A stretch of 64,000 bases of DNA, taken from an uncultured virus (IMG/VR IMGVR_UViG_3300023174_000161). Its lineage: Duplodnaviria > Heunggongvirae > Uroviricota > Caudoviricetes. Position 1 is the first letter of the stretch. The number at the start of each line of letters is the position of its first letter. The notes below the pieces were generated by a model, which had not been told where the DNA came from, did not search any database, and saw only the letters and a list, made by a program, of their open reading frames with translations. The DNA is taken from the IMG/VR virus record IMGVR_UViG_3300023174_000161; one strand, given 5' to 3'. A program made the position numbers and the translations under genes. Of this stretch, positions 1-64,000 are shown piece after piece.

Positions 1-94
1 TTCGGCCGTTTGGTTTTGAACTCTACCGCGGGCACAACTCTACTCTTCTTTATTTGGAGCTTGTCATCGGAACACTGATGATCAAGTTTAACAA

Positions 95-481
95 ATGAAT
101 TACCCACTCGAAGTCGTGGCCGAGAAGGGAACGCTCCAGCGTAGGCTGGGGCTGACCCCTATCGATAAAACATCAACGGCAGACTTCCCGAAAGGGAAGG
201 TGACCGTCAGAACAAATAGGGTTCCTACCTTGTCAGAGGGCGGAGCTTATGCGTTCTACTACTCTAACCCCGAAGGTTATCGTGCAGTATGTCACGTTGG
301 GCCCGTGTACCGATACACAAGTCAGGGGAGAGCCGCCAGTGATGAGATGTATTATCACTTCAATTCTGGAAGCTTAAAGAAATCTGAACTCGACGCGTTT
401 GTCACAACCATCAAGGCCATCGAAGCCAAAGTCGATGCCCTTATGAGAAAGGAATCCAATGGCTACCAAGAAGAAATCTAG
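95..481 (+). CDS. hypothetical early protein
   Basis: 128-aa ORF in a chain of overlapping + strand ORFs. Confidence 0.6.
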   Translation: MNYPLEVVAEKGTLQRRLGLTPIDKTSTADFPKGKVTVRTNRVPTLSEGGAYAFYYSNPEGYRAVCHVGPVYRYTSQGRAASDEMYYHFNSGSLKKSELDAFVTTIKAIEAKVDALMRKESNGYQEEI

Positions 482-848
482 TAAGAGGAAGCTTATCAAA
501 GACCATGTCGATCGGATGCTATTTGATCGTATGATGAATGAGAAGCCGACCAAAGATCGACTTGAGAGAATCAGTATACTTGAGTTCATCGAAGTCTATG
601 GCGACGACGACCACAAGAAAAACATTCTCCTAGCGGACGGTTTGGACAAAGCTTTTATGGGGCTTGCCTATCGAGATGGACAACACGGAGCGCAAGTGGC
701 GGTGTATGGAATCACTTCCTGCATTAACCAACTGCAACGCGCCAACAAGTGGAACTGGGATACAGCTGAAGAATACTTCAACTACAATACCCGCTATGCT
801 TATGTTGGCGAGTATACCCCGATGTTCATCGAGGAGATGGTGCGATGA
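459..848 (+). CDS. conserved phage hypothetical protein
   Basis: GAAAGGA RBS; ADGLDKAFMG...VAVY...AEEYFNYN...YVGEYTPMF pattern recalled from uncharacterised phage proteins. Confidence 0.7.
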   Translation: MATKKKSSKRKLIKDHVDRMLFDRMMNEKPTKDRLERISILEFIEVYGDDDHKKNILLADGLDKAFMGLAYRDGQHGAQVAVYGITSCINQLQRANKWNWDTAEEYFNYNTRYAYVGEYTPMFIEEMVR

Positions 849-1093
849 CTGCCAAGCTGACACCTCAAGAGATTAGGCAAGGCGACACCGTGTGGTGGCG
901 CGGAAGCTTTGGCAATGATGGCTGGGAGAAGGCGAAGGTTCATAGGATTGAACTCGTCCGTCCAGGCCAGAAAGAGAACGGTCTCCTTGTGCCTTGGGTG
1001 CCTACAACCATTATCGAGAACTGCGTTTTCGATCTGGACAATGGGCATTGGGCATATGGATATCAAATCAAACCAGTGGAGGAAGCTATATGA
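845..1093 (+). CDS. hypothetical protein
   Basis: ATGA overlap with upstream ORF, GGAG RBS. Confidence 0.65.
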   Translation: MTAKLTPQEIRQGDTVWWRGSFGNDGWEKAKVHRIELVRPGQKENGLLVPWVPTTIIENCVFDLDNGHWAYGYQIKPVEEAI

Positions 1094-1299
1094 TAACCTT
1101 GAACGGAAAAGTTGTAGATGTCGGCTCACTTGAGCTTGAAGGTATTGACGGCAGAGACGCTCCAGACTTCTGCGATGCATTCTTTAGTGCTGGCCAGTAT
1201 AAGGATGGTACTAAGATGAGTGACGAGGATCTTGATGCGTTAAAAGAAAATCATCCCAATCTTTTTTATGATCTGATTTATGATCATATGGTGGATTAA
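1090..1299 (+). CDS. small acidic phage protein (DAPDFCDA motif)
   Basis: Start moved to ATG 1090 (ATGA coupling); GIDGRDAPDFCDA motif recalled from phage hypotheticals. Confidence 0.65.
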   Translation: MITLNGKVVDVGSLELEGIDGRDAPDFCDAFFSAGQYKDGTKMSDEDLDALKENHPNLFYDLIYDHMVD

Positions 1300-1309
1300 A
1301 GGAGGATAT

Positions 1310-1519
1310 ATGGAACCATTGATTGTTTATATTGAAGACGGAATAGTCGGCGGGTACAAACTACCCAAAGGAACAACGCTCTACGTTGTTGATCTAGACT
1401 CTGCAAAAGAGAATGGAGAGGAATGTAGGGCAAGAGCTTGGATGAAGAAGAAGGCTGATGGCCACGTCGCGAATGAGGCGACCTACCTCAGTAAATTTGC
1501 TGCGTGGTATCGTGCATGA
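1310..1519 (+). CDS. hypothetical protein
   Basis: AAGGAGG RBS before ATG 1310. Confidence 0.65.
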   Translation: MEPLIVYIEDGIVGGYKLPKGTTLYVVDLDSAKENGEECRARAWMKKKADGHVANEATYLSKFAAWYRA

Positions 1520-1728
1520 GATTCTTTTACCACTTCAACAAACCTTTGACGCAACGACGCAAAGATATCTGGTGGACAATTCACTACCAGAACCAGTGCG
1601 TCCCCATCAAGGGCTTTGACTGTCGTGTGGCTACACACGATCGAAAACGCAAGAAGCAACCACTGGCAGTTGTATGGGGCGATGCCCGTAGCATCGTCAT
1701 TCAAGACAACCGCGCAATCATTACATAA
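1516..1728 (+). CDS. hypothetical phage protein
   Basis: ATGA coupling; MRFFYHFNKP start. Confidence 0.6.
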   Translation: MRFFYHFNKPLTQRRKDIWWTIHYQNQCVPIKGFDCRVATHDRKRKKQPLAVVWGDARSIVIQDNRAIIT

Positions 1729-1737
1729 GGAGATTAT

Positions 1738-1842
1738 ATGACAGAAGCTCAACAGAAAGAAATTCTGGCTAGAATCACCATTGAGGAATGGCTAGGCAAA
1801 ATGGACAACGAGCGAAAATTAAACGAAAGGAAAACATCATGA
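1738..1842 (+). CDS. 34-aa protein not in ORF track
   Basis: TAAGGAG RBS, MTEAQQKEILARITIEEWLGKMDNERKLNERKTS, ATGA-coupled to next gene. Confidence 0.55.
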   Translation: MTEAQQKEILARITIEEWLGKMDNERKLNERKTS

Positions 1843-2150
1843 AAAAGAAAAAAGCAAGGGTAACAGAGAGAATCATTACAATTAACAGGGAAGGCGGAAA
1901 TCTCAACGGAGTTCCATACATTCAGTTTCTTGTAGCAATGCAAGGGCTGGAAGCTTTGAATCGTGGAATGATGTTGACTCGAGTCGCAACCCCAAGTCGG
2001 TGTATGGAGATTATATCCCAGATAACGGGGAATAAATACAAACGAACCGACAGGAAAAAAGCGTTGTATGATGCGGAAGTAATCATGCATGCGCTTCGGG
2101 AAGAGAAAAGACAGAAAGCTGAAGACGAATTTCTTGCGAAATCGTCATGA
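1839..2150 (+). CDS. basic hypothetical protein
   Basis: GAAAGGA RBS before ATG 1839. Confidence 0.65.
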   Translation: MKKKKARVTERIITINREGGNLNGVPYIQFLVAMQGLEALNRGMMLTRVATPSRCMEIISQITGNKYKRTDRKKALYDAEVIMHALREEKRQKAEDEFLAKSS

Positions 2151-2473
2151 GAATCGAGATTGAAGAAGACTCCGTAAAGTTCAAGCACAACGGCAAAGAT
2201 TACGAGGTGACTGGCACCGCCATTCATAATACGGAATCCGTTGACGTTGGGATTGGGCCTTACGAATTTTGGGGAGCCCGCGGATTCGACAGCAAAATTG
2301 TCGAGGGAAGCGACTTCTTCGACTGCGAGTTTGAGGATCTGTCCATACGATTCTTTGGTGAATCAGAAGACATACCCGAACCATCGAAAGAGCTTGTCGA
2401 CGCTGCCGAGGAAGCCTTATATGAGGCTACCAAGGACAGGGCTGAAGATCGGGCTACGGAGATGGCTGACTAA
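2147..2473 (+). CDS. acidic hypothetical protein
   Basis: ATGA coupling; D/E-rich. Confidence 0.65.
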   Translation: MRIEIEEDSVKFKHNGKDYEVTGTAIHNTESVDVGIGPYEFWGARGFDSKIVEGSDFFDCEFEDLSIRFFGESEDIPEPSKELVDAAEEALYEATKDRAEDRATEMAD

Positions 2474-2487
2474 GAAAGGAGGTGTGT

Positions 2488-2664
2488 ATGGCGAAATTCA
2501 AAGTAGAGATTAAGACGGATAACGCGGCTTTCGGAGATAGCCCCGAGCTTGAGTTATCTAGAATTCTAAGCGAACTGTCTTTCGATGTTGCTGAAGATCA
2601 ACAGGATGAGTATATCATTCTCGATGTGAACGGCAACACCGTAGGCAAAGCCACTTGGTCTTGA
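2488..2664 (+). CDS. small phage protein
   Basis: AAAGGAGGT RBS; DNAAF...D-x-NGNTVG pattern. Confidence 0.7.
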   Translation: MAKFKVEIKTDNAAFGDSPELELSRILSELSFDVAEDQQDEYIILDVNGNTVGKATWS

Positions 2665-2709
2665 CGGTCAGACCCCGCGCGCCCGATGAGGGCGTGTCGG
2701 TCTGCCCGT
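2664..2709 (+). other. intergenic GC-rich irregular hairpin
   Basis: ACGG/CCGT, CAGACC/GGTCTG and CGCGCCC/GGGCGTG nested pairings; no U-tract. Confidence 0.5.
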
Positions 2710-2751
2710 GTGGGCGGAATAAAACGAAACCAAAACTGAAAGGACACAAAA

Positions 2752-3069
2752 ATGGAACTGACGATACCATCACAGGTTGTCGATGACTTCGGTCGTGCGA
2801 CAGAAACCCTCAAACTATCGAATGAACGGCGTAAGGAATACCGAACGCTGTTCCTCGAATCAGCGAAGCAAGGAACCAAGGAGTGGACAGGTCTGCAATT
2901 CACAGTGCAGATGGACGAGCACGACAAAGCACGGCTCGTCAAGCCACTACTCAAGGAAAACCTGCTCAAGTATCTCAACGCAGATCAAGTTGACAGCATC
3001 ATTCGCTTGTCGACTGTGAGTTCGGAGGAATGGCACTTCACCGCCCGAAGGATTCCGACAGGTGAGTGA
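2752..3069 (+). CDS. hypothetical protein
   Basis: GAAAGGACACAA RBS. Confidence 0.7.
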   Translation: MELTIPSQVVDDFGRATETLKLSNERRKEYRTLFLESAKQGTKEWTGLQFTVQMDEHDKARLVKPLLKENLLKYLNADQVDSIIRLSTVSSEEWHFTARRIPTGE

Positions 3070-3328
3070 AGCTGTAAAAGTCGACGAAACAATCACCAAA
3101 TGGGACGGATATGCCTTGTTTGACAAGGATTATGTCCTCTTGAACAGCGAGTTGTTTTATGACCTCGACACCGCCAAACAGCGGACCGAGTGTTATGAGA
3201 AGGATTCCTGTGACGTTTGGAAGGTTGTGCTTGAACGCAAGTCCGTTGTGGGCGATGAGCCTACCGAACCTCGCGCCAAGCGAACCCCGAAGAAAATTGA
3301 ACTTGAACTTGTAAAAGGAGAAATATGA
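3062..3328 (+). CDS. hypothetical protein
   Basis: overlaps both neighbours. Confidence 0.6.
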   Translation: MSEAVKVDETITKWDGYALFDKDYVLLNSELFYDLDTAKQRTECYEKDSCDVWKVVLERKSVVGDEPTEPRAKRTPKKIELELVKGEI

Positions 3329-5673
3329 TTATTACCGCAAGCAGAAACCAAGCTGTATCCAGCGGTGTTTCCGAGGTGGTCGATTATAAGATCGACGCAT
3401 CCAACCTCGGCCATATCGCAAGTATCTTGCGTAAAGCCTACTCTGACCCGATCAGAGCGGTTGTGCGCGAGTATGGCACCAATGCGTGTGAGGCTCACAT
3501 CCTCAACGGAAACCAAAAGAAACCGTTTGAAGTGACGCTTCCCACTGGAATGAACCCTAAGTTCACTATCCGAGACTTCGGCCCTGGCCTTGGCGTGGAC
3601 AGATTCAAGAATCTGTTCTGCTCCTACGGCGGGTCGGACAAGCGGGCCAGCAACGAATTCACGGGTTGTCTTGGCATTGGTTGCAAGAGTTATGGTGCCT
3701 ACACCGACTCCTGCACCGTGACCGATCACAACTCTGGAACCAAGCGAATCTGGAATTGTTACATCGACGAGACCGAGGTTGGCAAAGCTTCGCTGCTAAG
3801 CGAGGTCAAGTCCACCGAAGTTTCTGGCGTTGAATTGACCTTCCCCATCCGCCCGTCGGATGTGGAGCGGTTCAGACGCACGGCTATCCAGGTGTATCGC
3901 GTCTTTGACGTCAAGCCGACGATCAAGAACATCACTAAGGAAGAACGCGAGGAACTGGACAAGGCCGAATACAAGGAAGGTTCTGTCAAAGGTGACAGCT
4001 GGGTCTTCCGCGGCGATGGCACCAGTTGGCTCCAGATGGGGCTTGTGCTTTATCCGCTCAGGTCCGACTTCTCTGGCAACGAGTCGATACGCAAACTGAT
4101 CAACGCTGGCATCTACCTTCGGGTCGATGTTGGTGACGTTCAGATTGCGCCATCCCGTGAGGACTTGCAGTATTCGCAAAAGACAATCCAAGGATTGTCC
4201 AAGCATATGCTTCCAATCTTCAACGCTCTTGGTGACAGTCTGGTTAAGAGCGTGGAGAGTGCGGGCAACTTCTATGAGGCGCATCGTTTGCTCTACAAGT
4301 TTGCTAGGACTGGCAACTACAGTTCCTCGGACTTCAGGGAGACGATTGTCAAGAAGATGAAAGGCAAACTGAAATGGCAGGGTCTTGACTTGTTCACGGA
4401 TTACGAACTCCCGCTGGCAACCAATAGCAAAAATGCCAAGGGTGACATCACGCAATCCGCGCACGACAAGCTGTCCAGTCACGGCGTGTCTTTGCTTCGC
4501 ATGAGTAAGCGAAACTGGGGTCGCAACAAGTTTGTTGTTGACCGCGAGACAACCGAGTTGATTGCCAGCAGTGAGTGCAAACTCCTGATCAACGAGGGCA
4601 AGGTAGTCGGCTCTGGTGAGGCCAGAGTTCGCTATTGGCTGACTGATGGCGGTGGGCCGAAAGACTCCACCATCATCGTTCTGTCGTGCAAGAACGGAGG
4701 CAAACAGTTCCTTGAAACTTCGCTGCCTTGGTTTAAGCACGTTCCGTTTGAGTCGATCGAGAACCTACCCAAGGTTCCGCCAAAGAGCAAAGCGGTCGAC
4801 GAGAATGGCGACGAGGTTGAATACACCAAGGATATCAAGCACGGCAAAGGCAATGTGTTTGGTTTGATGTCTGAGTATAGGCATCAAGACAAGCGCAGTA
4901 GTCATTGGGGAATCGCGCCAGCGCCAACGACTGGCAAGAAAGTCTTTGTAGTGCTCGATCAATTCAAGTGGATGATGCCTGGAAAGAAGTTTCAGTATGA
5001 AGAGTACCTTCAGCTGTATCGGGCAAAAGATTACTTGAAGGCAATCGGGTATTGTAGTCAAATCTACGGCGTGAAACAAGCCGATGTCGAAAAGAAAACC
5101 GACGCGACTTGGACTATGCTACACGAAGCAATCGAGTGTGGGACAAGAACCTTCTTGAAGGATAACCCCGACAAGGCCCAGAAGATTGCCGATCGTCTTG
5201 CAGCGATTAGTTACTTCAGCGATAGTCGTGGTATCTATAGAACTGATCGGTTCAAAGAGAAAGGCTGCTTCTTTGAGCAATCCACTCTTTTCCGATGGGT
5301 TGGCGAAAAGACTGGCAAGTTGGATGAAGTTAACTCCGACAGCCCATTCCGAATCTTCATGGAAAAGATTATGGAAATGCTTGGCGGAAAAACTGAGATA
5401 AATGATAAAAAGCTACCAGCATGGCTCGACGAACCTACAAGTTCTTGGGCTCTTGGTAGATCTGATTGTGAGGATAAGAATGGTGTGTATCGACAACTCA
5501 AAGCGTCGTTACCCAAACCTTCTTATGATCTGAAAACTGAAGGAACCAAAATCGCTTCGCGTTATCCATTGTTCTGTGGCCAAGGAAAGTGGCAGACAGA
5601 CGTAATGGGGTACGCAATAGAAGGCACTGTCGAGTATGTGCATCTTGTAGATGCAGCTCGCAAAACAAAATAA
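3325..5673 (+). CDS. rIIA: rIIA-like protein with N-terminal GHKL (HATPase_c) domain
   Basis: YSDPIRAVVREYGTNACEA, IRDFGPGL, YGGSDK, GCLGIGCKS GHKL motifs; immediately upstream of rIIB. Confidence 0.85.
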   Translation: MIITASRNQAVSSGVSEVVDYKIDASNLGHIASILRKAYSDPIRAVVREYGTNACEAHILNGNQKKPFEVTLPTGMNPKFTIRDFGPGLGVDRFKNLFCSYGGSDKRASNEFTGCLGIGCKSYGAYTDSCTVTDHNSGTKRIWNCYIDETEVGKASLLSEVKSTEVSGVELTFPIRPSDVERFRRTAIQVYRVFDVKPTIKNITKEEREELDKAEYKEGSVKGDSWVFRGDGTSWLQMGLVLYPLRSDFSGNESIRKLINAGIYLRVDVGDVQIAPSREDLQYSQKTIQGLSKHMLPIFNALGDSLVKSVESAGNFYEAHRLLYKFARTGNYSSSDFRETIVKKMKGKLKWQGLDLFTDYELPLATNSKNAKGDITQSAHDKLSSHGVSLLRMSKRNWGRNKFVVDRETTELIASSECKLLINEGKVVGSGEARVRYWLTDGGGPKDSTIIVLSCKNGGKQFLETSLPWFKHVPFESIENLPKVPPKSKAVDENGDEVEYTKDIKHGKGNVFGLMSEYRHQDKRSSHWGIAPAPTTGKKVFVVLDQFKWMMPGKKFQYEEYLQLYRAKDYLKAIGYCSQIYGVKQADVEKKTDATWTMLHEAIECGTRTFLKDNPDKAQKIADRLAAISYFSDSRGIYRTDRFKEKGCFFEQSTLFRWVGEKTGKLDEVNSDSPFRIFMEKIMEMLGGKTEINDKKLPAWLDEPTSSWALGRSDCEDKNGVYRQLKASLPKPSYDLKTEGTKIASRYPLFCGQGKWQTDVMGYAIEGTVEYVHLVDAARKTK

Positions 5674-5694
5674 AAACGAAAGGACACAATAAGT

Positions 5695-6552
5695 ATGAAC
5701 TATAACATCACTGACGAAAGTATAACAACGGTGATCGACGGACAGGCGTATACGCTTCGCCGCGATCACGCCAACGCAAAGCTTGTGATCGAGGCCATCG
5801 TTCGCAAGGCGCCCGAAAGCGAAATCCGTGACCTCATGGATATCGCCAAGGCAGTCAACGCATATCTCGGCGACCATGTCGAAGTGCGTGACGGCTCGGT
5901 CTGGCACCGAGGCGAGCCTGTAGATGAATGCATCTCGGGTCGCATCCTTGCGTTTATGACGGAAGGTTTGCCCGTGGAACCGCTCACCAAGTTCCTTGAG
6001 AACCTCTACAACAATCCGAGCCACAACAGTCGCTCGCAGTTGTATAGCTTCCTGGAACACAAGAACATGCCAATCACTGACGATGGCTGTTTCTTGGCGT
6101 ACAAATCGGTCGACTCCAACTACATGGACCACCACACTGGAAAGTTCTCCAATCGTGTTGGCCAGGTGTTGAGCATCCCACGCCGTAACGTGGACGACAA
6201 TCCCGAGAATGGTTGCTCGTATGGCTTCCATGCTGGCTCGCTGGATTACGCAAGCGGATTTGGCGGTAGCGATCGCAAGGTCGTGATTGTCAAGATCAAT
6301 CCAGCTGACGTGGTCTCGGTACCCAACGACTGCGAGTTCCAGAAACTTCGCACCGCTCGGTACGAGGTCGTGGCCAACTACACTGGCCCGTTGCCAGACA
6401 CGTACGCAAACACGTACGACGGCACTGACAACGACGACATCTACAACGAGGAAGATGTCGAATCGGAGGAAAGCAACGGAGACGAGAGTCTTGTTACCGC
6501 AGTTCGTGAAGCCGCCAATCGGCTTCTCAACGCGGTTGCTGGACGTAACTAA
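5695..6552 (+). CDS. rIIB: rIIB-like protein
   Basis: FLENLYNNPS...LYSFLE...PITDDGCFLAYKSV...CSYGFHAG...KINPADVVSVP..KLRTARYEVV. Confidence 0.88.
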   Translation: MNYNITDESITTVIDGQAYTLRRDHANAKLVIEAIVRKAPESEIRDLMDIAKAVNAYLGDHVEVRDGSVWHRGEPVDECISGRILAFMTEGLPVEPLTKFLENLYNNPSHNSRSQLYSFLEHKNMPITDDGCFLAYKSVDSNYMDHHTGKFSNRVGQVLSIPRRNVDDNPENGCSYGFHAGSLDYASGFGGSDRKVVIVKINPADVVSVPNDCEFQKLRTARYEVVANYTGPLPDTYANTYDGTDNDDIYNEEDVESEESNGDESLVTAVREAANRLLNAVAGRN

Positions 6553-6558
6553 TTACAG

Positions 6559-6587
6559 GGGGCGGGTGGGCAATTCCCATCCGCCCC
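6559..6587 (+). other. 12-bp stem-loop after rIIB
   Basis: GGGGCGGGTGGG-CAATT-CCCATCCGCCCC; no U-tract. Confidence 0.55.
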
Positions 6588-6602
6588 ACTTGAAAGGAAT
6601 GA

Positions 6603-6761
6603 ATGAAAGTTAAATACATGAACACAGAAAAACTGGCTAAGACCCTTGAGCACCTCAAGTCGTCTTATCCAAAAACCGAAGAACGACAGGCGAAAGGCGA
6701 CGAATCCGCTAGCCTATACGCCCGTCACATTGCCGAGGAATTGGCAAGGAGGACAAAATGA
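6603..6761 (+). CDS. small hypothetical protein not in ORF track
   Basis: GAAAGGA RBS, open frame ATGA-coupled to 6758 ORF. Confidence 0.5.
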   Translation: MKVKYMNTEKLAKTLEHLKSSYPKTEERQAKGDESASLYARHIAEELARRTK

Positions 6762-7033
6762 TGGAAGCAATCTACACAAAAAAGCAAGCTAAAGACATTG
6801 CTGGCACCAAGTATCCTTATGGATTGGGCTGGCATGTGGACGAAGTCAAGGCAATCGAATCCTTGAAGCTTCGAGGCGGAGATGCCTCGACTCTGTTGCC
6901 CGAGTGGTGTGAAGCCACAGGCACGGACAAGGAAGGTAACCTTGTTCGCAAACAACGGTTCGAGGGCAAGAAACCTTGGGACCAGAAACAAGTCGACAAA
7001 AAGATCTACACCCGTGACCTCAAAATTGCTTAA
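6758..7033 (+). CDS. hypothetical protein
   Basis: AAGGAGG RBS. Confidence 0.6.
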   Translation: MMEAIYTKKQAKDIAGTKYPYGLGWHVDEVKAIESLKLRGGDASTLLPEWCEATGTDKEGNLVRKQRFEGKKPWDQKQVDKKIYTRDLKIA

Positions 7034-7856
7034 GTTTAACAGGGGTAACGCCAAGCTTGGCAGGGATATCTGGACGTTCAGTCTACCCGCAGGTTATGCC
7101 TGTCCAGGTGCGCTGGAATGTTTGTCCAAAGCCAATCGCGACACAGGCAAGATTACGGACGGGTCTCAGACCAAGTTCCGTTGTTTCGCCGCGTCCGACG
7201 AGGCTCAGTACAAGAACACCCGCGAACAGCGTTGGCACAACTTTAACCTGTTGAAGAACAAGTCAACGGCCGAGATGTCCGAACTGATTCAGGCAAGTCT
7301 ACCAAGGCAAGCTGGCATCATTCGGGTTCATGTGTCTGGCGACTTCTTCAACCAGTTCTACTTCGATGCATGGATGCATGTGGCCAGATGCCAACCACTG
7401 CGCACGTTCTATGCCTATACCAAGAGCCTTCCGTTCTGGGTCAGGCGTATCGGGGATATCCCCAAGAACTTCGCGCTGAACGCCAGTCGAGGTGGTGTCC
7501 ACGACGAGCTTATTCAAAAGCACGATCTGAAATATGCCGAGGTTGTGTTCAGCATCAAGGAAGCCGTGACCAAGAAGTTGGAGATTGACCACGACGACAG
7601 CCATGCCTACAAGTCTGGCAAACCATTCGCGTTGCTTATCCACGGCACACAACCCGCGGGTAGCATGGCCGCAAAGGCTTTGTCGGCCTTACGCAAGCTG
7701 GGCTGGCACGGCTACGGAAAGAAAACAGTGACTGTCATTGCGCTTTGCTTGGCAATGATGGACTGCGTCCCCGACAAGTACTGGCCCGTGTGGGCCAGGC
7801 CGGGGAACGAGAACATATTCTCGAAGATCAAGATCTTCGGAGAGGAGCTAGTATGA
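7014..7856 (+). CDS. GP88-family phage protein (Cys-rich, possibly radical-SAM-like)
   Basis: GNAKL...FSLPAG..CPGA..C...CFAA, IRVHVSGDFF, FYAYTKS; start probably GTG 7014 or TTG 7026. Confidence 0.7.
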   Translation: MTSKLLKFNRGNAKLGRDIWTFSLPAGYACPGALECLSKANRDTGKITDGSQTKFRCFAASDEAQYKNTREQRWHNFNLLKNKSTAEMSELIQASLPRQAGIIRVHVSGDFFNQFYFDAWMHVARCQPLRTFYAYTKSLPFWVRRIGDIPKNFALNASRGGVHDELIQKHDLKYAEVVFSIKEAVTKKLEIDHDDSHAYKSGKPFALLIHGTQPAGSMAAKALSALRKLGWHGYGKKTVTVIALCLAMMDCVPDKYWPVWARPGNENIFSKIKIFGEELV

Positions 7857-8071
7857 GTTTGATTAACAAGGCATCGGTTAAACGTAGCGCACTGGACATG
7901 GCGAGTGCCAAGTTCAAGGAGCGAAACAAGACAAGACTTGAGATGGGCATTGCCCCCTTAAAGGCTCCACCTTCCCGCGTGAGCGGAGAGTTCGTGGAGA
8001 ACTTTGAGGCTCGAGTCATCGGCATATTAACATCAATGGTCAATGACCATAAGACAGGAGCGACACTATGA
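7853..8071 (+). CDS. putative histone-fold protein
   Basis: GAGGAG RBS; LINKASVKR...RVSGEFVENFEARVIGILTSMV..H..GATL resembles alpha1-L1-alpha2-L2 of prokaryotic histones. Confidence 0.5.
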   Translation: MSLINKASVKRSALDMASAKFKERNKTRLEMGIAPLKAPPSRVSGEFVENFEARVIGILTSMVNDHKTGATL

Positions 8072-8292
8072 ATTGTTATTGTATTACAAAACCTGAGGAA
8101 CAAAAGTTCCTTTCAATCAGTGAGGAGTGGGTGGATTTTGAAACGGGTATCCGTCAAGATTCCATTCGAGGCTACACCAACGAAGAGATGGAGACGTTAA
8201 ACCTAGATGCAAAGAAGCATGGAGGCGAGGTGCGTCAGCATCCTTCTCCCGACGGCATCACGGTTCCATTGTTTTATGACTGGAGTATCTGA
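8068..8292 (+). CDS. hypothetical protein
   Basis: AGGAG RBS, ATGA coupling. Confidence 0.6.
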   Translation: MNCYCITKPEEQKFLSISEEWVDFETGIRQDSIRGYTNEEMETLNLDAKKHGGEVRQHPSPDGITVPLFYDWSI

Positions 8293-8914
8293 GGTATTCG
8301 CGGGTCTCAAAGCCCGCGAGGTTGACCGCTACGTCAATTACTGGGACCGCATTAAACCGCAGTCCCGTGAGGACGAGTGGCGTTTTTGGATATTCTCCAT
8401 TCTTGCAGCCAACTTCGGTTGGAAGCAGAACGTCAAAGCGTTTAACGCAATCAAGGACCGCGGCAAATGGAAGTCCGATCTTGGCAAGCTACAGTTCGAA
8501 CTGTACCAAACCAAGACTGGCCTGTGGCGTACCAAGGCAGTGAGTATCTGGAAGTTTGATCAAATGTATTGGGCCAAGCCCCATATGTTTGAGCGTTATC
8601 CAGGTGAGCCATTGATGCAGTACCGCGACAGGGTGGCCGACTTCTGCCCAGGTCTGGCGATTGCCAAATCAAGTTTCTTTGTGGAGATGAAGTATCACGA
8701 CGAGTCAGACGTGGTTTGTCTTGACCGTCGGGTGCTGAAGTCCATCCATAAGAAAGCAAGAAGCGTGAATCGTTCCGACTATCTCCTCTTGGAGGATGAA
8801 TGGAGGGATTGTTCCCGCGCTTACCAGATTCCCGCGGCCACTGCGCGGTTCATCTGGTGGGATAAACTACAAGGCTATAAGAATAGCCGATACTGGAGTG
8901 AGGTATTAGAATGA
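8276..8914 (+). CDS. HhH DNA glycosylase-like protein (Ogg2 / N-glycosylase-lyase type)
   Basis: FSILAANF, PGLAIAKSSFF, VVCLDRRVL, NRSDYLLLE parallel archaeal Ogg FCILTANF, KGIGYKEASHF, AIIDRHIL, SRRKYLEIE. Confidence 0.7.
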   Translation: MTGVSEVFAGLKAREVDRYVNYWDRIKPQSREDEWRFWIFSILAANFGWKQNVKAFNAIKDRGKWKSDLGKLQFELYQTKTGLWRTKAVSIWKFDQMYWAKPHMFERYPGEPLMQYRDRVADFCPGLAIAKSSFFVEMKYHDESDVVCLDRRVLKSIHKKARSVNRSDYLLLEDEWRDCSRAYQIPAATARFIWWDKLQGYKNSRYWSEVLE

Positions 8915-9126
8915 CTAATAACGAAAAAAAGGTACAAGGCGAGATCCTCTGGGGTGCTGGGGACAGCATTCACAAGATCTCATTCAACGCAACCGTGGAC
9001 ACAGCCAATGAGAAGGTGGACAACCTTAAACTAGAGCTTGCCCCGCAGTTCTTGGATGACGTATTGCAGAACGTCTACAAGGCCGGAGCAGACGAGGCCC
9101 TCAGATTGGCTGCTGTCCAGGGGTGA
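8911..9126 (+). CDS. hypothetical protein
   Basis: GAGGT RBS, ATGA coupling. Confidence 0.6.
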   Translation: MTNNEKKVQGEILWGAGDSIHKISFNATVDTANEKVDNLKLELAPQFLDDVLQNVYKAGADEALRLAAVQG

Positions 9127-9152
9127 TAAAGAAACCACGCAAAGGAATATGT

Positions 9153-9284
9153 ATGCTGGAAATGATACTGCTCACTTTCCAGCTCGTGGGTTTTATGGTG
9201 GTGACTTGGTCGGTCTACTCGATCTGCCTTGGCACGTATTACAGAACCTGCGTGACGATAGAGAAGAAGTTACTTGGACGATGA
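9153..9284 (+). CDS. 43-aa single-pass membrane protein not in ORF track
   Basis: AAAGGA RBS 6 nt upstream; MLEMILLTFQLVGFMVVTWSVYSICLG...KKLLGR. Confidence 0.5.
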   Translation: MLEMILLTFQLVGFMVVTWSVYSICLGTYYRTCVTIEKKLLGR

Positions 9285-9285
9285 T

Positions 9286-9447
9286 TTAGAAATGTTCGCC
9301 TAACCACGTTTCAAAATTGTCCAACTTATTCCCGAGTTCCTCGGGGGTGATGATGCCAAGAGAACAAGCACGTGCAAATTGCAAAATATCGGTGACCTGT
9401 TCTGGAAGTATCGCCAACTCCGGGGACTCGGGAATATTTTTTATCAC
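9286..9447 (-). CDS. 53-aa protein not in ORF track
   Basis: GTG start overlapping upstream stop, AGAAGGA RBS; MIKNIPESPELAILPEQVTDILQFARACSLGIITPEELGNKLDNFETWLGEHF. Confidence 0.45.
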   Translation of the reverse strand: MIKNIPESPELAILPEQVTDILQFARACSLGIITPEELGNKLDNFETWLGEHF

Positions 9448-9545
9448 AATTTGATCCTTCTATGGATCATTATAATTGCTGTATTAAAAATTGCAAGCAT
9501 CACAACCCAGCCAAGCCACAGAATATCGCGCCTGGTGTTCTTCAT
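9444..9545 (-). CDS. 33-aa hydrophobic peptide not in ORF track
   Basis: MKNTRRDILWLGWVVMLAIFNTAIIMIHRRIKL; one TM with basic flanks. Confidence 0.45.
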   Translation of the reverse strand: MKNTRRDILWLGWVVMLAIFNTAIIMIHRRIKL

Positions 9546-9569
9546 TTCTGCCAGTTTGTCCTAGCCATA

Positions 9570-9597
9570 TTGACTTGGCAATCCATCCCCTCAACAT
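9570..9597 (+). promoter_or_regulatory. sigma70-type promoter for the 9604 ORF
   Basis: TTGACT-N16-CAACAT, GTG start 6 nt downstream. Confidence 0.45.
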
Positions 9598-9603
9598 TGA
9601 ATT

Positions 9604-9846
9604 GTGCCCAAGAAGCTCGCCGAAGCAAAGTTCGGAGGATTATCCGAACAGTTTCTCCGTGTGTTGTTAGCAGCCGCAACTGTGGATAACAAATCGGAGG
9701 AGTTGGTTATTACCCGAAGGGCTTTCCACGACCTGCATGACAAACTAAAAAAAGGTTACCACCCCGACATGGATGTTTGGTACGAGGATGGTGAGCTTCA
9801 CGTGAAGCTTGAGTGGAGCAAGCTTCCTATTATTGGTAGTCGTTAA
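9604..9846 (+). CDS. hypothetical protein
   Basis: 80-aa ORF; stop overlaps convergent stop (TTAA). Confidence 0.55.
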   Translation: MPKKLAEAKFGGLSEQFLRVLLAAATVDNKSEELVITRRAFHDLHDKLKKGYHPDMDVWYEDGELHVKLEWSKLPIIGSR

Positions 9847-11186
9847 CGACTTACCTCTTCCCAATCCAACGAGCCTAATACCTTTGCGTTGTTTTCACTT
9901 CCTGCAACCTCCAATACAAGTTCATAAGTCGCACCAGTAATCCCATTGCGCTCGAGTTGAGATTTAAACAAAGCTTCTTTTAGAATATTAACTGACGATA
10001 TGGATTGGTTTGCTGTTGCAACATACCCGCTAGCCAATACTCTTCCACCGCTAACAGAAGTAGCTGTTAAATTATACTCCACAGCGGAGTCACTTCCTGC
10101 ACTAACCCATGTACCGCCAGTCGTTACCGAACTTTGAACTAATCTCCAATTAAGATTTGGATTTCCAGCAGAAGTGTCTGGCATGATACAAGCAGCAGTC
10201 AGAATAATAATAGCATCAAGTCGATCAACTGATGAGGGAGGAATATTCTCAAAAGACTTAAGTCTTAGTGATACGATTGGATAATATGTTCCAGCCGTTG
10301 CTAAAGTTCTTGGAGTTTGAATTGGAGTTCCAACGGCTTGTTGCGCTCCATTTAATTGATATCCTCCCTCTGATATTACTGTAGAACAAACCTGCTTCAT
10401 TGTACTTACACTCGAGGTAGCATCGGTATTGGATATTTCGTAGCGAAGTGGAAGACTTGCCGTAGTAATATAAGTTGATGTGATTAAGTTTGCATGGTGA
10501 AAAGAATGACAAGTAATGAACTGCCCGTTAATAATAAAACCAATACGAACAGTCCCAAGACCAAGCCACTCAATATCCATCCAAAGAATTTGCGCTTTGG
10601 TTATATCAAGAGTTAAACCAGAAGCTCCAGTACCGTCTAATTTGTCTCCATTCCAATCAGCTTGGAGTACGGGTGTTTCCGTTATAGACCCAGTGACCAA
10701 AGAACGTTCTACAAATGTTAAAGCATTGCCCCAAAGTTCAAGATAAATTCCATTCTCAAATCCAAAATATCCAACTCTTTGGCGCAAATGATTTTTTGCC
10801 CCAGTCATAATGAAAGTATTCATTACGAGCAACGATTTTCCTGGTTGATATGAAAATACTTTTGTTGTCTCTCGTATAATTTCGTCTCCACTTGCATTCC
10901 CAACAGTAAGATCAACCAGACCTTGAGCGGAGTTGAAAGTTGTTGAACCTGTACCGTAAATTTGAGTAGACCAAAGACCATTGTCTCGATACCTATGGCT
11001 GGAATCAAACAAAGTAAACGGAGGGGATATTTTTAAACGACCAAATGCGTCCGTAGGGAACGACCCAATAATACCACCAGCTCCACCACTCGAAAGGTTA
11101 TCAAGGCTACTGGAGATCTTCTGGAGACTGCGAACCTCTGTGTCAGACCAGAGAGGTGTGTTATTCTCTGGGAAATATTCTGGCAT
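9843..11186 (-). CDS. putative virion structural/fibre protein (beta-rich)
   Basis: TDAFGRL..PFTLFDSSHRY, WMDIEWLGLGTVRIGF motifs recalled from aquatic phage proteins; last gene of late operon. Confidence 0.6.
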   Translation of the reverse strand: MPEYFPENNTPLWSDTEVRSLQKISSSLDNLSSGGAGGIIGSFPTDAFGRLKISPPFTLFDSSHRYRDNGLWSTQIYGTGSTTFNSAQGLVDLTVGNASGDEIIRETTKVFSYQPGKSLLVMNTFIMTGAKNHLRQRVGYFGFENGIYLELWGNALTFVERSLVTGSITETPVLQADWNGDKLDGTGASGLTLDITKAQILWMDIEWLGLGTVRIGFIINGQFITCHSFHHANLITSTYITTASLPLRYEISNTDATSSVSTMKQVCSTVISEGGYQLNGAQQAVGTPIQTPRTLATAGTYYPIVSLRLKSFENIPPSSVDRLDAIIILTAACIMPDTSAGNPNLNWRLVQSSVTTGGTWVSAGSDSAVEYNLTATSVSGGRVLASGYVATANQSISSVNILKEALFKSQLERNGITGATYELVLEVAGSENNAKVLGSLDWEEVSR

Positions 11187-11200
11187 AGTACTCTAACCGA

Positions 11201-11959
11201 TTACACTATAGTTGCGTATCTTCCGAGTCCTGTTTTTTGTAGGGTGGGAGCTTCAAATTTTGATCTACCATAATACAAAGTTTTTGAACCCAAGGAAGGA
11301 GCATTTATTGTTAAACTTTCTATAGCATTTCTGTCCTCGAGTCCACTTACTTTTTGAGCTACTTTTGTAGGATCTAATTGATTTTGCATCCATGAAGCTG
11401 GTAATAAAGACCCAGCTCCGTATATCCCCTTAAATGCTCCAGTCTTTTCTTGACCCGCTCCTGTACCCCCACCAATTACTTTTTGAGCTGCCGAGCCAAC
11501 TTCAATTACTCCGGTTTTTGTCTTCGCCATTTCCTGAGCTCTTTGGGCTTGAGCATAAGCAGTATCATAAGCTCTTTCCTGACCTTGCATTTTTGCTTGC
11601 AAGTCAGATTCTTGTTTCATTGCTCTTTCAGCCAAAGTCAAAGCTTCTGGATCCCACTTTCTTAGAGGACCTTGAAACCCCTTTAAATACCCTTGCCCAG
11701 GATCTAGATATTGACCTAAAACAGCTTCTGCCGCCTGAGATCCTGACCGCCTTAACTCATCTATTTTAAACCTTGAATCATAATCCGATACCCTCTTCAT
11801 GTTATTGTTTTGAATTCTTTGGTAACCCGTGGAATACTTATCCGCATTAAAAAATGAATTAGAAGATAATCCTGGATAACGATATCCACTGTCGGGCAAT
11901 GAAATTGATTGCCCAATACCGGTACTTAAAGATCCTGAAGTTGAAGTTGGCTGAGCCAT
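11201..11959 (-). CDS. hypothetical (possible internal virion) protein
   Basis: 252-aa ORF, G/A/Q-rich. Confidence 0.55.
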   Translation of the reverse strand: MAQPTSTSGSLSTGIGQSISLPDSGYRYPGLSSNSFFNADKYSTGYQRIQNNNMKRVSDYDSRFKIDELRRSGSQAAEAVLGQYLDPGQGYLKGFQGPLRKWDPEALTLAERAMKQESDLQAKMQGQERAYDTAYAQAQRAQEMAKTKTGVIEVGSAAQKVIGGGTGAGQEKTGAFKGIYGAGSLLPASWMQNQLDPTKVAQKVSGLEDRNAIESLTINAPSLGSKTLYYGRSKFEAPTLQKTGLGRYATIV

Positions 11960-11960
11960 T

Positions 11961-12104
11961 TTATTTCCCTAATCCTCTCTTAGCTCTAGCTTGAAAAACT
12001 TTTTTGCCTAGTTTCTTACGGCCAATCCACGCAGCCAAAGCTTTAGGATCATCCGCCCCTTTGGCGGATAGACTTTTTACAAGTTTGGCGTAGCCCATCT
12101 TCAT
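11961..12104 (-). CDS. 47-aa very basic protein not in ORF track
   Basis: MKMGYAKLVKSLSAKGADDPKALAAWIGRKKLGKKVFQARAKRGLGK; fills gap exactly. Confidence 0.7.
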   Translation of the reverse strand: MKMGYAKLVKSLSAKGADDPKALAAWIGRKKLGKKVFQARAKRGLGK

Positions 12105-12105
12105 G

Positions 12106-12261
12106 TTATTTGTTTTTAGATTTTCCGGCAGCGCTCAAGGCAATAGCAATAATCTGAGCTCGGCTACGGCTTTTGCCTCCAGCTCCACGCTCTTTGCCTT
12201 TCTTCTTATTGTCAGCATAGAGTTCGCTGATGTTGGCTGATACGTTTTTTCCTAATGGCAT
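12106..12261 (-). CDS. 51-aa very basic protein not in ORF track
   Basis: AAGGAG RBS; MPLGKNVSANISELYADNKKK...QIIAIALSAAGKSKNK. Confidence 0.7.
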   Translation of the reverse strand: MPLGKNVSANISELYADNKKKGKERGAGGKSRSRAQIIAIALSAAGKSKNK

Positions 12262-12272
12262 ATAGTTCTCCT

Positions 12273-12698
12273 TTATACTTGTTCTTCTACTGCCTCTACA
12301 AAACTTTTATTTTTATTTTCTTTTGAGTCATCTAGTGGGCCACCAACAATCCAGGCTTTGCAAGTACGCTTTGACGCGCACTTAAAATCAAAAGCTTCGC
12401 AGTATCCAAGGTCCCCGGCATCAATGGTAGCCCATTCATCTCCCTGGTCTTTTCCAAGTCCTTGGGCAATACAGTTTTTGATTCGGGTTGTGACGTTGAA
12501 AGCAGCACAGTTTCCACACCTGGATTTCTTAGCTTCTTCGGGTGAGGTGTTGAACTCTTGCCCGAGTTTAGTCCAGTAGTCTTCATTAGGTTCGTTGGGG
12601 TTCATTGGCCCGTACATTGCCGTCTGTATAGCTTTCTTTCTATTGCGTAAATTAGCTGCAATATCTTGTGTCTCAACAGGGCAGGCTTTAACAGGCAT
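12273..12698 (-). CDS. Cys-rich phage protein (HiPIP-like pattern)
   Basis: CGNCAAF...GYCEAFDFKCASKRTCKAW. Confidence 0.7.
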   Translation of the reverse strand: MPVKACPVETQDIAANLRNRKKAIQTAMYGPMNPNEPNEDYWTKLGQEFNTSPEEAKKSRCGNCAAFNVTTRIKNCIAQGLGKDQGDEWATIDAGDLGYCEAFDFKCASKRTCKAWIVGGPLDDSKENKNKSFVEAVEEQV

Positions 12699-12708
12699 AA
12701 CTTTTAGT

Positions 12709-12918
12709 TTACTTGGACTCCTCTAGATCGTCAACACCATCTTCATCTTTATCCCGAAAAGAACTAGGGTCTCTAGTAAAAATTTTCTTTGCTAACATAT
12801 AGCGTTCTTCAGCAGTCATTTCCGTCCAGACTTCCGTCTTACCCCTTGGTTTCCAAGCAATTAGAGCTATAACAATAAAAGCAAAAAAGAATACCGGCCA
12901 AAGGCTCAGCAACTCCAC
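12709..12918 (-). CDS. small membrane protein with DxDxDG tail
   Basis: N-terminal TM; DKDEDGVDD. Confidence 0.55.
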   Translation of the reverse strand: MELLSLWPVFFFAFIVIALIAWKPRGKTEVWTEMTAEERYMLAKKIFTRDPSSFRDKDEDGVDDLEESK

Positions 12919-13172
12919 AAAACCTTTCTGGCCCAGTAGTTGGCCGAGAGTTTTCCATCGCCTCCCTTAATCCCACCTGATCTGGCGCAATAACTTTTAC
13001 GTCTCTTCTGACTGTGGTGCTGTGTGTAATCCTTCATTGAACTATCTCCAAAATGAATGAGCTTTTCTTGCCCACCCGAACAAGCTTTGACAACCTTCTT
13101 CTTGCCCGGTCTCCACGACTTACGTGGTTGATTACAGGGCATGTCAGCTTTGCTGGATTTGCCTAAAGGCAT
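12906..13172 (-). CDS. small basic phage protein
   Basis: KLIHFGD...RRKSYCARS...SANYWARKVLW pattern recalled from phage hypotheticals. Confidence 0.7.
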   Translation of the reverse strand: MPLGKSSKADMPCNQPRKSWRPGKKKVVKACSGGQEKLIHFGDSSMKDYTQHHSQKRRKSYCARSGGIKGGDGKLSANYWARKVLWSC

Positions 13173-13720
13173 TATCGTTCTCCGGTTTGGCCCATCCTCG
13201 AATCAATGATTCCTTGATCTAAAACCGGCAACTTCTTAAGGATCATATCCATGTCCTTTGAAATCTTTTGAAGGTTGGTGGTATAAGGCTGAAGGCCACC
13301 GGTAAAATATCCACCCTGTTTTAAACCAGATGCATATCCCGCCACGTTGGTGGCCGACAAAGCCCCACTATAACGAGGCATCTGAAGCTTCTTGGTCCAG
13401 TCTTCAAAGAATTGGTTGGGACTTTCGTAGGTTTTAAAAGGTTCTTTTGTCGGGGTATTTTGTACTCCTTCGGTGGTGGGCATAACCGCTTGCGGTTCCC
13501 CAGCTTTAGCTTTAACCCCGCCAAGATTGTTGTATTGTTTCGCCAACTCAGACTCACCGTAGCCCGACTCCAAAGCTGTCTGCGCCAGAACCCAGGACGG
13601 ATCAATCCCCAAATCCATAGCCGCTTTCATAGCCGGAGAAAACATCTTCTTGACATAAGCAATTTTCTTTTCGGCCTGAGGGCCTAGCTGTTGTTTCCAA
13701 TCTTGGGTTTCGTCGGCCAT
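13172..13720 (-). CDS. GH73 glucosaminidase (FlgJ-like peptidoglycan hydrolase), probably virion-associated
   Basis: LAQTALESGYG, NNLGGVKA, LKQGGYFT motifs. Confidence 0.85.
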   Translation of the reverse strand: MADETQDWKQQLGPQAEKKIAYVKKMFSPAMKAAMDLGIDPSWVLAQTALESGYGESELAKQYNNLGGVKAKAGEPQAVMPTTEGVQNTPTKEPFKTYESPNQFFEDWTKKLQMPRYSGALSATNVAGYASGLKQGGYFTGGLQPYTTNLQKISKDMDMILKKLPVLDQGIIDSRMGQTGER

Positions 13721-13733
13721 GGCTTTATTCTAA

Positions 13734-16700
13734 TTACTTTCTTTCTGGAAACAAGATACCTTCTTGATTTTTTTCAAGGAGGACTTGATATAGAACGGCC
13801 TTCTTGACGGGGTTAACAATCATCGGAACGATTGTCATAAACTCTGCTCGGGTCATCTTTTCCAGTTGGGGAATCCTGGCTCCAAGCTGCTGCTGGATGA
13901 TGGGGCCGGCGCGTTGCATCCATTCATACTTCTCGTCGGTTGTTAGTTCGCGTCTTAGCTGGAAGAAATCGTCATAGGTAATAGGTTCTTTATTAGCTTC
14001 TTTCTGGGCAATCAGTTCCTGCATGGCAAAGTCCTTGAGGGTGCCCGCGTCCCAGCTTAGCGAGAATCGATTGCTAGCAAACATGGATATCAGTTTGTCG
14101 TGGACAGCTTGCGGAGTCCGCTTGCCCTCGTCGTAGCTCACCGAATCAACACCCGAAGTAGTGAGTCGGCGGACAAACGGAACGGTATTCGCTAGTTGCG
14201 TTCTTACGTTACCGCCAAGGAAATCTAGATCGGGCTTTCCTACCTTTGAAGCAAAAGGAACCGATAGGGCAAAGGTTGACAGGAAATTATTTTGATACGG
14301 CCTAGCGCTAGGTGCTCCGGTAAATCCGTTCCATACTTGTTCGATGTCGCGCAACGTGGCGTAGCCTGGGATAAGACCACCGACTACATTGCCAAATGTC
14401 TTAGTCAAGTTGGTCATAATTCCTTTGGCATCTTTCGTTCCGGGTCCAGGGGATGTAAGCGACATGATCTGTCGGATACCAGAGAGAGCGGCCATGTCCA
14501 TAATTCCGTACATCGCCAACGCCCCACCCGTAATCGCACCGTTGAGGATAGCTTCTGACTTGGAACGTTTGTCGTATCGCACTGATTCTGCGATTGCTCC
14601 TGCAAGGATCAGAGGCCCGGAAATACCAACGGGGAAACCTTCAAAGCTGAAGAACTGAGGTGATCCATCTTTGAATCGTCCCACTTGGATAGAGCGAAGC
14701 TTTCCGCCGGCAGCAAAGAAAGCTTCACGCTGGGCTGGATCATTAGGTCCTTTGAAGTGAATCATGAAGTAGGGATCGTCCTCGCCACTCATAGCTTCCT
14801 TGAGGCCGTAGATCAAAGCCCCGGTAAGGATGTATCCAAGCGTCATCTTTCCTACGAGAAGATCATGTTCTACCGTTCCGGGAACGGCTGGAGGACGATA
14901 GTATTTAGTGTCCTTCAGCATAGCCGCTGATCCGCGATACAACCGAACAGTGGAGGTTACTGGCATAAAGTTAAGAACTTCATTGGCCAAACTAGATCCG
15001 GTCTTCAAGAACTTAATGACTAACCGCAAAGGCCAAGCCTTGGAGGACATCGCTGTCAGGCCATCGGCGAGCAGACCAAACCAACCTTCAAAATTATTTG
15101 TATAAGTAGATTGAGCTGCAAACGTTTTAGCTTTTTCAGCTAGATTCTTTACCTCTTCTTCGTCCGGCCTTCCTTGTTCTAGAATTTCTTCGACTCTCAA
15201 GGATTCCTGATCGGGCGTGAGATTAAATTCTTCAGCTTCAGCTGCTGCCTTAGCTTCCGCCCTAACGCGAGCCTCAGGAGATTGGTTCAACAACCGAGCA
15301 ACTTCTAGCTCAATCTCTTCCTGACTCTTTAATCCTTTTTCAATAGCAATATTTGTTGCCTCCGCAATTTCATACATCTTCTTGGATGAAATTTTATTTA
15401 TGGCGTCACCAGCTGCCATAGAACGACCGAAGAAAATGAAGGGCGCCAAAGCTCCATACTTACTGCTGATGAATTTGGAGTCTAGTGGGATACGATATTC
15501 TTGACCAAGTATATTGACTGGAAGTTCAGGTTTTACAGCTCCAGGTTTCTTTGCCCGATAAGCTTCAGCCTGAGATACAATAGCCTCCCAAATGTTTACG
15601 CCACCAAGTTCCTGCGTTAGAGCGTCCTGAACCGCTGAGTAATCTCCCTTGAAAAAGATATTAGCAGCCGCTTTGAGGGCAGGCTTTTCTCCAATCAAAA
15701 TTGCAGAGTTCAAAGCTTTGGCAGCGTCAATATAAGCTTTAGATCTAGCCTTATCTCCAACCATTCCCTTTACAAACCCCATACTCCCAAGGATTGCTGC
15801 GTTTAGTTCATTGCTTGCCGTAGCTGACCAAGCATTGATCCCAATAGTTCCAATACCTGCAAGTAAGTTAGACGTTTGATAATTAACAAGTAGCTCGCCC
15901 CATACTTGTGGAGATACCAATTTGATATACTGGTACATCTCAGAAATTTTTCTATTGCGGATCATTCCCACTGGGTACAGCGGAAGATCTTCGATCATCT
16001 TGTTAAGCTTGTTGCGCTCGGCTCCGGTAAGCTCGGGCAATCCAAGCTGAGACCGCATCTGCATAAACACTTCGCTGTCGGTCAACACGCCAAGATTTGT
16101 CGCCTCGATAAGTTTGTCCAGGGCAGAACGCATCTTACGAGTCTTACGTTCTTTTTTCTTCTCAAATTTTTTCTTTATGTTTTCAAGTTCTTTTTTTCTC
16201 TCTTCGGCGATAAGTTCGGTCATGCCGTCGCGAAGGAAGTCGAGAACTTCTTTCTTTTGAGCTTCGTCAAGATTAGTATTCTGGGTAAGCAAAGCCCCCA
16301 TCTTATTTTCAAAGTCCATGATGTCGCCACGGCTGGAACGGATGAGGCTACGGATATTTGTCTGTGGGCCTCCAATAGATTCCAACGAACGGACGGCTTG
16401 CTTTAAGCTGGACACGGCAAAGGGTCGGCCAAAAGCTTCCTCAATGAAAGGCTCAAGCCCAATCAACTCTTCTTCCTTGTAGTTGTTGCGGAGCGAATTG
16501 CGCACATTACTAATGAACTCCTGAACGTTGGGATACTTGGCGATACGATCCTTCAAAACTTCGGCTTCTGTCGGCTTGGGTTCTGGCTCAAACGCGGGCT
16601 GCAATCCGCCCATTTCCTTTGTGCGCTGAGCAATCAATCTGCGGATACGGGCTGCAAATTCTTCGAGGGCATCCTTTACTTTGGGCTCTTGCTGGAGACG

Positions 16701-19700
16701 AGCGGCTTGTTTCTGGAGAGCATCTGCCGAGGCTTCAGCCAACTCCGCCAACTTAGACGGAGCATCCGACGGAATTATTACCGGTGCTTCTTGCGCCGCT
16801 TTTGCTTTTGCTTGCGTGGCTCGTTGGATTGCTTCACCTCGTGTGGCGGGGGGAGCGACAACTTCGCCAGCCTCGCCACCTTGCGCACCAGCCTCTCTCG
16901 CCCTTGCTGCCCGTAGCGCTTTAGCTCCGTATGATTCGAGTGCGTATGTGAGGGAAGCGTCAAAATAAAGTTCGACCTTTCGTCTAACGTTATCTTGGTT
17001 CTTTGCGTCACGCAAGGCCGGAACCAACATTACTAACCGTTTGATCTCATCGGCAGAAGCGGCAGTCTCGCGGGGGTTTTCAGAACGTTGAATAAGCTCG
17101 AGAATAATACGGCCAAGCGCTCGAGTCTGTTTGGGATCGAGGCGAATGTCGTCTGCCTCTCCTCCGCCAACTTCGGGTGCGGCCGTAAGATCGGCTCCGA
17201 GGAACTCAACTCCATCCTTATTGGCATCTTCGCTGGCAAGATAATCGGCGAGCACGGCCTGAATCTGTGATACAGTCCCGCCCTTTTTATTTAGATCAAC
17301 AAGTTTTCCAAGCTGATCAAGGGTCTTTTGCATCTTTTTGCTGGTTGTTAATTTGTCCGCAGCTCGACGGCTAGCATCCGTCAATCCAGATGCAATTTCA
17401 TTTTCCTCCGATTTGTAAGCCACAAGGCGCCCTTTGATTGCGCTATCAATTTGTTTCCCGACATACATCTTCATGGCTTCTGAATTGGTGGACAATTCTC
17501 CGAGAGCGTTCCATAGATCTACGGTACGTCCTGGATCAGTCCCATATTTTTTGCTTAGCAAAAGCATAACGTCGGCCAACTGTTCGCGCGCAAATCTATC
17601 GGTCTTAGCTTTTTCACCTAGACCCTTGGCCAACTCAAATCCGATTGCGCCCTGTAAAGGAAGCGAAGATTTAATATTCCCGCCCAAGAAGGCATTGAGT
17701 GTATTATCAAATCCGTAAGTGCCGATGTATTGACGGGCATCCTCAAACTGCTGTTCGCGAGGGACGGACATATAATACCAAGCATCGAGTAACTTATCCT
17801 TAGTCTTTCCTTCTGGAAGTGAATCCGCAAATTTAGTTACAATATTTTTTACAGCTTGGCTTTCACGAATCTCGGGTGCGGGAGCCGCTACCAAACGACG
17901 AGCATAGTTGTCGTATCCAGCCCTACCGATAGCTGCAATCAAAGCACCTCGATTATTGTAAGTATAAGTCTTACCATCAAAAATAATTTCATTGCGATCT
18001 TCAAACATTTTGGCGACGGTATTTGCCACAGCTCCGGCGGATGTTTTGGCGCTGGTAGGATATGACGGATAGAACCCAATCTTTACGTTGTACTTTCCAT
18101 ACTCGGAAGGTTCAGTCAAATTCACTGGCTCAGTCGTGGCCACAAAAGCTGCAACTGGCAACGACTCACCCGACTCTTCCATACCTTCCGCAATCTCAAG
18201 GGCTTTGTTGGCGATACCTGGAAGGCTTGCTCGGCCACCATCCATGACGGACTTAGTCGCGGCCCTGAACAAATTGCGCTCTTGATTCGTGATTATTCCG
18301 CGACGAGCTGCAACATCCAAGCCGTCGAGCCAATCGTTCACATCAACTGTTTTGAACAGGTCGTCAGCCGCGGTGACTCCAAATACGCCATCCGTTCGGC
18401 CTTCAAGATGGTTCTCAATCATGCGATAGATTCGAAGATCGTAGGAGTCAAACTTGTTCGAGGGGCGAGGAGACGTTGGAGAGCGACCAGGTTCTGGTGC
18501 CGGAACGGGTCCAGGTTTTGATTCATCCATGAAATACTTGGAAGTCTTTCTAAGATTAGAAATGGAATCTTCGATGCTTTGACGCATTGCCAAGCGATCC
18601 GTGGCTTGAGGGGCAAGACCTAATCCACGCTTGACTACGGTAGCCATGCTGTCAAACCACACTCCGAGTCTGGCGAGAACGGATTTTGGTTCTTGTCCTA
18701 TTAAATCTTTCAACCGGTTTGTAGCCCTGGCTACATCTTTCGGATTAACGGATGTAAATTGTTGTGTGATTCCTCCGGTAAGAGCATTTTCTGTAAGCAG
18801 TTCAATTCCTTCCGCTGTTACCTGATATGGATCATTTGCCATAGCAAGTATTTTTCCTTGGACACCACTATCAGTAATATCTGACCCTTCGGAAGAATAA
18901 TAGGTTCTTGCAATACCAAGTCGTGTCGCCTGACTCATTCCTTCTCCAATCGCAGTCAGTTCTTCAACTGGGTCAAGCCCCATTTCTCTATAGTATCTAA
19001 AAGTTTCTACGTGTATTGTTTCATGCAATAAAACTCTAGTTAAATAAGATTTAAAATCTTTTGCTGATATCCGAGATTTACCGACAGCCAGTTTTTCGGG
19101 GTTGATAATAATTGTGTCAGATTCATTATCGGTTCCAGGCTGAGCGGCAACGCTATGCTCTGCCGTAGGAGATACTAAAACATTATAAGTACGAGGCTGA
19201 CCTTTTGCGTCTTTAAAGGTAACCGTATTGTCTTTGTAGTTAGCTCCAAGAACGGAAGTTAGTTCCGTGTCTACAAACTTTTGTTGTTCGGCGGTCGCTT
19301 CGTTTGTTTCCTTGACGGGAGCCACAACTTCTTCAGCCCTAAGACCTTCAAATCCCGCTCCGACGGTTGCGTCAAGCAATCGCAATTTGGCTCGCATACG
19401 GCCGATGGTATTCTGATCAATCTCGGCCTGAGACTCCAAGAACACAATGCTGGGACGGCTGGCGCTGTCCACGCGCCAGACGCGGTAGATAAGCTGGACC
19501 GCCTGGATTGCACTGATCGGCGGAGACAGAATGATCATCTCCCGTGACTCGTCACCGAACTTGTCATCCAATTCGATTCCGGTTCCGCCCATTTCCTTAG
19601 TGGCAATCAGAACATCGGCCTCACCTTCATTAAAGGAAGCCATTGCTTGTTCCTTGGTCTGCTCTGAACCAGTGTACATCCGGGCGATCTTGAGAGTCGG

Positions 19701-22700
19701 ATCAAGCTTGGCGATTGCGGCTTCGAGTGACGCGGAAGTAGGATTAACTGTCTCGCCTTTGGAGTTTTCATCCGAAACAAATCCAACATAGAGGACGGGT
19801 TTCTTGCCACGCTTGATGGCATCTACTGCTCGTTTAGCGGCTGCGTCAACTTTATATTCTTCAAGCGCACGTTTCTGAGCTGCTGCCATTTTCCGCAAAG
19901 CCGAGATGTCCACGTTTTGTGTTCCACCATACATCGCCTTGATGTCCTCAAGCTGTTGCTTGATCTGGTTGTCGAGAGGAACATCTTGGAACTCTACATC
20001 TACTCCATCCAGTCTAAGTGAACGAGAGCGCATGATTCCGTTCTTCGCCATTCCGTCGAGGTAAGTTTCCAACCGATCCTGCATCTGGGTCTCGGTAACT
20101 CCTTCGGCCAACTGCCAATAGTATTTCTTTCCACCGCGAAGAGAATATTTTTGGAATCCAAGGCGGCTGAACAAAGCTTCGGGGGATTCATTGTCAAAGA
20201 TTCCAAGTCGACCAAGGGACAACAATTGGTCCGGAGTTTCGAACGGAGTGCCCGAAGCCATCAATGTGCGACCGGCTTTGTTGGCGATATCGTCCATCAA
20301 TATTGCCCACGACCGGGTCTTTCCTCCTTGAATAGCTTTGGATAAGTTACGGCCAGAGTGCTGTTCGTCTAAAAGAACTACAGTCTTGTCATCAATCAAC
20401 GGCAAAAGTTTTTCGAGATATCCTGAATTGTATGTAGTGACTAACATGCGACCCGGAACAAACTCAATTGGCAATCCCTTTCCGTTCTCACCTTTCCCAC
20501 CACGAACCGCCAACGGAACGCCAAGAATCGCTGCATCCTTCTGGATGGATCCTCCAATATCCCCGTAGTCCCAGTTCGGCGTAACGGCGTCAGGAGCTGT
20601 TATGTAAACAACCTTAAATCCTTTGTTGAGATAGTAGGCTCCAGTGCCAAGCAACACTCGCGTCTTTCCAGTTCCAGGTCCGTTCGCCAAGTAGAATGCC
20701 TTGTGCTTAGAGTTCTCGATTGTGGTGACAGCCGCGGCCACATCCTGTGTTTGCTCTTTGGACAGATTGGAAAGAACTTGTTGCCCCGCGGGAGCAAGAA
20801 TCTTTTCGTCGAAAGGTTTGCCTAGCTGGTTACGGGGCTCGACGAAGGACTTGGGGATTGGGGTGCCACGAGGGCGCTCAACTCCAGGTCTCCCGACTCC
20901 GGCTGGCGGACGCTCAGCAGGTCGTCCCATTTCTTTCCGCTCCGCGGGAACGGCTTTTTCAGGAACTCTCTTTGCGGTGGTAGCGCGCTTCGCTTCGAGC
21001 TCGGCGAGCTTTGCGCGAGCTTCCTCACGTCGATCAGCGGGCGTCTTGGCTTCAGGTCTTGGGGTTGGTAGTTGTTCTGGTTGTTCATAAGTTCCTTCCT
21101 CGTTGATGGTTAATCCGCTGTCGCGCAGGATTTGGTCACTGACGCGAAGCAGGTTTGACCGGAAAGCAGCCGCGATTTTGTTCTTGGCTTCTCCTTCCGG
21201 CATGGCTTCCGAAGCCAGATAAGGCTCGGCAAGTTTGTTTAATGTGGCGACATAGGCGTCGGCTTGTTTCTGTGAAATTGTTCCGTCCTCCGTAGATTGC
21301 CGAAGATTGGTATCAATGGCTTCGGTGAGTTCTGTGATGGAATCCGGGGTTAGTTTAGAAGCAGCTACGCTCTCAATAAAGTTATCAAATGATCTAAGTA
21401 AATCGCCCGAGCGGGACGATTGAACTTCGCCAAGCAAAGTCTTGGCGGCGACTAGTTCGGCATCATCAAAGAAATTATCCGCTTGTAACTTGCGGAACCG
21501 GTCAACATAAGGCTTGATCTGGTTGGCGGTAAGGTTACCCTCGCGCACAACTCCGGCTGGTTCTTCAACAGCGCGAACCGGTAGTGTCCCAGCTCGTTGA
21601 CTGTTTCGATAATTGTTTTCCAAGCCCTGAACAAACTTAGTTCTGACCGCGGGTTGAAGAGCGTTGATGTTATCAATTGTTGTTCCTATCTTGGCCGCTT
21701 CCGAAGCCACGTTCTTTACATCGCCAACCACGGCATCAAACGCCAGCTTTTCAGCATCCGTGGCCAAAGAGTTTCGGAAAGGTTGCTTAAAGTTTTCGGC
21801 AAGGATGGCGAGTGCTTCTTGTCGTTGAGCCGCGGAAGGAACTTCGGTTTGACCTTGCGTCTGAAAATCTGTTTCAGTCGCGTCGATCTGGTCGAGTGTC
21901 TCGTTGATTGCGCCGGCGACCGCTGGGTTAAGCCCTTGTTCTTCTGCCAGTGTCTCAGCATCCACAGCCTGAGTCCGAAGCCCGGGAGTTTCCATGCTAA
22001 CCGCCGCGCCAATTCCAACACCAGCCCGCATGCGGGGAACAGCCTGACGGATAAAATCCCGAAGACGGCTATTGAAAATAGTGCTTAAGGAAAGATTGCC
22101 TTTACCTTGACGCAGTTCATACAGGAACGAATTGATTGTTCCGTTTGAAACTTCGTCTGCAATGTTGTACTTCTGGTAGCCAGCCAACGACTTGCTCTGA
22201 AGGTAAGCATTCTTACGTTTGACGTAAGCCATCAAAGTTTCAGCTGGAGTCAGTACATTTCGGTTGTTTTCATCGATCGCGCCAAGACTCTGGAGCAGTT
22301 CAACAGTAGCCGCATTCTTCAAATTGAATACATCGCCCAAAGCATTTACATCATTCTCCCTAGAATCAGGAGCTAGCTTCTGAAACTTCTGATAAGATGC
22401 TTGTTCGGGATTATTGATAGCCAAGACAACATCAGGTCGAGCTTCCAGTTCTGGCGAAATCGCTCCGCTTTTAATTCCTGCATTTGTTTCCCGCTCAAAT
22501 TGCCCTACCAAACTTGCCACACTTTGCTCACCTCGGGTGCCACGCTCCATTTCGCCCTGGCCTTGCATGGCTTGTAACTTAGCAAGTTGTTCTTCGAGGG
22601 CCGGAGTTTCTTCCAAAGGAGATTGCCTAATCTTAATTTGCAAAGCTGCGATCTGGTCAGCAATCTTTTTAGCCTTGAACTCGGCGGGCCTTTCTTGGGC

Positions 22701-24974
22701 AACCAACTCCTGCTGTTGGGCAAGACGAGTTTCCAACGCAGTCTGAATCTCGCTAGGTCCCAGATGCTTTGAAGCAATGGCCTCAATCTCTGGGATTGAT
22801 CCAGCCGCGTCCAATAGATCGCTGATTTCATCAACTTGGTCTTGCGTGATCCCTGGTTTGTTCTCGATCTCTTGCAAGATTGCGTCCTTCTCATCTTGCA
22901 TGATCTCGGATGGATCTTCTTTGCCCAGCCAATTACCCTCGGCATCCTTGACTCCTAAAACCTGATACCGTGACCCGTCTTCACTGAGCTTTCCATAAAC
23001 GCGACCCTGACTTTCAAGCCAGTCAATCTTGGCCTGATTGTTTGGGGTAGAGGAAAGATCAACCGAGGTTCCTCCCTTTTGAAATACATTGACCAATTCG
23101 TTAAGGGCGCCAAGAGCTTCTTCATCAGTCTCGGGAACTCCGGCTTCTATGGTCGGAGGAACTCCCATTTGTGTTCGCGAAAGAATATCGTTAGCTTGCT
23201 GAGGAGTTAGCTTATTGATCTGTTCCTGCGTGTAATTCAATCCGCGCAACTTTTGCTCCATTGCGCGTGTGATCATCAAAGGAACACGAACCGCTCCTTC
23301 TAAATCAACTTGTGCCTGAGCTTCGGAAACCTTTTGCGAAAGCAGGGATTCCACAACCCCCTGCTTTGAATTGTTAATTGCTTCATCAGCCACAGCTGTG
23401 GTTTCGGGAGCCGTTCTTGGATCCAAGGAGGCGCGGACATTAACAGCGTCAAAAAGAGCTTGAGCTTCCGGGCTATTTAAAGATTCCCGAAGATCAACAA
23501 TCTGTTGCATTTTCTGATCTTCCGGAATCCTAGGATCGTTTTTAATTCCAGTAACAGTTTGACGCAAAGTATCTGCAAACTTGTCATTCGCCATTTGATT
23601 AAGTCTTGCTCTACGGCCAACAAATCCTTCGGCCAATACCATGCCAAGACCAATACCACCCGAAGCGGCGAGGCTTTGGGGAATCTGAGCAATGGGATCT
23701 TGCCCGCGGGCAATCGCGTCAATCACATCAGATGAAGTTTCTCCGAGGGTTGTTCCTATGACTTTAGCCGTTCCCTGAACAACCGGAGCAAATGCAGGAA
23801 GTTTGGTCTCAAGAGCTTTTGCAACCATGTGATTGGCTAAGGCATGATCGGCCACATCTTCCAATCGATTACCAGCTTCTTCAGAAAGGGCTAAGATACC
23901 AGCCTCACTCACAATCGAAGCTAACCTTTGTCCCACGCTCAAATTGCGTGGGTCTTGGTCGAGAGATTGGGAAGCTCCAACAACTGCGTAAGTTGCACCC
24001 TTGGACAAAGTCGTGGGAACTTTGATTGTCTGGCCTGCAATGTTTGCCGCTTTCCCAAGGAGACTTGTCGCTCCTGCGCCAACTGCCATGAACTGGCCCA
24101 AAGAACCAGTGGCCAATCCAGCCAAGGTAGATGGCATGTAATCTTTTTGAATTACATCGTTAATTCCATTGGTCAAAGCAGAACGACGAGCAACTTGATC
24201 GGGATTGTTTTCATCAACAATAATATCTCCGATAGAAACGAAAGGAACAAACGCGTCGCCGGATTGAATTGCAAAGTTTCTAAGTCCCGCGGTACCAAGT
24301 TTCTTTGTCTTATCGCTCTGAAGATCCTGATAATATTCCTGGGCTCTTGCCAGGTTCATTCCAACTTTCGGAGTATTCCACGCGCCACGACCAAACTCCA
24401 TTGCGGGAGCTTGATCCTTGGGGGCAATAGATTTCCCTGCTGCTAATTCATCGGAATACAGAGTGCCAAGTTCAAGGGCTTTTGCCGCTTGGGTGGAGTC
24501 TTTGATTGTTCCAATGTAATTGCGGGATGCCAAACTTTCCTGCATAGCTTTGGCGTCTTCATTGGTAATACCCAAACCTGACTGCAAATAAGATCCAATA
24601 ACTTTACCCACACGTCCAACTGCAATTTTGGTAAGGCCCAACCAGTCGTTGTTTTTCTCTGCGTCAAGTTTGGCCTGAGAGGTGGACGTAATGTAATCCT
24701 GTACATTTTTACTGGCATCTTGCCAAGACTGTGCGTTAAGGGGAAGTTTGCCTTCTTTAAAGCGGGTAGCTGTACCAAGTAAAAGATCGTTAGCTTTGGG
24801 GTTATCCCGAAGCTCCATCAGGTGGCTGGCCTGAGCCAACGCGGGTGAAGGTTGACTTAACAGGGAATCAAATTCATCGGGCTGTTGGGCTGGAGCTTGC
24901 CCAAGAATATCCCCGACAATACTGTCGATGCTACTAGGCAAACCAGCATCCAGAGGGGAAAGGGGATCTGCCAT
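13734..24974 (-). CDS. giant polyvalent internal virion protein (sigma-like module, Strawberry-notch-type SF2 helicase, HExxH peptidase)
   Basis: 3746 aa; YLANGPGTGKT, LLDEQH, ASGTP, GGTGIELDD, QLIYRVWR; LLHETIH; follows ejection-protein genes. Confidence 0.8.
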   Translation of the reverse strand: MADPLSPLDAGLPSSIDSIVGDILGQAPAQQPDEFDSLLSQPSPALAQASHLMELRDNPKANDLLLGTATRFKEGKLPLNAQSWQDASKNVQDYITSTSQAKLDAEKNNDWLGLTKIAVGRVGKVIGSYLQSGLGITNEDAKAMQESLASRNYIGTIKDSTQAAKALELGTLYSDELAAGKSIAPKDQAPAMEFGRGAWNTPKVGMNLARAQEYYQDLQSDKTKKLGTAGLRNFAIQSGDAFVPFVSIGDIIVDENNPDQVARRSALTNGINDVIQKDYMPSTLAGLATGSLGQFMAVGAGATSLLGKAANIAGQTIKVPTTLSKGATYAVVGASQSLDQDPRNLSVGQRLASIVSEAGILALSEEAGNRLEDVADHALANHMVAKALETKLPAFAPVVQGTAKVIGTTLGETSSDVIDAIARGQDPIAQIPQSLAASGGIGLGMVLAEGFVGRRARLNQMANDKFADTLRQTVTGIKNDPRIPEDQKMQQIVDLRESLNSPEAQALFDAVNVRASLDPRTAPETTAVADEAINNSKQGVVESLLSQKVSEAQAQVDLEGAVRVPLMITRAMEQKLRGLNYTQEQINKLTPQQANDILSRTQMGVPPTIEAGVPETDEEALGALNELVNVFQKGGTSVDLSSTPNNQAKIDWLESQGRVYGKLSEDGSRYQVLGVKDAEGNWLGKEDPSEIMQDEKDAILQEIENKPGITQDQVDEISDLLDAAGSIPEIEAIASKHLGPSEIQTALETRLAQQQELVAQERPAEFKAKKIADQIAALQIKIRQSPLEETPALEEQLAKLQAMQGQGEMERGTRGEQSVASLVGQFERETNAGIKSGAISPELEARPDVVLAINNPEQASYQKFQKLAPDSRENDVNALGDVFNLKNAATVELLQSLGAIDENNRNVLTPAETLMAYVKRKNAYLQSKSLAGYQKYNIADEVSNGTINSFLYELRQGKGNLSLSTIFNSRLRDFIRQAVPRMRAGVGIGAAVSMETPGLRTQAVDAETLAEEQGLNPAVAGAINETLDQIDATETDFQTQGQTEVPSAAQRQEALAILAENFKQPFRNSLATDAEKLAFDAVVGDVKNVASEAAKIGTTIDNINALQPAVRTKFVQGLENNYRNSQRAGTLPVRAVEEPAGVVREGNLTANQIKPYVDRFRKLQADNFFDDAELVAAKTLLGEVQSSRSGDLLRSFDNFIESVAASKLTPDSITELTEAIDTNLRQSTEDGTISQKQADAYVATLNKLAEPYLASEAMPEGEAKNKIAAAFRSNLLRVSDQILRDSGLTINEEGTYEQPEQLPTPRPEAKTPADRREEARAKLAELEAKRATTAKRVPEKAVPAERKEMGRPAERPPAGVGRPGVERPRGTPIPKSFVEPRNQLGKPFDEKILAPAGQQVLSNLSKEQTQDVAAAVTTIENSKHKAFYLANGPGTGKTRVLLGTGAYYLNKGFKVVYITAPDAVTPNWDYGDIGGSIQKDAAILGVPLAVRGGKGENGKGLPIEFVPGRMLVTTYNSGYLEKLLPLIDDKTVVLLDEQHSGRNLSKAIQGGKTRSWAILMDDIANKAGRTLMASGTPFETPDQLLSLGRLGIFDNESPEALFSRLGFQKYSLRGGKKYYWQLAEGVTETQMQDRLETYLDGMAKNGIMRSRSLRLDGVDVEFQDVPLDNQIKQQLEDIKAMYGGTQNVDISALRKMAAAQKRALEEYKVDAAAKRAVDAIKRGKKPVLYVGFVSDENSKGETVNPTSASLEAAIAKLDPTLKIARMYTGSEQTKEQAMASFNEGEADVLIATKEMGGTGIELDDKFGDESREMIILSPPISAIQAVQLIYRVWRVDSASRPSIVFLESQAEIDQNTIGRMRAKLRLLDATVGAGFEGLRAEEVVAPVKETNEATAEQQKFVDTELTSVLGANYKDNTVTFKDAKGQPRTYNVLVSPTAEHSVAAQPGTDNESDTIIINPEKLAVGKSRISAKDFKSYLTRVLLHETIHVETFRYYREMGLDPVEELTAIGEGMSQATRLGIARTYYSSEGSDITDSGVQGKILAMANDPYQVTAEGIELLTENALTGGITQQFTSVNPKDVARATNRLKDLIGQEPKSVLARLGVWFDSMATVVKRGLGLAPQATDRLAMRQSIEDSISNLRKTSKYFMDESKPGPVPAPEPGRSPTSPRPSNKFDSYDLRIYRMIENHLEGRTDGVFGVTAADDLFKTVDVNDWLDGLDVAARRGIITNQERNLFRAATKSVMDGGRASLPGIANKALEIAEGMEESGESLPVAAFVATTEPVNLTEPSEYGKYNVKIGFYPSYPTSAKTSAGAVANTVAKMFEDRNEIIFDGKTYTYNNRGALIAAIGRAGYDNYARRLVAAPAPEIRESQAVKNIVTKFADSLPEGKTKDKLLDAWYYMSVPREQQFEDARQYIGTYGFDNTLNAFLGGNIKSSLPLQGAIGFELAKGLGEKAKTDRFAREQLADVMLLLSKKYGTDPGRTVDLWNALGELSTNSEAMKMYVGKQIDSAIKGRLVAYKSEENEIASGLTDASRRAADKLTTSKKMQKTLDQLGKLVDLNKKGGTVSQIQAVLADYLASEDANKDGVEFLGADLTAAPEVGGGEADDIRLDPKQTRALGRIILELIQRSENPRETAASADEIKRLVMLVPALRDAKNQDNVRRKVELYFDASLTYALESYGAKALRAARAREAGAQGGEAGEVVAPPATRGEAIQRATQAKAKAAQEAPVIIPSDAPSKLAELAEASADALQKQAARLQQEPKVKDALEEFAARIRRLIAQRTKEMGGLQPAFEPEPKPTEAEVLKDRIAKYPNVQEFISNVRNSLRNNYKEEELIGLEPFIEEAFGRPFAVSSLKQAVRSLESIGGPQTNIRSLIRSSRGDIMDFENKMGALLTQNTNLDEAQKKEVLDFLRDGMTELIAEERKKELENIKKKFEKKKERKTRKMRSALDKLIEATNLGVLTDSEVFMQMRSQLGLPELTGAERNKLNKMIEDLPLYPVGMIRNRKISEMYQYIKLVSPQVWGELLVNYQTSNLLAGIGTIGINAWSATASNELNAAILGSMGFVKGMVGDKARSKAYIDAAKALNSAILIGEKPALKAAANIFFKGDYSAVQDALTQELGGVNIWEAIVSQAEAYRAKKPGAVKPELPVNILGQEYRIPLDSKFISSKYGALAPFIFFGRSMAAGDAINKISSKKMYEIAEATNIAIEKGLKSQEEIELEVARLLNQSPEARVRAEAKAAAEAEEFNLTPDQESLRVEEILEQGRPDEEEVKNLAEKAKTFAAQSTYTNNFEGWFGLLADGLTAMSSKAWPLRLVIKFLKTGSSLANEVLNFMPVTSTVRLYRGSAAMLKDTKYYRPPAVPGTVEHDLLVGKMTLGYILTGALIYGLKEAMSGEDDPYFMIHFKGPNDPAQREAFFAAGGKLRSIQVGRFKDGSPQFFSFEGFPVGISGPLILAGAIAESVRYDKRSKSEAILNGAITGGALAMYGIMDMAALSGIRQIMSLTSPGPGTKDAKGIMTNLTKTFGNVVGGLIPGYATLRDIEQVWNGFTGAPSARPYQNNFLSTFALSVPFASKVGKPDLDFLGGNVRTQLANTVPFVRRLTTSGVDSVSYDEGKRTPQAVHDKLISMFASNRFSLSWDAGTLKDFAMQELIAQKEANKEPITYDDFFQLRRELTTDEKYEWMQRAGPIIQQQLGARIPQLEKMTRAEFMTIVPMIVNPVKKAVLYQVLLEKNQEGILFPERK

Positions 24975-25008
24975 AAGCCAAACTATTCAAGCAGATTCCT
25001 GCCCGACG

Positions 25009-26604
25009 TCAACGAGTTTGTCCCTGAACCAGCTTTTCTTCAGTGTTTTGTCCAAGCCCCGGAAGAGTTCCTAATTGCTGCTTTAATTTGGCAACAACAT
25101 CTCTTACTGGTTGGCCCCGGTATAGGGCGTCAGGATTGGAATTGTACAAGGAAACAACATCCGCAATCTTCGACTTGGTTTCGGGAGAAAGCTGGACTTT
25201 CTGGGCTCCTGGAGCAGTGGGAATAGTAGCAGTACCGGGAGCTTGAACCATTTCAAATTTGCTGGGTGAAGTTACTCGAGGTTTAAGGCTCGCAGTTTTA
25301 TCTAATTCTTCTTTGCTTTGGCCGGTAATCGGGGCCATGCCAAGACCCTGGGTCATACGCATAAACGTGTCGGGTCGGTCCAAAAATCCAGGTTTCTGAA
25401 CATCGTCAACCCAACGTTTGTTGGCTTCTTTTACGATTTTTGTAAGTTTGCCAGTCTGCGGGTCAATTGCCCCATCATATCCCACTGATGGTGTAAGGTC
25501 GGGCGGGGCGAGCGGAAAATCTTTTACCGTTTCTCCGGTCCTAGGGTCAACCTGAGGGGCTCCAAGGTATTTATTTTGAGCCATTAAACGTTCGCCAATT
25601 CGAATGTTCTGAGCATCCATTGCCTTTAAAGTTTCAATTGATTCGGCCTTATTGGCCTCAAACATTAACCTTCGTTTTTTATTGATATATTCCTGAGAAG
25701 TTTTTGCCTGGTCATCCGCGTACTTAGGATCATTTTGCAAAGCATCCCATTGCTTTTGATAAGTTGACGAAAGCTGTCCTAAATTCGCTCTGTCTTCAAA
25801 AGCCCCCAAAGTTACAGCCAAATCTGATTTAAGATAATCATCGTGACGTTTCGCGACAGACTGGGTAACTGCGGATAAAGACTGAGCTAATTTTTCATCC
25901 CTATTACCAAGCTCTGAATACCGTTTAGTTACGTCATCAATTTTATTTCGCAAACCTTCAGGACTAAGTTCATCCACCTTGGTAAAATTAATCTCATTAA
26001 TTAGATCAATTGCCTGACCTTGTGTTTTAACGTTTACTCTATCCTGATCCAATTGCCGTTTGGTCGATACCAAAGCCATGGAGTTTTTATACACATCATT
26101 TCGTTGTTTGGAATTTAAAATGGACCCAGCCATTTTGTTAGTCCACTCAATAAGTTTAGTTGGGTCATCACTTTCTAAAGCGATTCTTCCCTCATCCTCT
26201 AAACGGCTAGCGGCCAAATCTTGTTCTCGCTCAACATTCTTTTGCTCAAGTGTGTTTAATTCTTTTAATTGATCCCATTTAAATTTACGTTCTTCCAGAT
26301 CACGGTTTAGTGCTTGCGTTTGAGCGGAAGCTCTTGCCCGGATTGTTTCGCTAGCGTTTTGAGCTTCGGCGGCAGAAATCCGCATGGCGTCATTTTGTAA
26401 TTGTTGATTTTGATTTGCTGCTTGCAGATTAAGCTGCGCATAAGACAACCCCAATCTGGTTTGTTCCAATTCTTTTTGTTGCGCCAATTGCTGTTGAAAC
26501 TGCTGATCTTGTTGGAACATTTTTTGTTTTTCCAAATAATTTTGACGCAAATCACCAATGATTCCGCGTACTTGATTTACATATTCTGGTGCTACTGGTG
26601 TCAT
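25009..26604 (-). CDS. putative internal virion (ejection) protein
   Basis: Q-rich coiled-coil, position between tail and giant protein. Confidence 0.55.
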   Translation of the reverse strand: MTPVAPEYVNQVRGIIGDLRQNYLEKQKMFQQDQQFQQQLAQQKELEQTRLGLSYAQLNLQAANQNQQLQNDAMRISAAEAQNASETIRARASAQTQALNRDLEERKFKWDQLKELNTLEQKNVEREQDLAASRLEDEGRIALESDDPTKLIEWTNKMAGSILNSKQRNDVYKNSMALVSTKRQLDQDRVNVKTQGQAIDLINEINFTKVDELSPEGLRNKIDDVTKRYSELGNRDEKLAQSLSAVTQSVAKRHDDYLKSDLAVTLGAFEDRANLGQLSSTYQKQWDALQNDPKYADDQAKTSQEYINKKRRLMFEANKAESIETLKAMDAQNIRIGERLMAQNKYLGAPQVDPRTGETVKDFPLAPPDLTPSVGYDGAIDPQTGKLTKIVKEANKRWVDDVQKPGFLDRPDTFMRMTQGLGMAPITGQSKEELDKTASLKPRVTSPSKFEMVQAPGTATIPTAPGAQKVQLSPETKSKIADVVSLYNSNPDALYRGQPVRDVVAKLKQQLGTLPGLGQNTEEKLVQGQTR

Positions 26605-26608
26605 AAAA

Positions 26609-28162
26609 TTATGCCATTACCTGGGGTCTATACGCTGAGCCTTGCTGTGATTGTTGGGCAATTTGAGATTCCAAATCTGCTTTTCTTTGATTGTACGCGG
26701 CCGTATCCGCAGCTAATTGATCGAAGTATCTAGCGTTAGCCGCTGGATTTCCTTTTGGGTTAAAAGAGGATGACATGGTTGGTCTTTGTAAAGCGGCTAA
26801 TTGAGCGGCAGCTCCTCCTCCAAGTGTACCTCCTCCAATTTGTTGTTGATACCCGGGAGGTGTGGGCCGGTTATCAAGTCGTTCTCCAGGTTTAAAGCCA
26901 ACATATTTCCCTGTTGTTATATCGAATTGTCCAGGCAACGCTTGACTTTGCCACGCGTTCAAAGCATTTGAGTTGGCAATTTGACTGTTGTATTGAGCTT
27001 GGTCAGTTAAAGCCGAAAAAACCTGACTAGGAGCCACCAATTTACTGGCCTCAAAATTGGCCCTGGCCATGGTTGACTGTTGTGCCATGTTCGCCATGTT
27101 ATTGTATATATCCGATGACTTTACATAAACAGCGTTAAAGATTGCGGTTGGATCAACGTGGTTATACTGGGCGATAGAACTGAAAATTGTAGCCGGATTT
27201 GTAATGAGCTGAGATGCAAATTCAGCCCCGCTAACCGGCATCATTTCGCGTCCAACTGTCGCAGCAAGTTTAGCAGTCTGATCCAGTAATCCAGCTCCAG
27301 CCGATTGGAGTTGTAAGCTAGTCAGCCCAAGATCACGAGCGACAATGTTGCGGCCAATCCCACCGCCGTACAAACCGGTGGCAAAACCTTTGGCAGCGGA
27401 ACTTCTGAAAATCTGATCGACCACATCTTGCGGGATTTTACCTGCGAGATAATTGGAAGTAATATCATTGGCCTTTTGCATGTTTTGCTTGTAGCCAGGC
27501 ATGGCTGAGTCAAACTGATCGATATACTTCTGGTTGAGAATACTGGCCATTTTTCCGGCTTGTTGACCTATCTTTGTGGGATCGTTAAGCTGGGCGGCAG
27601 CAGAAGCTGCCTGACTTGTCACTTCTCCGATTGACGGATTAATTCCGGCAATCATCGCTTTGATTTCGCCGGGAGAAAGATTTAATCTTTGAGCGGCTGC
27701 TTTTGCATCGGATGCTAATTTATCTTGATCGACAAAAAAGTTGGGGTTTACACCACTATTTACCTGGTTAAATACATTTCTAAAATTGCCCATTACACCG
27801 GACAAATCCACACCGTTTAAAGTCGGAGCCGAACCAAGAAAAAACTCTACAGGAGAAGCCTGGGCTGACTGGGCGGCTGCTTGGCCCACTGAAAACCCTT
27901 GATTATAATTAATCGGAGCTGCTCCAGAAATTTTACCCCAATTTGATTGGGCTTGCGCTGTGGGTTTTTTAGAATAACTGTTAAAAGTTTTTCCAGTCTC
28001 CGGGTCAAGATAACCCACAAAGTTTTTTTGCCCGTTTGAAGAAGTGCTGTATCGCTTTATCAAACCAGTTGCTGGGTCCTGAACTTGAGTTTCCGCATTT
28101 GTAGAAGCACCTAGAGGTTTTCCCCAACTGGATGGATTAAAAGATGATTCTAGTCCGGCCAT
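26609..28162 (-). CDS. putative internal virion (ejection) protein
   Basis: A/Q/G-rich; ARDLGLTSLQLQ..G motif; position. Confidence 0.55.
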   Translation of the reverse strand: MAGLESSFNPSSWGKPLGASTNAETQVQDPATGLIKRYSTSSNGQKNFVGYLDPETGKTFNSYSKKPTAQAQSNWGKISGAAPINYNQGFSVGQAAAQSAQASPVEFFLGSAPTLNGVDLSGVMGNFRNVFNQVNSGVNPNFFVDQDKLASDAKAAAQRLNLSPGEIKAMIAGINPSIGEVTSQAASAAAQLNDPTKIGQQAGKMASILNQKYIDQFDSAMPGYKQNMQKANDITSNYLAGKIPQDVVDQIFRSSAAKGFATGLYGGGIGRNIVARDLGLTSLQLQSAGAGLLDQTAKLAATVGREMMPVSGAEFASQLITNPATIFSSIAQYNHVDPTAIFNAVYVKSSDIYNNMANMAQQSTMARANFEASKLVAPSQVFSALTDQAQYNSQIANSNALNAWQSQALPGQFDITTGKYVGFKPGERLDNRPTPPGYQQQIGGGTLGGGAAAQLAALQRPTMSSSFNPKGNPAANARYFDQLAADTAAYNQRKADLESQIAQQSQQGSAYRPQVMA

Positions 28163-28165
28163 AAA

Positions 28166-29380
28166 TTATGCCATGTTGGGAATTTCACCCATTGCAAACA
28201 TTCTCATCTGAACCTGAGGCCGGCCAATGTTGGCTCCGTCCACCTCTTTAAGTTCTTCCTTCAAAAGATCCACGGCTTTATCCTCATAGATTTTGGCTTC
28301 AACAAGATTGTTGTTTTCTTCCTTTTCAATGGCAATTGCCATCATCTTGAGGGCGCCAAGGTTGGTGACAATAAGGTCGTCATCATTACCAGTGACCGGA
28401 ATAAACTTGCGCTTGGCAAGTACCGTAACAGCAGAACCTTCCTCGTTCTCAAAGCCTGGGATTGCATATCGCCTATACTGGGGCAAAGTCTCGTCGGGTG
28501 CAAGTATGGCGATGCAGTATTCAGCACCCGTGGTTGGATCGACTGCATAGACGCGGACCCAACCTTTCGTAGGGGTTTTGTTTATTGCATCGATGCTTCG
28601 GAAGGCGTTGCGTGTGGTACGGGGGAGTTCTGTGAAAACTCCATTGTTCTGTGGCCAAAGAGCTAGCCAGGGATAATATACCGAAGTCGCATATGAATCG
28701 AGTTCAATGTTATCGCCCAATAAATACCAAACATCAACGCCATCCCATTGCAAAACCCAACCATTCAAATTCTTATAGGCTGGTTTGGAGTTATAAGTTG
28801 TATACCAAGCATACACCCCATTGCCATTAGTATTTTCTTCAGTAAGTCCAGAAACTAACACGCTAGAATTGCCCGACCCAGCGCTCAAGTTCAAGCGCTC
28901 GCCGTCGATGTAGGCGCTGTTTTCAATCGTCTGGACTCGGTTATTATATGTATCTGATCCCCGGAATAGAATGGTCGCAGTGGAGTCTTCAATCAAATCG
29001 GTATAAACGCGAATGTAACTTTGTTCTGCCAAAGACCTAAAACAAGGAACGAATCCTCGGTCAATAAGTTGACGCCAGTCTCCAGCCTGAGTCATCCCGG
29101 GGCCGTTGGCCATAAACTCGTACCACTGGTTATAAACCTGTGCGGGAAACCCACCAAAGTTGTACCCAAGAATGGACTCAAACTCGCGGGGCAACGTGAT
29201 ACACCCGCCGTAAACACATACCGAATATCGTCCATAAGTTCCGGCGTATAAACCTTTATTGAGCAAACGTTCCTGGGCCTCATTAACGCGGGCCAAAAGT
29301 TGCGGGTCGGAAGCGCACATCCCGTTCTGGGTAACGCGGGCTAACTGCTCTTTTACAGATCCGTATGTTCTTCGAATCAT
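28166..29380 (-). CDS. putative tail adaptor / tail tubular protein A-like
   Basis: VNEAQERLL..G, CITLPREFE N-terminus, helical C-terminus; podovirus synteny. Confidence 0.55.
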   Translation of the reverse strand: MIRRTYGSVKEQLARVTQNGMCASDPQLLARVNEAQERLLNKGLYAGTYGRYSVCVYGGCITLPREFESILGYNFGGFPAQVYNQWYEFMANGPGMTQAGDWRQLIDRGFVPCFRSLAEQSYIRVYTDLIEDSTATILFRGSDTYNNRVQTIENSAYIDGERLNLSAGSGNSSVLVSGLTEENTNGNGVYAWYTTYNSKPAYKNLNGWVLQWDGVDVWYLLGDNIELDSYATSVYYPWLALWPQNNGVFTELPRTTRNAFRSIDAINKTPTKGWVRVYAVDPTTGAEYCIAILAPDETLPQYRRYAIPGFENEEGSAVTVLAKRKFIPVTGNDDDLIVTNLGALKMMAIAIEKEENNNLVEAKIYEDKAVDLLKEELKEVDGANIGRPQVQMRMFAMGEIPNMA

Positions 29381-29799
29381 GCGTAGTTCCCTACGTAAAC
29401 TTTGTATCTATATCCGTTAGGAGCAGTAGGTGTTTGAGGAGTTAAAACTTCTCTTCCTGCTACGGTATAAGTTGTCGCACCTTCACCCCAGGGGGAAACA
29501 ATACTTGCAGTTGAATCTACTAAAACCATATCGCCAAAGGTAAACTGTGTAAACTCCACCCAAGACCCATTCACAAAAACATTGACAGTTGATGGAAGCC
29601 CAGTTTGAGGAGAAAGCTTAAACCACACTTTATCTTGATCATTTCCTGTTGGTGTGGAAGAACTAACAACGGCGTACCGAAGACCATCGGGATAAGTAAC
29701 TGTCAAGTAAGAGGATAAACCGCTAAGAAGAGCATTAAAATTACCCGGATAAGGTGTTCCGGCTGGCACAGTACCGGAAAAAATCTTTATGTCAGCCAT
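29377..29799 (-). CDS. small tail-associated protein; paralog of both ends of 32532-34577
   Basis: DQDKVWF, WVEF..GDMVLV, SPWGEG, GYRYKVYVG shared. Confidence 0.6.
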   Translation of the reverse strand: MADIKIFSGTVPAGTPYPGNFNALLSGLSSYLTVTYPDGLRYAVVSSSTPTGNDQDKVWFKLSPQTGLPSTVNVFVNGSWVEFTQFTFGDMVLVDSTASIVSPWGEGATTYTVAGREVLTPQTPTAPNGYRYKVYVGNYA

Positions 29800-29808
29800 A
29801 GATCCTTT

Positions 29809-29836
29809 AGATTAAAGAGTTGCATTTTTATGTCAA
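29809..29836 (-). promoter_or_regulatory. sigma70-type promoter
   Basis: TTGACA-N16-TAATCT then AAAGGA and ATG. Confidence 0.6.
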
Positions 29837-29838
29837 GG

Positions 29839-32535
29839 CTAGACTGGCACATTAAAAGTTTTAGAAGCCGTGCCAATCAACTTGCCATTGTCAGCGCTCA
29901 AGGTTGTGGGAGTATTATAGGGATTAGCTTGTGGGTAGATTTTTCGAATAGTGTGATTTTCAGTGTCGGCCACGTAAAGAACTCCGTCTAGCCCAACCCA
30001 AATACCGCGAGGAGCATTAAGCAAACAAGCTCGTCCGGCCCCATCTGAACTTCCTGAAATTCCTGGAATGCCAACAAGGGTAGTCACAAAAGGAATTCCA
30101 TTTGGATCGTCAAAATTTATCATCCTAATAGTGTTCGATCCAGTCTCGCACAAATATAAATTTCCATAAGTATCGCAAGTTAGATCACCACCTTTTTGAG
30201 TATAATCACTACTTGTTGCAGTAAAAGCAGCAAAAGGCCAATGATTGTAAGAATCATTTACAGGACCTGGAAGAAAAGGAGGATGTAATCCTGCTCCATC
30301 CTGTACCGTAAATCTACCCGGTGAAGCTCCAGCCTGCTCGCCAGCACTCCATCCGGCTACTGGTCTTATGCGCCATTGCCCATTGTTGTAATAACAATTT
30401 TTTATTTTACCATTACCCGAGTCAAAAATATAGAACTCTCCTGCTGGCGAAGAAGTAATTCCGTCTAAATTATCAAATAAAATAAAATCAGTTGGTATTG
30501 TTCGGGAATCAATTCCATAAGGTGCTAATGAAACACCGGGGAATGGGTAATTCCCGGCGCTAATCTCGGATCCTGCAAAAATAGATACGCTTCCAGCTGA
30601 AGTTACTTTTATTATAGTACTGGCAGTAGTAATAAAAATTGTACCGTCGGGTATAACACAAACTTTTTTAGCAGTTGCTATTCTTGTTTCGGTTGAATCA
30701 ACTAAAGTAGTCACAACTCCAGCTGGAGTTATTTTTCTTAAAGAAACTCCTGCACCCTCGTCAAGTACGTAAAGATTTCCATTCAAATCAATAGTAATAG
30801 CTATAGGATAGTTAAAACGGGCGGATGTTCCTGTTCCATCTGCGTCGCCCGGAGATCCTGGACTGCCAGCAAAAGTGGTAACGACTCCTGCTGAAGTTAT
30901 TTTTCTTATGCAATTATTTTGATTGTCTGCTACGTATAAAATGCTGGCATCTGGCACTCCACAAATTCCCGCCGGATTGTTAAACCTAGCGGAACTTCCC
31001 GTTCCATTTGTTGAACCTGAGTTTCCAGCACTTCCAGCAAAAGTTGAAGATGTGGCTGTGCTTGCTGTAAAAATAAACTTTTCCACATCTTGACCGACGA
31101 ATGAATTAGTGGGGTCGGCTATGACATATAAACTATTTCCAACAAAGTTTTTTGACGCTGCTCGAGCAGCATAAAGACCCCACCAAACTTCAGAAATTAC
31201 TCCACCCTGAGTAATTTTCCATATAGGAACATAAGCTTGGTTTACGGCATTGATTAAAAAATACATATCCCCATCTGGACTTCTGCTTAAAAAGACTCCG
31301 GTTTCTTCAAACCACGGGGCTGAAAAAGTAGTTATTGCGCCAACAGAATTGCGCCGCTTAAATGAATCTGCAGCAGTACCCCAAACATTATCGTAAATAT
31401 CGCAACAAATATATGCAGAAAAACCACTACTTTCTAGTGTAGTAATATTTCCAAGTGAATCTATAGAACGAAGACCGCCACCGAAATCGGCAGCATATAA
31501 AAGTCCAGTTGAATCAAAAGTTATAGATATTATGTTAGGAGTGAGCCCAGTAACAAAAATAGAGTCAACTCCAGATTGGGTCACTTTAACAATTTTTGTC
31601 GCAAAAGAACAGTATAAATCTCCAGTAATCGGATGTATGTCGACACTTGAGACCCATTCCGAATAAAGCATATAAAGATAAGAAACAACGCTTGAATTAC
31701 CAGAGCTGTCCATTTTACAAAGCAAAGGATCTCCCAACTGACCGTATGTCGCATAGTAAAAATTCCCAGCAGAATCTGAGCATCCACCAATTTCTGGACG
31801 AGGAGTAAGTTGAGTAGCCACTCGCGTATTTGCTGGTAAAGAATTAAACCAGATGTTTTCTATTGTTGGAGTTCCTGATATTACTCCAGTAACTGGATTG
31901 ATACTTAATCCATCGGGAAGAGGAGAAGCACCAAATGTCTGCGGAGATTTAGACGCTGTAATTGTGTAGGGAGTCATCGAGCGTCCGCGAGTCAAAGTAA
32001 CAGGAGAAAGAGAACTGGTTATTACGGGTCGTTGTAGCAGTCTAAAATACAAATCGCGATATCCGGTGCCAATGGAATTAGTTGCGCTCATCCTGCTAAT
32101 TACGTCAATCTCAGGTGTATTAGTACCGGAAGTATACGTTCCAGAAATAACTCCGGTAGACGTATTGACGGTAAATCCAGTCGGTAGGCCAGTTACATTA
32201 TAGGAAGTTACTGGTTGCGCGGCAACGGCTGTTATCTGATAAGAAAATGGAATCGTGGTTTCTTGAATCACATCATCGGTACTTGTTATGTAGGGGACCG
32301 CTGGTGCATTGACTGTTAAATCAAGAACAGCTGCGCCTACTCCCCCATCATTTTTGGCCAAAACTGAAATGGCGAATCGGCCAACTTGTGCCGGAGTTCC
32401 AGAAATTGTTCCATCCTCGTTGAGATAACTAAGGCCAGTGGGAAGATTAACCACCATAAACTTATTGGAGTTTGGTGCGTTTGGAGTTCTGGAATACGAA
32501 TCTCCGGCAACAACTGTGTCGTAGGTTATGTTCAT
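29839..32535 (-). CDS. tail fibre/adhesin with He_PIG Ig-like domains and NHL beta-propeller repeats
   Basis: LPTGL...GTISGTP-type repeat x3; FAGS.G..G..[DN]GTG.SARFN.P NHL repeats. Confidence 0.8.
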   Translation of the reverse strand: MNITYDTVVAGDSYSRTPNAPNSNKFMVVNLPTGLSYLNEDGTISGTPAQVGRFAISVLAKNDGGVGAAVLDLTVNAPAVPYITSTDDVIQETTIPFSYQITAVAAQPVTSYNVTGLPTGFTVNTSTGVISGTYTSGTNTPEIDVISRMSATNSIGTGYRDLYFRLLQRPVITSSLSPVTLTRGRSMTPYTITASKSPQTFGASPLPDGLSINPVTGVISGTPTIENIWFNSLPANTRVATQLTPRPEIGGCSDSAGNFYYATYGQLGDPLLCKMDSSGNSSVVSYLYMLYSEWVSSVDIHPITGDLYCSFATKIVKVTQSGVDSIFVTGLTPNIISITFDSTGLLYAADFGGGLRSIDSLGNITTLESSGFSAYICCDIYDNVWGTAADSFKRRNSVGAITTFSAPWFEETGVFLSRSPDGDMYFLINAVNQAYVPIWKITQGGVISEVWWGLYAARAASKNFVGNSLYVIADPTNSFVGQDVEKFIFTASTATSSTFAGSAGNSGSTNGTGSSARFNNPAGICGVPDASILYVADNQNNCIRKITSAGVVTTFAGSPGSPGDADGTGTSARFNYPIAITIDLNGNLYVLDEGAGVSLRKITPAGVVTTLVDSTETRIATAKKVCVIPDGTIFITTASTIIKVTSAGSVSIFAGSEISAGNYPFPGVSLAPYGIDSRTIPTDFILFDNLDGITSSPAGEFYIFDSGNGKIKNCYYNNGQWRIRPVAGWSAGEQAGASPGRFTVQDGAGLHPPFLPGPVNDSYNHWPFAAFTATSSDYTQKGGDLTCDTYGNLYLCETGSNTIRMINFDDPNGIPFVTTLVGIPGISGSSDGAGRACLLNAPRGIWVGLDGVLYVADTENHTIRKIYPQANPYNTPTTLSADNGKLIGTASKTFNVPV

Positions 32536-34577
32536 GGGTTTACAGATGGGGGTAAGGGAGTGCCCATGGTAGCTCCAATATAATACTTGTATTTAAATCC
32601 GGCTGAAAGATTATTTGTAATTGTAGGCACCGTAAAAATACCTTCACCCCATGGGCTTAAATCATATGAAAATCCTGGAACTCCCCACGGAAATACAACA
32701 GCTTGTTCATTAGGTACAACAATAATATCGCCTCTTTTTAATGTTGAAAATTCATTCCAATCCGCATCTTTATAAAGTCTCAATGCAGGAGTGTTAAAAT
32801 TAATCGTTTGAAACGCAGAAAAAATTTGAATATTAACACCTTTTGTTGCGGTCCCAAAAGCATTTGTAGCGCTAACAACAATAGTTGTTATTCCAGCTTG
32901 TGTTGGAGTTCCTGAAATTACTCCGGTAGAAGTATTCAAAGTCAAACCCGGAGGAAGACTATCTACTCCATACGAAGAAGCTGGGGATGGGTTTACAACA
33001 ATTGCATAGGAAAAAGATTGTCCAATTGTTCCAACAGAATAATTTTCACTCACAATAGTTGGGGCTTCTTGAGAAACCATATTAGAATTTTTAGTCGAAC
33101 CCAGTGAAGTAACACCATAATCAACATTAGTTTCAATTAAAAAAGTTTCATCTTGCTCTCCAGTATTTGAAAATTTGTATATATTCCGAAGATGCCATGG
33201 ATTATTTGACTCTGAAACTAAACACACGGATATAAAGACGTCCCCTGAAATTGTTGGATTAATCATATCATAATAATACTGTTCATTTAAATTTCCCCAA
33301 GGAAGATTAAAGGTAGTATCAATTGACCCATCTTTATTTAACCTATAAAGCAAACTGCCAGCCCCTTCTCCGGTACTAGTAATCAATCTTCCGGTAACGT
33401 AAATTTTATTGTCGGGTGCTTCTACTAAATAATTAACATAAGTAAATTTAAGGGGGCAAGAAAAAGACGTATCTTTAGTTCCATCTGACAACAATCTTAC
33501 AATATTTCCAGATGGAATGGGAGCAAGAAGAGGAGATGAAGGTATTTTTGTTCTAAATACAAGAATGTTTCCTGAACCCAAAACTAAAATTTTATTATAA
33601 CTAGCTCCATTTGGACCAAACGCATTAGAAATTACTTGACCTCTCGGTAAGCCGGCATCATCTGGTATAGAAGGATCGGCGACAAATGTAGAATCAAATG
33701 TGCCATCTGAATTTAATCTACAAATGCCCATTGGATTATTTATAAATGTATCTGAAATATCTTGCCCAGGGTTTTCTGGATCAGGAATTGCGTGTAAATT
33801 AAAATCACCGTTCACTAATATTTTATTGTCTTTTTGAACTGAGATATCACAAAGTCTTGCAATATAAGACACATAATTTTGTATGCCGGTTGCCATCAAA
33901 ATAATAGTACTTCCCTGGGTATTGAATTGTTTGTACACAGTACCGTCTTCGTTAAGAATCACCATTAAAGCGTAGGGGTTTCTAGTCTGATAAATAATAA
34001 GTTTTCGATCGGGTCGTAAACACAATTTTATAGTGGGAGCCATTTTTTCAGGGGGAGTAATTTCTCCGGAATAATACTGAAAGGGTGGAATGTTGAATGG
34101 CGCAAATGAATTATCAATTGCCCCAGAAAAATCTAAACGAATTACTTGAGCATCTTTTACGGCATAAAACTTATCATTTCCAGCGTAAATTATGTAGCCA
34201 TAAACACCGGGAGGGGCATTAAAAGTACCATCTATAGCTCCCGTAGCACTTGCATGCCTAGTAAAAGCAGTAGCTTGCCCATAACTACTTGGGCTAGAAG
34301 AAGTCGGTAACAACAATTTATAGCTGGAGCTTGTGGCTGGAGGAGGTGTTGGGGGAAGAGGAGGAACTGGAACCTCTTGGGGGTCGGGAGTGTGAATCCA
34401 AATTTTGTCAGAATCTTGATCAAAAGGACGAGATGAACTCGGGCCTGTAAATATTGGATCGACTCCAGCTCGTCCATCTACTTCCCCATTAACAGCGAGA
34501 TAATCAACTAATTCCTGAACCGTTCTAGGATAATTCTGAGAAACAGCGGGGGTAAAAGAAATAGAATACTCACTCAT
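32532..34577 (-). CDS. tail-associated protein with delta-60 repeats and He_PIG domain
   Basis: RLNSDGTFDSTF, RLLSDGTKDTSF, RLNKDGSIDTTF; LPPGLTLNTSTGVISGTP. Confidence 0.75.
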   Translation of the reverse strand: MSEYSISFTPAVSQNYPRTVQELVDYLAVNGEVDGRAGVDPIFTGPSSSRPFDQDSDKIWIHTPDPQEVPVPPLPPTPPPATSSSYKLLLPTSSSPSSYGQATAFTRHASATGAIDGTFNAPPGVYGYIIYAGNDKFYAVKDAQVIRLDFSGAIDNSFAPFNIPPFQYYSGEITPPEKMAPTIKLCLRPDRKLIIYQTRNPYALMVILNEDGTVYKQFNTQGSTIILMATGIQNYVSYIARLCDISVQKDNKILVNGDFNLHAIPDPENPGQDISDTFINNPMGICRLNSDGTFDSTFVADPSIPDDAGLPRGQVISNAFGPNGASYNKILVLGSGNILVFRTKIPSSPLLAPIPSGNIVRLLSDGTKDTSFSCPLKFTYVNYLVEAPDNKIYVTGRLITSTGEGAGSLLYRLNKDGSIDTTFNLPWGNLNEQYYYDMINPTISGDVFISVCLVSESNNPWHLRNIYKFSNTGEQDETFLIETNVDYGVTSLGSTKNSNMVSQEAPTIVSENYSVGTIGQSFSYAIVVNPSPASSYGVDSLPPGLTLNTSTGVISGTPTQAGITTIVVSATNAFGTATKGVNIQIFSAFQTINFNTPALRLYKDADWNEFSTLKRGDIIVVPNEQAVVFPWGVPGFSYDLSPWGEGIFTVPTITNNLSAGFKYKYYIGATMGTPLPPSVNP

Positions 34578-36536
34578 TTAACATTCCCCCAAATCGCTAA
34601 TATCCTTGCGAGAAGCATGAAGTCTAAAGAAACCTAGTTTGGCCATGCCTTCCCAATAAAGTTTTCCCTGAAACATGTATCCAAAATTAGAGAGTCGTTT
34701 AGATGAGTCAACTGGAATTGATTCTGGTTTAACAGTTCTAGTTATTTTAAAAGAAGAACCTAAGTCTGGAGGAGACTGAGTTGTCAGTACAGGGGTCGAT
34801 TGATTGTTAGGGATTTCTTGGCTTTGAAAAGGATAAAAAATATTTAAAAAATCTGGACTATATTCAAGGGTCCAGGTCACATTTTCAAATACATCAGTAA
34901 AACCAACATCCGCCCGCATCAAAGATTTAATATCAAACGGAGTCCCAAAAGAAAAACTTTTTGTTTCCAAAACACATTTAATTGGGGAAGTCACAGTGTC
35001 CAAATTTCTTGCTGGTTTTAAATTGTCCGCATAGTCGTCTAAAGTAATCTCATATAGACAATTTTTTCCATCGGAGTCGCAAGTTAACGCAAAACAACGC
35101 CGTCTGTTTCCAAACGTTCCTTCTACTAGTTTGCAAATTTGCAAACCATTCCACTCTCCGTCGAACACAGGTACCGGAGAATTTATTACGGATCCAGCAT
35201 TAAAATCTTTACTTATTAATTTTGTAAACACGGTATTGAATCGACCTGTATAATTTCCTTGCGCGTTAGTTGCCCGTTGAATTTTAGGAGCAGCTCCAAG
35301 AATATATCTGCTATCAAACAACACACCAGGAGCATATGTAAGCCAACGCTCGGTATCATAAGTAATGACACGACTAGCCTCCAAACTATCCGAAAGACTA
35401 ACAACTCCTCTAGCATTTACCGTTTGAGCTAAAGAACGAATTCCCTCTAGGGATCTAAAGTATACATCTTTATCCGTTAAAATAATTGATTCTTGGTTTT
35501 CTGATCCGCGACCAATAAATATCTTTCTTTGCATACCGATTGTATTCTGCCATGTGGTACGATCGTAGTTTGTAGCTTTAATTGCGTAAATGGAATTTTT
35601 TGTAAATACAATCAAATCGCCTTGACCTACAGAATTATCTTGGCCGGGTAGAAACACCAATCCAGTAATGTTGTCATTAAAATAAAAACTTCCGCCACCA
35701 GTAAAATAGATTGTTTCAGAAAATTTAACTTCGGCGTCTTTGCTTGACCCAACCAAGTCTCCCGCAAAAAGATTGTTGTTGTTGGCAACCCACAATCTTC
35801 CATTTCCATAGGCCATTACCTGTCCGACTGGAATGGCAATATCCTCCTGAACAACTCCTGGAGAATAAAAATTTAATGTTGTAACAATTGTTTTGGTTGC
35901 GACTTTACTTAGAGTAATAGTGCTGTTTGCAATGTCAAAACTAGAAATTTTTGTTCCCGGTTGAATTGCCCCGGAAGCAGAAGTTACCAACATGCCAGGT
36001 TGTAGATTAACCACACTTGGTGCGGCTACGACAGCGTTATTGGCTCCGAGAACGCACTCATCAATACTTGCGGCCGGGTCAAGATATTGCTTGATTCCTT
36101 CTGATCGATAAGATTTTGAACCATCATAAACTATAGCGGATGAAAGACCGTCTTGAGCCACAAGGAATGCATTGGCTTGAACAATACACACTTTTTGTGA
36201 AACATAAGGATTAGGTTCATCTGGTGGAGAAATATCTCTAGCTTCTAAATTAGAATTTAAAGGAGACAAATCGTACAATTTTCCGTTAATCATCCCAATT
36301 AAATCTTGAGTATCTCTCAAACGATTATCGAAATAACAAGCTCCCTGAATCACTCCCGAAGGAAGCAATTTAACGAATCTAAACCCGGGTCTTGTATTTG
36401 GAAAACCGTCTCGAACAACAATATTTTCCGCCCAAGAATATTGATTATCGGCGATCAAGGCGGGATCAACGGCGGAATTGGCTCCGCCCAGAAAGGAACC
36501 CATTCCCTCTGTCAGCCTATTTTGATCTGAGATCAT
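34578..36536 (-). CDS. putative tail nozzle / tail tubular protein B-like
   Basis: F.GG.NS..DP..I..NQY.WA.N..VR.G...TRPG N-terminus, beta-propeller character, synteny. Confidence 0.6.
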   Translation of the reverse strand: MISDQNRLTEGMGSFLGGANSAVDPALIADNQYSWAENIVVRDGFPNTRPGFRFVKLLPSGVIQGACYFDNRLRDTQDLIGMINGKLYDLSPLNSNLEARDISPPDEPNPYVSQKVCIVQANAFLVAQDGLSSAIVYDGSKSYRSEGIKQYLDPAASIDECVLGANNAVVAAPSVVNLQPGMLVTSASGAIQPGTKISSFDIANSTITLSKVATKTIVTTLNFYSPGVVQEDIAIPVGQVMAYGNGRLWVANNNNLFAGDLVGSSKDAEVKFSETIYFTGGGSFYFNDNITGLVFLPGQDNSVGQGDLIVFTKNSIYAIKATNYDRTTWQNTIGMQRKIFIGRGSENQESIILTDKDVYFRSLEGIRSLAQTVNARGVVSLSDSLEASRVITYDTERWLTYAPGVLFDSRYILGAAPKIQRATNAQGNYTGRFNTVFTKLISKDFNAGSVINSPVPVFDGEWNGLQICKLVEGTFGNRRRCFALTCDSDGKNCLYEITLDDYADNLKPARNLDTVTSPIKCVLETKSFSFGTPFDIKSLMRADVGFTDVFENVTWTLEYSPDFLNIFYPFQSQEIPNNQSTPVLTTQSPPDLGSSFKITRTVKPESIPVDSSKRLSNFGYMFQGKLYWEGMAKLGFFRLHASRKDISDLGEC

Positions 36537-37447
36537 TAGGCTGCCGCCGTGTACGTATTTACAACAATCTTTAAGTTAACATTGGCTCCAGGAAACTCAT
36601 TGTTAGTATAATTTTGAAAAAATAGATTGACAGTATTTGCGGCAGAAACAACAGCAGATACTGAAACAGAATCCTCAAAATTTGTAACAGGATCAAGTGC
36701 GTAACCAACTGTTACAACGTCACCCAAGGCGGCTCCCGTGCATGTAGATGATACTCGCTGACACGCTCCAACTGTCCCGGCTAAAGTTACTGTAACAACT
36801 TTATTAAAAAACAGGGACTTCGTTAATTCAGATTTTGAACTCTGTGCGGGAGATCCAACTTGCAACCTAGAAGCTTTAACGACCCCATAAGAAATTAAAA
36901 AATCTCCAGTAGCTTCTATCCCCCCACCAACAACAAGTGTTTGAGTTCCTCCTGAAGGGCTTACACCAATACCAACTCGATTAATATCCGCATCCGCCCA
37001 AATAATAGGAAACCCTGTAGATCCGGAAACTCTAAAAACAGGATTGTAAGAAACGTAACCTTGATTTACATCTAAAGAAGCAAAATTACTCGAAAGTTCT
37101 GGAGCTTTTGCCGAAGGATTAACAATACGATTAGATGAAACTACTTCCGTAGGATCTATTTGATCTATTTGAGTTAACTTTAATACAACGGAAATTGTGC
37201 TCGGAACTTCCATTACTTCATAATACCCTGCCTGAGAAATGTAAACAGTTTGTCCAAGAGCCATCCATAAAGAATTGGAAACGGAAACAGTAACATTAGA
37301 TAAAACATTCGGTTGGGTAAAATTAAAAGTAGTTCGGGTAAAAGAATTAACTCCGTTCGTACCGTTTGTTCCGTTAATCCCACCAAATCCCTGAGGTCCT
37401 TGGGGTCCGGCTTCTCCAATAACAAGTGTATTACAATCGCAGCTCAT
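36536..37447 (-). CDS. fibre protein with short collagen-like repeat
   Basis: GEAGPQGPQGFGGINGTNGTNG; C-terminal TGAA.GDVV...VSAANTV domain. Confidence 0.65.
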   Translation of the reverse strand: MSCDCNTLVIGEAGPQGPQGFGGINGTNGTNGVNSFTRTTFNFTQPNVLSNVTVSVSNSLWMALGQTVYISQAGYYEVMEVPSTISVVLKLTQIDQIDPTEVVSSNRIVNPSAKAPELSSNFASLDVNQGYVSYNPVFRVSGSTGFPIIWADADINRVGIGVSPSGGTQTLVVGGGIEATGDFLISYGVVKASRLQVGSPAQSSKSELTKSLFFNKVVTVTLAGTVGACQRVSSTCTGAALGDVVTVGYALDPVTNFEDSVSVSAVVSAANTVNLFFQNYTNNEFPGANVNLKIVVNTYTAAA

Positions 37448-37457
37448 TTAGTCCTCC

Positions 37458-38711
37458 TTATGCAGTTTTGATGATTGCTACTTTAAAGTTGTAAGCAGCC
37501 CCGGGGGTAATTGTTCCGGATGTAGGATTGTGAGCCCTGACAGTTACCGTATTGGAGGCCGACACAAAAGCTTCAAAAATAAGTTTTCCGTTAGTAGCTC
37601 CACGACCAGCCGTATCTAAGCAGGTGACAAAAACAACATCAGTGGTGGCTGCACCAGTAAGTGTAATTGTTAAATCTACAAACCCTCCTGCGGTGATAGA
37701 ACCGAAAGAAAGTGATGTAGAAGCACTAATCAAAGCAATCGGCAACGTTCCAGTTGCATTTGGAAGGGTGATTGTCTTGTTGCTTCCGCTTGCCGATCCA
37801 TTCAAAGTTGTCCTTATTCCAGTTACACCAAGCTGAATTGAGCCAGTTCCACGAGTGTCGATTGCGCCTCCACCATTTGATGTATTGATTGAGCCGCCAG
37901 CGCCAGAATCCCCGCCAGACATATTTAGGGTTCCCCCAGCTACATTCCCGCCAATGTCTTCTCCTCCGCCTGTGCTAATAATGCTTCCTCCATTCCCATA
38001 ATTGCCACCACTTAGATTTATTGACCCGCCACTACACTCTTCTGATGCGCTTAAAATAACTGAACCGCCAGAGTTATCAGAATTCCCAATGCTGATTATG
38101 TTTCCACCATATGAGCTGAGATTGATGCTTCCACCCCACTTTTTAGAAATAAACGATCCACCAGCCCTCCCTGTTGTGACTGGTAATTGTTCATCCCCGC
38201 TAATATCAATTATACCACCAGCGCCAAGTATCTCTCCGTTAGTTTTAATATAACCACCAGAAACTAGATTGCCTCCATCATCACGGCCTCCAGAAGTATT
38301 AATTAAACCACCGCCATTTGAGGTGTTGATTGAGCCGCCAAATGAATCTTCTCCACTACCTCCAGATGTGTTTATGTTTCCGCCAGAAGTGCTGGAATTA
38401 CCTCCTCCAGACATGTTAAGTGTTCCGCCGCTTGCCCCACTGCCTACTCCTGCGGTTGCAATAATGCTTCCGCCATTATTTCCGTCTTCATTCGCCCCTG
38501 CCGACAAGTTAATAGAACCACCAAGTCCGCTAACCCCGTTAGAAGTGTTAATTGAACCACCATTTGGCAATAATAAAGGGTTTGTAAAAATGGCAGCCGT
38601 AACTTCAGTAACAGCTTCGGCAACAAGACTAGCCGGCGGAGGAGTGGTATTAGCCCCAGCTGTTCCGCAATCGCAATCGCGGGCGTAGTTGTCGGGGTTG
38701 GGGAAACTCAT
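37458..38711 (-). CDS. glycine-rich fibre/adhesin protein
   Basis: many GG[ST][IL]N[LTM]S[GN]GG-like repeats; C-terminal domain paralogous to 36536-37447. Confidence 0.65.
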   Translation of the reverse strand: MSFPNPDNYARDCDCGTAGANTTPPPASLVAEAVTEVTAAIFTNPLLLPNGGSINTSNGVSGLGGSINLSAGANEDGNNGGSIIATAGVGSGASGGTLNMSGGGNSSTSGGNINTSGGSGEDSFGGSINTSNGGGLINTSGGRDDGGNLVSGGYIKTNGEILGAGGIIDISGDEQLPVTTGRAGGSFISKKWGGSINLSSYGGNIISIGNSDNSGGSVILSASEECSGGSINLSGGNYGNGGSIISTGGGEDIGGNVAGGTLNMSGGDSGAGGSINTSNGGGAIDTRGTGSIQLGVTGIRTTLNGSASGSNKTITLPNATGTLPIALISASTSLSFGSITAGGFVDLTITLTGAATTDVVFVTCLDTAGRGATNGKLIFEAFVSASNTVTVRAHNPTSGTITPGAAYNFKVAIIKTA

Positions 38712-38718
38712 CGCAAGT

Positions 38719-38746
38719 ATTATGGCAACTGGTTTTTAAGAGTCAA
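38719..38746 (-). promoter_or_regulatory. sigma70-type promoter, probably leaderless mRNA
   Basis: TTGACT-N16-CATAAT, ATG 7 nt downstream, no RBS. Confidence 0.6.
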
Positions 38747-38916
38747 GATTCTTGGCCCTTAGGGCCGTATATTTTTAACGTATCCGGTTGGCCGTTCTTA
38801 CAAACGTTTAAAGTGTATACATCGGCGTCAATACCTTGTTTGGCTTCTTCTTCTTTCACATTCCCAAACAATATATTTTTATCTCTCGAACTAAAGTCAA
38901 TGTTAGACAAACTCAT
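38743..38916 (-). CDS. small hypothetical protein
   Basis: AGGAGG RBS, ATGA coupling at 38916. Confidence 0.55.
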   Translation of the reverse strand: MSLSNIDFSSRDKNILFGNVKEEEAKQGIDADVYTLNVCKNGQPDTLKIYGPKGQES

Positions 38917-39314
38917 TTGTGTAATTCCTCCTTTAACACATTCCAATTATCACGCCATTTACTGTTAGGTTCAATATAAATCGATTGGGTTTTTGGAACT
39001 TTCTCGCGGGGTAAAATAAACATAGCGTCAAGACCGGTATGGAAAAATATAAAACAATCACAATCTGCCTTGGAGTAATTTTGCTTACGCATGTGACCAA
39101 AGCCGGGGCCTTTGATGGCGAAGAACTTAAGCTTGCTTCTACGGTAATCTTCATTACCGGCTGTACATTTTACTTGTACCCGGTTCATATTGCCTTTCCA
39201 GTCTGTAACCAAATCATACCCGTCGTCATAAACGGGCATGCTGACCAAAAAGCCTTGCTCAAGCAATTTAGCTGTAACCTTTTGAACTCCTATTGCTCCT
39301 AGTTTAACACTCAT
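38913..39314 (-). CDS. PD-(D/E)XK endonuclease (free-standing, I-Ssp6803I-like homing endonuclease type)
   Basis: GF.VS.P...GYDLV...RVQVK...YSKADCDCF. Confidence 0.75.
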   Translation of the reverse strand: MSVKLGAIGVQKVTAKLLEQGFLVSMPVYDDGYDLVTDWKGNMNRVQVKCTAGNEDYRRSKLKFFAIKGPGFGHMRKQNYSKADCDCFIFFHTGLDAMFILPREKVPKTQSIYIEPNSKWRDNWNVLKEELHK

Positions 39315-39844
39315 AACCACCTCCTGGCCAGTATTGTAACAAGAGGTCGACGCTTGCGATAGACCCCATCCCCCTCTCTACTGCCATTGTCATTGGTATT
39401 CCCCTCGATGGTAACCGCCATAGTTCCTTCTAATCGCTCTATAAGCCCCGTGTGAGCGACTCTTTTAAGACTATCAAAGTATACCCCAAAAGCATCGGAA
39501 GGCGCCGGCAACTGGCCCTGGCCGCGATTCCAGGTGGGTTTAACCACAAAGTCTGGGCTCCAGGCCGATCTTGGGTAAGGATTGTCTTTTTTTCCAAAAG
39601 CTTCGTCCCCCACATAAACTACCCAAGCGGCGCACCACGGCGAACCAGTACCCTCCAAGCCAACAGTTTTTAAAATCTTGTCCACCAAGGGCCCGGAGTT
39701 TCCGTGTTCTTCCTTCCATCCAATGGTTCCTCGAGCGACTTCCACAACTCGTTCCACTCTTTCTGCTCGCGTCTGTACGATTCCCGGAGCAACTCTGGCT
39801 CCGGAACAAAGCACAGGTAAAGACGCCAAAACAGCCGCATACAT
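39311..39844 (-). CDS. CHAP-domain endolysin
   Basis: PWCAAWV (Cys), AHTGLI (His), TIEGNT; hydrophobic N-terminus; start probably ATG 39844. Confidence 0.85.
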   Translation of the reverse strand: MYAAVLASLPVLCSGARVAPGIVQTRAERVERVVEVARGTIGWKEEHGNSGPLVDKILKTVGLEGTGSPWCAAWVVYVGDEAFGKKDNPYPRSAWSPDFVVKPTWNRGQGQLPAPSDAFGVYFDSLKRVAHTGLIERLEGTMAVTIEGNTNDNGSREGDGVYRKRRPLVTILARRWL

Positions 39845-40185
39845 TACCTGCATAAAAATGCGAAAGCCAGAACAAGGCCAAGAAACATGGTCACAAGCAA
39901 GATGGATCTGTGTTGGGGATACATTTCGCGCCAATCGTCCAACAAAGTTTCATTATCCACGTAATCGTCCAAGAATTTAAATTCAATAGTGATTATTAGC
40001 CAGGCTAATGACACGGCAAAAAACAATTTAACTCCGGCCAACAACACAACATGAAGGGCTCCCATATCGACAACCCCGGCCCCGGGATCAATGTTTTGTA
40101 GAATTGGCCCAAGAGCAAGGAATAAGGCTATGGAGCAGACCAAAGCTCCAAGACCCTGGAGGTTATCCTTAAGCCACTTTTTCAC
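39844..40185 (-). CDS. putative holin (3 TM)
   Basis: three hydrophobic segments, adjacent to endolysin. Confidence 0.55.
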   Translation of the reverse strand: MKKWLKDNLQGLGALVCSIALFLALGPILQNIDPGAGVVDMGALHVVLLAGVKLFFAVSLAWLIITIEFKFLDDYVDNETLLDDWREMYPQHRSILLVTMFLGLVLAFAFLCR

Positions 40186-40572
40186 TTAAAACAGTTTAAG
40201 AAATGGAAAGAAATTACGCAAGGCCAAAAATGCGGGCAGTAAGAGCATGCTCCCAAAAGCAATAAGTCGCCATTTCCAAAGCATCCCAACTGCTTTGCTG
40301 TACTTAGCCTCAAGATATTCCAGACGAGCGGCCATCTCGGAACGATCTTTAAAGTTTTTATCGACTTGGGATTGAAGCTTTAGGATCTGGTCTTTGGTAT
40401 TGTCGAGCTCATCGGCTACAGGTTTACAGGCTGGAATCGAACGGGCAATGGATTGTGCCTTTAGGATTGATTGAGTCGTTGCTTCGAGGGTTAGGGAACC
40501 GGAAGATGTCGTGCGGGTGGAGGCGCAGGACGACAAAATAATGCAAAACAAAAGTGAGTTAATAAATCGCAT
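40186..40572 (-). CDS. putative unimolecular spanin
   Basis: lipobox LSSC, coiled-coil, C-terminal TM, in lysis cassette. Confidence 0.6.
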   Translation of the reverse strand: MRFINSLLFCIILSSCASTRTTSSGSLTLEATTQSILKAQSIARSIPACKPVADELDNTKDQILKLQSQVDKNFKDRSEMAARLEYLEAKYSKAVGMLWKWRLIAFGSMLLLPAFLALRNFFPFLKLF

Positions 40573-43018
40573 ATTTAGTATTTAGATAAGCTTCAATTTG
40601 CTGGCGTTCTGTGCTTGTAACAGCACGATTATACATTATGATTTCGGCTATTTGTCCGTAGAAATATTCTGCCGCATTAAAAGACTGGTTGTATCCACCA
40701 ATTTGAAAGACTCCTGTGCTTGTTTCGATGTTTCCACCAATCAAAAAGTTATTTGAAAAATTACCATTGGAATAAACATTTTGAGTTGTTCCATTGTAAG
40801 TCATTGAAAGTATTTTTGGTATTGAGTCTTGAATATTTATGCCTGTTCGATAATCGGACCAAAGTCCAACATTTTGAGAAAACGAAACATTCCCACCATT
40901 AGTTGCAACCAATCCATACATTGCTTGATTTGCCGGCGCTCCAACATTGGCATTCTTTATGTAAACAACGTTATTTCCAGTACCTTGCCCAAGATACTTG
41001 AGGACGATAAATGAAGACATCTTGAAAAAGTCCAAAGTATTTGCATTTGCAATTTGCATTATTTGCTGTTGACCATTAAATTGAATAGCTGGTTTTCCGT
41101 TTAGGAAGGAAGAAACAAATGTTGGTTGTTGCCCTGTATTCGCAACCGCATTATTATCATTCCCGCTTTGGTCTGCCCATGCTGTTACATTTGAGCCGGA
41201 AAACGTAACGCCGGTATCAGCCTTGAGCCAAAGTTGGGGCAAGAACATATTATTGATATTCGGGAGTGATATCGCATATTTATTCGCCAGATAAGCTTCA
41301 ATTTGCTGCCGTTCTGTGTTGGTAATAGCCCGATTATAAAGCATAACTTCAGCTATATCGCATCGGCTAAAAAAAGAACTGGTAGTAATATTTGGAGTAT
41401 ACTCACAACCAAGTGTAAATTTTCCAGAATTTAATGTCGATGAATTCCAAGCAGAAGTAGGCGTTAAAGTACCAAATAAACTTCCGTTTAAATAATGAGA
41501 TACCGTGTTCCCGTCGCTTACCAACACGGATAAACCAACGATACTTTCTCCCATGGGATACGATTCAATATCTGAGCTTCCAGTATAAGATTTTCCAATA
41601 AAACCAGAAAAATTAGCCGTTGGATTGTTGTATGCCCCATAGGATAACCCAACGTCATAAGCAGTTTGATTTGAGGCAGAAACAAAATATCTGGCGCAAT
41701 CTTGTACAATAGCAGTACTTCCGGAAGCTTTTGAGACCCCAATCATTGTAAATGGATAATTATAATTAAAAGGATAAACGGTTGGACTAATAAAAGAAGA
41801 AGTTCCGTCAAATCTTAAAATCCGTTTTCCATTTAAAGCGCCGTCAATTGCTTGTACGGTCCCAACTAACGGAAGGGTTCGGAAAGAATTTAGCGTGGTA
41901 TCTTCCACATTTATTACATTGGGACCAGCAACACTAATAACAGATTCAGGAGCAATTCTATATAACGGTTGAAAAAAATTATTGGCTCGTGGTATTTTAT
42001 TTTTAAAAGAAACGTTTACGTTTGATAAATCAAAAGAAGTGCAAGCATTTGCAATTGAATAAACACATAAAGTATCAAATGAAAAAGTGGAGGGAGAATT
42101 GTCCGTCCAAGAAAGTGTGGTTCCAGATCCCGAGGTAGACCCGCCCGATATTGAACTTGTGTAAAGAAGAGCTCCTGAAGGGGCTGAAACACTACCGGGT
42201 AATCTTTTTATTGTTAAAGTTATTAGATAAGTCGTATCTGTGGTTAATCCAGAAAAAGTTGAAGCTGCGTTTTCAGTATATACTGCCGTAGTTGTTGAGA
42301 TTAATCTTGGATCTGTAGTTGTGGTTCTCGTATGTATTCTATGATTATTACTGGCAGCAGATGAAATTGCTGACATATACCCTCTATAACCAGGACCTAC
42401 CCCAGTTCCGCCATAGATAGCATTACTTAAACTCAGATTGTCGGCATTTACATAAGTTAAGGGATTAGTATTTGTGGAACTATCAAATAAACCAAAACGT
42501 ATGGCATTTGTAGTCGATAATGTTGTTTGCGGGGAAACAAGGCTAAGATTAAAAGTTACTGTAAGTTCTTCATCAACCAGTATTGTTCTTAAAAATGGAT
42601 GGATTCTTGTCCAACCACTCGCATCCTGCGTTCCGGAAGGAGTAAATAAAAAGTTTGGAGGATAACCTGGATTCCCGGGGTTACCAGTTCTTTGAAAAAG
42701 ACCGTGTCCATAAATTCCTCCATAAACAACAGCTCCTATCGGATAACCAACACCATTGTCGTAAGTTGGATATTGTTCCGCATTACAATCAAAATAACCA
42801 ACTATGTGACGACCGCTAGCTCCAATCGCCTGTCTAAATAACCCATTTCCGTAAGTTACAGATGAACTTGCCCCAGAAGAAAAAAATTGTCTATTTACAA
42901 AACTAAACCCAGAATTTGGGTACGCAATAAAACTATCTTGATATAAATTTAGTGTACCAAAAACTGGGGTTGAGCTTACATTACTTGTAAGATTAATGCC
43001 TAGACCTAGCTTAGGCAT
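40559..43018 (-). CDS. virion protein with two LamG/ConA-like domains
   Basis: LWLKAD, WADQSGN.N.A, IAE...YNRA....ERQQIEAYL..KYAI twice. Confidence 0.75.
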   Translation of the reverse strand: MPKLGLGINLTSNVSSTPVFGTLNLYQDSFIAYPNSGFSFVNRQFFSSGASSSVTYGNGLFRQAIGASGRHIVGYFDCNAEQYPTYDNGVGYPIGAVVYGGIYGHGLFQRTGNPGNPGYPPNFLFTPSGTQDASGWTRIHPFLRTILVDEELTVTFNLSLVSPQTTLSTTNAIRFGLFDSSTNTNPLTYVNADNLSLSNAIYGGTGVGPGYRGYMSAISSAASNNHRIHTRTTTTDPRLISTTTAVYTENAASTFSGLTTDTTYLITLTIKRLPGSVSAPSGALLYTSSISGGSTSGSGTTLSWTDNSPSTFSFDTLCVYSIANACTSFDLSNVNVSFKNKIPRANNFFQPLYRIAPESVISVAGPNVINVEDTTLNSFRTLPLVGTVQAIDGALNGKRILRFDGTSSFISPTVYPFNYNYPFTMIGVSKASGSTAIVQDCARYFVSASNQTAYDVGLSYGAYNNPTANFSGFIGKSYTGSSDIESYPMGESIVGLSVLVSDGNTVSHYLNGSLFGTLTPTSAWNSSTLNSGKFTLGCEYTPNITTSSFFSRCDIAEVMLYNRAITNTERQQIEAYLANKYAISLPNINNMFLPQLWLKADTGVTFSGSNVTAWADQSGNDNNAVANTGQQPTFVSSFLNGKPAIQFNGQQQIMQIANANTLDFFKMSSFIVLKYLGQGTGNNVVYIKNANVGAPANQAMYGLVATNGGNVSFSQNVGLWSDYRTGINIQDSIPKILSMTYNGTTQNVYSNGNFSNNFLIGGNIETSTGVFQIGGYNQSFNAAEYFYGQIAEIIMYNRAVTSTERQQIEAYLNTKYAIY

Positions 43019-43023
43019 ATAAA

Positions 43024-43317
43024 TTAACCAGCCTTATATGCGATAACTTTTCCAGACGTCAAAGTAAAAGAAGTAAACGGGCCATAAATAATGGTTCCGG
43101 CTGTCAAAGTTATGCCAGCCAAACCTCCGACAGTAGAGCTAAGAGCAGACAAAGCAGAAAATTGAGCATCAGCCAAAATTTGAATAGCCGCAAAATTTCC
43201 GGGTGTGGCCGTGGTATCTCCCACATAAACAAACCCACGCTGGCCGAGTGAAACTAAAGAAGCGTCAGTTTCTTGAGTTACAGAGGGAGCGAGATTTTCG
43301 TCAAAAAAAGTTGGCAT
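43024..43317 (-). CDS. small virion protein
   Basis: AGGAG RBS; AGTIIYGPFTSFTLTSGKVIAY pattern. Confidence 0.6.
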   Translation of the reverse strand: MPTFFDENLAPSVTQETDASLVSLGQRGFVYVGDTTATPGNFAAIQILADAQFSALSALSSTVGGLAGITLTAGTIIYGPFTSFTLTSGKVIAYKAG

Positions 43318-43328
43318 ATGGTTCTCCT

Positions 43329-43356
43329 ATTGTGTGGTCTTATTTTTATTTGTCAA
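43329..43356 (-). promoter_or_regulatory. sigma70-type promoter
   Basis: TTGACA-N16-CACAAT. Confidence 0.6.
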
Positions 43357-43568
43357 CTATGTTTGCCAAAAATCTTTGACCAAAAGAATTCGGCAAAAGT
43401 CGAAATCATAAAGGTTATAACTGCCACGACTCCATACCCCATGTGAATATGTTTCTCTACTTTACAGATTCGATTCTCGTGCTTATCGCGATCCTCAAGC
43501 AAAGAATCAAGCTTCTCGTCCATGCGAGCAGTCCGCTCAAGAAGAGTAATTAGATGATCATTTTCCAT
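43353..43568 (-). CDS. coiled-coil protein with C-terminal TM (XhlA-like/lysis accessory)
   Basis: heptad N-terminus, hydrophobic C-terminus. Confidence 0.5.
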   Translation of the reverse strand: MENDHLITLLERTARMDEKLDSLLEDRDKHENRICKVEKHIHMGYGVVAVITFMISTFAEFFWSKIFGKHS

Positions 43569-43782
43569 AACTAAATATCTTATCTAAAGTTGGGAATACC
43601 CGTGACTTCATCTTACTTGCACTATAGCCTTTTACATTAAGCAAAGGCAAGAATATCTCAAAACAAAGTTCAAAGGATTCTCGTTCGAAACAAGCTTTTG
43701 GTCTGCCTGGCTCGTACCCGGCTTCCATATCCTGGAGATCGTTCCAGGCTTGTCTTACGACAGCCAGGATAAGCTTGTCCAC
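43558..43782 (-). CDS. hypothetical protein
   Basis: probable GTG start just after upstream stop; LILAVVRQAWNDL. Confidence 0.45.
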   Translation of the reverse strand: MDKLILAVVRQAWNDLQDMEAGYEPGRPKACFERESFELCFEIFLPLLNVKGYSASKMKSRVFPTLDKIFSYGK

Positions 43783-43786
43783 GGCA

Positions 43787-44050
43787 TTAGGCCATTCCGG
43801 GCTGAGCCATGCCTTTTTCAACGGCATCAACCATGCCCATTTCAACTTCAGGTTTCCCAGAAGATTGTTCGGCAGCTTTTTCTTTTTTGCCCTCAGAAGC
43901 AGATTCGTCAACTTCTGAACCCTCAACTGCCGTTACGTACATGGTATTGCCCTTAAAATAACCACTGGCCATGAAATCAAACAAATCTCCTTCTTTCACA
44001 CCTTCCGGAGGTGTAAAGCCTTTGGGTACGGGGAAAGAGATATTTTTCAT
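43787..44050 (-). CDS. hypothetical virion-region protein
   Basis: start ATG 44050; F.VPKGFTPPEG motif. Confidence 0.6.
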   Translation of the reverse strand: MKNISFPVPKGFTPPEGVKEGDLFDFMASGYFKGNTMYVTAVEGSEVDESASEGKKEKAAEQSSGKPEVEMGMVDAVEKGMAQPGMA

Positions 44051-44076
44051 AAAATAGAGTTTGTAAAAGAGTATGA

Positions 44077-44103
44077 TCCCCCGGGGGATAGAACCCCGGG
44101 GGA
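44077..44103 (-). terminator. intrinsic terminator-like hairpin after capsid/decoration genes
   Basis: 10-bp stem TCCCCCGGGG/CCCCGGGGGA followed on - strand by TCATACTCTTTT. Confidence 0.6.
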
Positions 44104-44121
44104 CCAATTAGTTATTAGTTA

Positions 44122-44427
44122 TTAGTTAAGTGCGTTCAGGTTCCGAAGCAACGCGATGACGGTATTCAACTTGCCGACAATCGTTGCAATGTCATTAGCA
44201 GAATAAGCACTGTTAGTGACTGTTGACGTGACGCTAGGTGTACCGGCGTTGGTGAGAACAATCGGACTAATAGTCGAGACTGTGTCACCAGACGCTCCCC
44301 CAGTGGAGGAACCAATTGTTGCCAGGGTGCTGCCTACCGTGCCCCATTCGGGGCCGTTATTCACGGCACCACGAATTTGGGCGGCCAGGACGTTATCCTG
44401 AGTACGCGTTTGAAGAGGATTGCTCAT
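44122..44427 (-). CDS. putative head decoration/fibre protein
   Basis: directly after MCP, same RBS context; KLNTVIALLR..N end. Confidence 0.55.
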   Translation of the reverse strand: MSNPLQTRTQDNVLAAQIRGAVNNGPEWGTVGSTLATIGSSTGGASGDTVSTISPIVLTNAGTPSVTSTVTNSAYSANDIATIVGKLNTVIALLRNLNALN

Positions 44428-44449
44428 ATTAGAGTTATCCTTTCTTCAA

Positions 44450-45844
44450 TTAGCTAACGTAGTCAAGGCTGATGGTAGGCCGTGTGTGCAGAACGACATA
44501 GCCGTACTGCGGGAACACGGGCCGAGCACCGCTGGCCACAACACCGCGGAAATACCCGACATTTCCGTCCGGATTGGTTTGACGATCCAAGATGTTAACC
44601 CATTTGAACTCACCACGGTAGTTCTGGGGGTTGAAGCCCATCTTGCTGTCAACCGACATCGGAGTAGGCACCACGGAACGATATACATCTTGGTGGAAGA
44701 TGTAGCTGATTTCGTAGGATGCCGTCTCGTATGCGGGGTTAATGTTGTATGCCGTACCCTTGGTCGTGGTCTCCTTACGGAAAGGATAAACACGAATCAA
44801 GTTCTGCGGAGACGAATTATACGTCATAAACCGCGGAGGATACGGGTCAATTGCGTGATAGAAGCCACCGTAAGAACGCTCAATACCAAGGGGAGTGAGC
44901 AATTCATTTGGCTTGGCATACCGGTAATCCTGACGGATGTCGGCATTCAAGCGAATGATGTTCTCGCTGGTTTCAGCACCGCAGATCAACATGAACACCG
45001 GGGCTCCGTTTTCACGGCCCATGGCGTTAGTACCCGCGCCGTCGCGGATGAGTTTCATGTAGAGCCGTTTCAGGATGCCCTGAGTCAGCTGGCTCTGCGG
45101 CAGATTCGCCGAAGTGATCGTTCCCGAGGCGGCAGTAGCAACTCCGCTGACCACAGCGGTGTAAACAACTTTCGCATCACCAGTGCTGGCGGTTGTGGAG
45201 GCCACAATACCGTTAGCAGTGGTGCTGGGGTAAACGAGGTTTCCTTCATTGGCAACAGTTTTGGTAAACAAGTTGCGATACCGGTCCTGCCAAACCAAGG
45301 AGGTCGACTCAGTGAGGACATCCATGATGTTGGAGAGCTGTTCCCGGCGTTTCACTGCGAAGCGCAAATCTTCCAGCGAGATGTCGGGGGAATCAACCGA
45401 GGCCCATTCCAAGCTATACTGACGGAGTTTCTGCCCGAAGGTAACTCCGCTCAATGCTGCTGGCAGAACGTTTCCGGTCGAAGAACTGGATGATACGGGC
45501 AACCCATCGCCAGCTGTGCTGACAGCCTGCGTAAAAGGGTTAAAGCCTTGGTAATCTTGGGATACCTGATTGGATCCCAAAGTTCTCCACCCGGTTCCTG
45601 CGTCGGCCCTAATGTCATTGGTTGAATAACCAACGGTAGTATCAGCTGCGGTAGCCAACACGCTGGAGGGGTAGAAACGTTCGAAGGTGACCGAACTGAT
45701 CACATCGCCCATCTCCTCGGGGAAGGTTTCTTGCTTGGTCAGTTTGAGCCAAGCGGAGGTGTCGATCGTCCGGCGATAAATTTCCGGTCCGATACGACCC
45801 GCTTCTTTTACAAGAAGCTGTTGAATCGAGTACGTAGTAGACAT
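44450..45844 (-). CDS. major capsid protein
   Basis: 464 aa after scaffold, strong RBS, biased codon use, own promoter and terminator. Confidence 0.75.
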   Translation of the reverse strand: MSTTYSIQQLLVKEAGRIGPEIYRRTIDTSAWLKLTKQETFPEEMGDVISSVTFERFYPSSVLATAADTTVGYSTNDIRADAGTGWRTLGSNQVSQDYQGFNPFTQAVSTAGDGLPVSSSSSTGNVLPAALSGVTFGQKLRQYSLEWASVDSPDISLEDLRFAVKRREQLSNIMDVLTESTSLVWQDRYRNLFTKTVANEGNLVYPSTTANGIVASTTASTGDAKVVYTAVVSGVATAASGTITSANLPQSQLTQGILKRLYMKLIRDGAGTNAMGRENGAPVFMLICGAETSENIIRLNADIRQDYRYAKPNELLTPLGIERSYGGFYHAIDPYPPRFMTYNSSPQNLIRVYPFRKETTTKGTAYNINPAYETASYEISYIFHQDVYRSVVPTPMSVDSKMGFNPQNYRGEFKWVNILDRQTNPDGNVGYFRGVVASGARPVFPQYGYVVLHTRPTISLDYVS

Positions 45845-46068
45845 ATTAGTAGTTATTTCCTTTCAACCTTCCCCCTGCTCGCGCAAAGGGTAGGTTATGA
45901 TTTATGATGATTACGCCAGCCTCTATCGAGGCTATCCGCTTTCACCACTTTTCAAAACTTTTCCCTGGCGGCATCCCAGAGCTTTTAATGCCCGAATTCT
46001 GCTAGACCGTCTCAATCTTTATAGGTCTTGTCTGGTAAGGATCTCAATCTTTATACCTGTACCGGACT
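45845..46068 (-). promoter_or_regulatory. structured 5' leader of capsid mRNA
   Basis: two TATAAAGATTGAGA copies, pseudoknot-like pairing, two hairpins. Confidence 0.5.
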
Positions 46069-46073
46069 AGTTA

Positions 46074-46101
46074 AAAGTATCAACCGGATAGAACGTGTCA
46101 A
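46074..46101 (-). promoter_or_regulatory. promoter for capsid gene
   Basis: TTGACA-N16-TACTTT. Confidence 0.6.
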
Positions 46102-46115
46102 TACTTTAATCAAAA

Positions 46116-47342
46116 TTATTTTAAGCCGCGCTCCAAGGCATCTAAAAACCCTAAATCAGCGGGTACGTCTACTGCTGATTCCTTCGATCCGCCAGAAGAA
46201 GGTAGGCTAGATCTAAGATCTTTAGCCAGCTGTTCCAGTTCAGAGATGCGAGACTGCGTTTTACTTACATAATCCTGGAATACGTTCATTACCACTGGCA
46301 TAGCAGCAGCATTAAACGTCAATCTAGCTTTTGAGCGGGCATCGAGTTCGGTATTTTCAATGTCCAAAGCCTGCTTTTGAATGCTTTGAATCGTGTTATT
46401 CCACTGCTCATTTCCCTCAATAGGGCGTAAAAGAGCATTTTCTTTCTGCATATTCTCCCACTCACTTTGATAAGCGGTCTGGATTTCGGCTTGTGTTCTC
46501 TTCTGAAACGCTTCTTGTTGTTGTTTTTCCTCAGATTGAATCAACTGCAAAACGGTATTAACGTCTTTAGTTAGAATATCCCTACGAGCAAATACTTTGT
46601 GAAGTTCTTCAGCCTTGTTTCTAACGGCAAGAGAATCAACGGGGTCAAAAGCACTAGTTGCCTCTTTAAGTAACGCCCTACGTTTAGCTGGATCGGATTC
46701 GGCCATAGCCACATAAAGATTGCGGGGATCAATATTTTCATAAAGAGCGGCAATGTCAGCCACTTCTTTTTGTAGACTTGTCAAAGGCTCGGTAACAGCT
46801 TGCTTGTATTCGCGGGTTGACTCAAGTCTTGAAAACTTTAACTCGTTCTCATACTCGTCTCGTTCCGACTTAAGAGCATCTAGCTGGCTCTGCAAGCTAA
46901 CTTGTTCAACAGAAGTGTTGGAGGTATCCGACATCTTTGTCTCAAGATCTTTAAGTTTTGCTCTGGCGTCACGCAAATCTTTAGTAAGGCGAGCCCAAGC
47001 TGTTTGAGCTTCAGGTTTTAGATTTTCAGGCGTTTTAATGTCCAGGTCTAAATCCAAATCCTTCTTGGAATCGGTCAAGCTCTCTTCTTTTCCGGTAAAG
47101 CGTTTTGTAAGGATATCAAGGGGGTTGGTTTTTTCTGACGCATCACTTTTGGGATTAACAATCGGTTCTGAAGATTTTGTTACTTCAGGAGTAGAGATAG
47201 TAGTAGTCGGCGTTGTTGAAACCGATGGTGTTTCTGTTGCTTTATTAATAGAGTCAAATCCTGCATCTACTGCGTCGGCAAGAGATACAAAATCATTTCC
47301 CGAAGATGCTGGGGCTTGGGGTGTTGCTGTTGTTTCGCTCAT
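46116..47342 (-). CDS. putative capsid scaffolding protein
   Basis: disordered N-terminus, long coiled-coil, between portal and MCP. Confidence 0.65.
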   Translation of the reverse strand: MSETTATPQAPASSGNDFVSLADAVDAGFDSINKATETPSVSTTPTTTISTPEVTKSSEPIVNPKSDASEKTNPLDILTKRFTGKEESLTDSKKDLDLDLDIKTPENLKPEAQTAWARLTKDLRDARAKLKDLETKMSDTSNTSVEQVSLQSQLDALKSERDEYENELKFSRLESTREYKQAVTEPLTSLQKEVADIAALYENIDPRNLYVAMAESDPAKRRALLKEATSAFDPVDSLAVRNKAEELHKVFARRDILTKDVNTVLQLIQSEEKQQQEAFQKRTQAEIQTAYQSEWENMQKENALLRPIEGNEQWNNTIQSIQKQALDIENTELDARSKARLTFNAAAMPVVMNVFQDYVSKTQSRISELEQLAKDLRSSLPSSGGSKESAVDVPADLGFLDALERGLK

Positions 47343-47357
47343 TGGTTTTTTTCCTTA

Positions 47358-47645
47358 TTAGTTTATGGTTTCTGTTTTGGTTTCCCAAGGCTCTGGTAAT
47401 TCGTCCTTCTGGACAAAGTCTTCTGACAAAGAACTTAATACACGTACAGCTTCAAAATACCCTTCTCGTCGCGCATTTAAAGTTGCGTTCCAATCAATAA
47501 AATCTACTCCTGCCGGAGGCATAGTTGGAATAGGCATTCCCAAACTCATAAGAACTTCTTTCAAAGCTTCGCCAGCTTCTGAGTGGCAAAACGTTTTCCA
47601 GGCAATTTTAAAGTCGTCTCGTTTATTCCAATCTTTTAATGTCAT
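47358..47645 (-). CDS. hypothetical head-assembly protein
   Basis: ATGA-coupled to portal. Confidence 0.6.
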   Translation of the reverse strand: MTLKDWNKRDDFKIAWKTFCHSEAGEALKEVLMSLGMPIPTMPPAGVDFIDWNATLNARREGYFEAVRVLSSLSEDFVQKDELPEPWETKTETIN

Positions 47646-49912
47646 GCTTTTGGTGCGGTGTTAGTTTTCAACGCAGCACTTAAACTAGCCGCCGCTTGAG
47701 CATCTTGTAAAGCTAATTTTTGTTTCATTTCAGCTTCTTGAAATTTAGCGTCCAGCATCGCTTTCTCTTGTTTCAGCTGCATGTCGAGCTGATGTTCTTG
47801 CATTTTCATCTGCATCTGAGGACTTATGGGCTGAACTTGGCCCTGTTCTAAAGCGGCTTGCTGTTGTTCTTCATTGGCTTTTCGAATATCTTCTTCAACA
47901 TCGCGCTGCAAATTCACAACTGCTTCTCGCATCAAATTCATCGCCATCTTAATCTGACCAAGTTCAGCTTGCTTCGTCTGGTCTTGAGCAATCCTGATAA
48001 AATGATCATTAACGTGCTGGAACATTATCGATAGGTAAGCAAGGGTTTGTTGTTTATCTTCCACTTGTTTGTTCTGTACTGCCTGAACAATAGGACCGCT
48101 GTCGCCAAGGTGAACCGCTAAATGAATGGAATGGTTTTCGCTAGGTAGAACGCTCATCTGCTTGCCTTCCTGCATGGCGGCATTTTCTAACTGAGCAATC
48201 TTGGCGTCAGCAGGAATACGATTCTTAACGTTAGGATTAGGTAGATAACGATCGACCTGATCGTAACCAACTCGGGCGGCAATCCTGTCGCGAATAGCAT
48301 TGACTTGACCAACTTCATCAAATCGAGGGAGCATGCCCATAAACTCATTAAAGGCAGTAATACGAGCTGCGGGAGAACCTAGCCCGACTGATTTAACGGG
48401 CTCTACGCTGTACACAGCTTTTACTGCTTCCCAAGGAACAGATCTTTCTTCTAAGCGTCTCCGAAACAACATTGCTTCTGCCGCCCCATCTTCTCCTTCA
48501 ATCCAAGTATCTCGTTGTAATCTCCGAAACTGTTCCCGAAGTAATCTACCCCAAGGAACATAAAACAAATTCATTGAGTTTGTCGTAAGAATACTTTCGT
48601 TCGCTACCTGGGCTTCAACTTCTGTGGCAGTCCTTGGATTGCCGGAAGGGCCATTCATTTGAGTCCTATAAGATCCAGTATTGCTTTGGCGAACCATCGC
48701 CATTTCGTTAATTAAAGGTTGAACATTCGCCGCAAGATTTGGATATTGAGTTTGAACGATATTGAGACCGGGGGGCAAGAACGAAAGCGGACCAGAATAC
48801 GCCATTGACATTCGGGAAACATCTTCCCCGCTCTGCGGTTGGAGAAGTACAGAAGTTTGCAACATAGCTCCATCTGCCATGGCGCAACGCAAACGATTAG
48901 TCATCTGAATATGCGGGAAAATCTTATAACCTAGTCCGCGGATAGAGTGATAAGTGCCATTACCAATGCCATATGTAAAAATATGAAAAGCTTCTGAAGC
49001 GGTCTTAAAACGGTTCAGCTTCTTAAATAAAAAATCTCCACTTCCGTCTCTGCGGCCTATCGCATGGGAATAAGAACCATCAAACTCGCGAACATAATAA
49101 TGGACAACATGAATTTCTTTTGAACGAACATGGGCAAAATAAAGATCATTGTTTTTCATTTGACGCTGTAACTCTTCCCAATTTAATCCTTCGGTTGGGA
49201 AGGTTGTAGTAGCGTCTAAAATAGCCTGACGAGCTGCCTCCACATTCCACCCAGCCTGAGCGGCAATTTTGGGGTCTTTGATATACTCGTACAATTCATG
49301 AGTTAAATAAATCCTGCGAACGCAAGCAATATCAACTTTACCCTCCGTTGCGGAAGTACCTCGAGGCATAAAGAAATCACCAATGGGGCAGACATTCCAC
49401 TTCCAGTTTCTTTCGTCCTCAAAAAAAGCAATCCCCAAACCTTGCGAAACAAAATAGTAAGACAACAACTGCTGTTTAAAATAAAAACTATCCCAATCTT
49501 TTGTGATAAGACGATTAAATTCTTCTGCAATAATTGATCCGTATTCTTCTCTTTGACTTTCATCGCCAAACTTGGTTCTAATGTTAACCAGGCGATCAAC
49601 AGAAGTTACAAGATCATTGTATGAAGTTAAGGCTTTTTCAAGATCTGCTCCGGCCTCGCCAAAGTTTAGGTTGGCTCGATAACTCTGTCCAAGGCGTCGT
49701 AGAACAGTTGGGTCGTAAGGAGAGGCCCCATCAAACATATCCATGATTCGGGCGCGATCGCGAGCCGACTGTTCGTCAGCCAAATACAATTGCTGGTATA
49801 AACCGTGCAGACCCTTCTGATCTGTGATACGCGTTTTTGGCGCTTTACCTTTGCTATTTAGGTTTAACAAGGAATCGTCGTTAGGAGAAGAAATAGGATA
49901 TTTGGGCTCCAC
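47642..49912 (-). CDS. portal (head-tail connector) protein
   Basis: about 756 aa after terminase, RTATEV motif, Q-rich coiled-coil C-terminus; start probably GTG 49912. Confidence 0.75.
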   Translation of the reverse strand: MEPKYPISSPNDDSLLNLNSKGKAPKTRITDQKGLHGLYQQLYLADEQSARDRARIMDMFDGASPYDPTVLRRLGQSYRANLNFGEAGADLEKALTSYNDLVTSVDRLVNIRTKFGDESQREEYGSIIAEEFNRLITKDWDSFYFKQQLLSYYFVSQGLGIAFFEDERNWKWNVCPIGDFFMPRGTSATEGKVDIACVRRIYLTHELYEYIKDPKIAAQAGWNVEAARQAILDATTTFPTEGLNWEELQRQMKNNDLYFAHVRSKEIHVVHYYVREFDGSYSHAIGRRDGSGDFLFKKLNRFKTASEAFHIFTYGIGNGTYHSIRGLGYKIFPHIQMTNRLRCAMADGAMLQTSVLLQPQSGEDVSRMSMAYSGPLSFLPPGLNIVQTQYPNLAANVQPLINEMAMVRQSNTGSYRTQMNGPSGNPRTATEVEAQVANESILTTNSMNLFYVPWGRLLREQFRRLQRDTWIEGEDGAAEAMLFRRRLEERSVPWEAVKAVYSVEPVKSVGLGSPAARITAFNEFMGMLPRFDEVGQVNAIRDRIAARVGYDQVDRYLPNPNVKNRIPADAKIAQLENAAMQEGKQMSVLPSENHSIHLAVHLGDSGPIVQAVQNKQVEDKQQTLAYLSIMFQHVNDHFIRIAQDQTKQAELGQIKMAMNLMREAVVNLQRDVEEDIRKANEEQQQAALEQGQVQPISPQMQMKMQEHQLDMQLKQEKAMLDAKFQEAEMKQKLALQDAQAAASLSAALKTNTAPKA

Positions 49913-49922
49913 AAGTTTGGCT

Positions 49923-49951
49923 AGTATGGGGGAATGCTGTGTTCCTGTCAA
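49923..49951 (-). promoter_or_regulatory. promoter for portal gene
   Basis: TTGACA-N17-CATACT. Confidence 0.55.
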
Positions 49952-49962
49952 TCAGATTTGAA

Positions 49963-51678
49963 TTAACCCAAGAACGAAGAGTCTGCCACCGCTCGGTCTA
50001 GTTTTCTTACTTGGGTTTGCCAGGAGTCCCTCATTTTACCGCCCACAAGAGAACCTGCTTGAATGCCAAGCCTTTGTCTAGCAAGATCAAGCCCTAGAAA
50101 AAAAGCATCGGCCAAATCGGGAGACCGTCCAAGACGCAGTTTATAATCTCGTTTTGGCTCAATAGTAACCTTACCTCCGGCTGTAGTAGTGTATTTTCTA
50201 CCAGTCATTTCTTTAGCTAAGTCGGGGAGTATACCTTTAAGCTGGCCCGACCTCATATATTCAACTCCCGAAAACCACAGTTCGGTAACGCGATTAGTAT
50301 ACTTATCTAAGCCTCGAATGGGATTAGTAATGCTAACGGGCAAAGCGGATGCTTTTTCTCCAAACTTGATTCGTACAATTCTTGGGGACCAAAGCTCAGC
50401 CAAGATGTCGCAAAACGGATCGCCTGCTCCAGTAGCGTCTATGGCTAGCCGTTCAGGAGGTACACCGGATTCATTGCATAACCGAATAACTTCTCGGGCA
50501 ATCTGAAAGTTTCTGGGTTCTGGTTTGGTAACATCTTCTCTTAGGTGATGGAATTTATGCAATGCTACGGCGGGACCAGACTCCTCGCTCTGACCATATT
50601 TAATAATGGCGAGAACTGATCTATCTCCTCCATTTGTGAATGCCGGATCAAATCCAGCCAGGAACATAGGAGTATTCGACCATCTCGGTTCTTTGGCGAC
50701 ATCGTACTTTCTAAAATCGGCTTCCGAATAAATGCCCTCTTCAGCCCCAACAGGAGCGGGGAAACTTCTAATGAACCGCCAGAACGACAGAGAGTTTTCT
50801 CCTTCATTCTCAATAGCGTACTTTACTTGCTTGGAGGTTAACAAGAATGGCCATTTATCATTGTGCTCAATGTTGGGTGTTTTAAGTCCGTCTAAGTGAA
50901 CGCATTTCCCCGTCTTAGTATCCCACTCGTCGGCGTCTACAGTTATTGAGTTCCAACCATCTTTCGGTGTAGAGAATATTCCGAATGGGTCGTACTGCGA
51001 ATTAAAGTTACCAAGAGCGACGCATTGAAACTGAGGATTAGCATTAAGATTGTTAATAGCCTCAAAGACAGAATTAGTAACGTCGGTGGCCTCGTCAATA
51101 ATTAAGAATACTCTTTTATTCTTTAAACCAATTAGTTTAGCGGTCGCTTCTTTTTCCTTGTCGGGACTGGAGGGAACCAAGGTTATGGAGGATCGATCCG
51201 ATGCTTCGCCAGATTCCGATACGTCCAGCACAATTTTGCCCATAGAGTCAATTAACTTCCCTGGCAATCCTGGAACCTGCATGTATCGTTCACGTATTGA
51301 ACCCCACAAACGTTTTCTTGCTTCTCGAACGCTAGTGGTGGTTACCAGCACAAGAGTCTCGTGCGGGGCGCACAACCAATTAACAAGTCCCCACATAGCC
51401 ATGGTTGAAGTTTTGGCGGAAGATTTGGGGCCGGAAATGGCTAGATAATTGTGTTCACACGCCCGTTCAATCATCCAATCGGCCCAAGGATGCCAATGAA
51501 ATCCATTTTTGTTTTTAGTTTTATGATAAGGCCACAAAATATTTACCACGTTTTTAAAATGCTGAGCCTTACCCAAACCTCCATCTTCCGGGCGTAACCC
51601 CCATTTGAAGGCGAGCAATTCAATGTCGAGATCGTTGGCGCCATCGGGCCAGGATTTTCCATATCGTTCAATAGGCAA
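49963..51678 (-). CDS. terL: terminase large subunit
   Basis: Walker A ISGPKSSAKT, Walker B LIIDEA, LGN, nuclease GFDPAF..GD, IDATG.G, SPDLADA. Confidence 0.9.
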   Translation of the reverse strand: MPIERYGKSWPDGANDLDIELLAFKWGLRPEDGGLGKAQHFKNVVNILWPYHKTKNKNGFHWHPWADWMIERACEHNYLAISGPKSSAKTSTMAMWGLVNWLCAPHETLVLVTTTSVREARKRLWGSIRERYMQVPGLPGKLIDSMGKIVLDVSESGEASDRSSITLVPSSPDKEKEATAKLIGLKNKRVFLIIDEATDVTNSVFEAINNLNANPQFQCVALGNFNSQYDPFGIFSTPKDGWNSITVDADEWDTKTGKCVHLDGLKTPNIEHNDKWPFLLTSKQVKYAIENEGENSLSFWRFIRSFPAPVGAEEGIYSEADFRKYDVAKEPRWSNTPMFLAGFDPAFTNGGDRSVLAIIKYGQSEESGPAVALHKFHHLREDVTKPEPRNFQIAREVIRLCNESGVPPERLAIDATGAGDPFCDILAELWSPRIVRIKFGEKASALPVSITNPIRGLDKYTNRVTELWFSGVEYMRSGQLKGILPDLAKEMTGRKYTTTAGGKVTIEPKRDYKLRLGRSPDLADAFFLGLDLARQRLGIQAGSLVGGKMRDSWQTQVRKLDRAVADSSFLG

Positions 51679-51684
51679 GCAAGT

Positions 51685-51727
51685 AGTCTGGGTATTGGCT
51701 TGACAATTGTCAAATCGAGTTCAGCCT
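51685..51727. promoter_or_regulatory. overlapping divergent promoters sharing palindrome TTGACAATTGTCAA
   Basis: + TTGACA-N16-CAGCCT; - TTGACA-N17-CAGACT, at the late/replication divergence. Confidence 0.65.
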
Positions 51728-51756
51728 AACCGAACGCTTTGGAACACATATGATCA

Positions 51757-52158
51757 ATGAACAGCTGTCAAAAAGGCAAGGTTGGAGAACGTGAGTGGCG
51801 TGATGTCCTCAAAGAAAAAGGTTTTGAGGCGCGGCGCGGTCGTCAATTCTCAGGCAGCCCTGAATCGCCGGACGTTATCTCAAACCTCCCTTTTCACTTT
51901 GAGGTCAAGCGGGTTGAGGCCCTCAACATTGATAAAGCAATGGAACAGGCCCAACGAGACTGTGGCAAGAGTATGCCAGTTGTGGCCCATAGAAAAAACA
52001 AACGCCCGTGGCTTGTTACGATGGTTGCGGAAGATTGGCTTGATTTAGTTCGTGAAAAACATTCAGACGCCTGTCACCCTGCATTCATGGCAGGAGAAAT
52101 CAAAGAACACTTTACTAGCGGCAATTCGGAACCACTCAGTCGCGCTGGATTGTTCTGA
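51757..52158 (+). CDS. Holliday junction resolvase-like PD-(D/E)XK nuclease
   Basis: KGKVGERE, PDV, FEVKR, PVVAHRKN..PWLV. Confidence 0.75.
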   Translation: MNSCQKGKVGEREWRDVLKEKGFEARRGRQFSGSPESPDVISNLPFHFEVKRVEALNIDKAMEQAQRDCGKSMPVVAHRKNKRPWLVTMVAEDWLDLVREKHSDACHPAFMAGEIKEHFTSGNSEPLSRAGLF

Positions 52159-53356
52159 TACAGGAACTGGTAAAACCGTAACGGCTTGTTCAGTAGTTAA
52201 AGATCTTTCTATTCCGTTTGCAATTGTAGCTCCCAAAATAGTTCTTCCGGCCTGGAAAGAATGGTGTAGCACATTTGGGCTACAGCCGGAGTTTGTGCTG
52301 AACTACGAAAAGCTTCGTACAGGTAATACCCCATACATTAAAAAACTTGGTAATAAACAATGGGAGTGGGCTCACAAGGGGCCAGAGTTTCTTTACATAT
52401 TTGATGAGGTACACAAATGCAAGAGTTACAAGTCACAAAATGGAGCGATGCTTGAGGCCGCAAAATCCAGCAAAGTTTTAATGTTGTCGGCCACAGCTGC
52501 GGGAAGTCCTCTGGACATGCGATTTACAGGAAGATTATTGGGGCTGCACAATGGTTTAAACTTCTTCAGTTGGCTCCACAAAAATGGTGTAGTTAAAGCT
52601 CCTTGGGGCGGAATGACTTTTCGTGGGGGTAAGCGGGTTCTTACTGACATACACTCAAAAATTTTTCCAGCTAAGGGGGTTCGTATACGAATTAGCGAGC
52701 TGGGTGACGCTTTCCCAAGCAATCAAGTCAACGCTCAGACGTTTGATATTTCGCCAAAGATTGGAGAACTATATCAACAGGTAGAGCAAGAAATAGCGGA
52801 ATTAAAAGACAAAGCAAAAGACGATAGAGATCCAGAGAGCCCGTTGACAAAACGACTTCGCATGAGGCAAGAGATTGAACTTCTTCGGGTGCCGGTAATC
52901 GTTGAGATGGCGGAAGAGTTCTTGGCTGAAAATAAAAGCGTGGTTTGTTTTGTAAACTTTAGGCAAACTCTAGAAGCCATAGGGGAACGAACAAAAAAAC
53001 TAAAACCTTTATACATTCACGGGGGACAATCTTCCAAAGAGAGGGAGGACAATGTTCAGGCATTCCAAGCAAACGCTCATCATTTGCTGTTATGTCAAAT
53101 AAACGCCGGAGGCGTCGGGGTAAATTTGCATGATCTCCATGGAAGACCTCGTGTCTCTTTGATTAGCCCTACGTATTCGGCGATAGATTTAAAACAAGCT
53201 CTCGGTCGAATTCATCGGTCGGGGTCAAAATCTCCAGCGCTTCAGTATATTTTGTTTGCCGCAAATTCCGTTGAGGAAGAAGTAAGTCAATCAGTCAAAA
53301 GAAAACTTCGTAATATTGATTTGTTGAATGACGGTGATTTAATCACGCACAATTAG
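52052..53356 (+). CDS. SF2 helicase (SNF2-like)
   Basis: DTGTGKT, DEVH, LSAT, AGGVGVNL, QALGRIHR. Confidence 0.88.
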   Translation: MKNIQTPVTLHSWQEKSKNTLLAAIRNHSVALDCSDTGTGKTVTACSVVKDLSIPFAIVAPKIVLPAWKEWCSTFGLQPEFVLNYEKLRTGNTPYIKKLGNKQWEWAHKGPEFLYIFDEVHKCKSYKSQNGAMLEAAKSSKVLMLSATAAGSPLDMRFTGRLLGLHNGLNFFSWLHKNGVVKAPWGGMTFRGGKRVLTDIHSKIFPAKGVRIRISELGDAFPSNQVNAQTFDISPKIGELYQQVEQEIAELKDKAKDDRDPESPLTKRLRMRQEIELLRVPVIVEMAEEFLAENKSVVCFVNFRQTLEAIGERTKKLKPLYIHGGQSSKEREDNVQAFQANAHHLLLCQINAGGVGVNLHDLHGRPRVSLISPTYSAIDLKQALGRIHRSGSKSPALQYILFAANSVEEEVSQSVKRKLRNIDLLNDGDLITHN

Positions 53357-53359
53357 TTG

Positions 53360-53387
53360 TTGACGATTACGTTTTGGAGGTCACAAT
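53360..53387 (+). promoter_or_regulatory. sigma70-type promoter
   Basis: TTGACG-N16-CACAAT before ATG 53401. Confidence 0.55.
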
Positions 53388-53400
53388 CCACGTCACGCTA

Positions 53401-53637
53401 ATGGATACTCAACACGCAAGGTATAGCCCAAGCACTCTTAAAAGCCGGGAACTCTGCCCGGGGTATGAGCCTAAAAAAGATGGGCAAGTTCATATTGTAA
53501 CCCAACGTGGAACAGCTATGCACTACGCTTGTGAAATGAGCGATTTCCAAAATTTAAATGCGGATGAAACTAAACTTGTGATGAAATGTTTGGATTACAT
53601 TGAACGCCTTAGAGCGGAGTTGATTCAAGATGCTTGA
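53401..53637 (+). CDS. Cas4-like/DUF2800 exonuclease, N-terminal part
   Basis: HARYSPS...CPG...RGTAMH. Confidence 0.7.
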   Translation: MDTQHARYSPSTLKSRELCPGYEPKKDGQVHIVTQRGTAMHYACEMSDFQNLNADETKLVMKCLDYIERLRAELIQDA

Positions 53638-54508
53638 CGTAAAAGAAATTAAACTGGAGGTTTTTGACCAATGGGGTTTTGTGGATCGATTGATGATTCG
53701 CGGAAACAAAGCGCATTTGATCGATTACAAATTTGGTTTTAACCCCGTGGATGACGCTGAGCATAACGCTCAGATGTGGGCGTACACGCTGGGTGTATTT
53801 GATAAATACGATTACATAACTGAAGTTACAGTTCACATATTGCAACCAAGACTTGATTTGATTTTCACTCATACGTTTAACCGGGAGGCTGACTATGGGA
53901 GAATACACAAACGAATAAAAGGAATTATAGACAAATGCAAAAATCACACCGAAGCGGATTACACACCTGGAGATCAATGTATTTACTGCCACAAACTAGC
54001 GGATTGTTCCGCAGTTCACGGAGCCACTATGCAAATAGTTAAAGCTTACGACCTAACCCACGATGCTCAGTTGCCCGAACTCTTTCAGCCAAATCAACTT
54101 TCGACACCAGAACGTAGGGCCCAGGCACAAAAAATTGCCATCGTCATGGAAGCATGGTGTGCTAGTGTCCGCAAACACAATTTAGAATTCGCCAAAGAGG
54201 GTGGAGAAATTCCTGGGTATGGACTACAGGAAGTTCAAGGAAAGAGAAAAATATTTGATTCGCAAAAAGCTTGGGAAACTGTCCAAAACAAATTGACGCC
54301 TGATGAATTTGCGTCGGCTTGCGAGGTCAGTTTTACGGATTTGGCGGAACTGGTTGCCGCCAAAGCGCCGAGAGGTCGGAAGACCGCGGCGAAAGAACAA
54401 CTGGAGGAAGAATTGTTTACTGCCGAAGCAATGAGGCGTAACGAACCTTCCTATCAACTAAAAAGAATAAAAGAGACAAATAAACAAAATGAAAACCTCA
54501 TTCAGTAA
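53630..54508 (+). CDS. Cas4-like/DUF2800 exonuclease, catalytic C-terminal part
   Basis: GFVD, IDYKFG, QMWAY, ILQPR, CIYCHKLADC. Confidence 0.8.
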   Translation: MLDVKEIKLEVFDQWGFVDRLMIRGNKAHLIDYKFGFNPVDDAEHNAQMWAYTLGVFDKYDYITEVTVHILQPRLDLIFTHTFNREADYGRIHKRIKGIIDKCKNHTEADYTPGDQCIYCHKLADCSAVHGATMQIVKAYDLTHDAQLPELFQPNQLSTPERRAQAQKIAIVMEAWCASVRKHNLEFAKEGGEIPGYGLQEVQGKRKIFDSQKAWETVQNKLTPDEFASACEVSFTDLAELVAAKAPRGRKTAAKEQLEEELFTAEAMRRNEPSYQLKRIKETNKQNENLIQ

Positions 54509-55205
54509 AAAAGATAAAGAAGCGGTGGAAGCAAGCGAAGAAAAGGCATTGGTATCCGCGGAGTCGAAATCTCCGACCATTACCAATCGCAACGCCGGAG
54601 TAGACGGAGAGTTTAAAGCTTCCGACTTTTTGATCCCCAGGATCAATCTTGTCGGTAAGACTGGAAACCTCAGCAATAACTTCCAGCCAGGTTCTTTTGT
54701 GTTCAACAAAGAACTTGTTGTTGGTAGCAAGGACTCGGCGATGGAAGCAATCATCACCCACATCCAGAAGAAATACATCCAGGAAATTCCTTACGGAACG
54801 GATGTGATTCCAAAGATCTTTGCTTCGCAAGCCGAGGTGGAGTCAGCGGGTGGAACTTTGGATATATCCGAATCCGAAGATGTGGATCGGTATATCCCAT
54901 TCTTGGTTCTGACTCTGTTGGTCTCCGAACCTAAAGATAAGAATCCGATCTTTTCTCTTGAGGGACCGGATAAAAAGAACTACGCTTTGGCGCAGTACAA
55001 TCTCACCAAGAGTGCGTACCGCGGAGCTGGTCGTCAGTTATTGACTGACAGTCAGACAGTATTGCGGGGTGGCCTAACAAAGGGTCGCTACCAGGTTAGC
55101 AGTAAGCTCAACACCAATACGATGGGCAGTTGGTTTACGCCCACGTTTAAATTGGCTGGAACAAATAATGACGAGTTCCAGGCTTGGGCTTCTAGTCTGA
55201 TCTAA
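54489..55205 (+). CDS. putative ssDNA-binding/recombination protein
   Basis: DFLIPRINLV motif, position between exonuclease and polymerase. Confidence 0.45.
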   Translation: MKTSFSKKDKEAVEASEEKALVSAESKSPTITNRNAGVDGEFKASDFLIPRINLVGKTGNLSNNFQPGSFVFNKELVVGSKDSAMEAIITHIQKKYIQEIPYGTDVIPKIFASQAEVESAGGTLDISESEDVDRYIPFLVLTLLVSEPKDKNPIFSLEGPDKKNYALAQYNLTKSAYRGAGRQLLTDSQTVLRGGLTKGRYQVSSKLNTNTMGSWFTPTFKLAGTNNDEFQAWASSLI

Positions 55206-55370
55206 ACAGATGAAGAAGGGGAGACGTTCCGGCATGGTGCGGCGCGAGAAGCGCCGACAGGTCAAGTGTTCCTTGCCGCGTGAAACACCGGACGTCCTCC
55301 GTCAACTTGTACTCCTTCTTAGGGATACACTTCAATTTCAAGTTCAAACACCAACGCAAGTAAAGGGTAT

Positions 55371-55670
55371 ATGGATCAAGACAAAATAGCTCCTACTGTT
55401 ACCGAAGTAGCTAACGAGGCGTTTTCAGTAATTTGCCGGATTATGGACAAGGGATCGGACAAAAGTACTTTTGGCCAATGGTTTCATACGGATAGCCGTA
55501 GGTACAATGCGGATAGGCTCATTGGTCACGTAACTCAGGCCATGATGCAAATAGATGGAAATAGGCCAAGTCCAGATGTAAATGGGGAAAATCCTGTAGC
55601 CCATCTTGAAAGGGCTTTAGTTCGTGCTGCTTTTCTTCTGTACAAAACCTATAGAGGTAAAACAGAATGA
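55371..55670 (+). CDS. possible dATP/dGTP diphosphohydrolase-like (DUF5664) protein
   Basis: G..K....W...Y.D.L..H......G....D..GE...HL..A..R..FL pattern. Confidence 0.4.
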   Translation: MDQDKIAPTVTEVANEAFSVICRIMDKGSDKSTFGQWFHTDSRRYNADRLIGHVTQAMMQIDGNRPSPDVNGENPVAHLERALVRAAFLLYKTYRGKTE

Positions 55671-55873
55671 TGGATTACTTTTGGCTTTGGTTATTTGTGT
55701 GGATCAGTAAAAGGTGGTTTCCAACTGTAATCTTTTCTACTGACCCAAAAACAGAACGAACTGCGTCAATATTCTTTTTTGATTCCGAGGAACAAGCAAA
55801 AAGATTATTTGATCTTATTCAGGCCAATAGCTTAAACCACGAACTAAAAAAGGAGACAAAGAATGATAATTGA
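55667..55873 (+). CDS. hypothetical protein
   Basis: ATGA coupling. Confidence 0.5.
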   Translation: MMDYFWLWLFVWISKRWFPTVIFSTDPKTERTASIFFFDSEEQAKRLFDLIQANSLNHELKKETKNDN

Positions 55874-55956
55874 ATGGTTATGGAATCAACGGGGGTTTGC
55901 ATTCCCCAAAACAGAAACAAAAAGCAACAAGGCAAATATAAAAAAGGTAAAATCAA

Positions 55957-56100
55957 ATGCCAAAACAAAATCAAGAAAACAAAAATAAATTTACCGCGGA
56001 GGTATTAAAAGAGCTGGATTATCTTCTAGCAGAAGGATTTGTATGTTTAACCAACCCAAAGAACCCTACGATTGTTTTAAACCAGGAGGTAAACACATGA
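55957..56100 (+). CDS. 47-aa protein not in ORF track
   Basis: AAGGT RBS, ATGA-coupled to 56097. Confidence 0.4.
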   Translation: MPKQNQENKNKFTAEVLKELDYLLAEGFVCLTNPKNPTIVLNQEVNT

Positions 56101-56399
56101 AAATTGAAGATGTTGTGGGTGCGGAAGAGCTCAAAAAAGAATCCTTTTCAACGCAAAGGAATTTGCATAGAATACATCAGTTTTACCACCGGGTGGTGGA
56201 TCTGGCGGAACAAAACCATAAAACGGCTGCTATCCTTGTGGAGGAGAACGGCCGGTTAGAAATAGAGAACGAGGGGCTGAAAGAGTTTTGCCAGGAACTC
56301 TTAAGCTTCATGGCAGACCTTGAGCGGGAATGTTCGGATTGCCGCAACAAGGCCAGGTCAAACGTCCTCAACCAACCACAAAACAAAGAAGGAAAATAA
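56097..56399 (+). CDS. coiled-coil hypothetical protein
   Basis: AGGAGGT RBS before ATG 56097. Confidence 0.6.
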   Translation: MKIEDVVGAEELKKESFSTQRNLHRIHQFYHRVVDLAEQNHKTAAILVEENGRLEIENEGLKEFCQELLSFMADLERECSDCRNKARSNVLNQPQNKEGK

Positions 56400-56400
56400 T

Positions 56401-56736
56401 ATGATTGAACTATCGATCCAGATTAAGAATGAAGAAGGGACAGATAAAATTAGCGTTGAAATGCTTCCCTTCGATAATGAGGCAAACGCAGTTGAGAAAG
56501 ATGTATTGAGTGGATTGTTTCCCCTTATTACGGAGCTTCTCAATGGGGTTCTTGGTGGTGAAGGTTTTCGTAAAACTGAAAAGATGGCTGAAGTTCCAGA
56601 GGGCGAGTCTCGCATTCTCGATAAGAACGGCGCTCCAACATCTATTCCTATGAACGAAGAGTACCTTATCAAGAAGGGTCTTATTGAGCCGCCGGAAGGT
56701 GCTGAAATAAGAGACAGAGAGTCTTTAATAGACTAA
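56401..56736 (+). CDS. acidic hypothetical protein
   Basis: AAGGA RBS before ATG 56401. Confidence 0.6.
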   Translation: MIELSIQIKNEEGTDKISVEMLPFDNEANAVEKDVLSGLFPLITELLNGVLGGEGFRKTEKMAEVPEGESRILDKNGAPTSIPMNEEYLIKKGLIEPPEGAEIRDRESLID

Positions 56737-56737
56737 C

Positions 56738-57019
56738 TTGAAACGAGCCAGTCAGGGGCTGGCCGAACAATTCAACATAATACCGTACCCATTCGTAGGT
56801 ACGGCTTATGAGGAGATTGTGGCCGAATTTGTATTGCTCAGGGAGTCTGGGGTTCGTGTAAAAGAACTTGCTCAGATGCTCTTGGATGCGATAGAAATTC
56901 TATTGCATGGACTGGCGAAACCAAAAATAACAAAACAAAGAGAACAAAAACTTACCCGAGATCTGTCGGATCTGCTTGGGAGACTGAGCATACTCGAAGA
57001 CCTCTACTTTGAAAAATGA
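56738..57019 (+). CDS. hypothetical protein
   Basis: fills gap, ATGA-coupled to polymerase. Confidence 0.5.
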   Translation: MKRASQGLAEQFNIIPYPFVGTAYEEIVAEFVLLRESGVRVKELAQMLLDAIEILLHGLAKPKITKQREQKLTRDLSDLLGRLSILEDLYFEK

Positions 57020-58809
57020 AAAATACATACGCAATAGATTTTGAAACTTACTACGACAAAGAAATATCAATTACAACGATGGGTCAATGGCATTACCTGC
57101 GTAATCCCTCATCGGATATTTACATGGTTGCGATTCATGGACCTGATGTGGATTACGTTGGATCTCCCAAGAAAGCCCCGTGGGAAAAGATTGATGGCGG
57201 AAATTGGTTGGCTCATAACTATTCATTCGACGGAGCAGTCATTGAAAGATTGCGTGAGCTTGGGGTAATCAAAGCAAATCCATCCAGTTGGTTTTGTACT
57301 GCAAATCTTTCGGTTGCTGTGGGAGCTCCTAGAAATTTGCTTGGGGCATCGCGGGAACTTCTTGACCGCAAGATAGACAAAGACCCGCGGGATAAAATGC
57401 ACAGCAAAAAATGGAGTGATGTCGAGGGAACTGAATTTGCCAATGAGGTTCTTCAGTATGCAAAGAATGACGCTCAGGCTTGTTATCAAATCTACGATAA
57501 ATTCCATAATCAGATGCTCCCAACCGAGCAGGAATTATCAAGGCACACGATTGAGATGGGCTGGAGAGGCGTTCAAATTGACCAAAATGCAGTAGAAACA
57601 GGGGTTAAAAAGCTGGAAAGGGTGACCTGGGAAAGTGAGAATTCCCTGCCTTGGATTGAGGAAACCAACGGTGTTGTGCTATCTACAAAGGCTTTTAGGC
57701 GTGAATGCGCCAAGGCTGGAATCCCATGGCCAACATCTCTGGCTGAAAATTCAGAAGAGTGCGCGCTGTGGGAGGAGCAATATGGGGGTAAAGTCCCCTT
57801 TGTTGGTATTATGCGGGATTGGCGTAAGGCCAATTCTTTGCTGGCAAAGCTCAAGGTAATGCGAAACCGTATACGGCCAGACGGAACGATGGCCTATGGA
57901 CTTAAATACATGGGGGCGCACACAGGACGTTGGTCTGGGGATAGCAAATGGAATTGTCAAAACCTCCCTCGTAATGAAATGTTTGGCGTGGATTTACGGG
58001 GTTGCATTGTACCCCGTCCTGGAAAGAAGTTTGTCATTTGTGACTTGGCACAAATTGAGCCCAGAGTATTGGCTTGGTTGTCTGGAAACGAAGGACTCTT
58101 AGAGGCGATCAGGAATGGGTATGGCATCTATGAAGCGGCTGCAAAGAACATGAGCTTGTGGAATGGTGATAAGGGAACATTAAAGAAAACCGACCCAGAC
58201 CTTTACCAGTTGGTGAAGTGTATGGTTTTGGGATTGGGTTATGGCGCGGGGTCAAAGAAATTCGCTTTGATTGCCAAGATGCAATACGGAATTGACATGA
58301 CGGAAGCAAAGGCTGGAATTGTTGTGAATGACTTCCGCTCGCGTAATCAACCTATTATTGATCTGTGGAGAAAGCTTGAGGGTGATTTTCAACGGGCTAA
58401 AGCGGATAAACAATTTGAAGTGGGTCTACCGGGAGGACGCGTTCTGACCTATCGCAACATTATGTCGCAGTGGCCTGAGTCACAAAAGGTTGGGAAGAAC
58501 GGCATAGCCAGAAAGCCAGCGTGGACAGCATGTGTAGAGCGGGGAGGCCCGCAGATTCCTTTTTACGGAGGAAAACTTTGTGAGAATCTTGTACAGGCTG
58601 TAGCGCGTGACGTTATGGGTGAGGCTATCCTACGACTGGAAAAAGCAGGATGTTCGGTAGTCATGCATATTCATGACGAGGCTGTATGCGAGGTTGACAA
58701 TTCAGTTCCAGCGGGTGAGATTGAAAGGCTAATGAGTACGTGTCCTGACTGGCTAGAAGGGTGTCCAATCGGGGCCGAAGCGGCTAATGCAATGAGGTAT
58801 AAAAAATGA
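57016..58809 (+). CDS. polA: family A DNA polymerase with 3'-5' exonuclease
   Basis: IDFET, AHNYSFD, YAKND; TGRWS, QNLPR, motif A DLAQIE, motif B KCMVLGLGYG, motif C HDE. Confidence 0.92.
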   Translation: MKNTYAIDFETYYDKEISITTMGQWHYLRNPSSDIYMVAIHGPDVDYVGSPKKAPWEKIDGGNWLAHNYSFDGAVIERLRELGVIKANPSSWFCTANLSVAVGAPRNLLGASRELLDRKIDKDPRDKMHSKKWSDVEGTEFANEVLQYAKNDAQACYQIYDKFHNQMLPTEQELSRHTIEMGWRGVQIDQNAVETGVKKLERVTWESENSLPWIEETNGVVLSTKAFRRECAKAGIPWPTSLAENSEECALWEEQYGGKVPFVGIMRDWRKANSLLAKLKVMRNRIRPDGTMAYGLKYMGAHTGRWSGDSKWNCQNLPRNEMFGVDLRGCIVPRPGKKFVICDLAQIEPRVLAWLSGNEGLLEAIRNGYGIYEAAAKNMSLWNGDKGTLKKTDPDLYQLVKCMVLGLGYGAGSKKFALIAKMQYGIDMTEAKAGIVVNDFRSRNQPIIDLWRKLEGDFQRAKADKQFEVGLPGGRVLTYRNIMSQWPESQKVGKNGIARKPAWTACVERGGPQIPFYGGKLCENLVQAVARDVMGEAILRLEKAGCSVVMHIHDEAVCEVDNSVPAGEIERLMSTCPDWLEGCPIGAEAANAMRYKK

Positions 58810-60941
58810 ACCTCTATCGCATACCTAATTTGTCGTCCTCCATTGCCAGTGCTTGTACTCCTTGGGATGGCAAATTAAATCAACCCCCAAGCCTAGATCC
58901 TGATGTAGCCAAACGGTGGGCTATTCAGAGCTCCACCGATGGAATGTTTGTCAGTGGATTTGAAGGTCGTGCCGCGGCAATGCGGGTTACCAAAGATAAT
59001 CCTCCAGCCAAGATGCATGCCTTTATTGCAGATTATGATTGCGAGCTTACATCCGAAGAGTTTATTTCCGGTATTGGTGCTAAAGCCAAAGCCGGTCTTA
59101 AGCCAATGTATGCTCATCGCACTCCAAGTGGAGGTGCGAGGGTCATCTGGATGTTCGAGTCTCCCATGCAGATTCCAGTGGGCTTGTTGCCAGCATTCTT
59201 AAAACGGGTAGCAAAAGAGTTGGGAGCAAAGCGTATTTTTGCTGGACTTGACGATAACCACGTAAAGCCCGAACAGTATTACGCTTGGTATCTGCCAATC
59301 ACCAAAGTTGGGGATGTCCCTTTAAGGACAGAAACTTTGTATAGCTGGTTTGCCTCGACAATCGACGCCGACCATAAGTACCGCGGAGAAGGTCCCGTGG
59401 AGATACCAATGGATCGCGTACGTAATCGCGTACATGAAATTTATCCAGATAAACTGATGGGGAGTCTTGAAGTCAACGGAAGAACCAATGCGTTCTGGAC
59501 TGCGACTTCGGACAACCCGACGGCTTGCGTGGTTACTCCTACTGGTATCGTCAGCTTCTCGCAGGACAAGAGTTTCTACAGTTGGGCTGAAATCCTCGGC
59601 GCGGGCTGGGTGAAGGAGTTTGAGGAGGATCGCCTTGGCGCTCCGCTGGCAAACTATTACTTCGACGGCAAGCGTTACTGGCGTCAGGACGGCAGAGGTA
59701 TCTGGCGTGATACAGATTCCGAGACTACCCGCAAGGATATTGCGGGAATCTATGGATTGTCTCTTGCCCCAATGCAAAGAGGTGGGATGTGCGAAGTCGA
59801 CCAGACTGTCTTGCGTGTGCGCGAGACCCGTCGGGTAGACGATGCCGGACCGATCCTGTTTAGCAAGGAGGAAGTCGTTTACATGGGTGGACGTACCGTT
59901 TTGAACATTTCGCGGGTTAAGGTTCTGGAACCGCGCAACGAACCGTGCGAGAAGTGGGGAGACGGATTCCCATGGATTGCCAAGTTCTTGGACGGGTTCT
60001 TTGATCCGCATGATTCACTTCAGTATTTCCTAGCGTGGCTTCACCACTTCTACGTGTCGGCCAAGTCGGGCAAACAGTCTCAGGGTCAGGCAATCTTTAT
60101 TGCCGGGCCTGTGGGCGTCGGCAAGACGCTCATGGGAACCCAGATTGTTTCACGGCTCATGGGTGGAGGTTGCGATGCGTCAGGACATATCTCGGGGGAG
60201 AGTGAATTCAACTCCGAAATGTTTGAGGTCGGCGTACTCAATGTCGACGACACCATTGCATCAACCAGTCACGAGAAGCACCTGCTCTTTTCCAATACGG
60301 TGAAGAAGTTTGTTGCCAACCGTCGTCATCGGTACCGGGCCATGTGGAAGAACCCCGCCACGATTGAGTGGAGTGGGCGGGTATTCGTGACTCTCAATGA
60401 TGACCCAGACTCAATGCGGGCTGTTCCTTACACCGATGCAAGCATTTTGGACAAGCTTATGCTTTTCAAGGCTTCATCAAAGGGCATGGACTTCCCGCAC
60501 TCACAGGAACTGCAACGTATCCTTGACGGGGAACTACCCGCGTTTGCCAGGTGGCTGACTGACTTTGAGATACCGGAGGAACTTAAATGCTCCAACCGGT
60601 TTCAGGTAAAGTGCTACCATCATGCTGACATCCTTGAAGACACCCGGACGACGCACCCTAACCATGCGTTCTCCGAATTGCTTGATGAATTCCTGATTGG
60701 ATTTACCAGGTCCAACCCGAAGGAAATTGTTTGGAAGGGATCGGCCACACAGTTGCTCAATCAAATGCTCAACGACACCAGTCTAACCAACCTAACTCGC
60801 CACTACGCGTCCACTCCGGAGAAGATGGGGCAAAGGTTGGCAAAGCTGATGACCACAAAGGGCATTGAGCGGGTAACCGTTCAGGGCAAAGTGTTGTGGA
60901 AAATTCCCGTTGACTCAAATGCGGAGGTTGAAGTAAAATGA
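58806..60941 (+). CDS. primase-helicase (AEP-like N-terminus, DUF5906/SF3-type NTPase C-terminus)
   Basis: FIADYD, RTPSGG; IAGPVGVGKT, NVDD, VTLN. Confidence 0.75.
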   Translation: MNLYRIPNLSSSIASACTPWDGKLNQPPSLDPDVAKRWAIQSSTDGMFVSGFEGRAAAMRVTKDNPPAKMHAFIADYDCELTSEEFISGIGAKAKAGLKPMYAHRTPSGGARVIWMFESPMQIPVGLLPAFLKRVAKELGAKRIFAGLDDNHVKPEQYYAWYLPITKVGDVPLRTETLYSWFASTIDADHKYRGEGPVEIPMDRVRNRVHEIYPDKLMGSLEVNGRTNAFWTATSDNPTACVVTPTGIVSFSQDKSFYSWAEILGAGWVKEFEEDRLGAPLANYYFDGKRYWRQDGRGIWRDTDSETTRKDIAGIYGLSLAPMQRGGMCEVDQTVLRVRETRRVDDAGPILFSKEEVVYMGGRTVLNISRVKVLEPRNEPCEKWGDGFPWIAKFLDGFFDPHDSLQYFLAWLHHFYVSAKSGKQSQGQAIFIAGPVGVGKTLMGTQIVSRLMGGGCDASGHISGESEFNSEMFEVGVLNVDDTIASTSHEKHLLFSNTVKKFVANRRHRYRAMWKNPATIEWSGRVFVTLNDDPDSMRAVPYTDASILDKLMLFKASSKGMDFPHSQELQRILDGELPAFARWLTDFEIPEELKCSNRFQVKCYHHADILEDTRTTHPNHAFSELLDEFLIGFTRSNPKEIVWKGSATQLLNQMLNDTSLTNLTRHYASTPEKMGQRLAKLMTTKGIERVTVQGKVLWKIPVDSNAEVEVK

Positions 60942-60956
60942 CGCCACGCAGAAAGT

Positions 60957-61364
60957 ATGAACACACGCACTATAGTCATGGCTTTATCCATGCTTCTATC
61001 GTTCCCAGTTGTGGCCTCCAATGTAATGGTCCAACCGGAACCCAAACCGGCCAAGAAAATCAAGGTACGGATTACGGCGTATTGGTGCGGTCAGGACCCT
61101 GACACATCCAGGTTTAAGTCTTCTACCGGCTACACTCTCAAGTCGGGACGCACATGTGCGGTTGACCCGCGGATCATTCCGTATGGCAGTACTGTGGTGG
61201 TCAATGGGAAAGAGTTTAAGGCCATTGATACCGGCACCGACGTGATTCGTAAAAAGGCTTCGAACGGAAAACTTCCAGTGGTGGATTTGTTTTACAAGAC
61301 GGAAAAGCAAGCCATGATTGCGTTGGACAATATGCCAATGCATCCATGGGTGGAGATTCGATAA
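60957..61364 (+). CDS. secreted 3D-domain protein (MltA-like)
   Basis: signal peptide; ITAY, AVDPRIIPYGS, AIDTG, VDLF. Confidence 0.85.
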   Translation: MNTRTIVMALSMLLSFPVVASNVMVQPEPKPAKKIKVRITAYWCGQDPDTSRFKSSTGYTLKSGRTCAVDPRIIPYGSTVVVNGKEFKAIDTGTDVIRKKASNGKLPVVDLFYKTEKQAMIALDNMPMHPWVEIR

Positions 61365-62038
61365 TGGGCAAAGTTCTATTCCCGGGGTACTTTCCTTTTT
61401 GCCTTACGCCTGGTGTTCCTTCTCAAGTTGGTCGGGGGACAGACTATCCTATTTCTTTGCCTTTAAGCAAGTACATGAAATGGTGGTGGAGGGTGCGGAC
61501 GTGGGAGGCGACAGGAAGCTCGGTTGGAAATGAATTAGCTCCGTCTGAAAATCGATCAAATATATGGACGACAGCTTCATTGGTGCAGGATACAAAATGG
61601 ACATTAAATATTACACAAGAAGAAGAATTGGTATGTTTAGATCAACTTAGGTACATCCAGGGTGCGTTTAACACAACCGGAAACGCAGGAACATCCACAA
61701 ACGATACAAGCATAACTTTTTACCCAGAGGGGTATATTTCGGGGACAACCGTATTTCCAAAAATTACTATGGGGTCTTATCCGGGTGGTGGTTATATTGA
61801 GGGAGGAGAATGGTACAACACGCGTTCTCCTGGAGACCCTAAAGTACAAGCAGCACTTGATCCTGTTTCAACCATGACAATAGACGGAATTAACATACCT
61901 ATTTATGTGCGGTGGTTTCCAAATTGGGCTCCATATTCAGATTGGCAATGGACGGGAAGCCAAAGTTATGTTTTGACTCCAAAAACGTATTGGTCTTACG
62001 GAGGCACATACAACACACAAACAGGACAACCTTTATAA
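61364..62038 (+). CDS. hypothetical aromatic-rich protein
   Basis: TAATG coupling; YFPFC, WWWRVRTW, EEELVC, YWSYGGTYN. Confidence 0.6.
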   Translation: MGKVLFPGYFPFCLTPGVPSQVGRGTDYPISLPLSKYMKWWWRVRTWEATGSSVGNELAPSENRSNIWTTASLVQDTKWTLNITQEEELVCLDQLRYIQGAFNTTGNAGTSTNDTSITFYPEGYISGTTVFPKITMGSYPGGGYIEGGEWYNTRSPGDPKVQAALDPVSTMTIDGINIPIYVRWFPNWAPYSDWQWTGSQSYVLTPKTYWSYGGTYNTQTGQPL

Positions 62039-62058
62039 GTTGTCTGAAAGGAACACAC

Positions 62059-62277
62059 ATGAAAACACGCAATCAAAAAAATAAACCATTGGGACTCATT
62101 AAAATTCTGGCAGAACGTGAGGTCCCATACGTCGAGATGGATCTGGACGTGGACAACGACACGTTTAACAAAATTGCCAAGGCGGGGCTGATTGAAATCA
62201 AGCGCGACAAGCATGCGCTTTTCAATTACGCCATTACCAAGGCAATAAAGGAATTCTGTGGAAACCAGTCTAGTTAA
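62059..62277 (+). CDS. hypothetical protein
   Basis: GAAAGGA RBS before ATG 62059. Confidence 0.65.
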   Translation: MKTRNQKNKPLGLIKILAEREVPYVEMDLDVDNDTFNKIAKAGLIEIKRDKHALFNYAITKAIKEFCGNQSS

Positions 62278-62319
62278 ATGCGTGGTCTCAACCATAGCCG
62301 CCTTTCTTGGGCTGGCCAT

Positions 62320-63246
62320 ATGCGTGTTTCTTACCATCGTTTGTTTTCATGCTTGCGCTTGGCTGCGGCGCTGGTTCTAATCCCGCTTTCGGCCAAAGGA
62401 ACAGACTTTGGCCCGACATGCTCTTTGAGCATGAAGTCAGTCGTACGGATCTTCCAAAACGAAAATAAGACAGTTTCGTTTGCTTCTGGCGTTATCGTCA
62501 ACAAAGACGGAACGATCCTTACCTGCAATCATGTGGTGGATGGTCTGGGCAAAATTGACGTCATGTTTGGGGAGGGAATTACCAACTCAGTTTACTCGGC
62601 CAAAGTAATCAAGAGAGATCAAAAACTGGATTTGGCGCTTATACAGATTATTGGGTACGCAGGGGATCTTCGTCCAATGGAAATGTCCAAGCTACCAACT
62701 CCTTTGCCCGGGACTCCCGTCGCGGCAATTGGGGCTCCGTTAAAGGTATTCCGCACTGTAACCGCAGGGGTGGTTAGTTACTGTGGTCAGGACGAAGGGC
62801 AAGAAGTCCTGGTCTTTGATGCCAAAGTGATGCCAGGATGCTCAGGAGGGCCCGTAATCGACGAACAGGGCGATCTTATGGGTTTAATCACCGGAACCAT
62901 AGGAAGGGGGGAATACACCCTTTCCAGGGCCGTTTACATAAGTGAGATTGAGCGTTTTATTAATACCTCCCAACGGGGGTATCTTGGGATATCCACCACA
63001 CTGGTAAACTCTGGCATTGCCGGGCCAAATTGTTCGCAAGGTTTGCGGGTAGACCAAGCACCGAGTGACGGAGAGCTTAAACATGGGGACGTGATTATGA
63101 CCTTCAACGATTACCAAGCCGCTAGTCATAATGACCTAGTTAGGATGGTTCGTAGATGCACTCCAGGAGACCGAGTTGAGGTAGGGATTTTACGTAATGG
63201 TGAGTTTAAATTAGTACACATGATTATCAAGGAGTTGCGAAAATGA
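62320..63246 (+). CDS. HtrA/DegP-like trypsin serine protease with PDZ domain
   Basis: signal peptide; LTCNHVV, DLALI, PGCSGGP triad; RGYLGI..GDVI PDZ. Confidence 0.88.
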   Translation: MRVSYHRLFSCLRLAAALVLIPLSAKGTDFGPTCSLSMKSVVRIFQNENKTVSFASGVIVNKDGTILTCNHVVDGLGKIDVMFGEGITNSVYSAKVIKRDQKLDLALIQIIGYAGDLRPMEMSKLPTPLPGTPVAAIGAPLKVFRTVTAGVVSYCGQDEGQEVLVFDAKVMPGCSGGPVIDEQGDLMGLITGTIGRGEYTLSRAVYISEIERFINTSQRGYLGISTTLVNSGIAGPNCSQGLRVDQAPSDGELKHGDVIMTFNDYQAASHNDLVRMVRRCTPGDRVEVGILRNGEFKLVHMIIKELRK

Positions 63247-63497
63247 ATGTCTTCTTTGGCATCTTGTTCTCCACCATAGGTTTAAGCGTTTGTGTTATTT
63301 GGTTTTCTAATTGGTTTGTGCAAACCTTTAACATCGATGCATTTGTCAATAAATTTTGGTACCATGAACCAGCAAGAGGTATACGTTATGTCTCAAAAGG
63401 GACATATAAAATGATCAAGGTAAGGACTGACTTTATAGTCAAGTTACATACCCCCACCCTTAGTAATTGGTCTAAGGGATTAAGATTCAAAGGGTAA
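63243..63497 (+). CDS. possible small membrane protein
   Basis: AAGGAG RBS, ATGA coupling, N-terminal TM. Confidence 0.45.
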   Translation: MNVFFGILFSTIGLSVCVIWFSNWFVQTFNIDAFVNKFWYHEPARGIRYVSKGTYKMIKVRTDFIVKLHTPTLSNWSKGLRFKG

Positions 63498-63757
63498 AGA
63501 TTCGAAGGGTGTAGGGTGGGGGGTGGAGGGGTGGTTTTGAACTCGTTGTTCCTACAGCTTTGCGTGTGTGCCGCGTGTGCCAAAACTTCCGGAACGAGTT
63601 GGGGTACCCCCACCCACCCCCACCACTCCCACCCTCTCTTTCTTTATATTTATATAATTAAATAGTAAACATACACTTATACAAGGACCTGAGCTTAAAA
63701 ATTTGGGTGGGGGTACCACTTTTTGACCCCCCACCCTAGGCGACACCCCCACCCTAA
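63450..63757. repeat. cluster of CCCCCACC(C)/GGGTGGGGG repeats around an AT-rich core (origin-like)
   Basis: about 7 copies in both orientations; 13-bp perfect inverted repeat 63603-63615/63705-63717. Confidence 0.7.
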
Positions 63758-63761
63758 ATCG

Positions 63762-63796
63762 TAGCCCTTTGGGGATAAGGTAGCCCAAAAGGGCTA
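63762..63796 (-). other. hairpin immediately 3' of the tRNA
   Basis: TAGCCCTTTGGGG...CCCAAAAGGGCTA. Confidence 0.55.
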
Positions 63797-63879
63797 TGGG
63801 AGGAGCTGGATTCGAACCAGCGAAGGCTAAAGCCAGCAGATTTACAGTCTGCCCCGTTTGCCCACTTCGGTATCCTCCC
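63797..63879 (-). tRNA. tRNA-Tyr (GTA), CCA not encoded
   Basis: GGGAGGA/TCCTCCC acceptor, GCAGA-CTGTAAA-TCTGC anticodon arm, long variable arm, GCTGG-TTCGAAT-CCAGC T arm. Confidence 0.95.
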
Positions 63880-63973
63880 AACCTAATTAGTGACTGGCCT
63901 GACGCACTTCTCTCTTCAGCCAATCCAAAGGGCAAGGAAAGTGCTAAAACGCCCACCTAATAAGGTAACCGCG

Positions 63974-64000
63974 ACTATGATATGCCAAGATGTAAAGTCA
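63974..64000 (-). promoter_or_regulatory. promoter for the tRNA (truncated by window edge)
   Basis: (T)TGACT-N16-CATAGT. Confidence 0.5.

Follow-up and report, generated by a model that had tools for sequence, protein, structure and literature searches.

The window, meaning the whole 64,000-nucleotide stretch of DNA analyzed here, carries at 7853..8071 on the plus strand a gene for a 72-amino-acid (72-aa) protein (P0001) of a freshwater bacterial virus, which very probably shares ancestry with histones and lacks helix α3. Its sequence profile and predicted fold were both nearest to HTkC of Thermococcus kodakarensis, a face-to-face α3 histone (PDB 9F2C), and its nearest relatives are α3-type histones with HTkC in first place. 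The best explanation is that the protein is a member of the α3 superfamily (HTkC, HLp, and HBb) that lost α3 and gained a conserved 15-residue arm. The gene call is based on the open reading frame (ORF), its homologues, and codon-position statistics, and the opposite strand in the same frame was interrupted by stops. Translation of the ORF bore out the 72-aa protein that an earlier note had described, with the α1-like LINKASVKRSAL at residues 3–14, the RVS loop at residues 42–44, and the terminal GATL at residues 69–72, directly followed by the stop codon. When the window was cut into 1,124 six-frame pieces, a hidden Markov model of the short family described below picked no piece other than this ORF (E 4e-10).

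At both ends of the gene, an ATGA joins it to a neighbor. At the 5ʹ end its start overlaps the stop of a GP88-family gene (6882..7856, +; Pfam PF17338), and at the 3ʹ end its stop overlaps the start of the next gene. A candidate ribosome-binding AGGAG (7843–7847) lies 5 nt upstream of the start, within the GP88 coding sequence; from this arrangement (7843..7856, +), read from the sequence, we infer that translation of GP88 and the histone-like gene may be coupled. The GP88 ORF as listed shares 152 bases with a 91-aa ORF at 6758–7033, and because the Pfam match of GP88 begins at residue 51, its true start is probably near 7030.

With a recognizable terminase, DNA polymerase, helicase, rIIA, and rIIB, the window covers most of the genome of a tailed phage; the histone-like protein is recorded on contigs of up to 71 kb. 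On the plus strand, the gene sits in a block of small genes, in the order rIIA and rIIB (3325..6552, +; upstream in most related loci), GP88, the histone-like gene, and an Ogg-HhH DNA-glycosylase-like gene (8207..8914, +; Pfam E 1.7e-6), with the structural genes on the opposite strand. This last neighbor, resembling 8-oxoguanine glycosylase, was found close to the histone-like gene in 17 of 24 related loci; GP88 was a frequent, not a fixed, neighbor, and none was common to all 24 loci. The gene in GP88's place was merely 25–27% identical in L014, L015, L016, and L021, which suggests that GP88 may have been swapped there for a distant homologue. The terminase had no match among 50,697 cultured-phage records, indicating a lineage without a named relative in that set. 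Elsewhere in the window, the structural block contained a 3,746-aa protein (13734–24974, −), probably a polyvalent or ejected protein, in which an apparent superfamily 2 helicase part and HExxH motif were noted by eye, and a 464-aa protein (44450–45844, −) without a PHROG match, which is the probable major capsid protein. At the end of this block, beside a glucosaminidase, there were several very small basic ORFs of 47–141 aa (11961–13172, −), one of them matching phrog_220 (minor head/DNA pilot). A protease-like gene (62278–63246, +) matched phrog_9683 (E 7.5e-14) and by eye resembled a trypsin/PDZ (HtrA-like) protein.

The observed gene is confirmed to be more than a chance ORF. At E ≤ 0.01, 104 proteins (query included) were retained among 105 candidates, most of them exactly 72 aa long and none with a Pfam domain. 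Codon statistics covered the gene of the window together with those of 23 among the 24 viral loci, L024 being omitted for its incomplete match. Over these 24 gene copies, the variable sites by codon position numbered 37/17/66, synonymous sites were near saturation (median pS 0.72; pN 0.12), and the median dN/dS was 0.07 for the 167 unsaturated of 274 pairs; the gene is under purifying selection. For a survey of presence, the 21 longest of 78 loci were chosen by terminase alone. The gene was present in 12 of them, including every one of the 11 with a completeness of 90% or more, and the nine negative loci were fragments in which rIIB was likewise absent. As the surveyed genomes are related, the result describes a core gene of one lineage rather than many independent cases. 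In all 24 loci, the protein was 71–88% identical to that of the window. In four of five genomes tested, the histone-like protein was more conserved than the terminase (61–70%) and the putative capsid protein (44–66%; labeled by this analysis, without a family hit), while in the fifth, the nearest genome, the terminase was 98% and the histone-like protein 76% identical.

The chain begins with an N-terminal arm and α1 core (residues 1–17; 7853..7903, plus strand as for all parts below), in which K6 and K10 would occupy the positions of the HTkC DNA contacts K7 and K11. It continues into a subfamily-specific α1 extension (residues 18–32; 7904..7948), delimited by predicted structure and conservation, where R24, N25, T27, R28, M31, and G32 were invariant in 102 of 102 subfamily members, and then into a proline-rich return strand (residues 33–41; 7949..7975) with nearly invariant P35, K37, and P40. 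By profile alignment and conservation, the L1 motif R42-V43-S44 (7976..7984) equals R22-V23-S24 of HTkC. The short α2 (residues 45–65; 7985..8047), the putative dimer helix, ends in D65 at the position of HTkC R45, a position that was D or E in 96 of 102 members, and loop L2 (H66–L72) with the stop codon (8048..8071) closes the gene, with T71 kept and the lysine replaced by A70.

Two features of the earlier description changed under this analysis. The insertion, put there at about 25 aa and called basic, came to about 15 residues when aligned with the short relatives of the protein and to about 21 residues, between α1 and L1, against HTkC; its basic character stood only in moderate form (6 K/R and 2 D/E in residues 20–39), and for most of its length the prediction prolongs helix α1 (residues 6–30) instead of forming a loop. 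The amphipathic helix of about 25 aa does exist as α2, but it has 21 residues and by a shuffle test is only weakly amphipathic, its hydrophobic moment being reached by 340 of 5000 shuffles. Mean conservation was 0.92 for residues 18–32 versus 0.66 for α2, indicating that the insert does something specific. A stop directly after GxT[LIV] was found in 100 of 102 members, and the predicted structure had no helix past residue 65. Because the chain ends at L2 (HTkC 54, HLp 58) with this stop, both α3 and the RD clamp are absent; nor was there an RxTxxxxD motif, with no Arg ahead of T71 and nothing beyond L72.

The predicted model showed the α1-L1-α2-L2 geometry and superposed at 1.6–2.0 Å, with low Z, on three tested histones: HTkC as the best fold match (1.6 Å over 51 residues), HLp, the bacterial face-to-face histone of Leptospira perolatii (PDB 9QT0; 1.6 Å over 49 residues), and HBb (Bd0055), the bacterial dimer histone of Bdellovibrio bacteriovorus (PDB 8CMP; 2.0 Å over 49 residues). 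Family profiles matched HTkC at E 4.7e-5 to 2e-4, the former being the best profile hit, and HTkC ranked first or tied first in both the sequence-profile and the structure search. This profile hit, the superpositions ending at L2, and the stop after GxT[LIV] support the minimal histone fold lacking α3 that had been proposed, which is one half of the earlier interpretation, the other being that the protein could coat phage DNA or disturb the host nucleoid. HMfB, which has RVS in L1 and RKTI in L2, was absent among the matches listed.

HTkC and the phage protein are alike in the RVS of L1 and the short α2. The last residue of the phage chain falls on HTkC 54, so that α3 of HTkC has no counterpart. 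In the part of the HTkC study consulted, DNA is contacted by K7, S8, K9, K11, R22, V23, R51, K52, T53, and Y55, with R22 entering the minor groove, and without R45 HTkC forms a bending dimer like that of HBb instead of the tetramer (bioRxiv 10.64898/2025.12.06.692711). In a register whose N- and C-terminal parts follow from end points only, K7, K11, R22, V23, and T53 were matched by phage K6, K10, R42, V43, and T71, which were conserved in 95–102 of 102 members, whereas K9, R51, K52, and Y55 were unmatched, R51 and K52 having no basic counterpart. R45, needed for the tetramer, is D/E in the phage protein.

The end of the phage model (residue 72) falls on V58 of HLp, whose L2 strand pairs with L1 of the partner chain (bioRxiv 10.1101/2025.05.08.652872, sections covered), and α3, the RD clamp (R55–D62), and the tetramer residues T61 and F63 of HLp lie beyond the phage chain or are missing from it. 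HBb is described as a DNA-bending dimer without tetramer residues in the consulted parts of three sources (PMC11390915; bioRxiv 10.1101/2025.05.08.652872; bioRxiv 10.64898/2025.12.06.692711), and the phage protein shares this lack of face-to-face tetramer residues. Unlike the phage protein, HBb keeps a one-turn α3 and the RD clamp and has no insert; profile searches gave no sequence-level match between the phage family and HBb. By analogy, the 72-aa protein may nevertheless be most like HBb, its best working analogue.

When compared with named groups, the protein failed a defining feature of each and was therefore assigned to none. It agrees with the α3 superfamily in its profile hits to HTkC and in an α2 shorter than that of nucleosomal histones, with 21 residues in register with HTkC; however, that superfamily has a truncated α3 of 3–4 residues (PMC11390915, in the sections covered), and here α3 is wholly absent. 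Compared with face-to-face histones, the tetramer arginine is missing and the C-terminal partner residues would lie past the stop; compared with archaeal nucleosomal histones (HMfB), the full-length α2 and the 10-residue dimer-stacking α3 are lacking. The group called "phage histones" is, like the 72-aa protein, without RxTxxxD but has a C-terminal helix in the available account (PMC11390915), and in these proteins and VTTHFP this helix serves tetramerization, whereas the 72-aa chain ends at L2.

Broadly similar phage histones have been published before (PMC11390915, PMC13681535, each in the sections covered). The latter, as far as covered, lists 539 Caudoviricetes histone-fold proteins in seven clusters, presents the groups VTTHFP, VHHHFP, VFFHFP, BBVHFP, and VKHFP as computer-predicted phage α3-type folds, and reports bench tests of eukaryote-like histones only. 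By eye, L2 of its VTTHFP rows ends in the same G-x-K-T-L as in the short family; the VKHFP, VHHHFP, and VTTHFP alignment rows examined run past L2, where the 72-aa family stops. An insert at L1 is not described in the covered sections of these two papers, and five family motifs were absent from the three alignments of PMC13681535, in which gaps could hide motifs. Eleven contig ids (6 of 24 insert loci and 5 of 20 short loci) were absent from its histone-fold table, in which a control id was found, and 12 contig ids were absent from its histone table, consulted without a control id. A literature search found no paper on an α3-less prokaryotic or phage histone, within a coverage that mostly left out subscription journals.

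The 72-aa proteins also have more distant relatives. When 1.84 billion representatives were searched with a profile, 15 passed E ≤ 0.001, including insert-free proteins of 57–64 aa and forms with other inserts; one of the 15, P0117 (411 aa), was rejected as spurious. With a profile built from nine short forms, 1,366 of 2,274 candidate proteins scored E ≤ 0.001; these 1,366 are clusters, and some may be ordinary α3 histones. The best 120 of the 1,366 were inspected and had no Pfam domains. The 72-aa and short groups aligned with hhalign at 98.9% (E 1.3e-17), and 91 of 101 short members had at most one residue beyond GxT[LIV]. Atlas clusters nearest a short member were 88–90% viral among the few members with a record, and one short member reached a cluster with PF00808 on 47% of members (score 0.86, a lead only). 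Short forms occurred on 20 viral contigs, with records of 4.8 to 354 kb, and on two genome contigs, one of which looks mobile-element-like from its ORFs. On an Acidoferrum MAG contig (L045:7968–10332), the short form was read by eye as part of an apparent mobile element with RadC-like, ParB-like, and serine-recombinase ORFs.

In two phages with a 62%-identical terminase the short form adjoins GP88, which places both forms within one lineage. The short form lies immediately upstream of GP88, in reversed order relative to the window, in L042 (3983–4884), L043, and L044 (terminase 62% in the two tested). Four 73-aa relatives (P0108, P0146, P0149, and P0150) carry a similar insert (RNxxRxEMG) on a core that stands apart in the tree, for which recombination or a second origin is possible. 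Other, unrelated inserts were seen at the α1/L1 junction in P0111, P0147, P0148, P0110, and P0113, and a long insert inside α2 in P0114 and L041:4001–4303; judged from these sequences, the histone-like fold tolerates repeated insertions.

The dimer question was approached through covariation in 101 short members. The top pair, 35–47 on one straight helix (z 4.0–5.5 at three redundancy cut-offs), had opposite charges in 48 and like charges in 0 of 71 rows, a pattern reached by 0 of 5000 permutations; next came 39–46 and then pairs of α1 with late α2. This pattern is suggestive, being what an antiparallel dimer would give, but is not separable from kinship, as the kinship check on 35–47 left 2 independent pairs (p 0.5). 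The equivalent positions, 50 and 62, are uncharged in the 72-aa subfamily.

We consider it likely that the 72-aa protein forms a homodimer and, with less assurance, rather probable that it binds DNA. A homodimer that binds and bends the DNA backbone without sequence preference, carries a basic finger, and serves the phage's own DNA is the reading that we favor, at slightly better than even chances. The α2 helices of two copies would cross head to tail, each L1 would pair with the L2 of its partner, and the dimer would grip the DNA backbone, regardless of sequence, through the α1 N-termini (K6 and K10) and the L1/L2 sites (R42, V43, and T71). With both α3 and the tetramer arginine missing, assembly should stop at the dimer, which would bend DNA in the manner of HBb or HTkC R45A, not wrap it. 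Next to every L1/L2 site, the lengthened α1 and the proline-rich strand would together make a basic finger that may extend the DNA footprint or dock a partner. In the weakest step of the proposal, the protein would have an architectural role inside the infected cell, acting on the DNA of the phage itself.

The high conservation of residues 18–32 relative to α2 would also suit a fold that is mainly a dimer scaffold, with the insert binding a protein of the host or the phage, such as a factor in transcription, repair, or defense, and with DNA binding weak or lost. The conserved insert residues are not only basic ones and include F21, N25, T27, M31, G32, and P35, the L2 lysine is lost, the net charge is below that of the short family, and TAF histone folds, which are protein scaffolds, scored equal to true histones in the fold search. 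We regard this explanation as unlikely, however, considering that the residues at HTkC DNA-contact positions (R42, V43, T71, K6, and K10) are almost invariant and that no neighbor gene shared by all 24 loci suggests a dedicated partner. It is also quite improbable that the protein is directed against the host chromosome, coating or remodeling the nucleoid, or pairing with a host α3 histone and blocking its assembly. The gene does share its strand with the replication genes and has small non-structural genes around it, HLp made in E. coli alters nucleoid shape (bioRxiv 10.1101/2025.05.08.652872, sections covered), some PVC-group phyla carry α3 histones (PMC11390915, likewise in part), and one relative is on a contig binned as Verrucomicrobia; but this is one bin label on a 5-kb contig and a weak pointer to the host, and members of the family were found in unrelated phages as well as on the mobile-element-like contig.

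A small, basic, highly conserved core protein could be packaged with the genome, condensing it or shielding it on entry, and giant-virus histones form nucleosome-like structures (PMC13681535, sections covered); yet the gene is on the strand opposite to the structural block and distant from it, among rIIA/rIIB-region genes, which makes a virion role very unlikely. That the two-helix protein resembles histones by chance or convergence is the least credible explanation, as profile and structure searches independently arrived at HTkC and a short member reached the PF00808 cluster, the latter as a lead only.

If dimerization and DNA binding of the 72-aa protein hold true, the histone fold works without any third helix, the end point of the α3-truncation series, and tailed phages employ such a protein, encoded by a conserved core gene. 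The family is apparently large, with 1,366 clusters compared with the 539 viral histone-fold proteins of PMC13681535 as far as covered. The 58-aa form and the 72-aa form with the insert, from one phage lineage, offer a natural pair for experiments, and with so small a protein the role of a phage histone in infection would be easy to test. It is conceivable, though doubtful, that the two-helix unit is a working minimal histone and that a large bacterial-virus family, missed by published surveys, coats its own DNA in a chromatin-like manner inside the host, organizing replication or shielding the DNA from host nucleases, with the conserved insert as a new DNA- or partner-binding finger.
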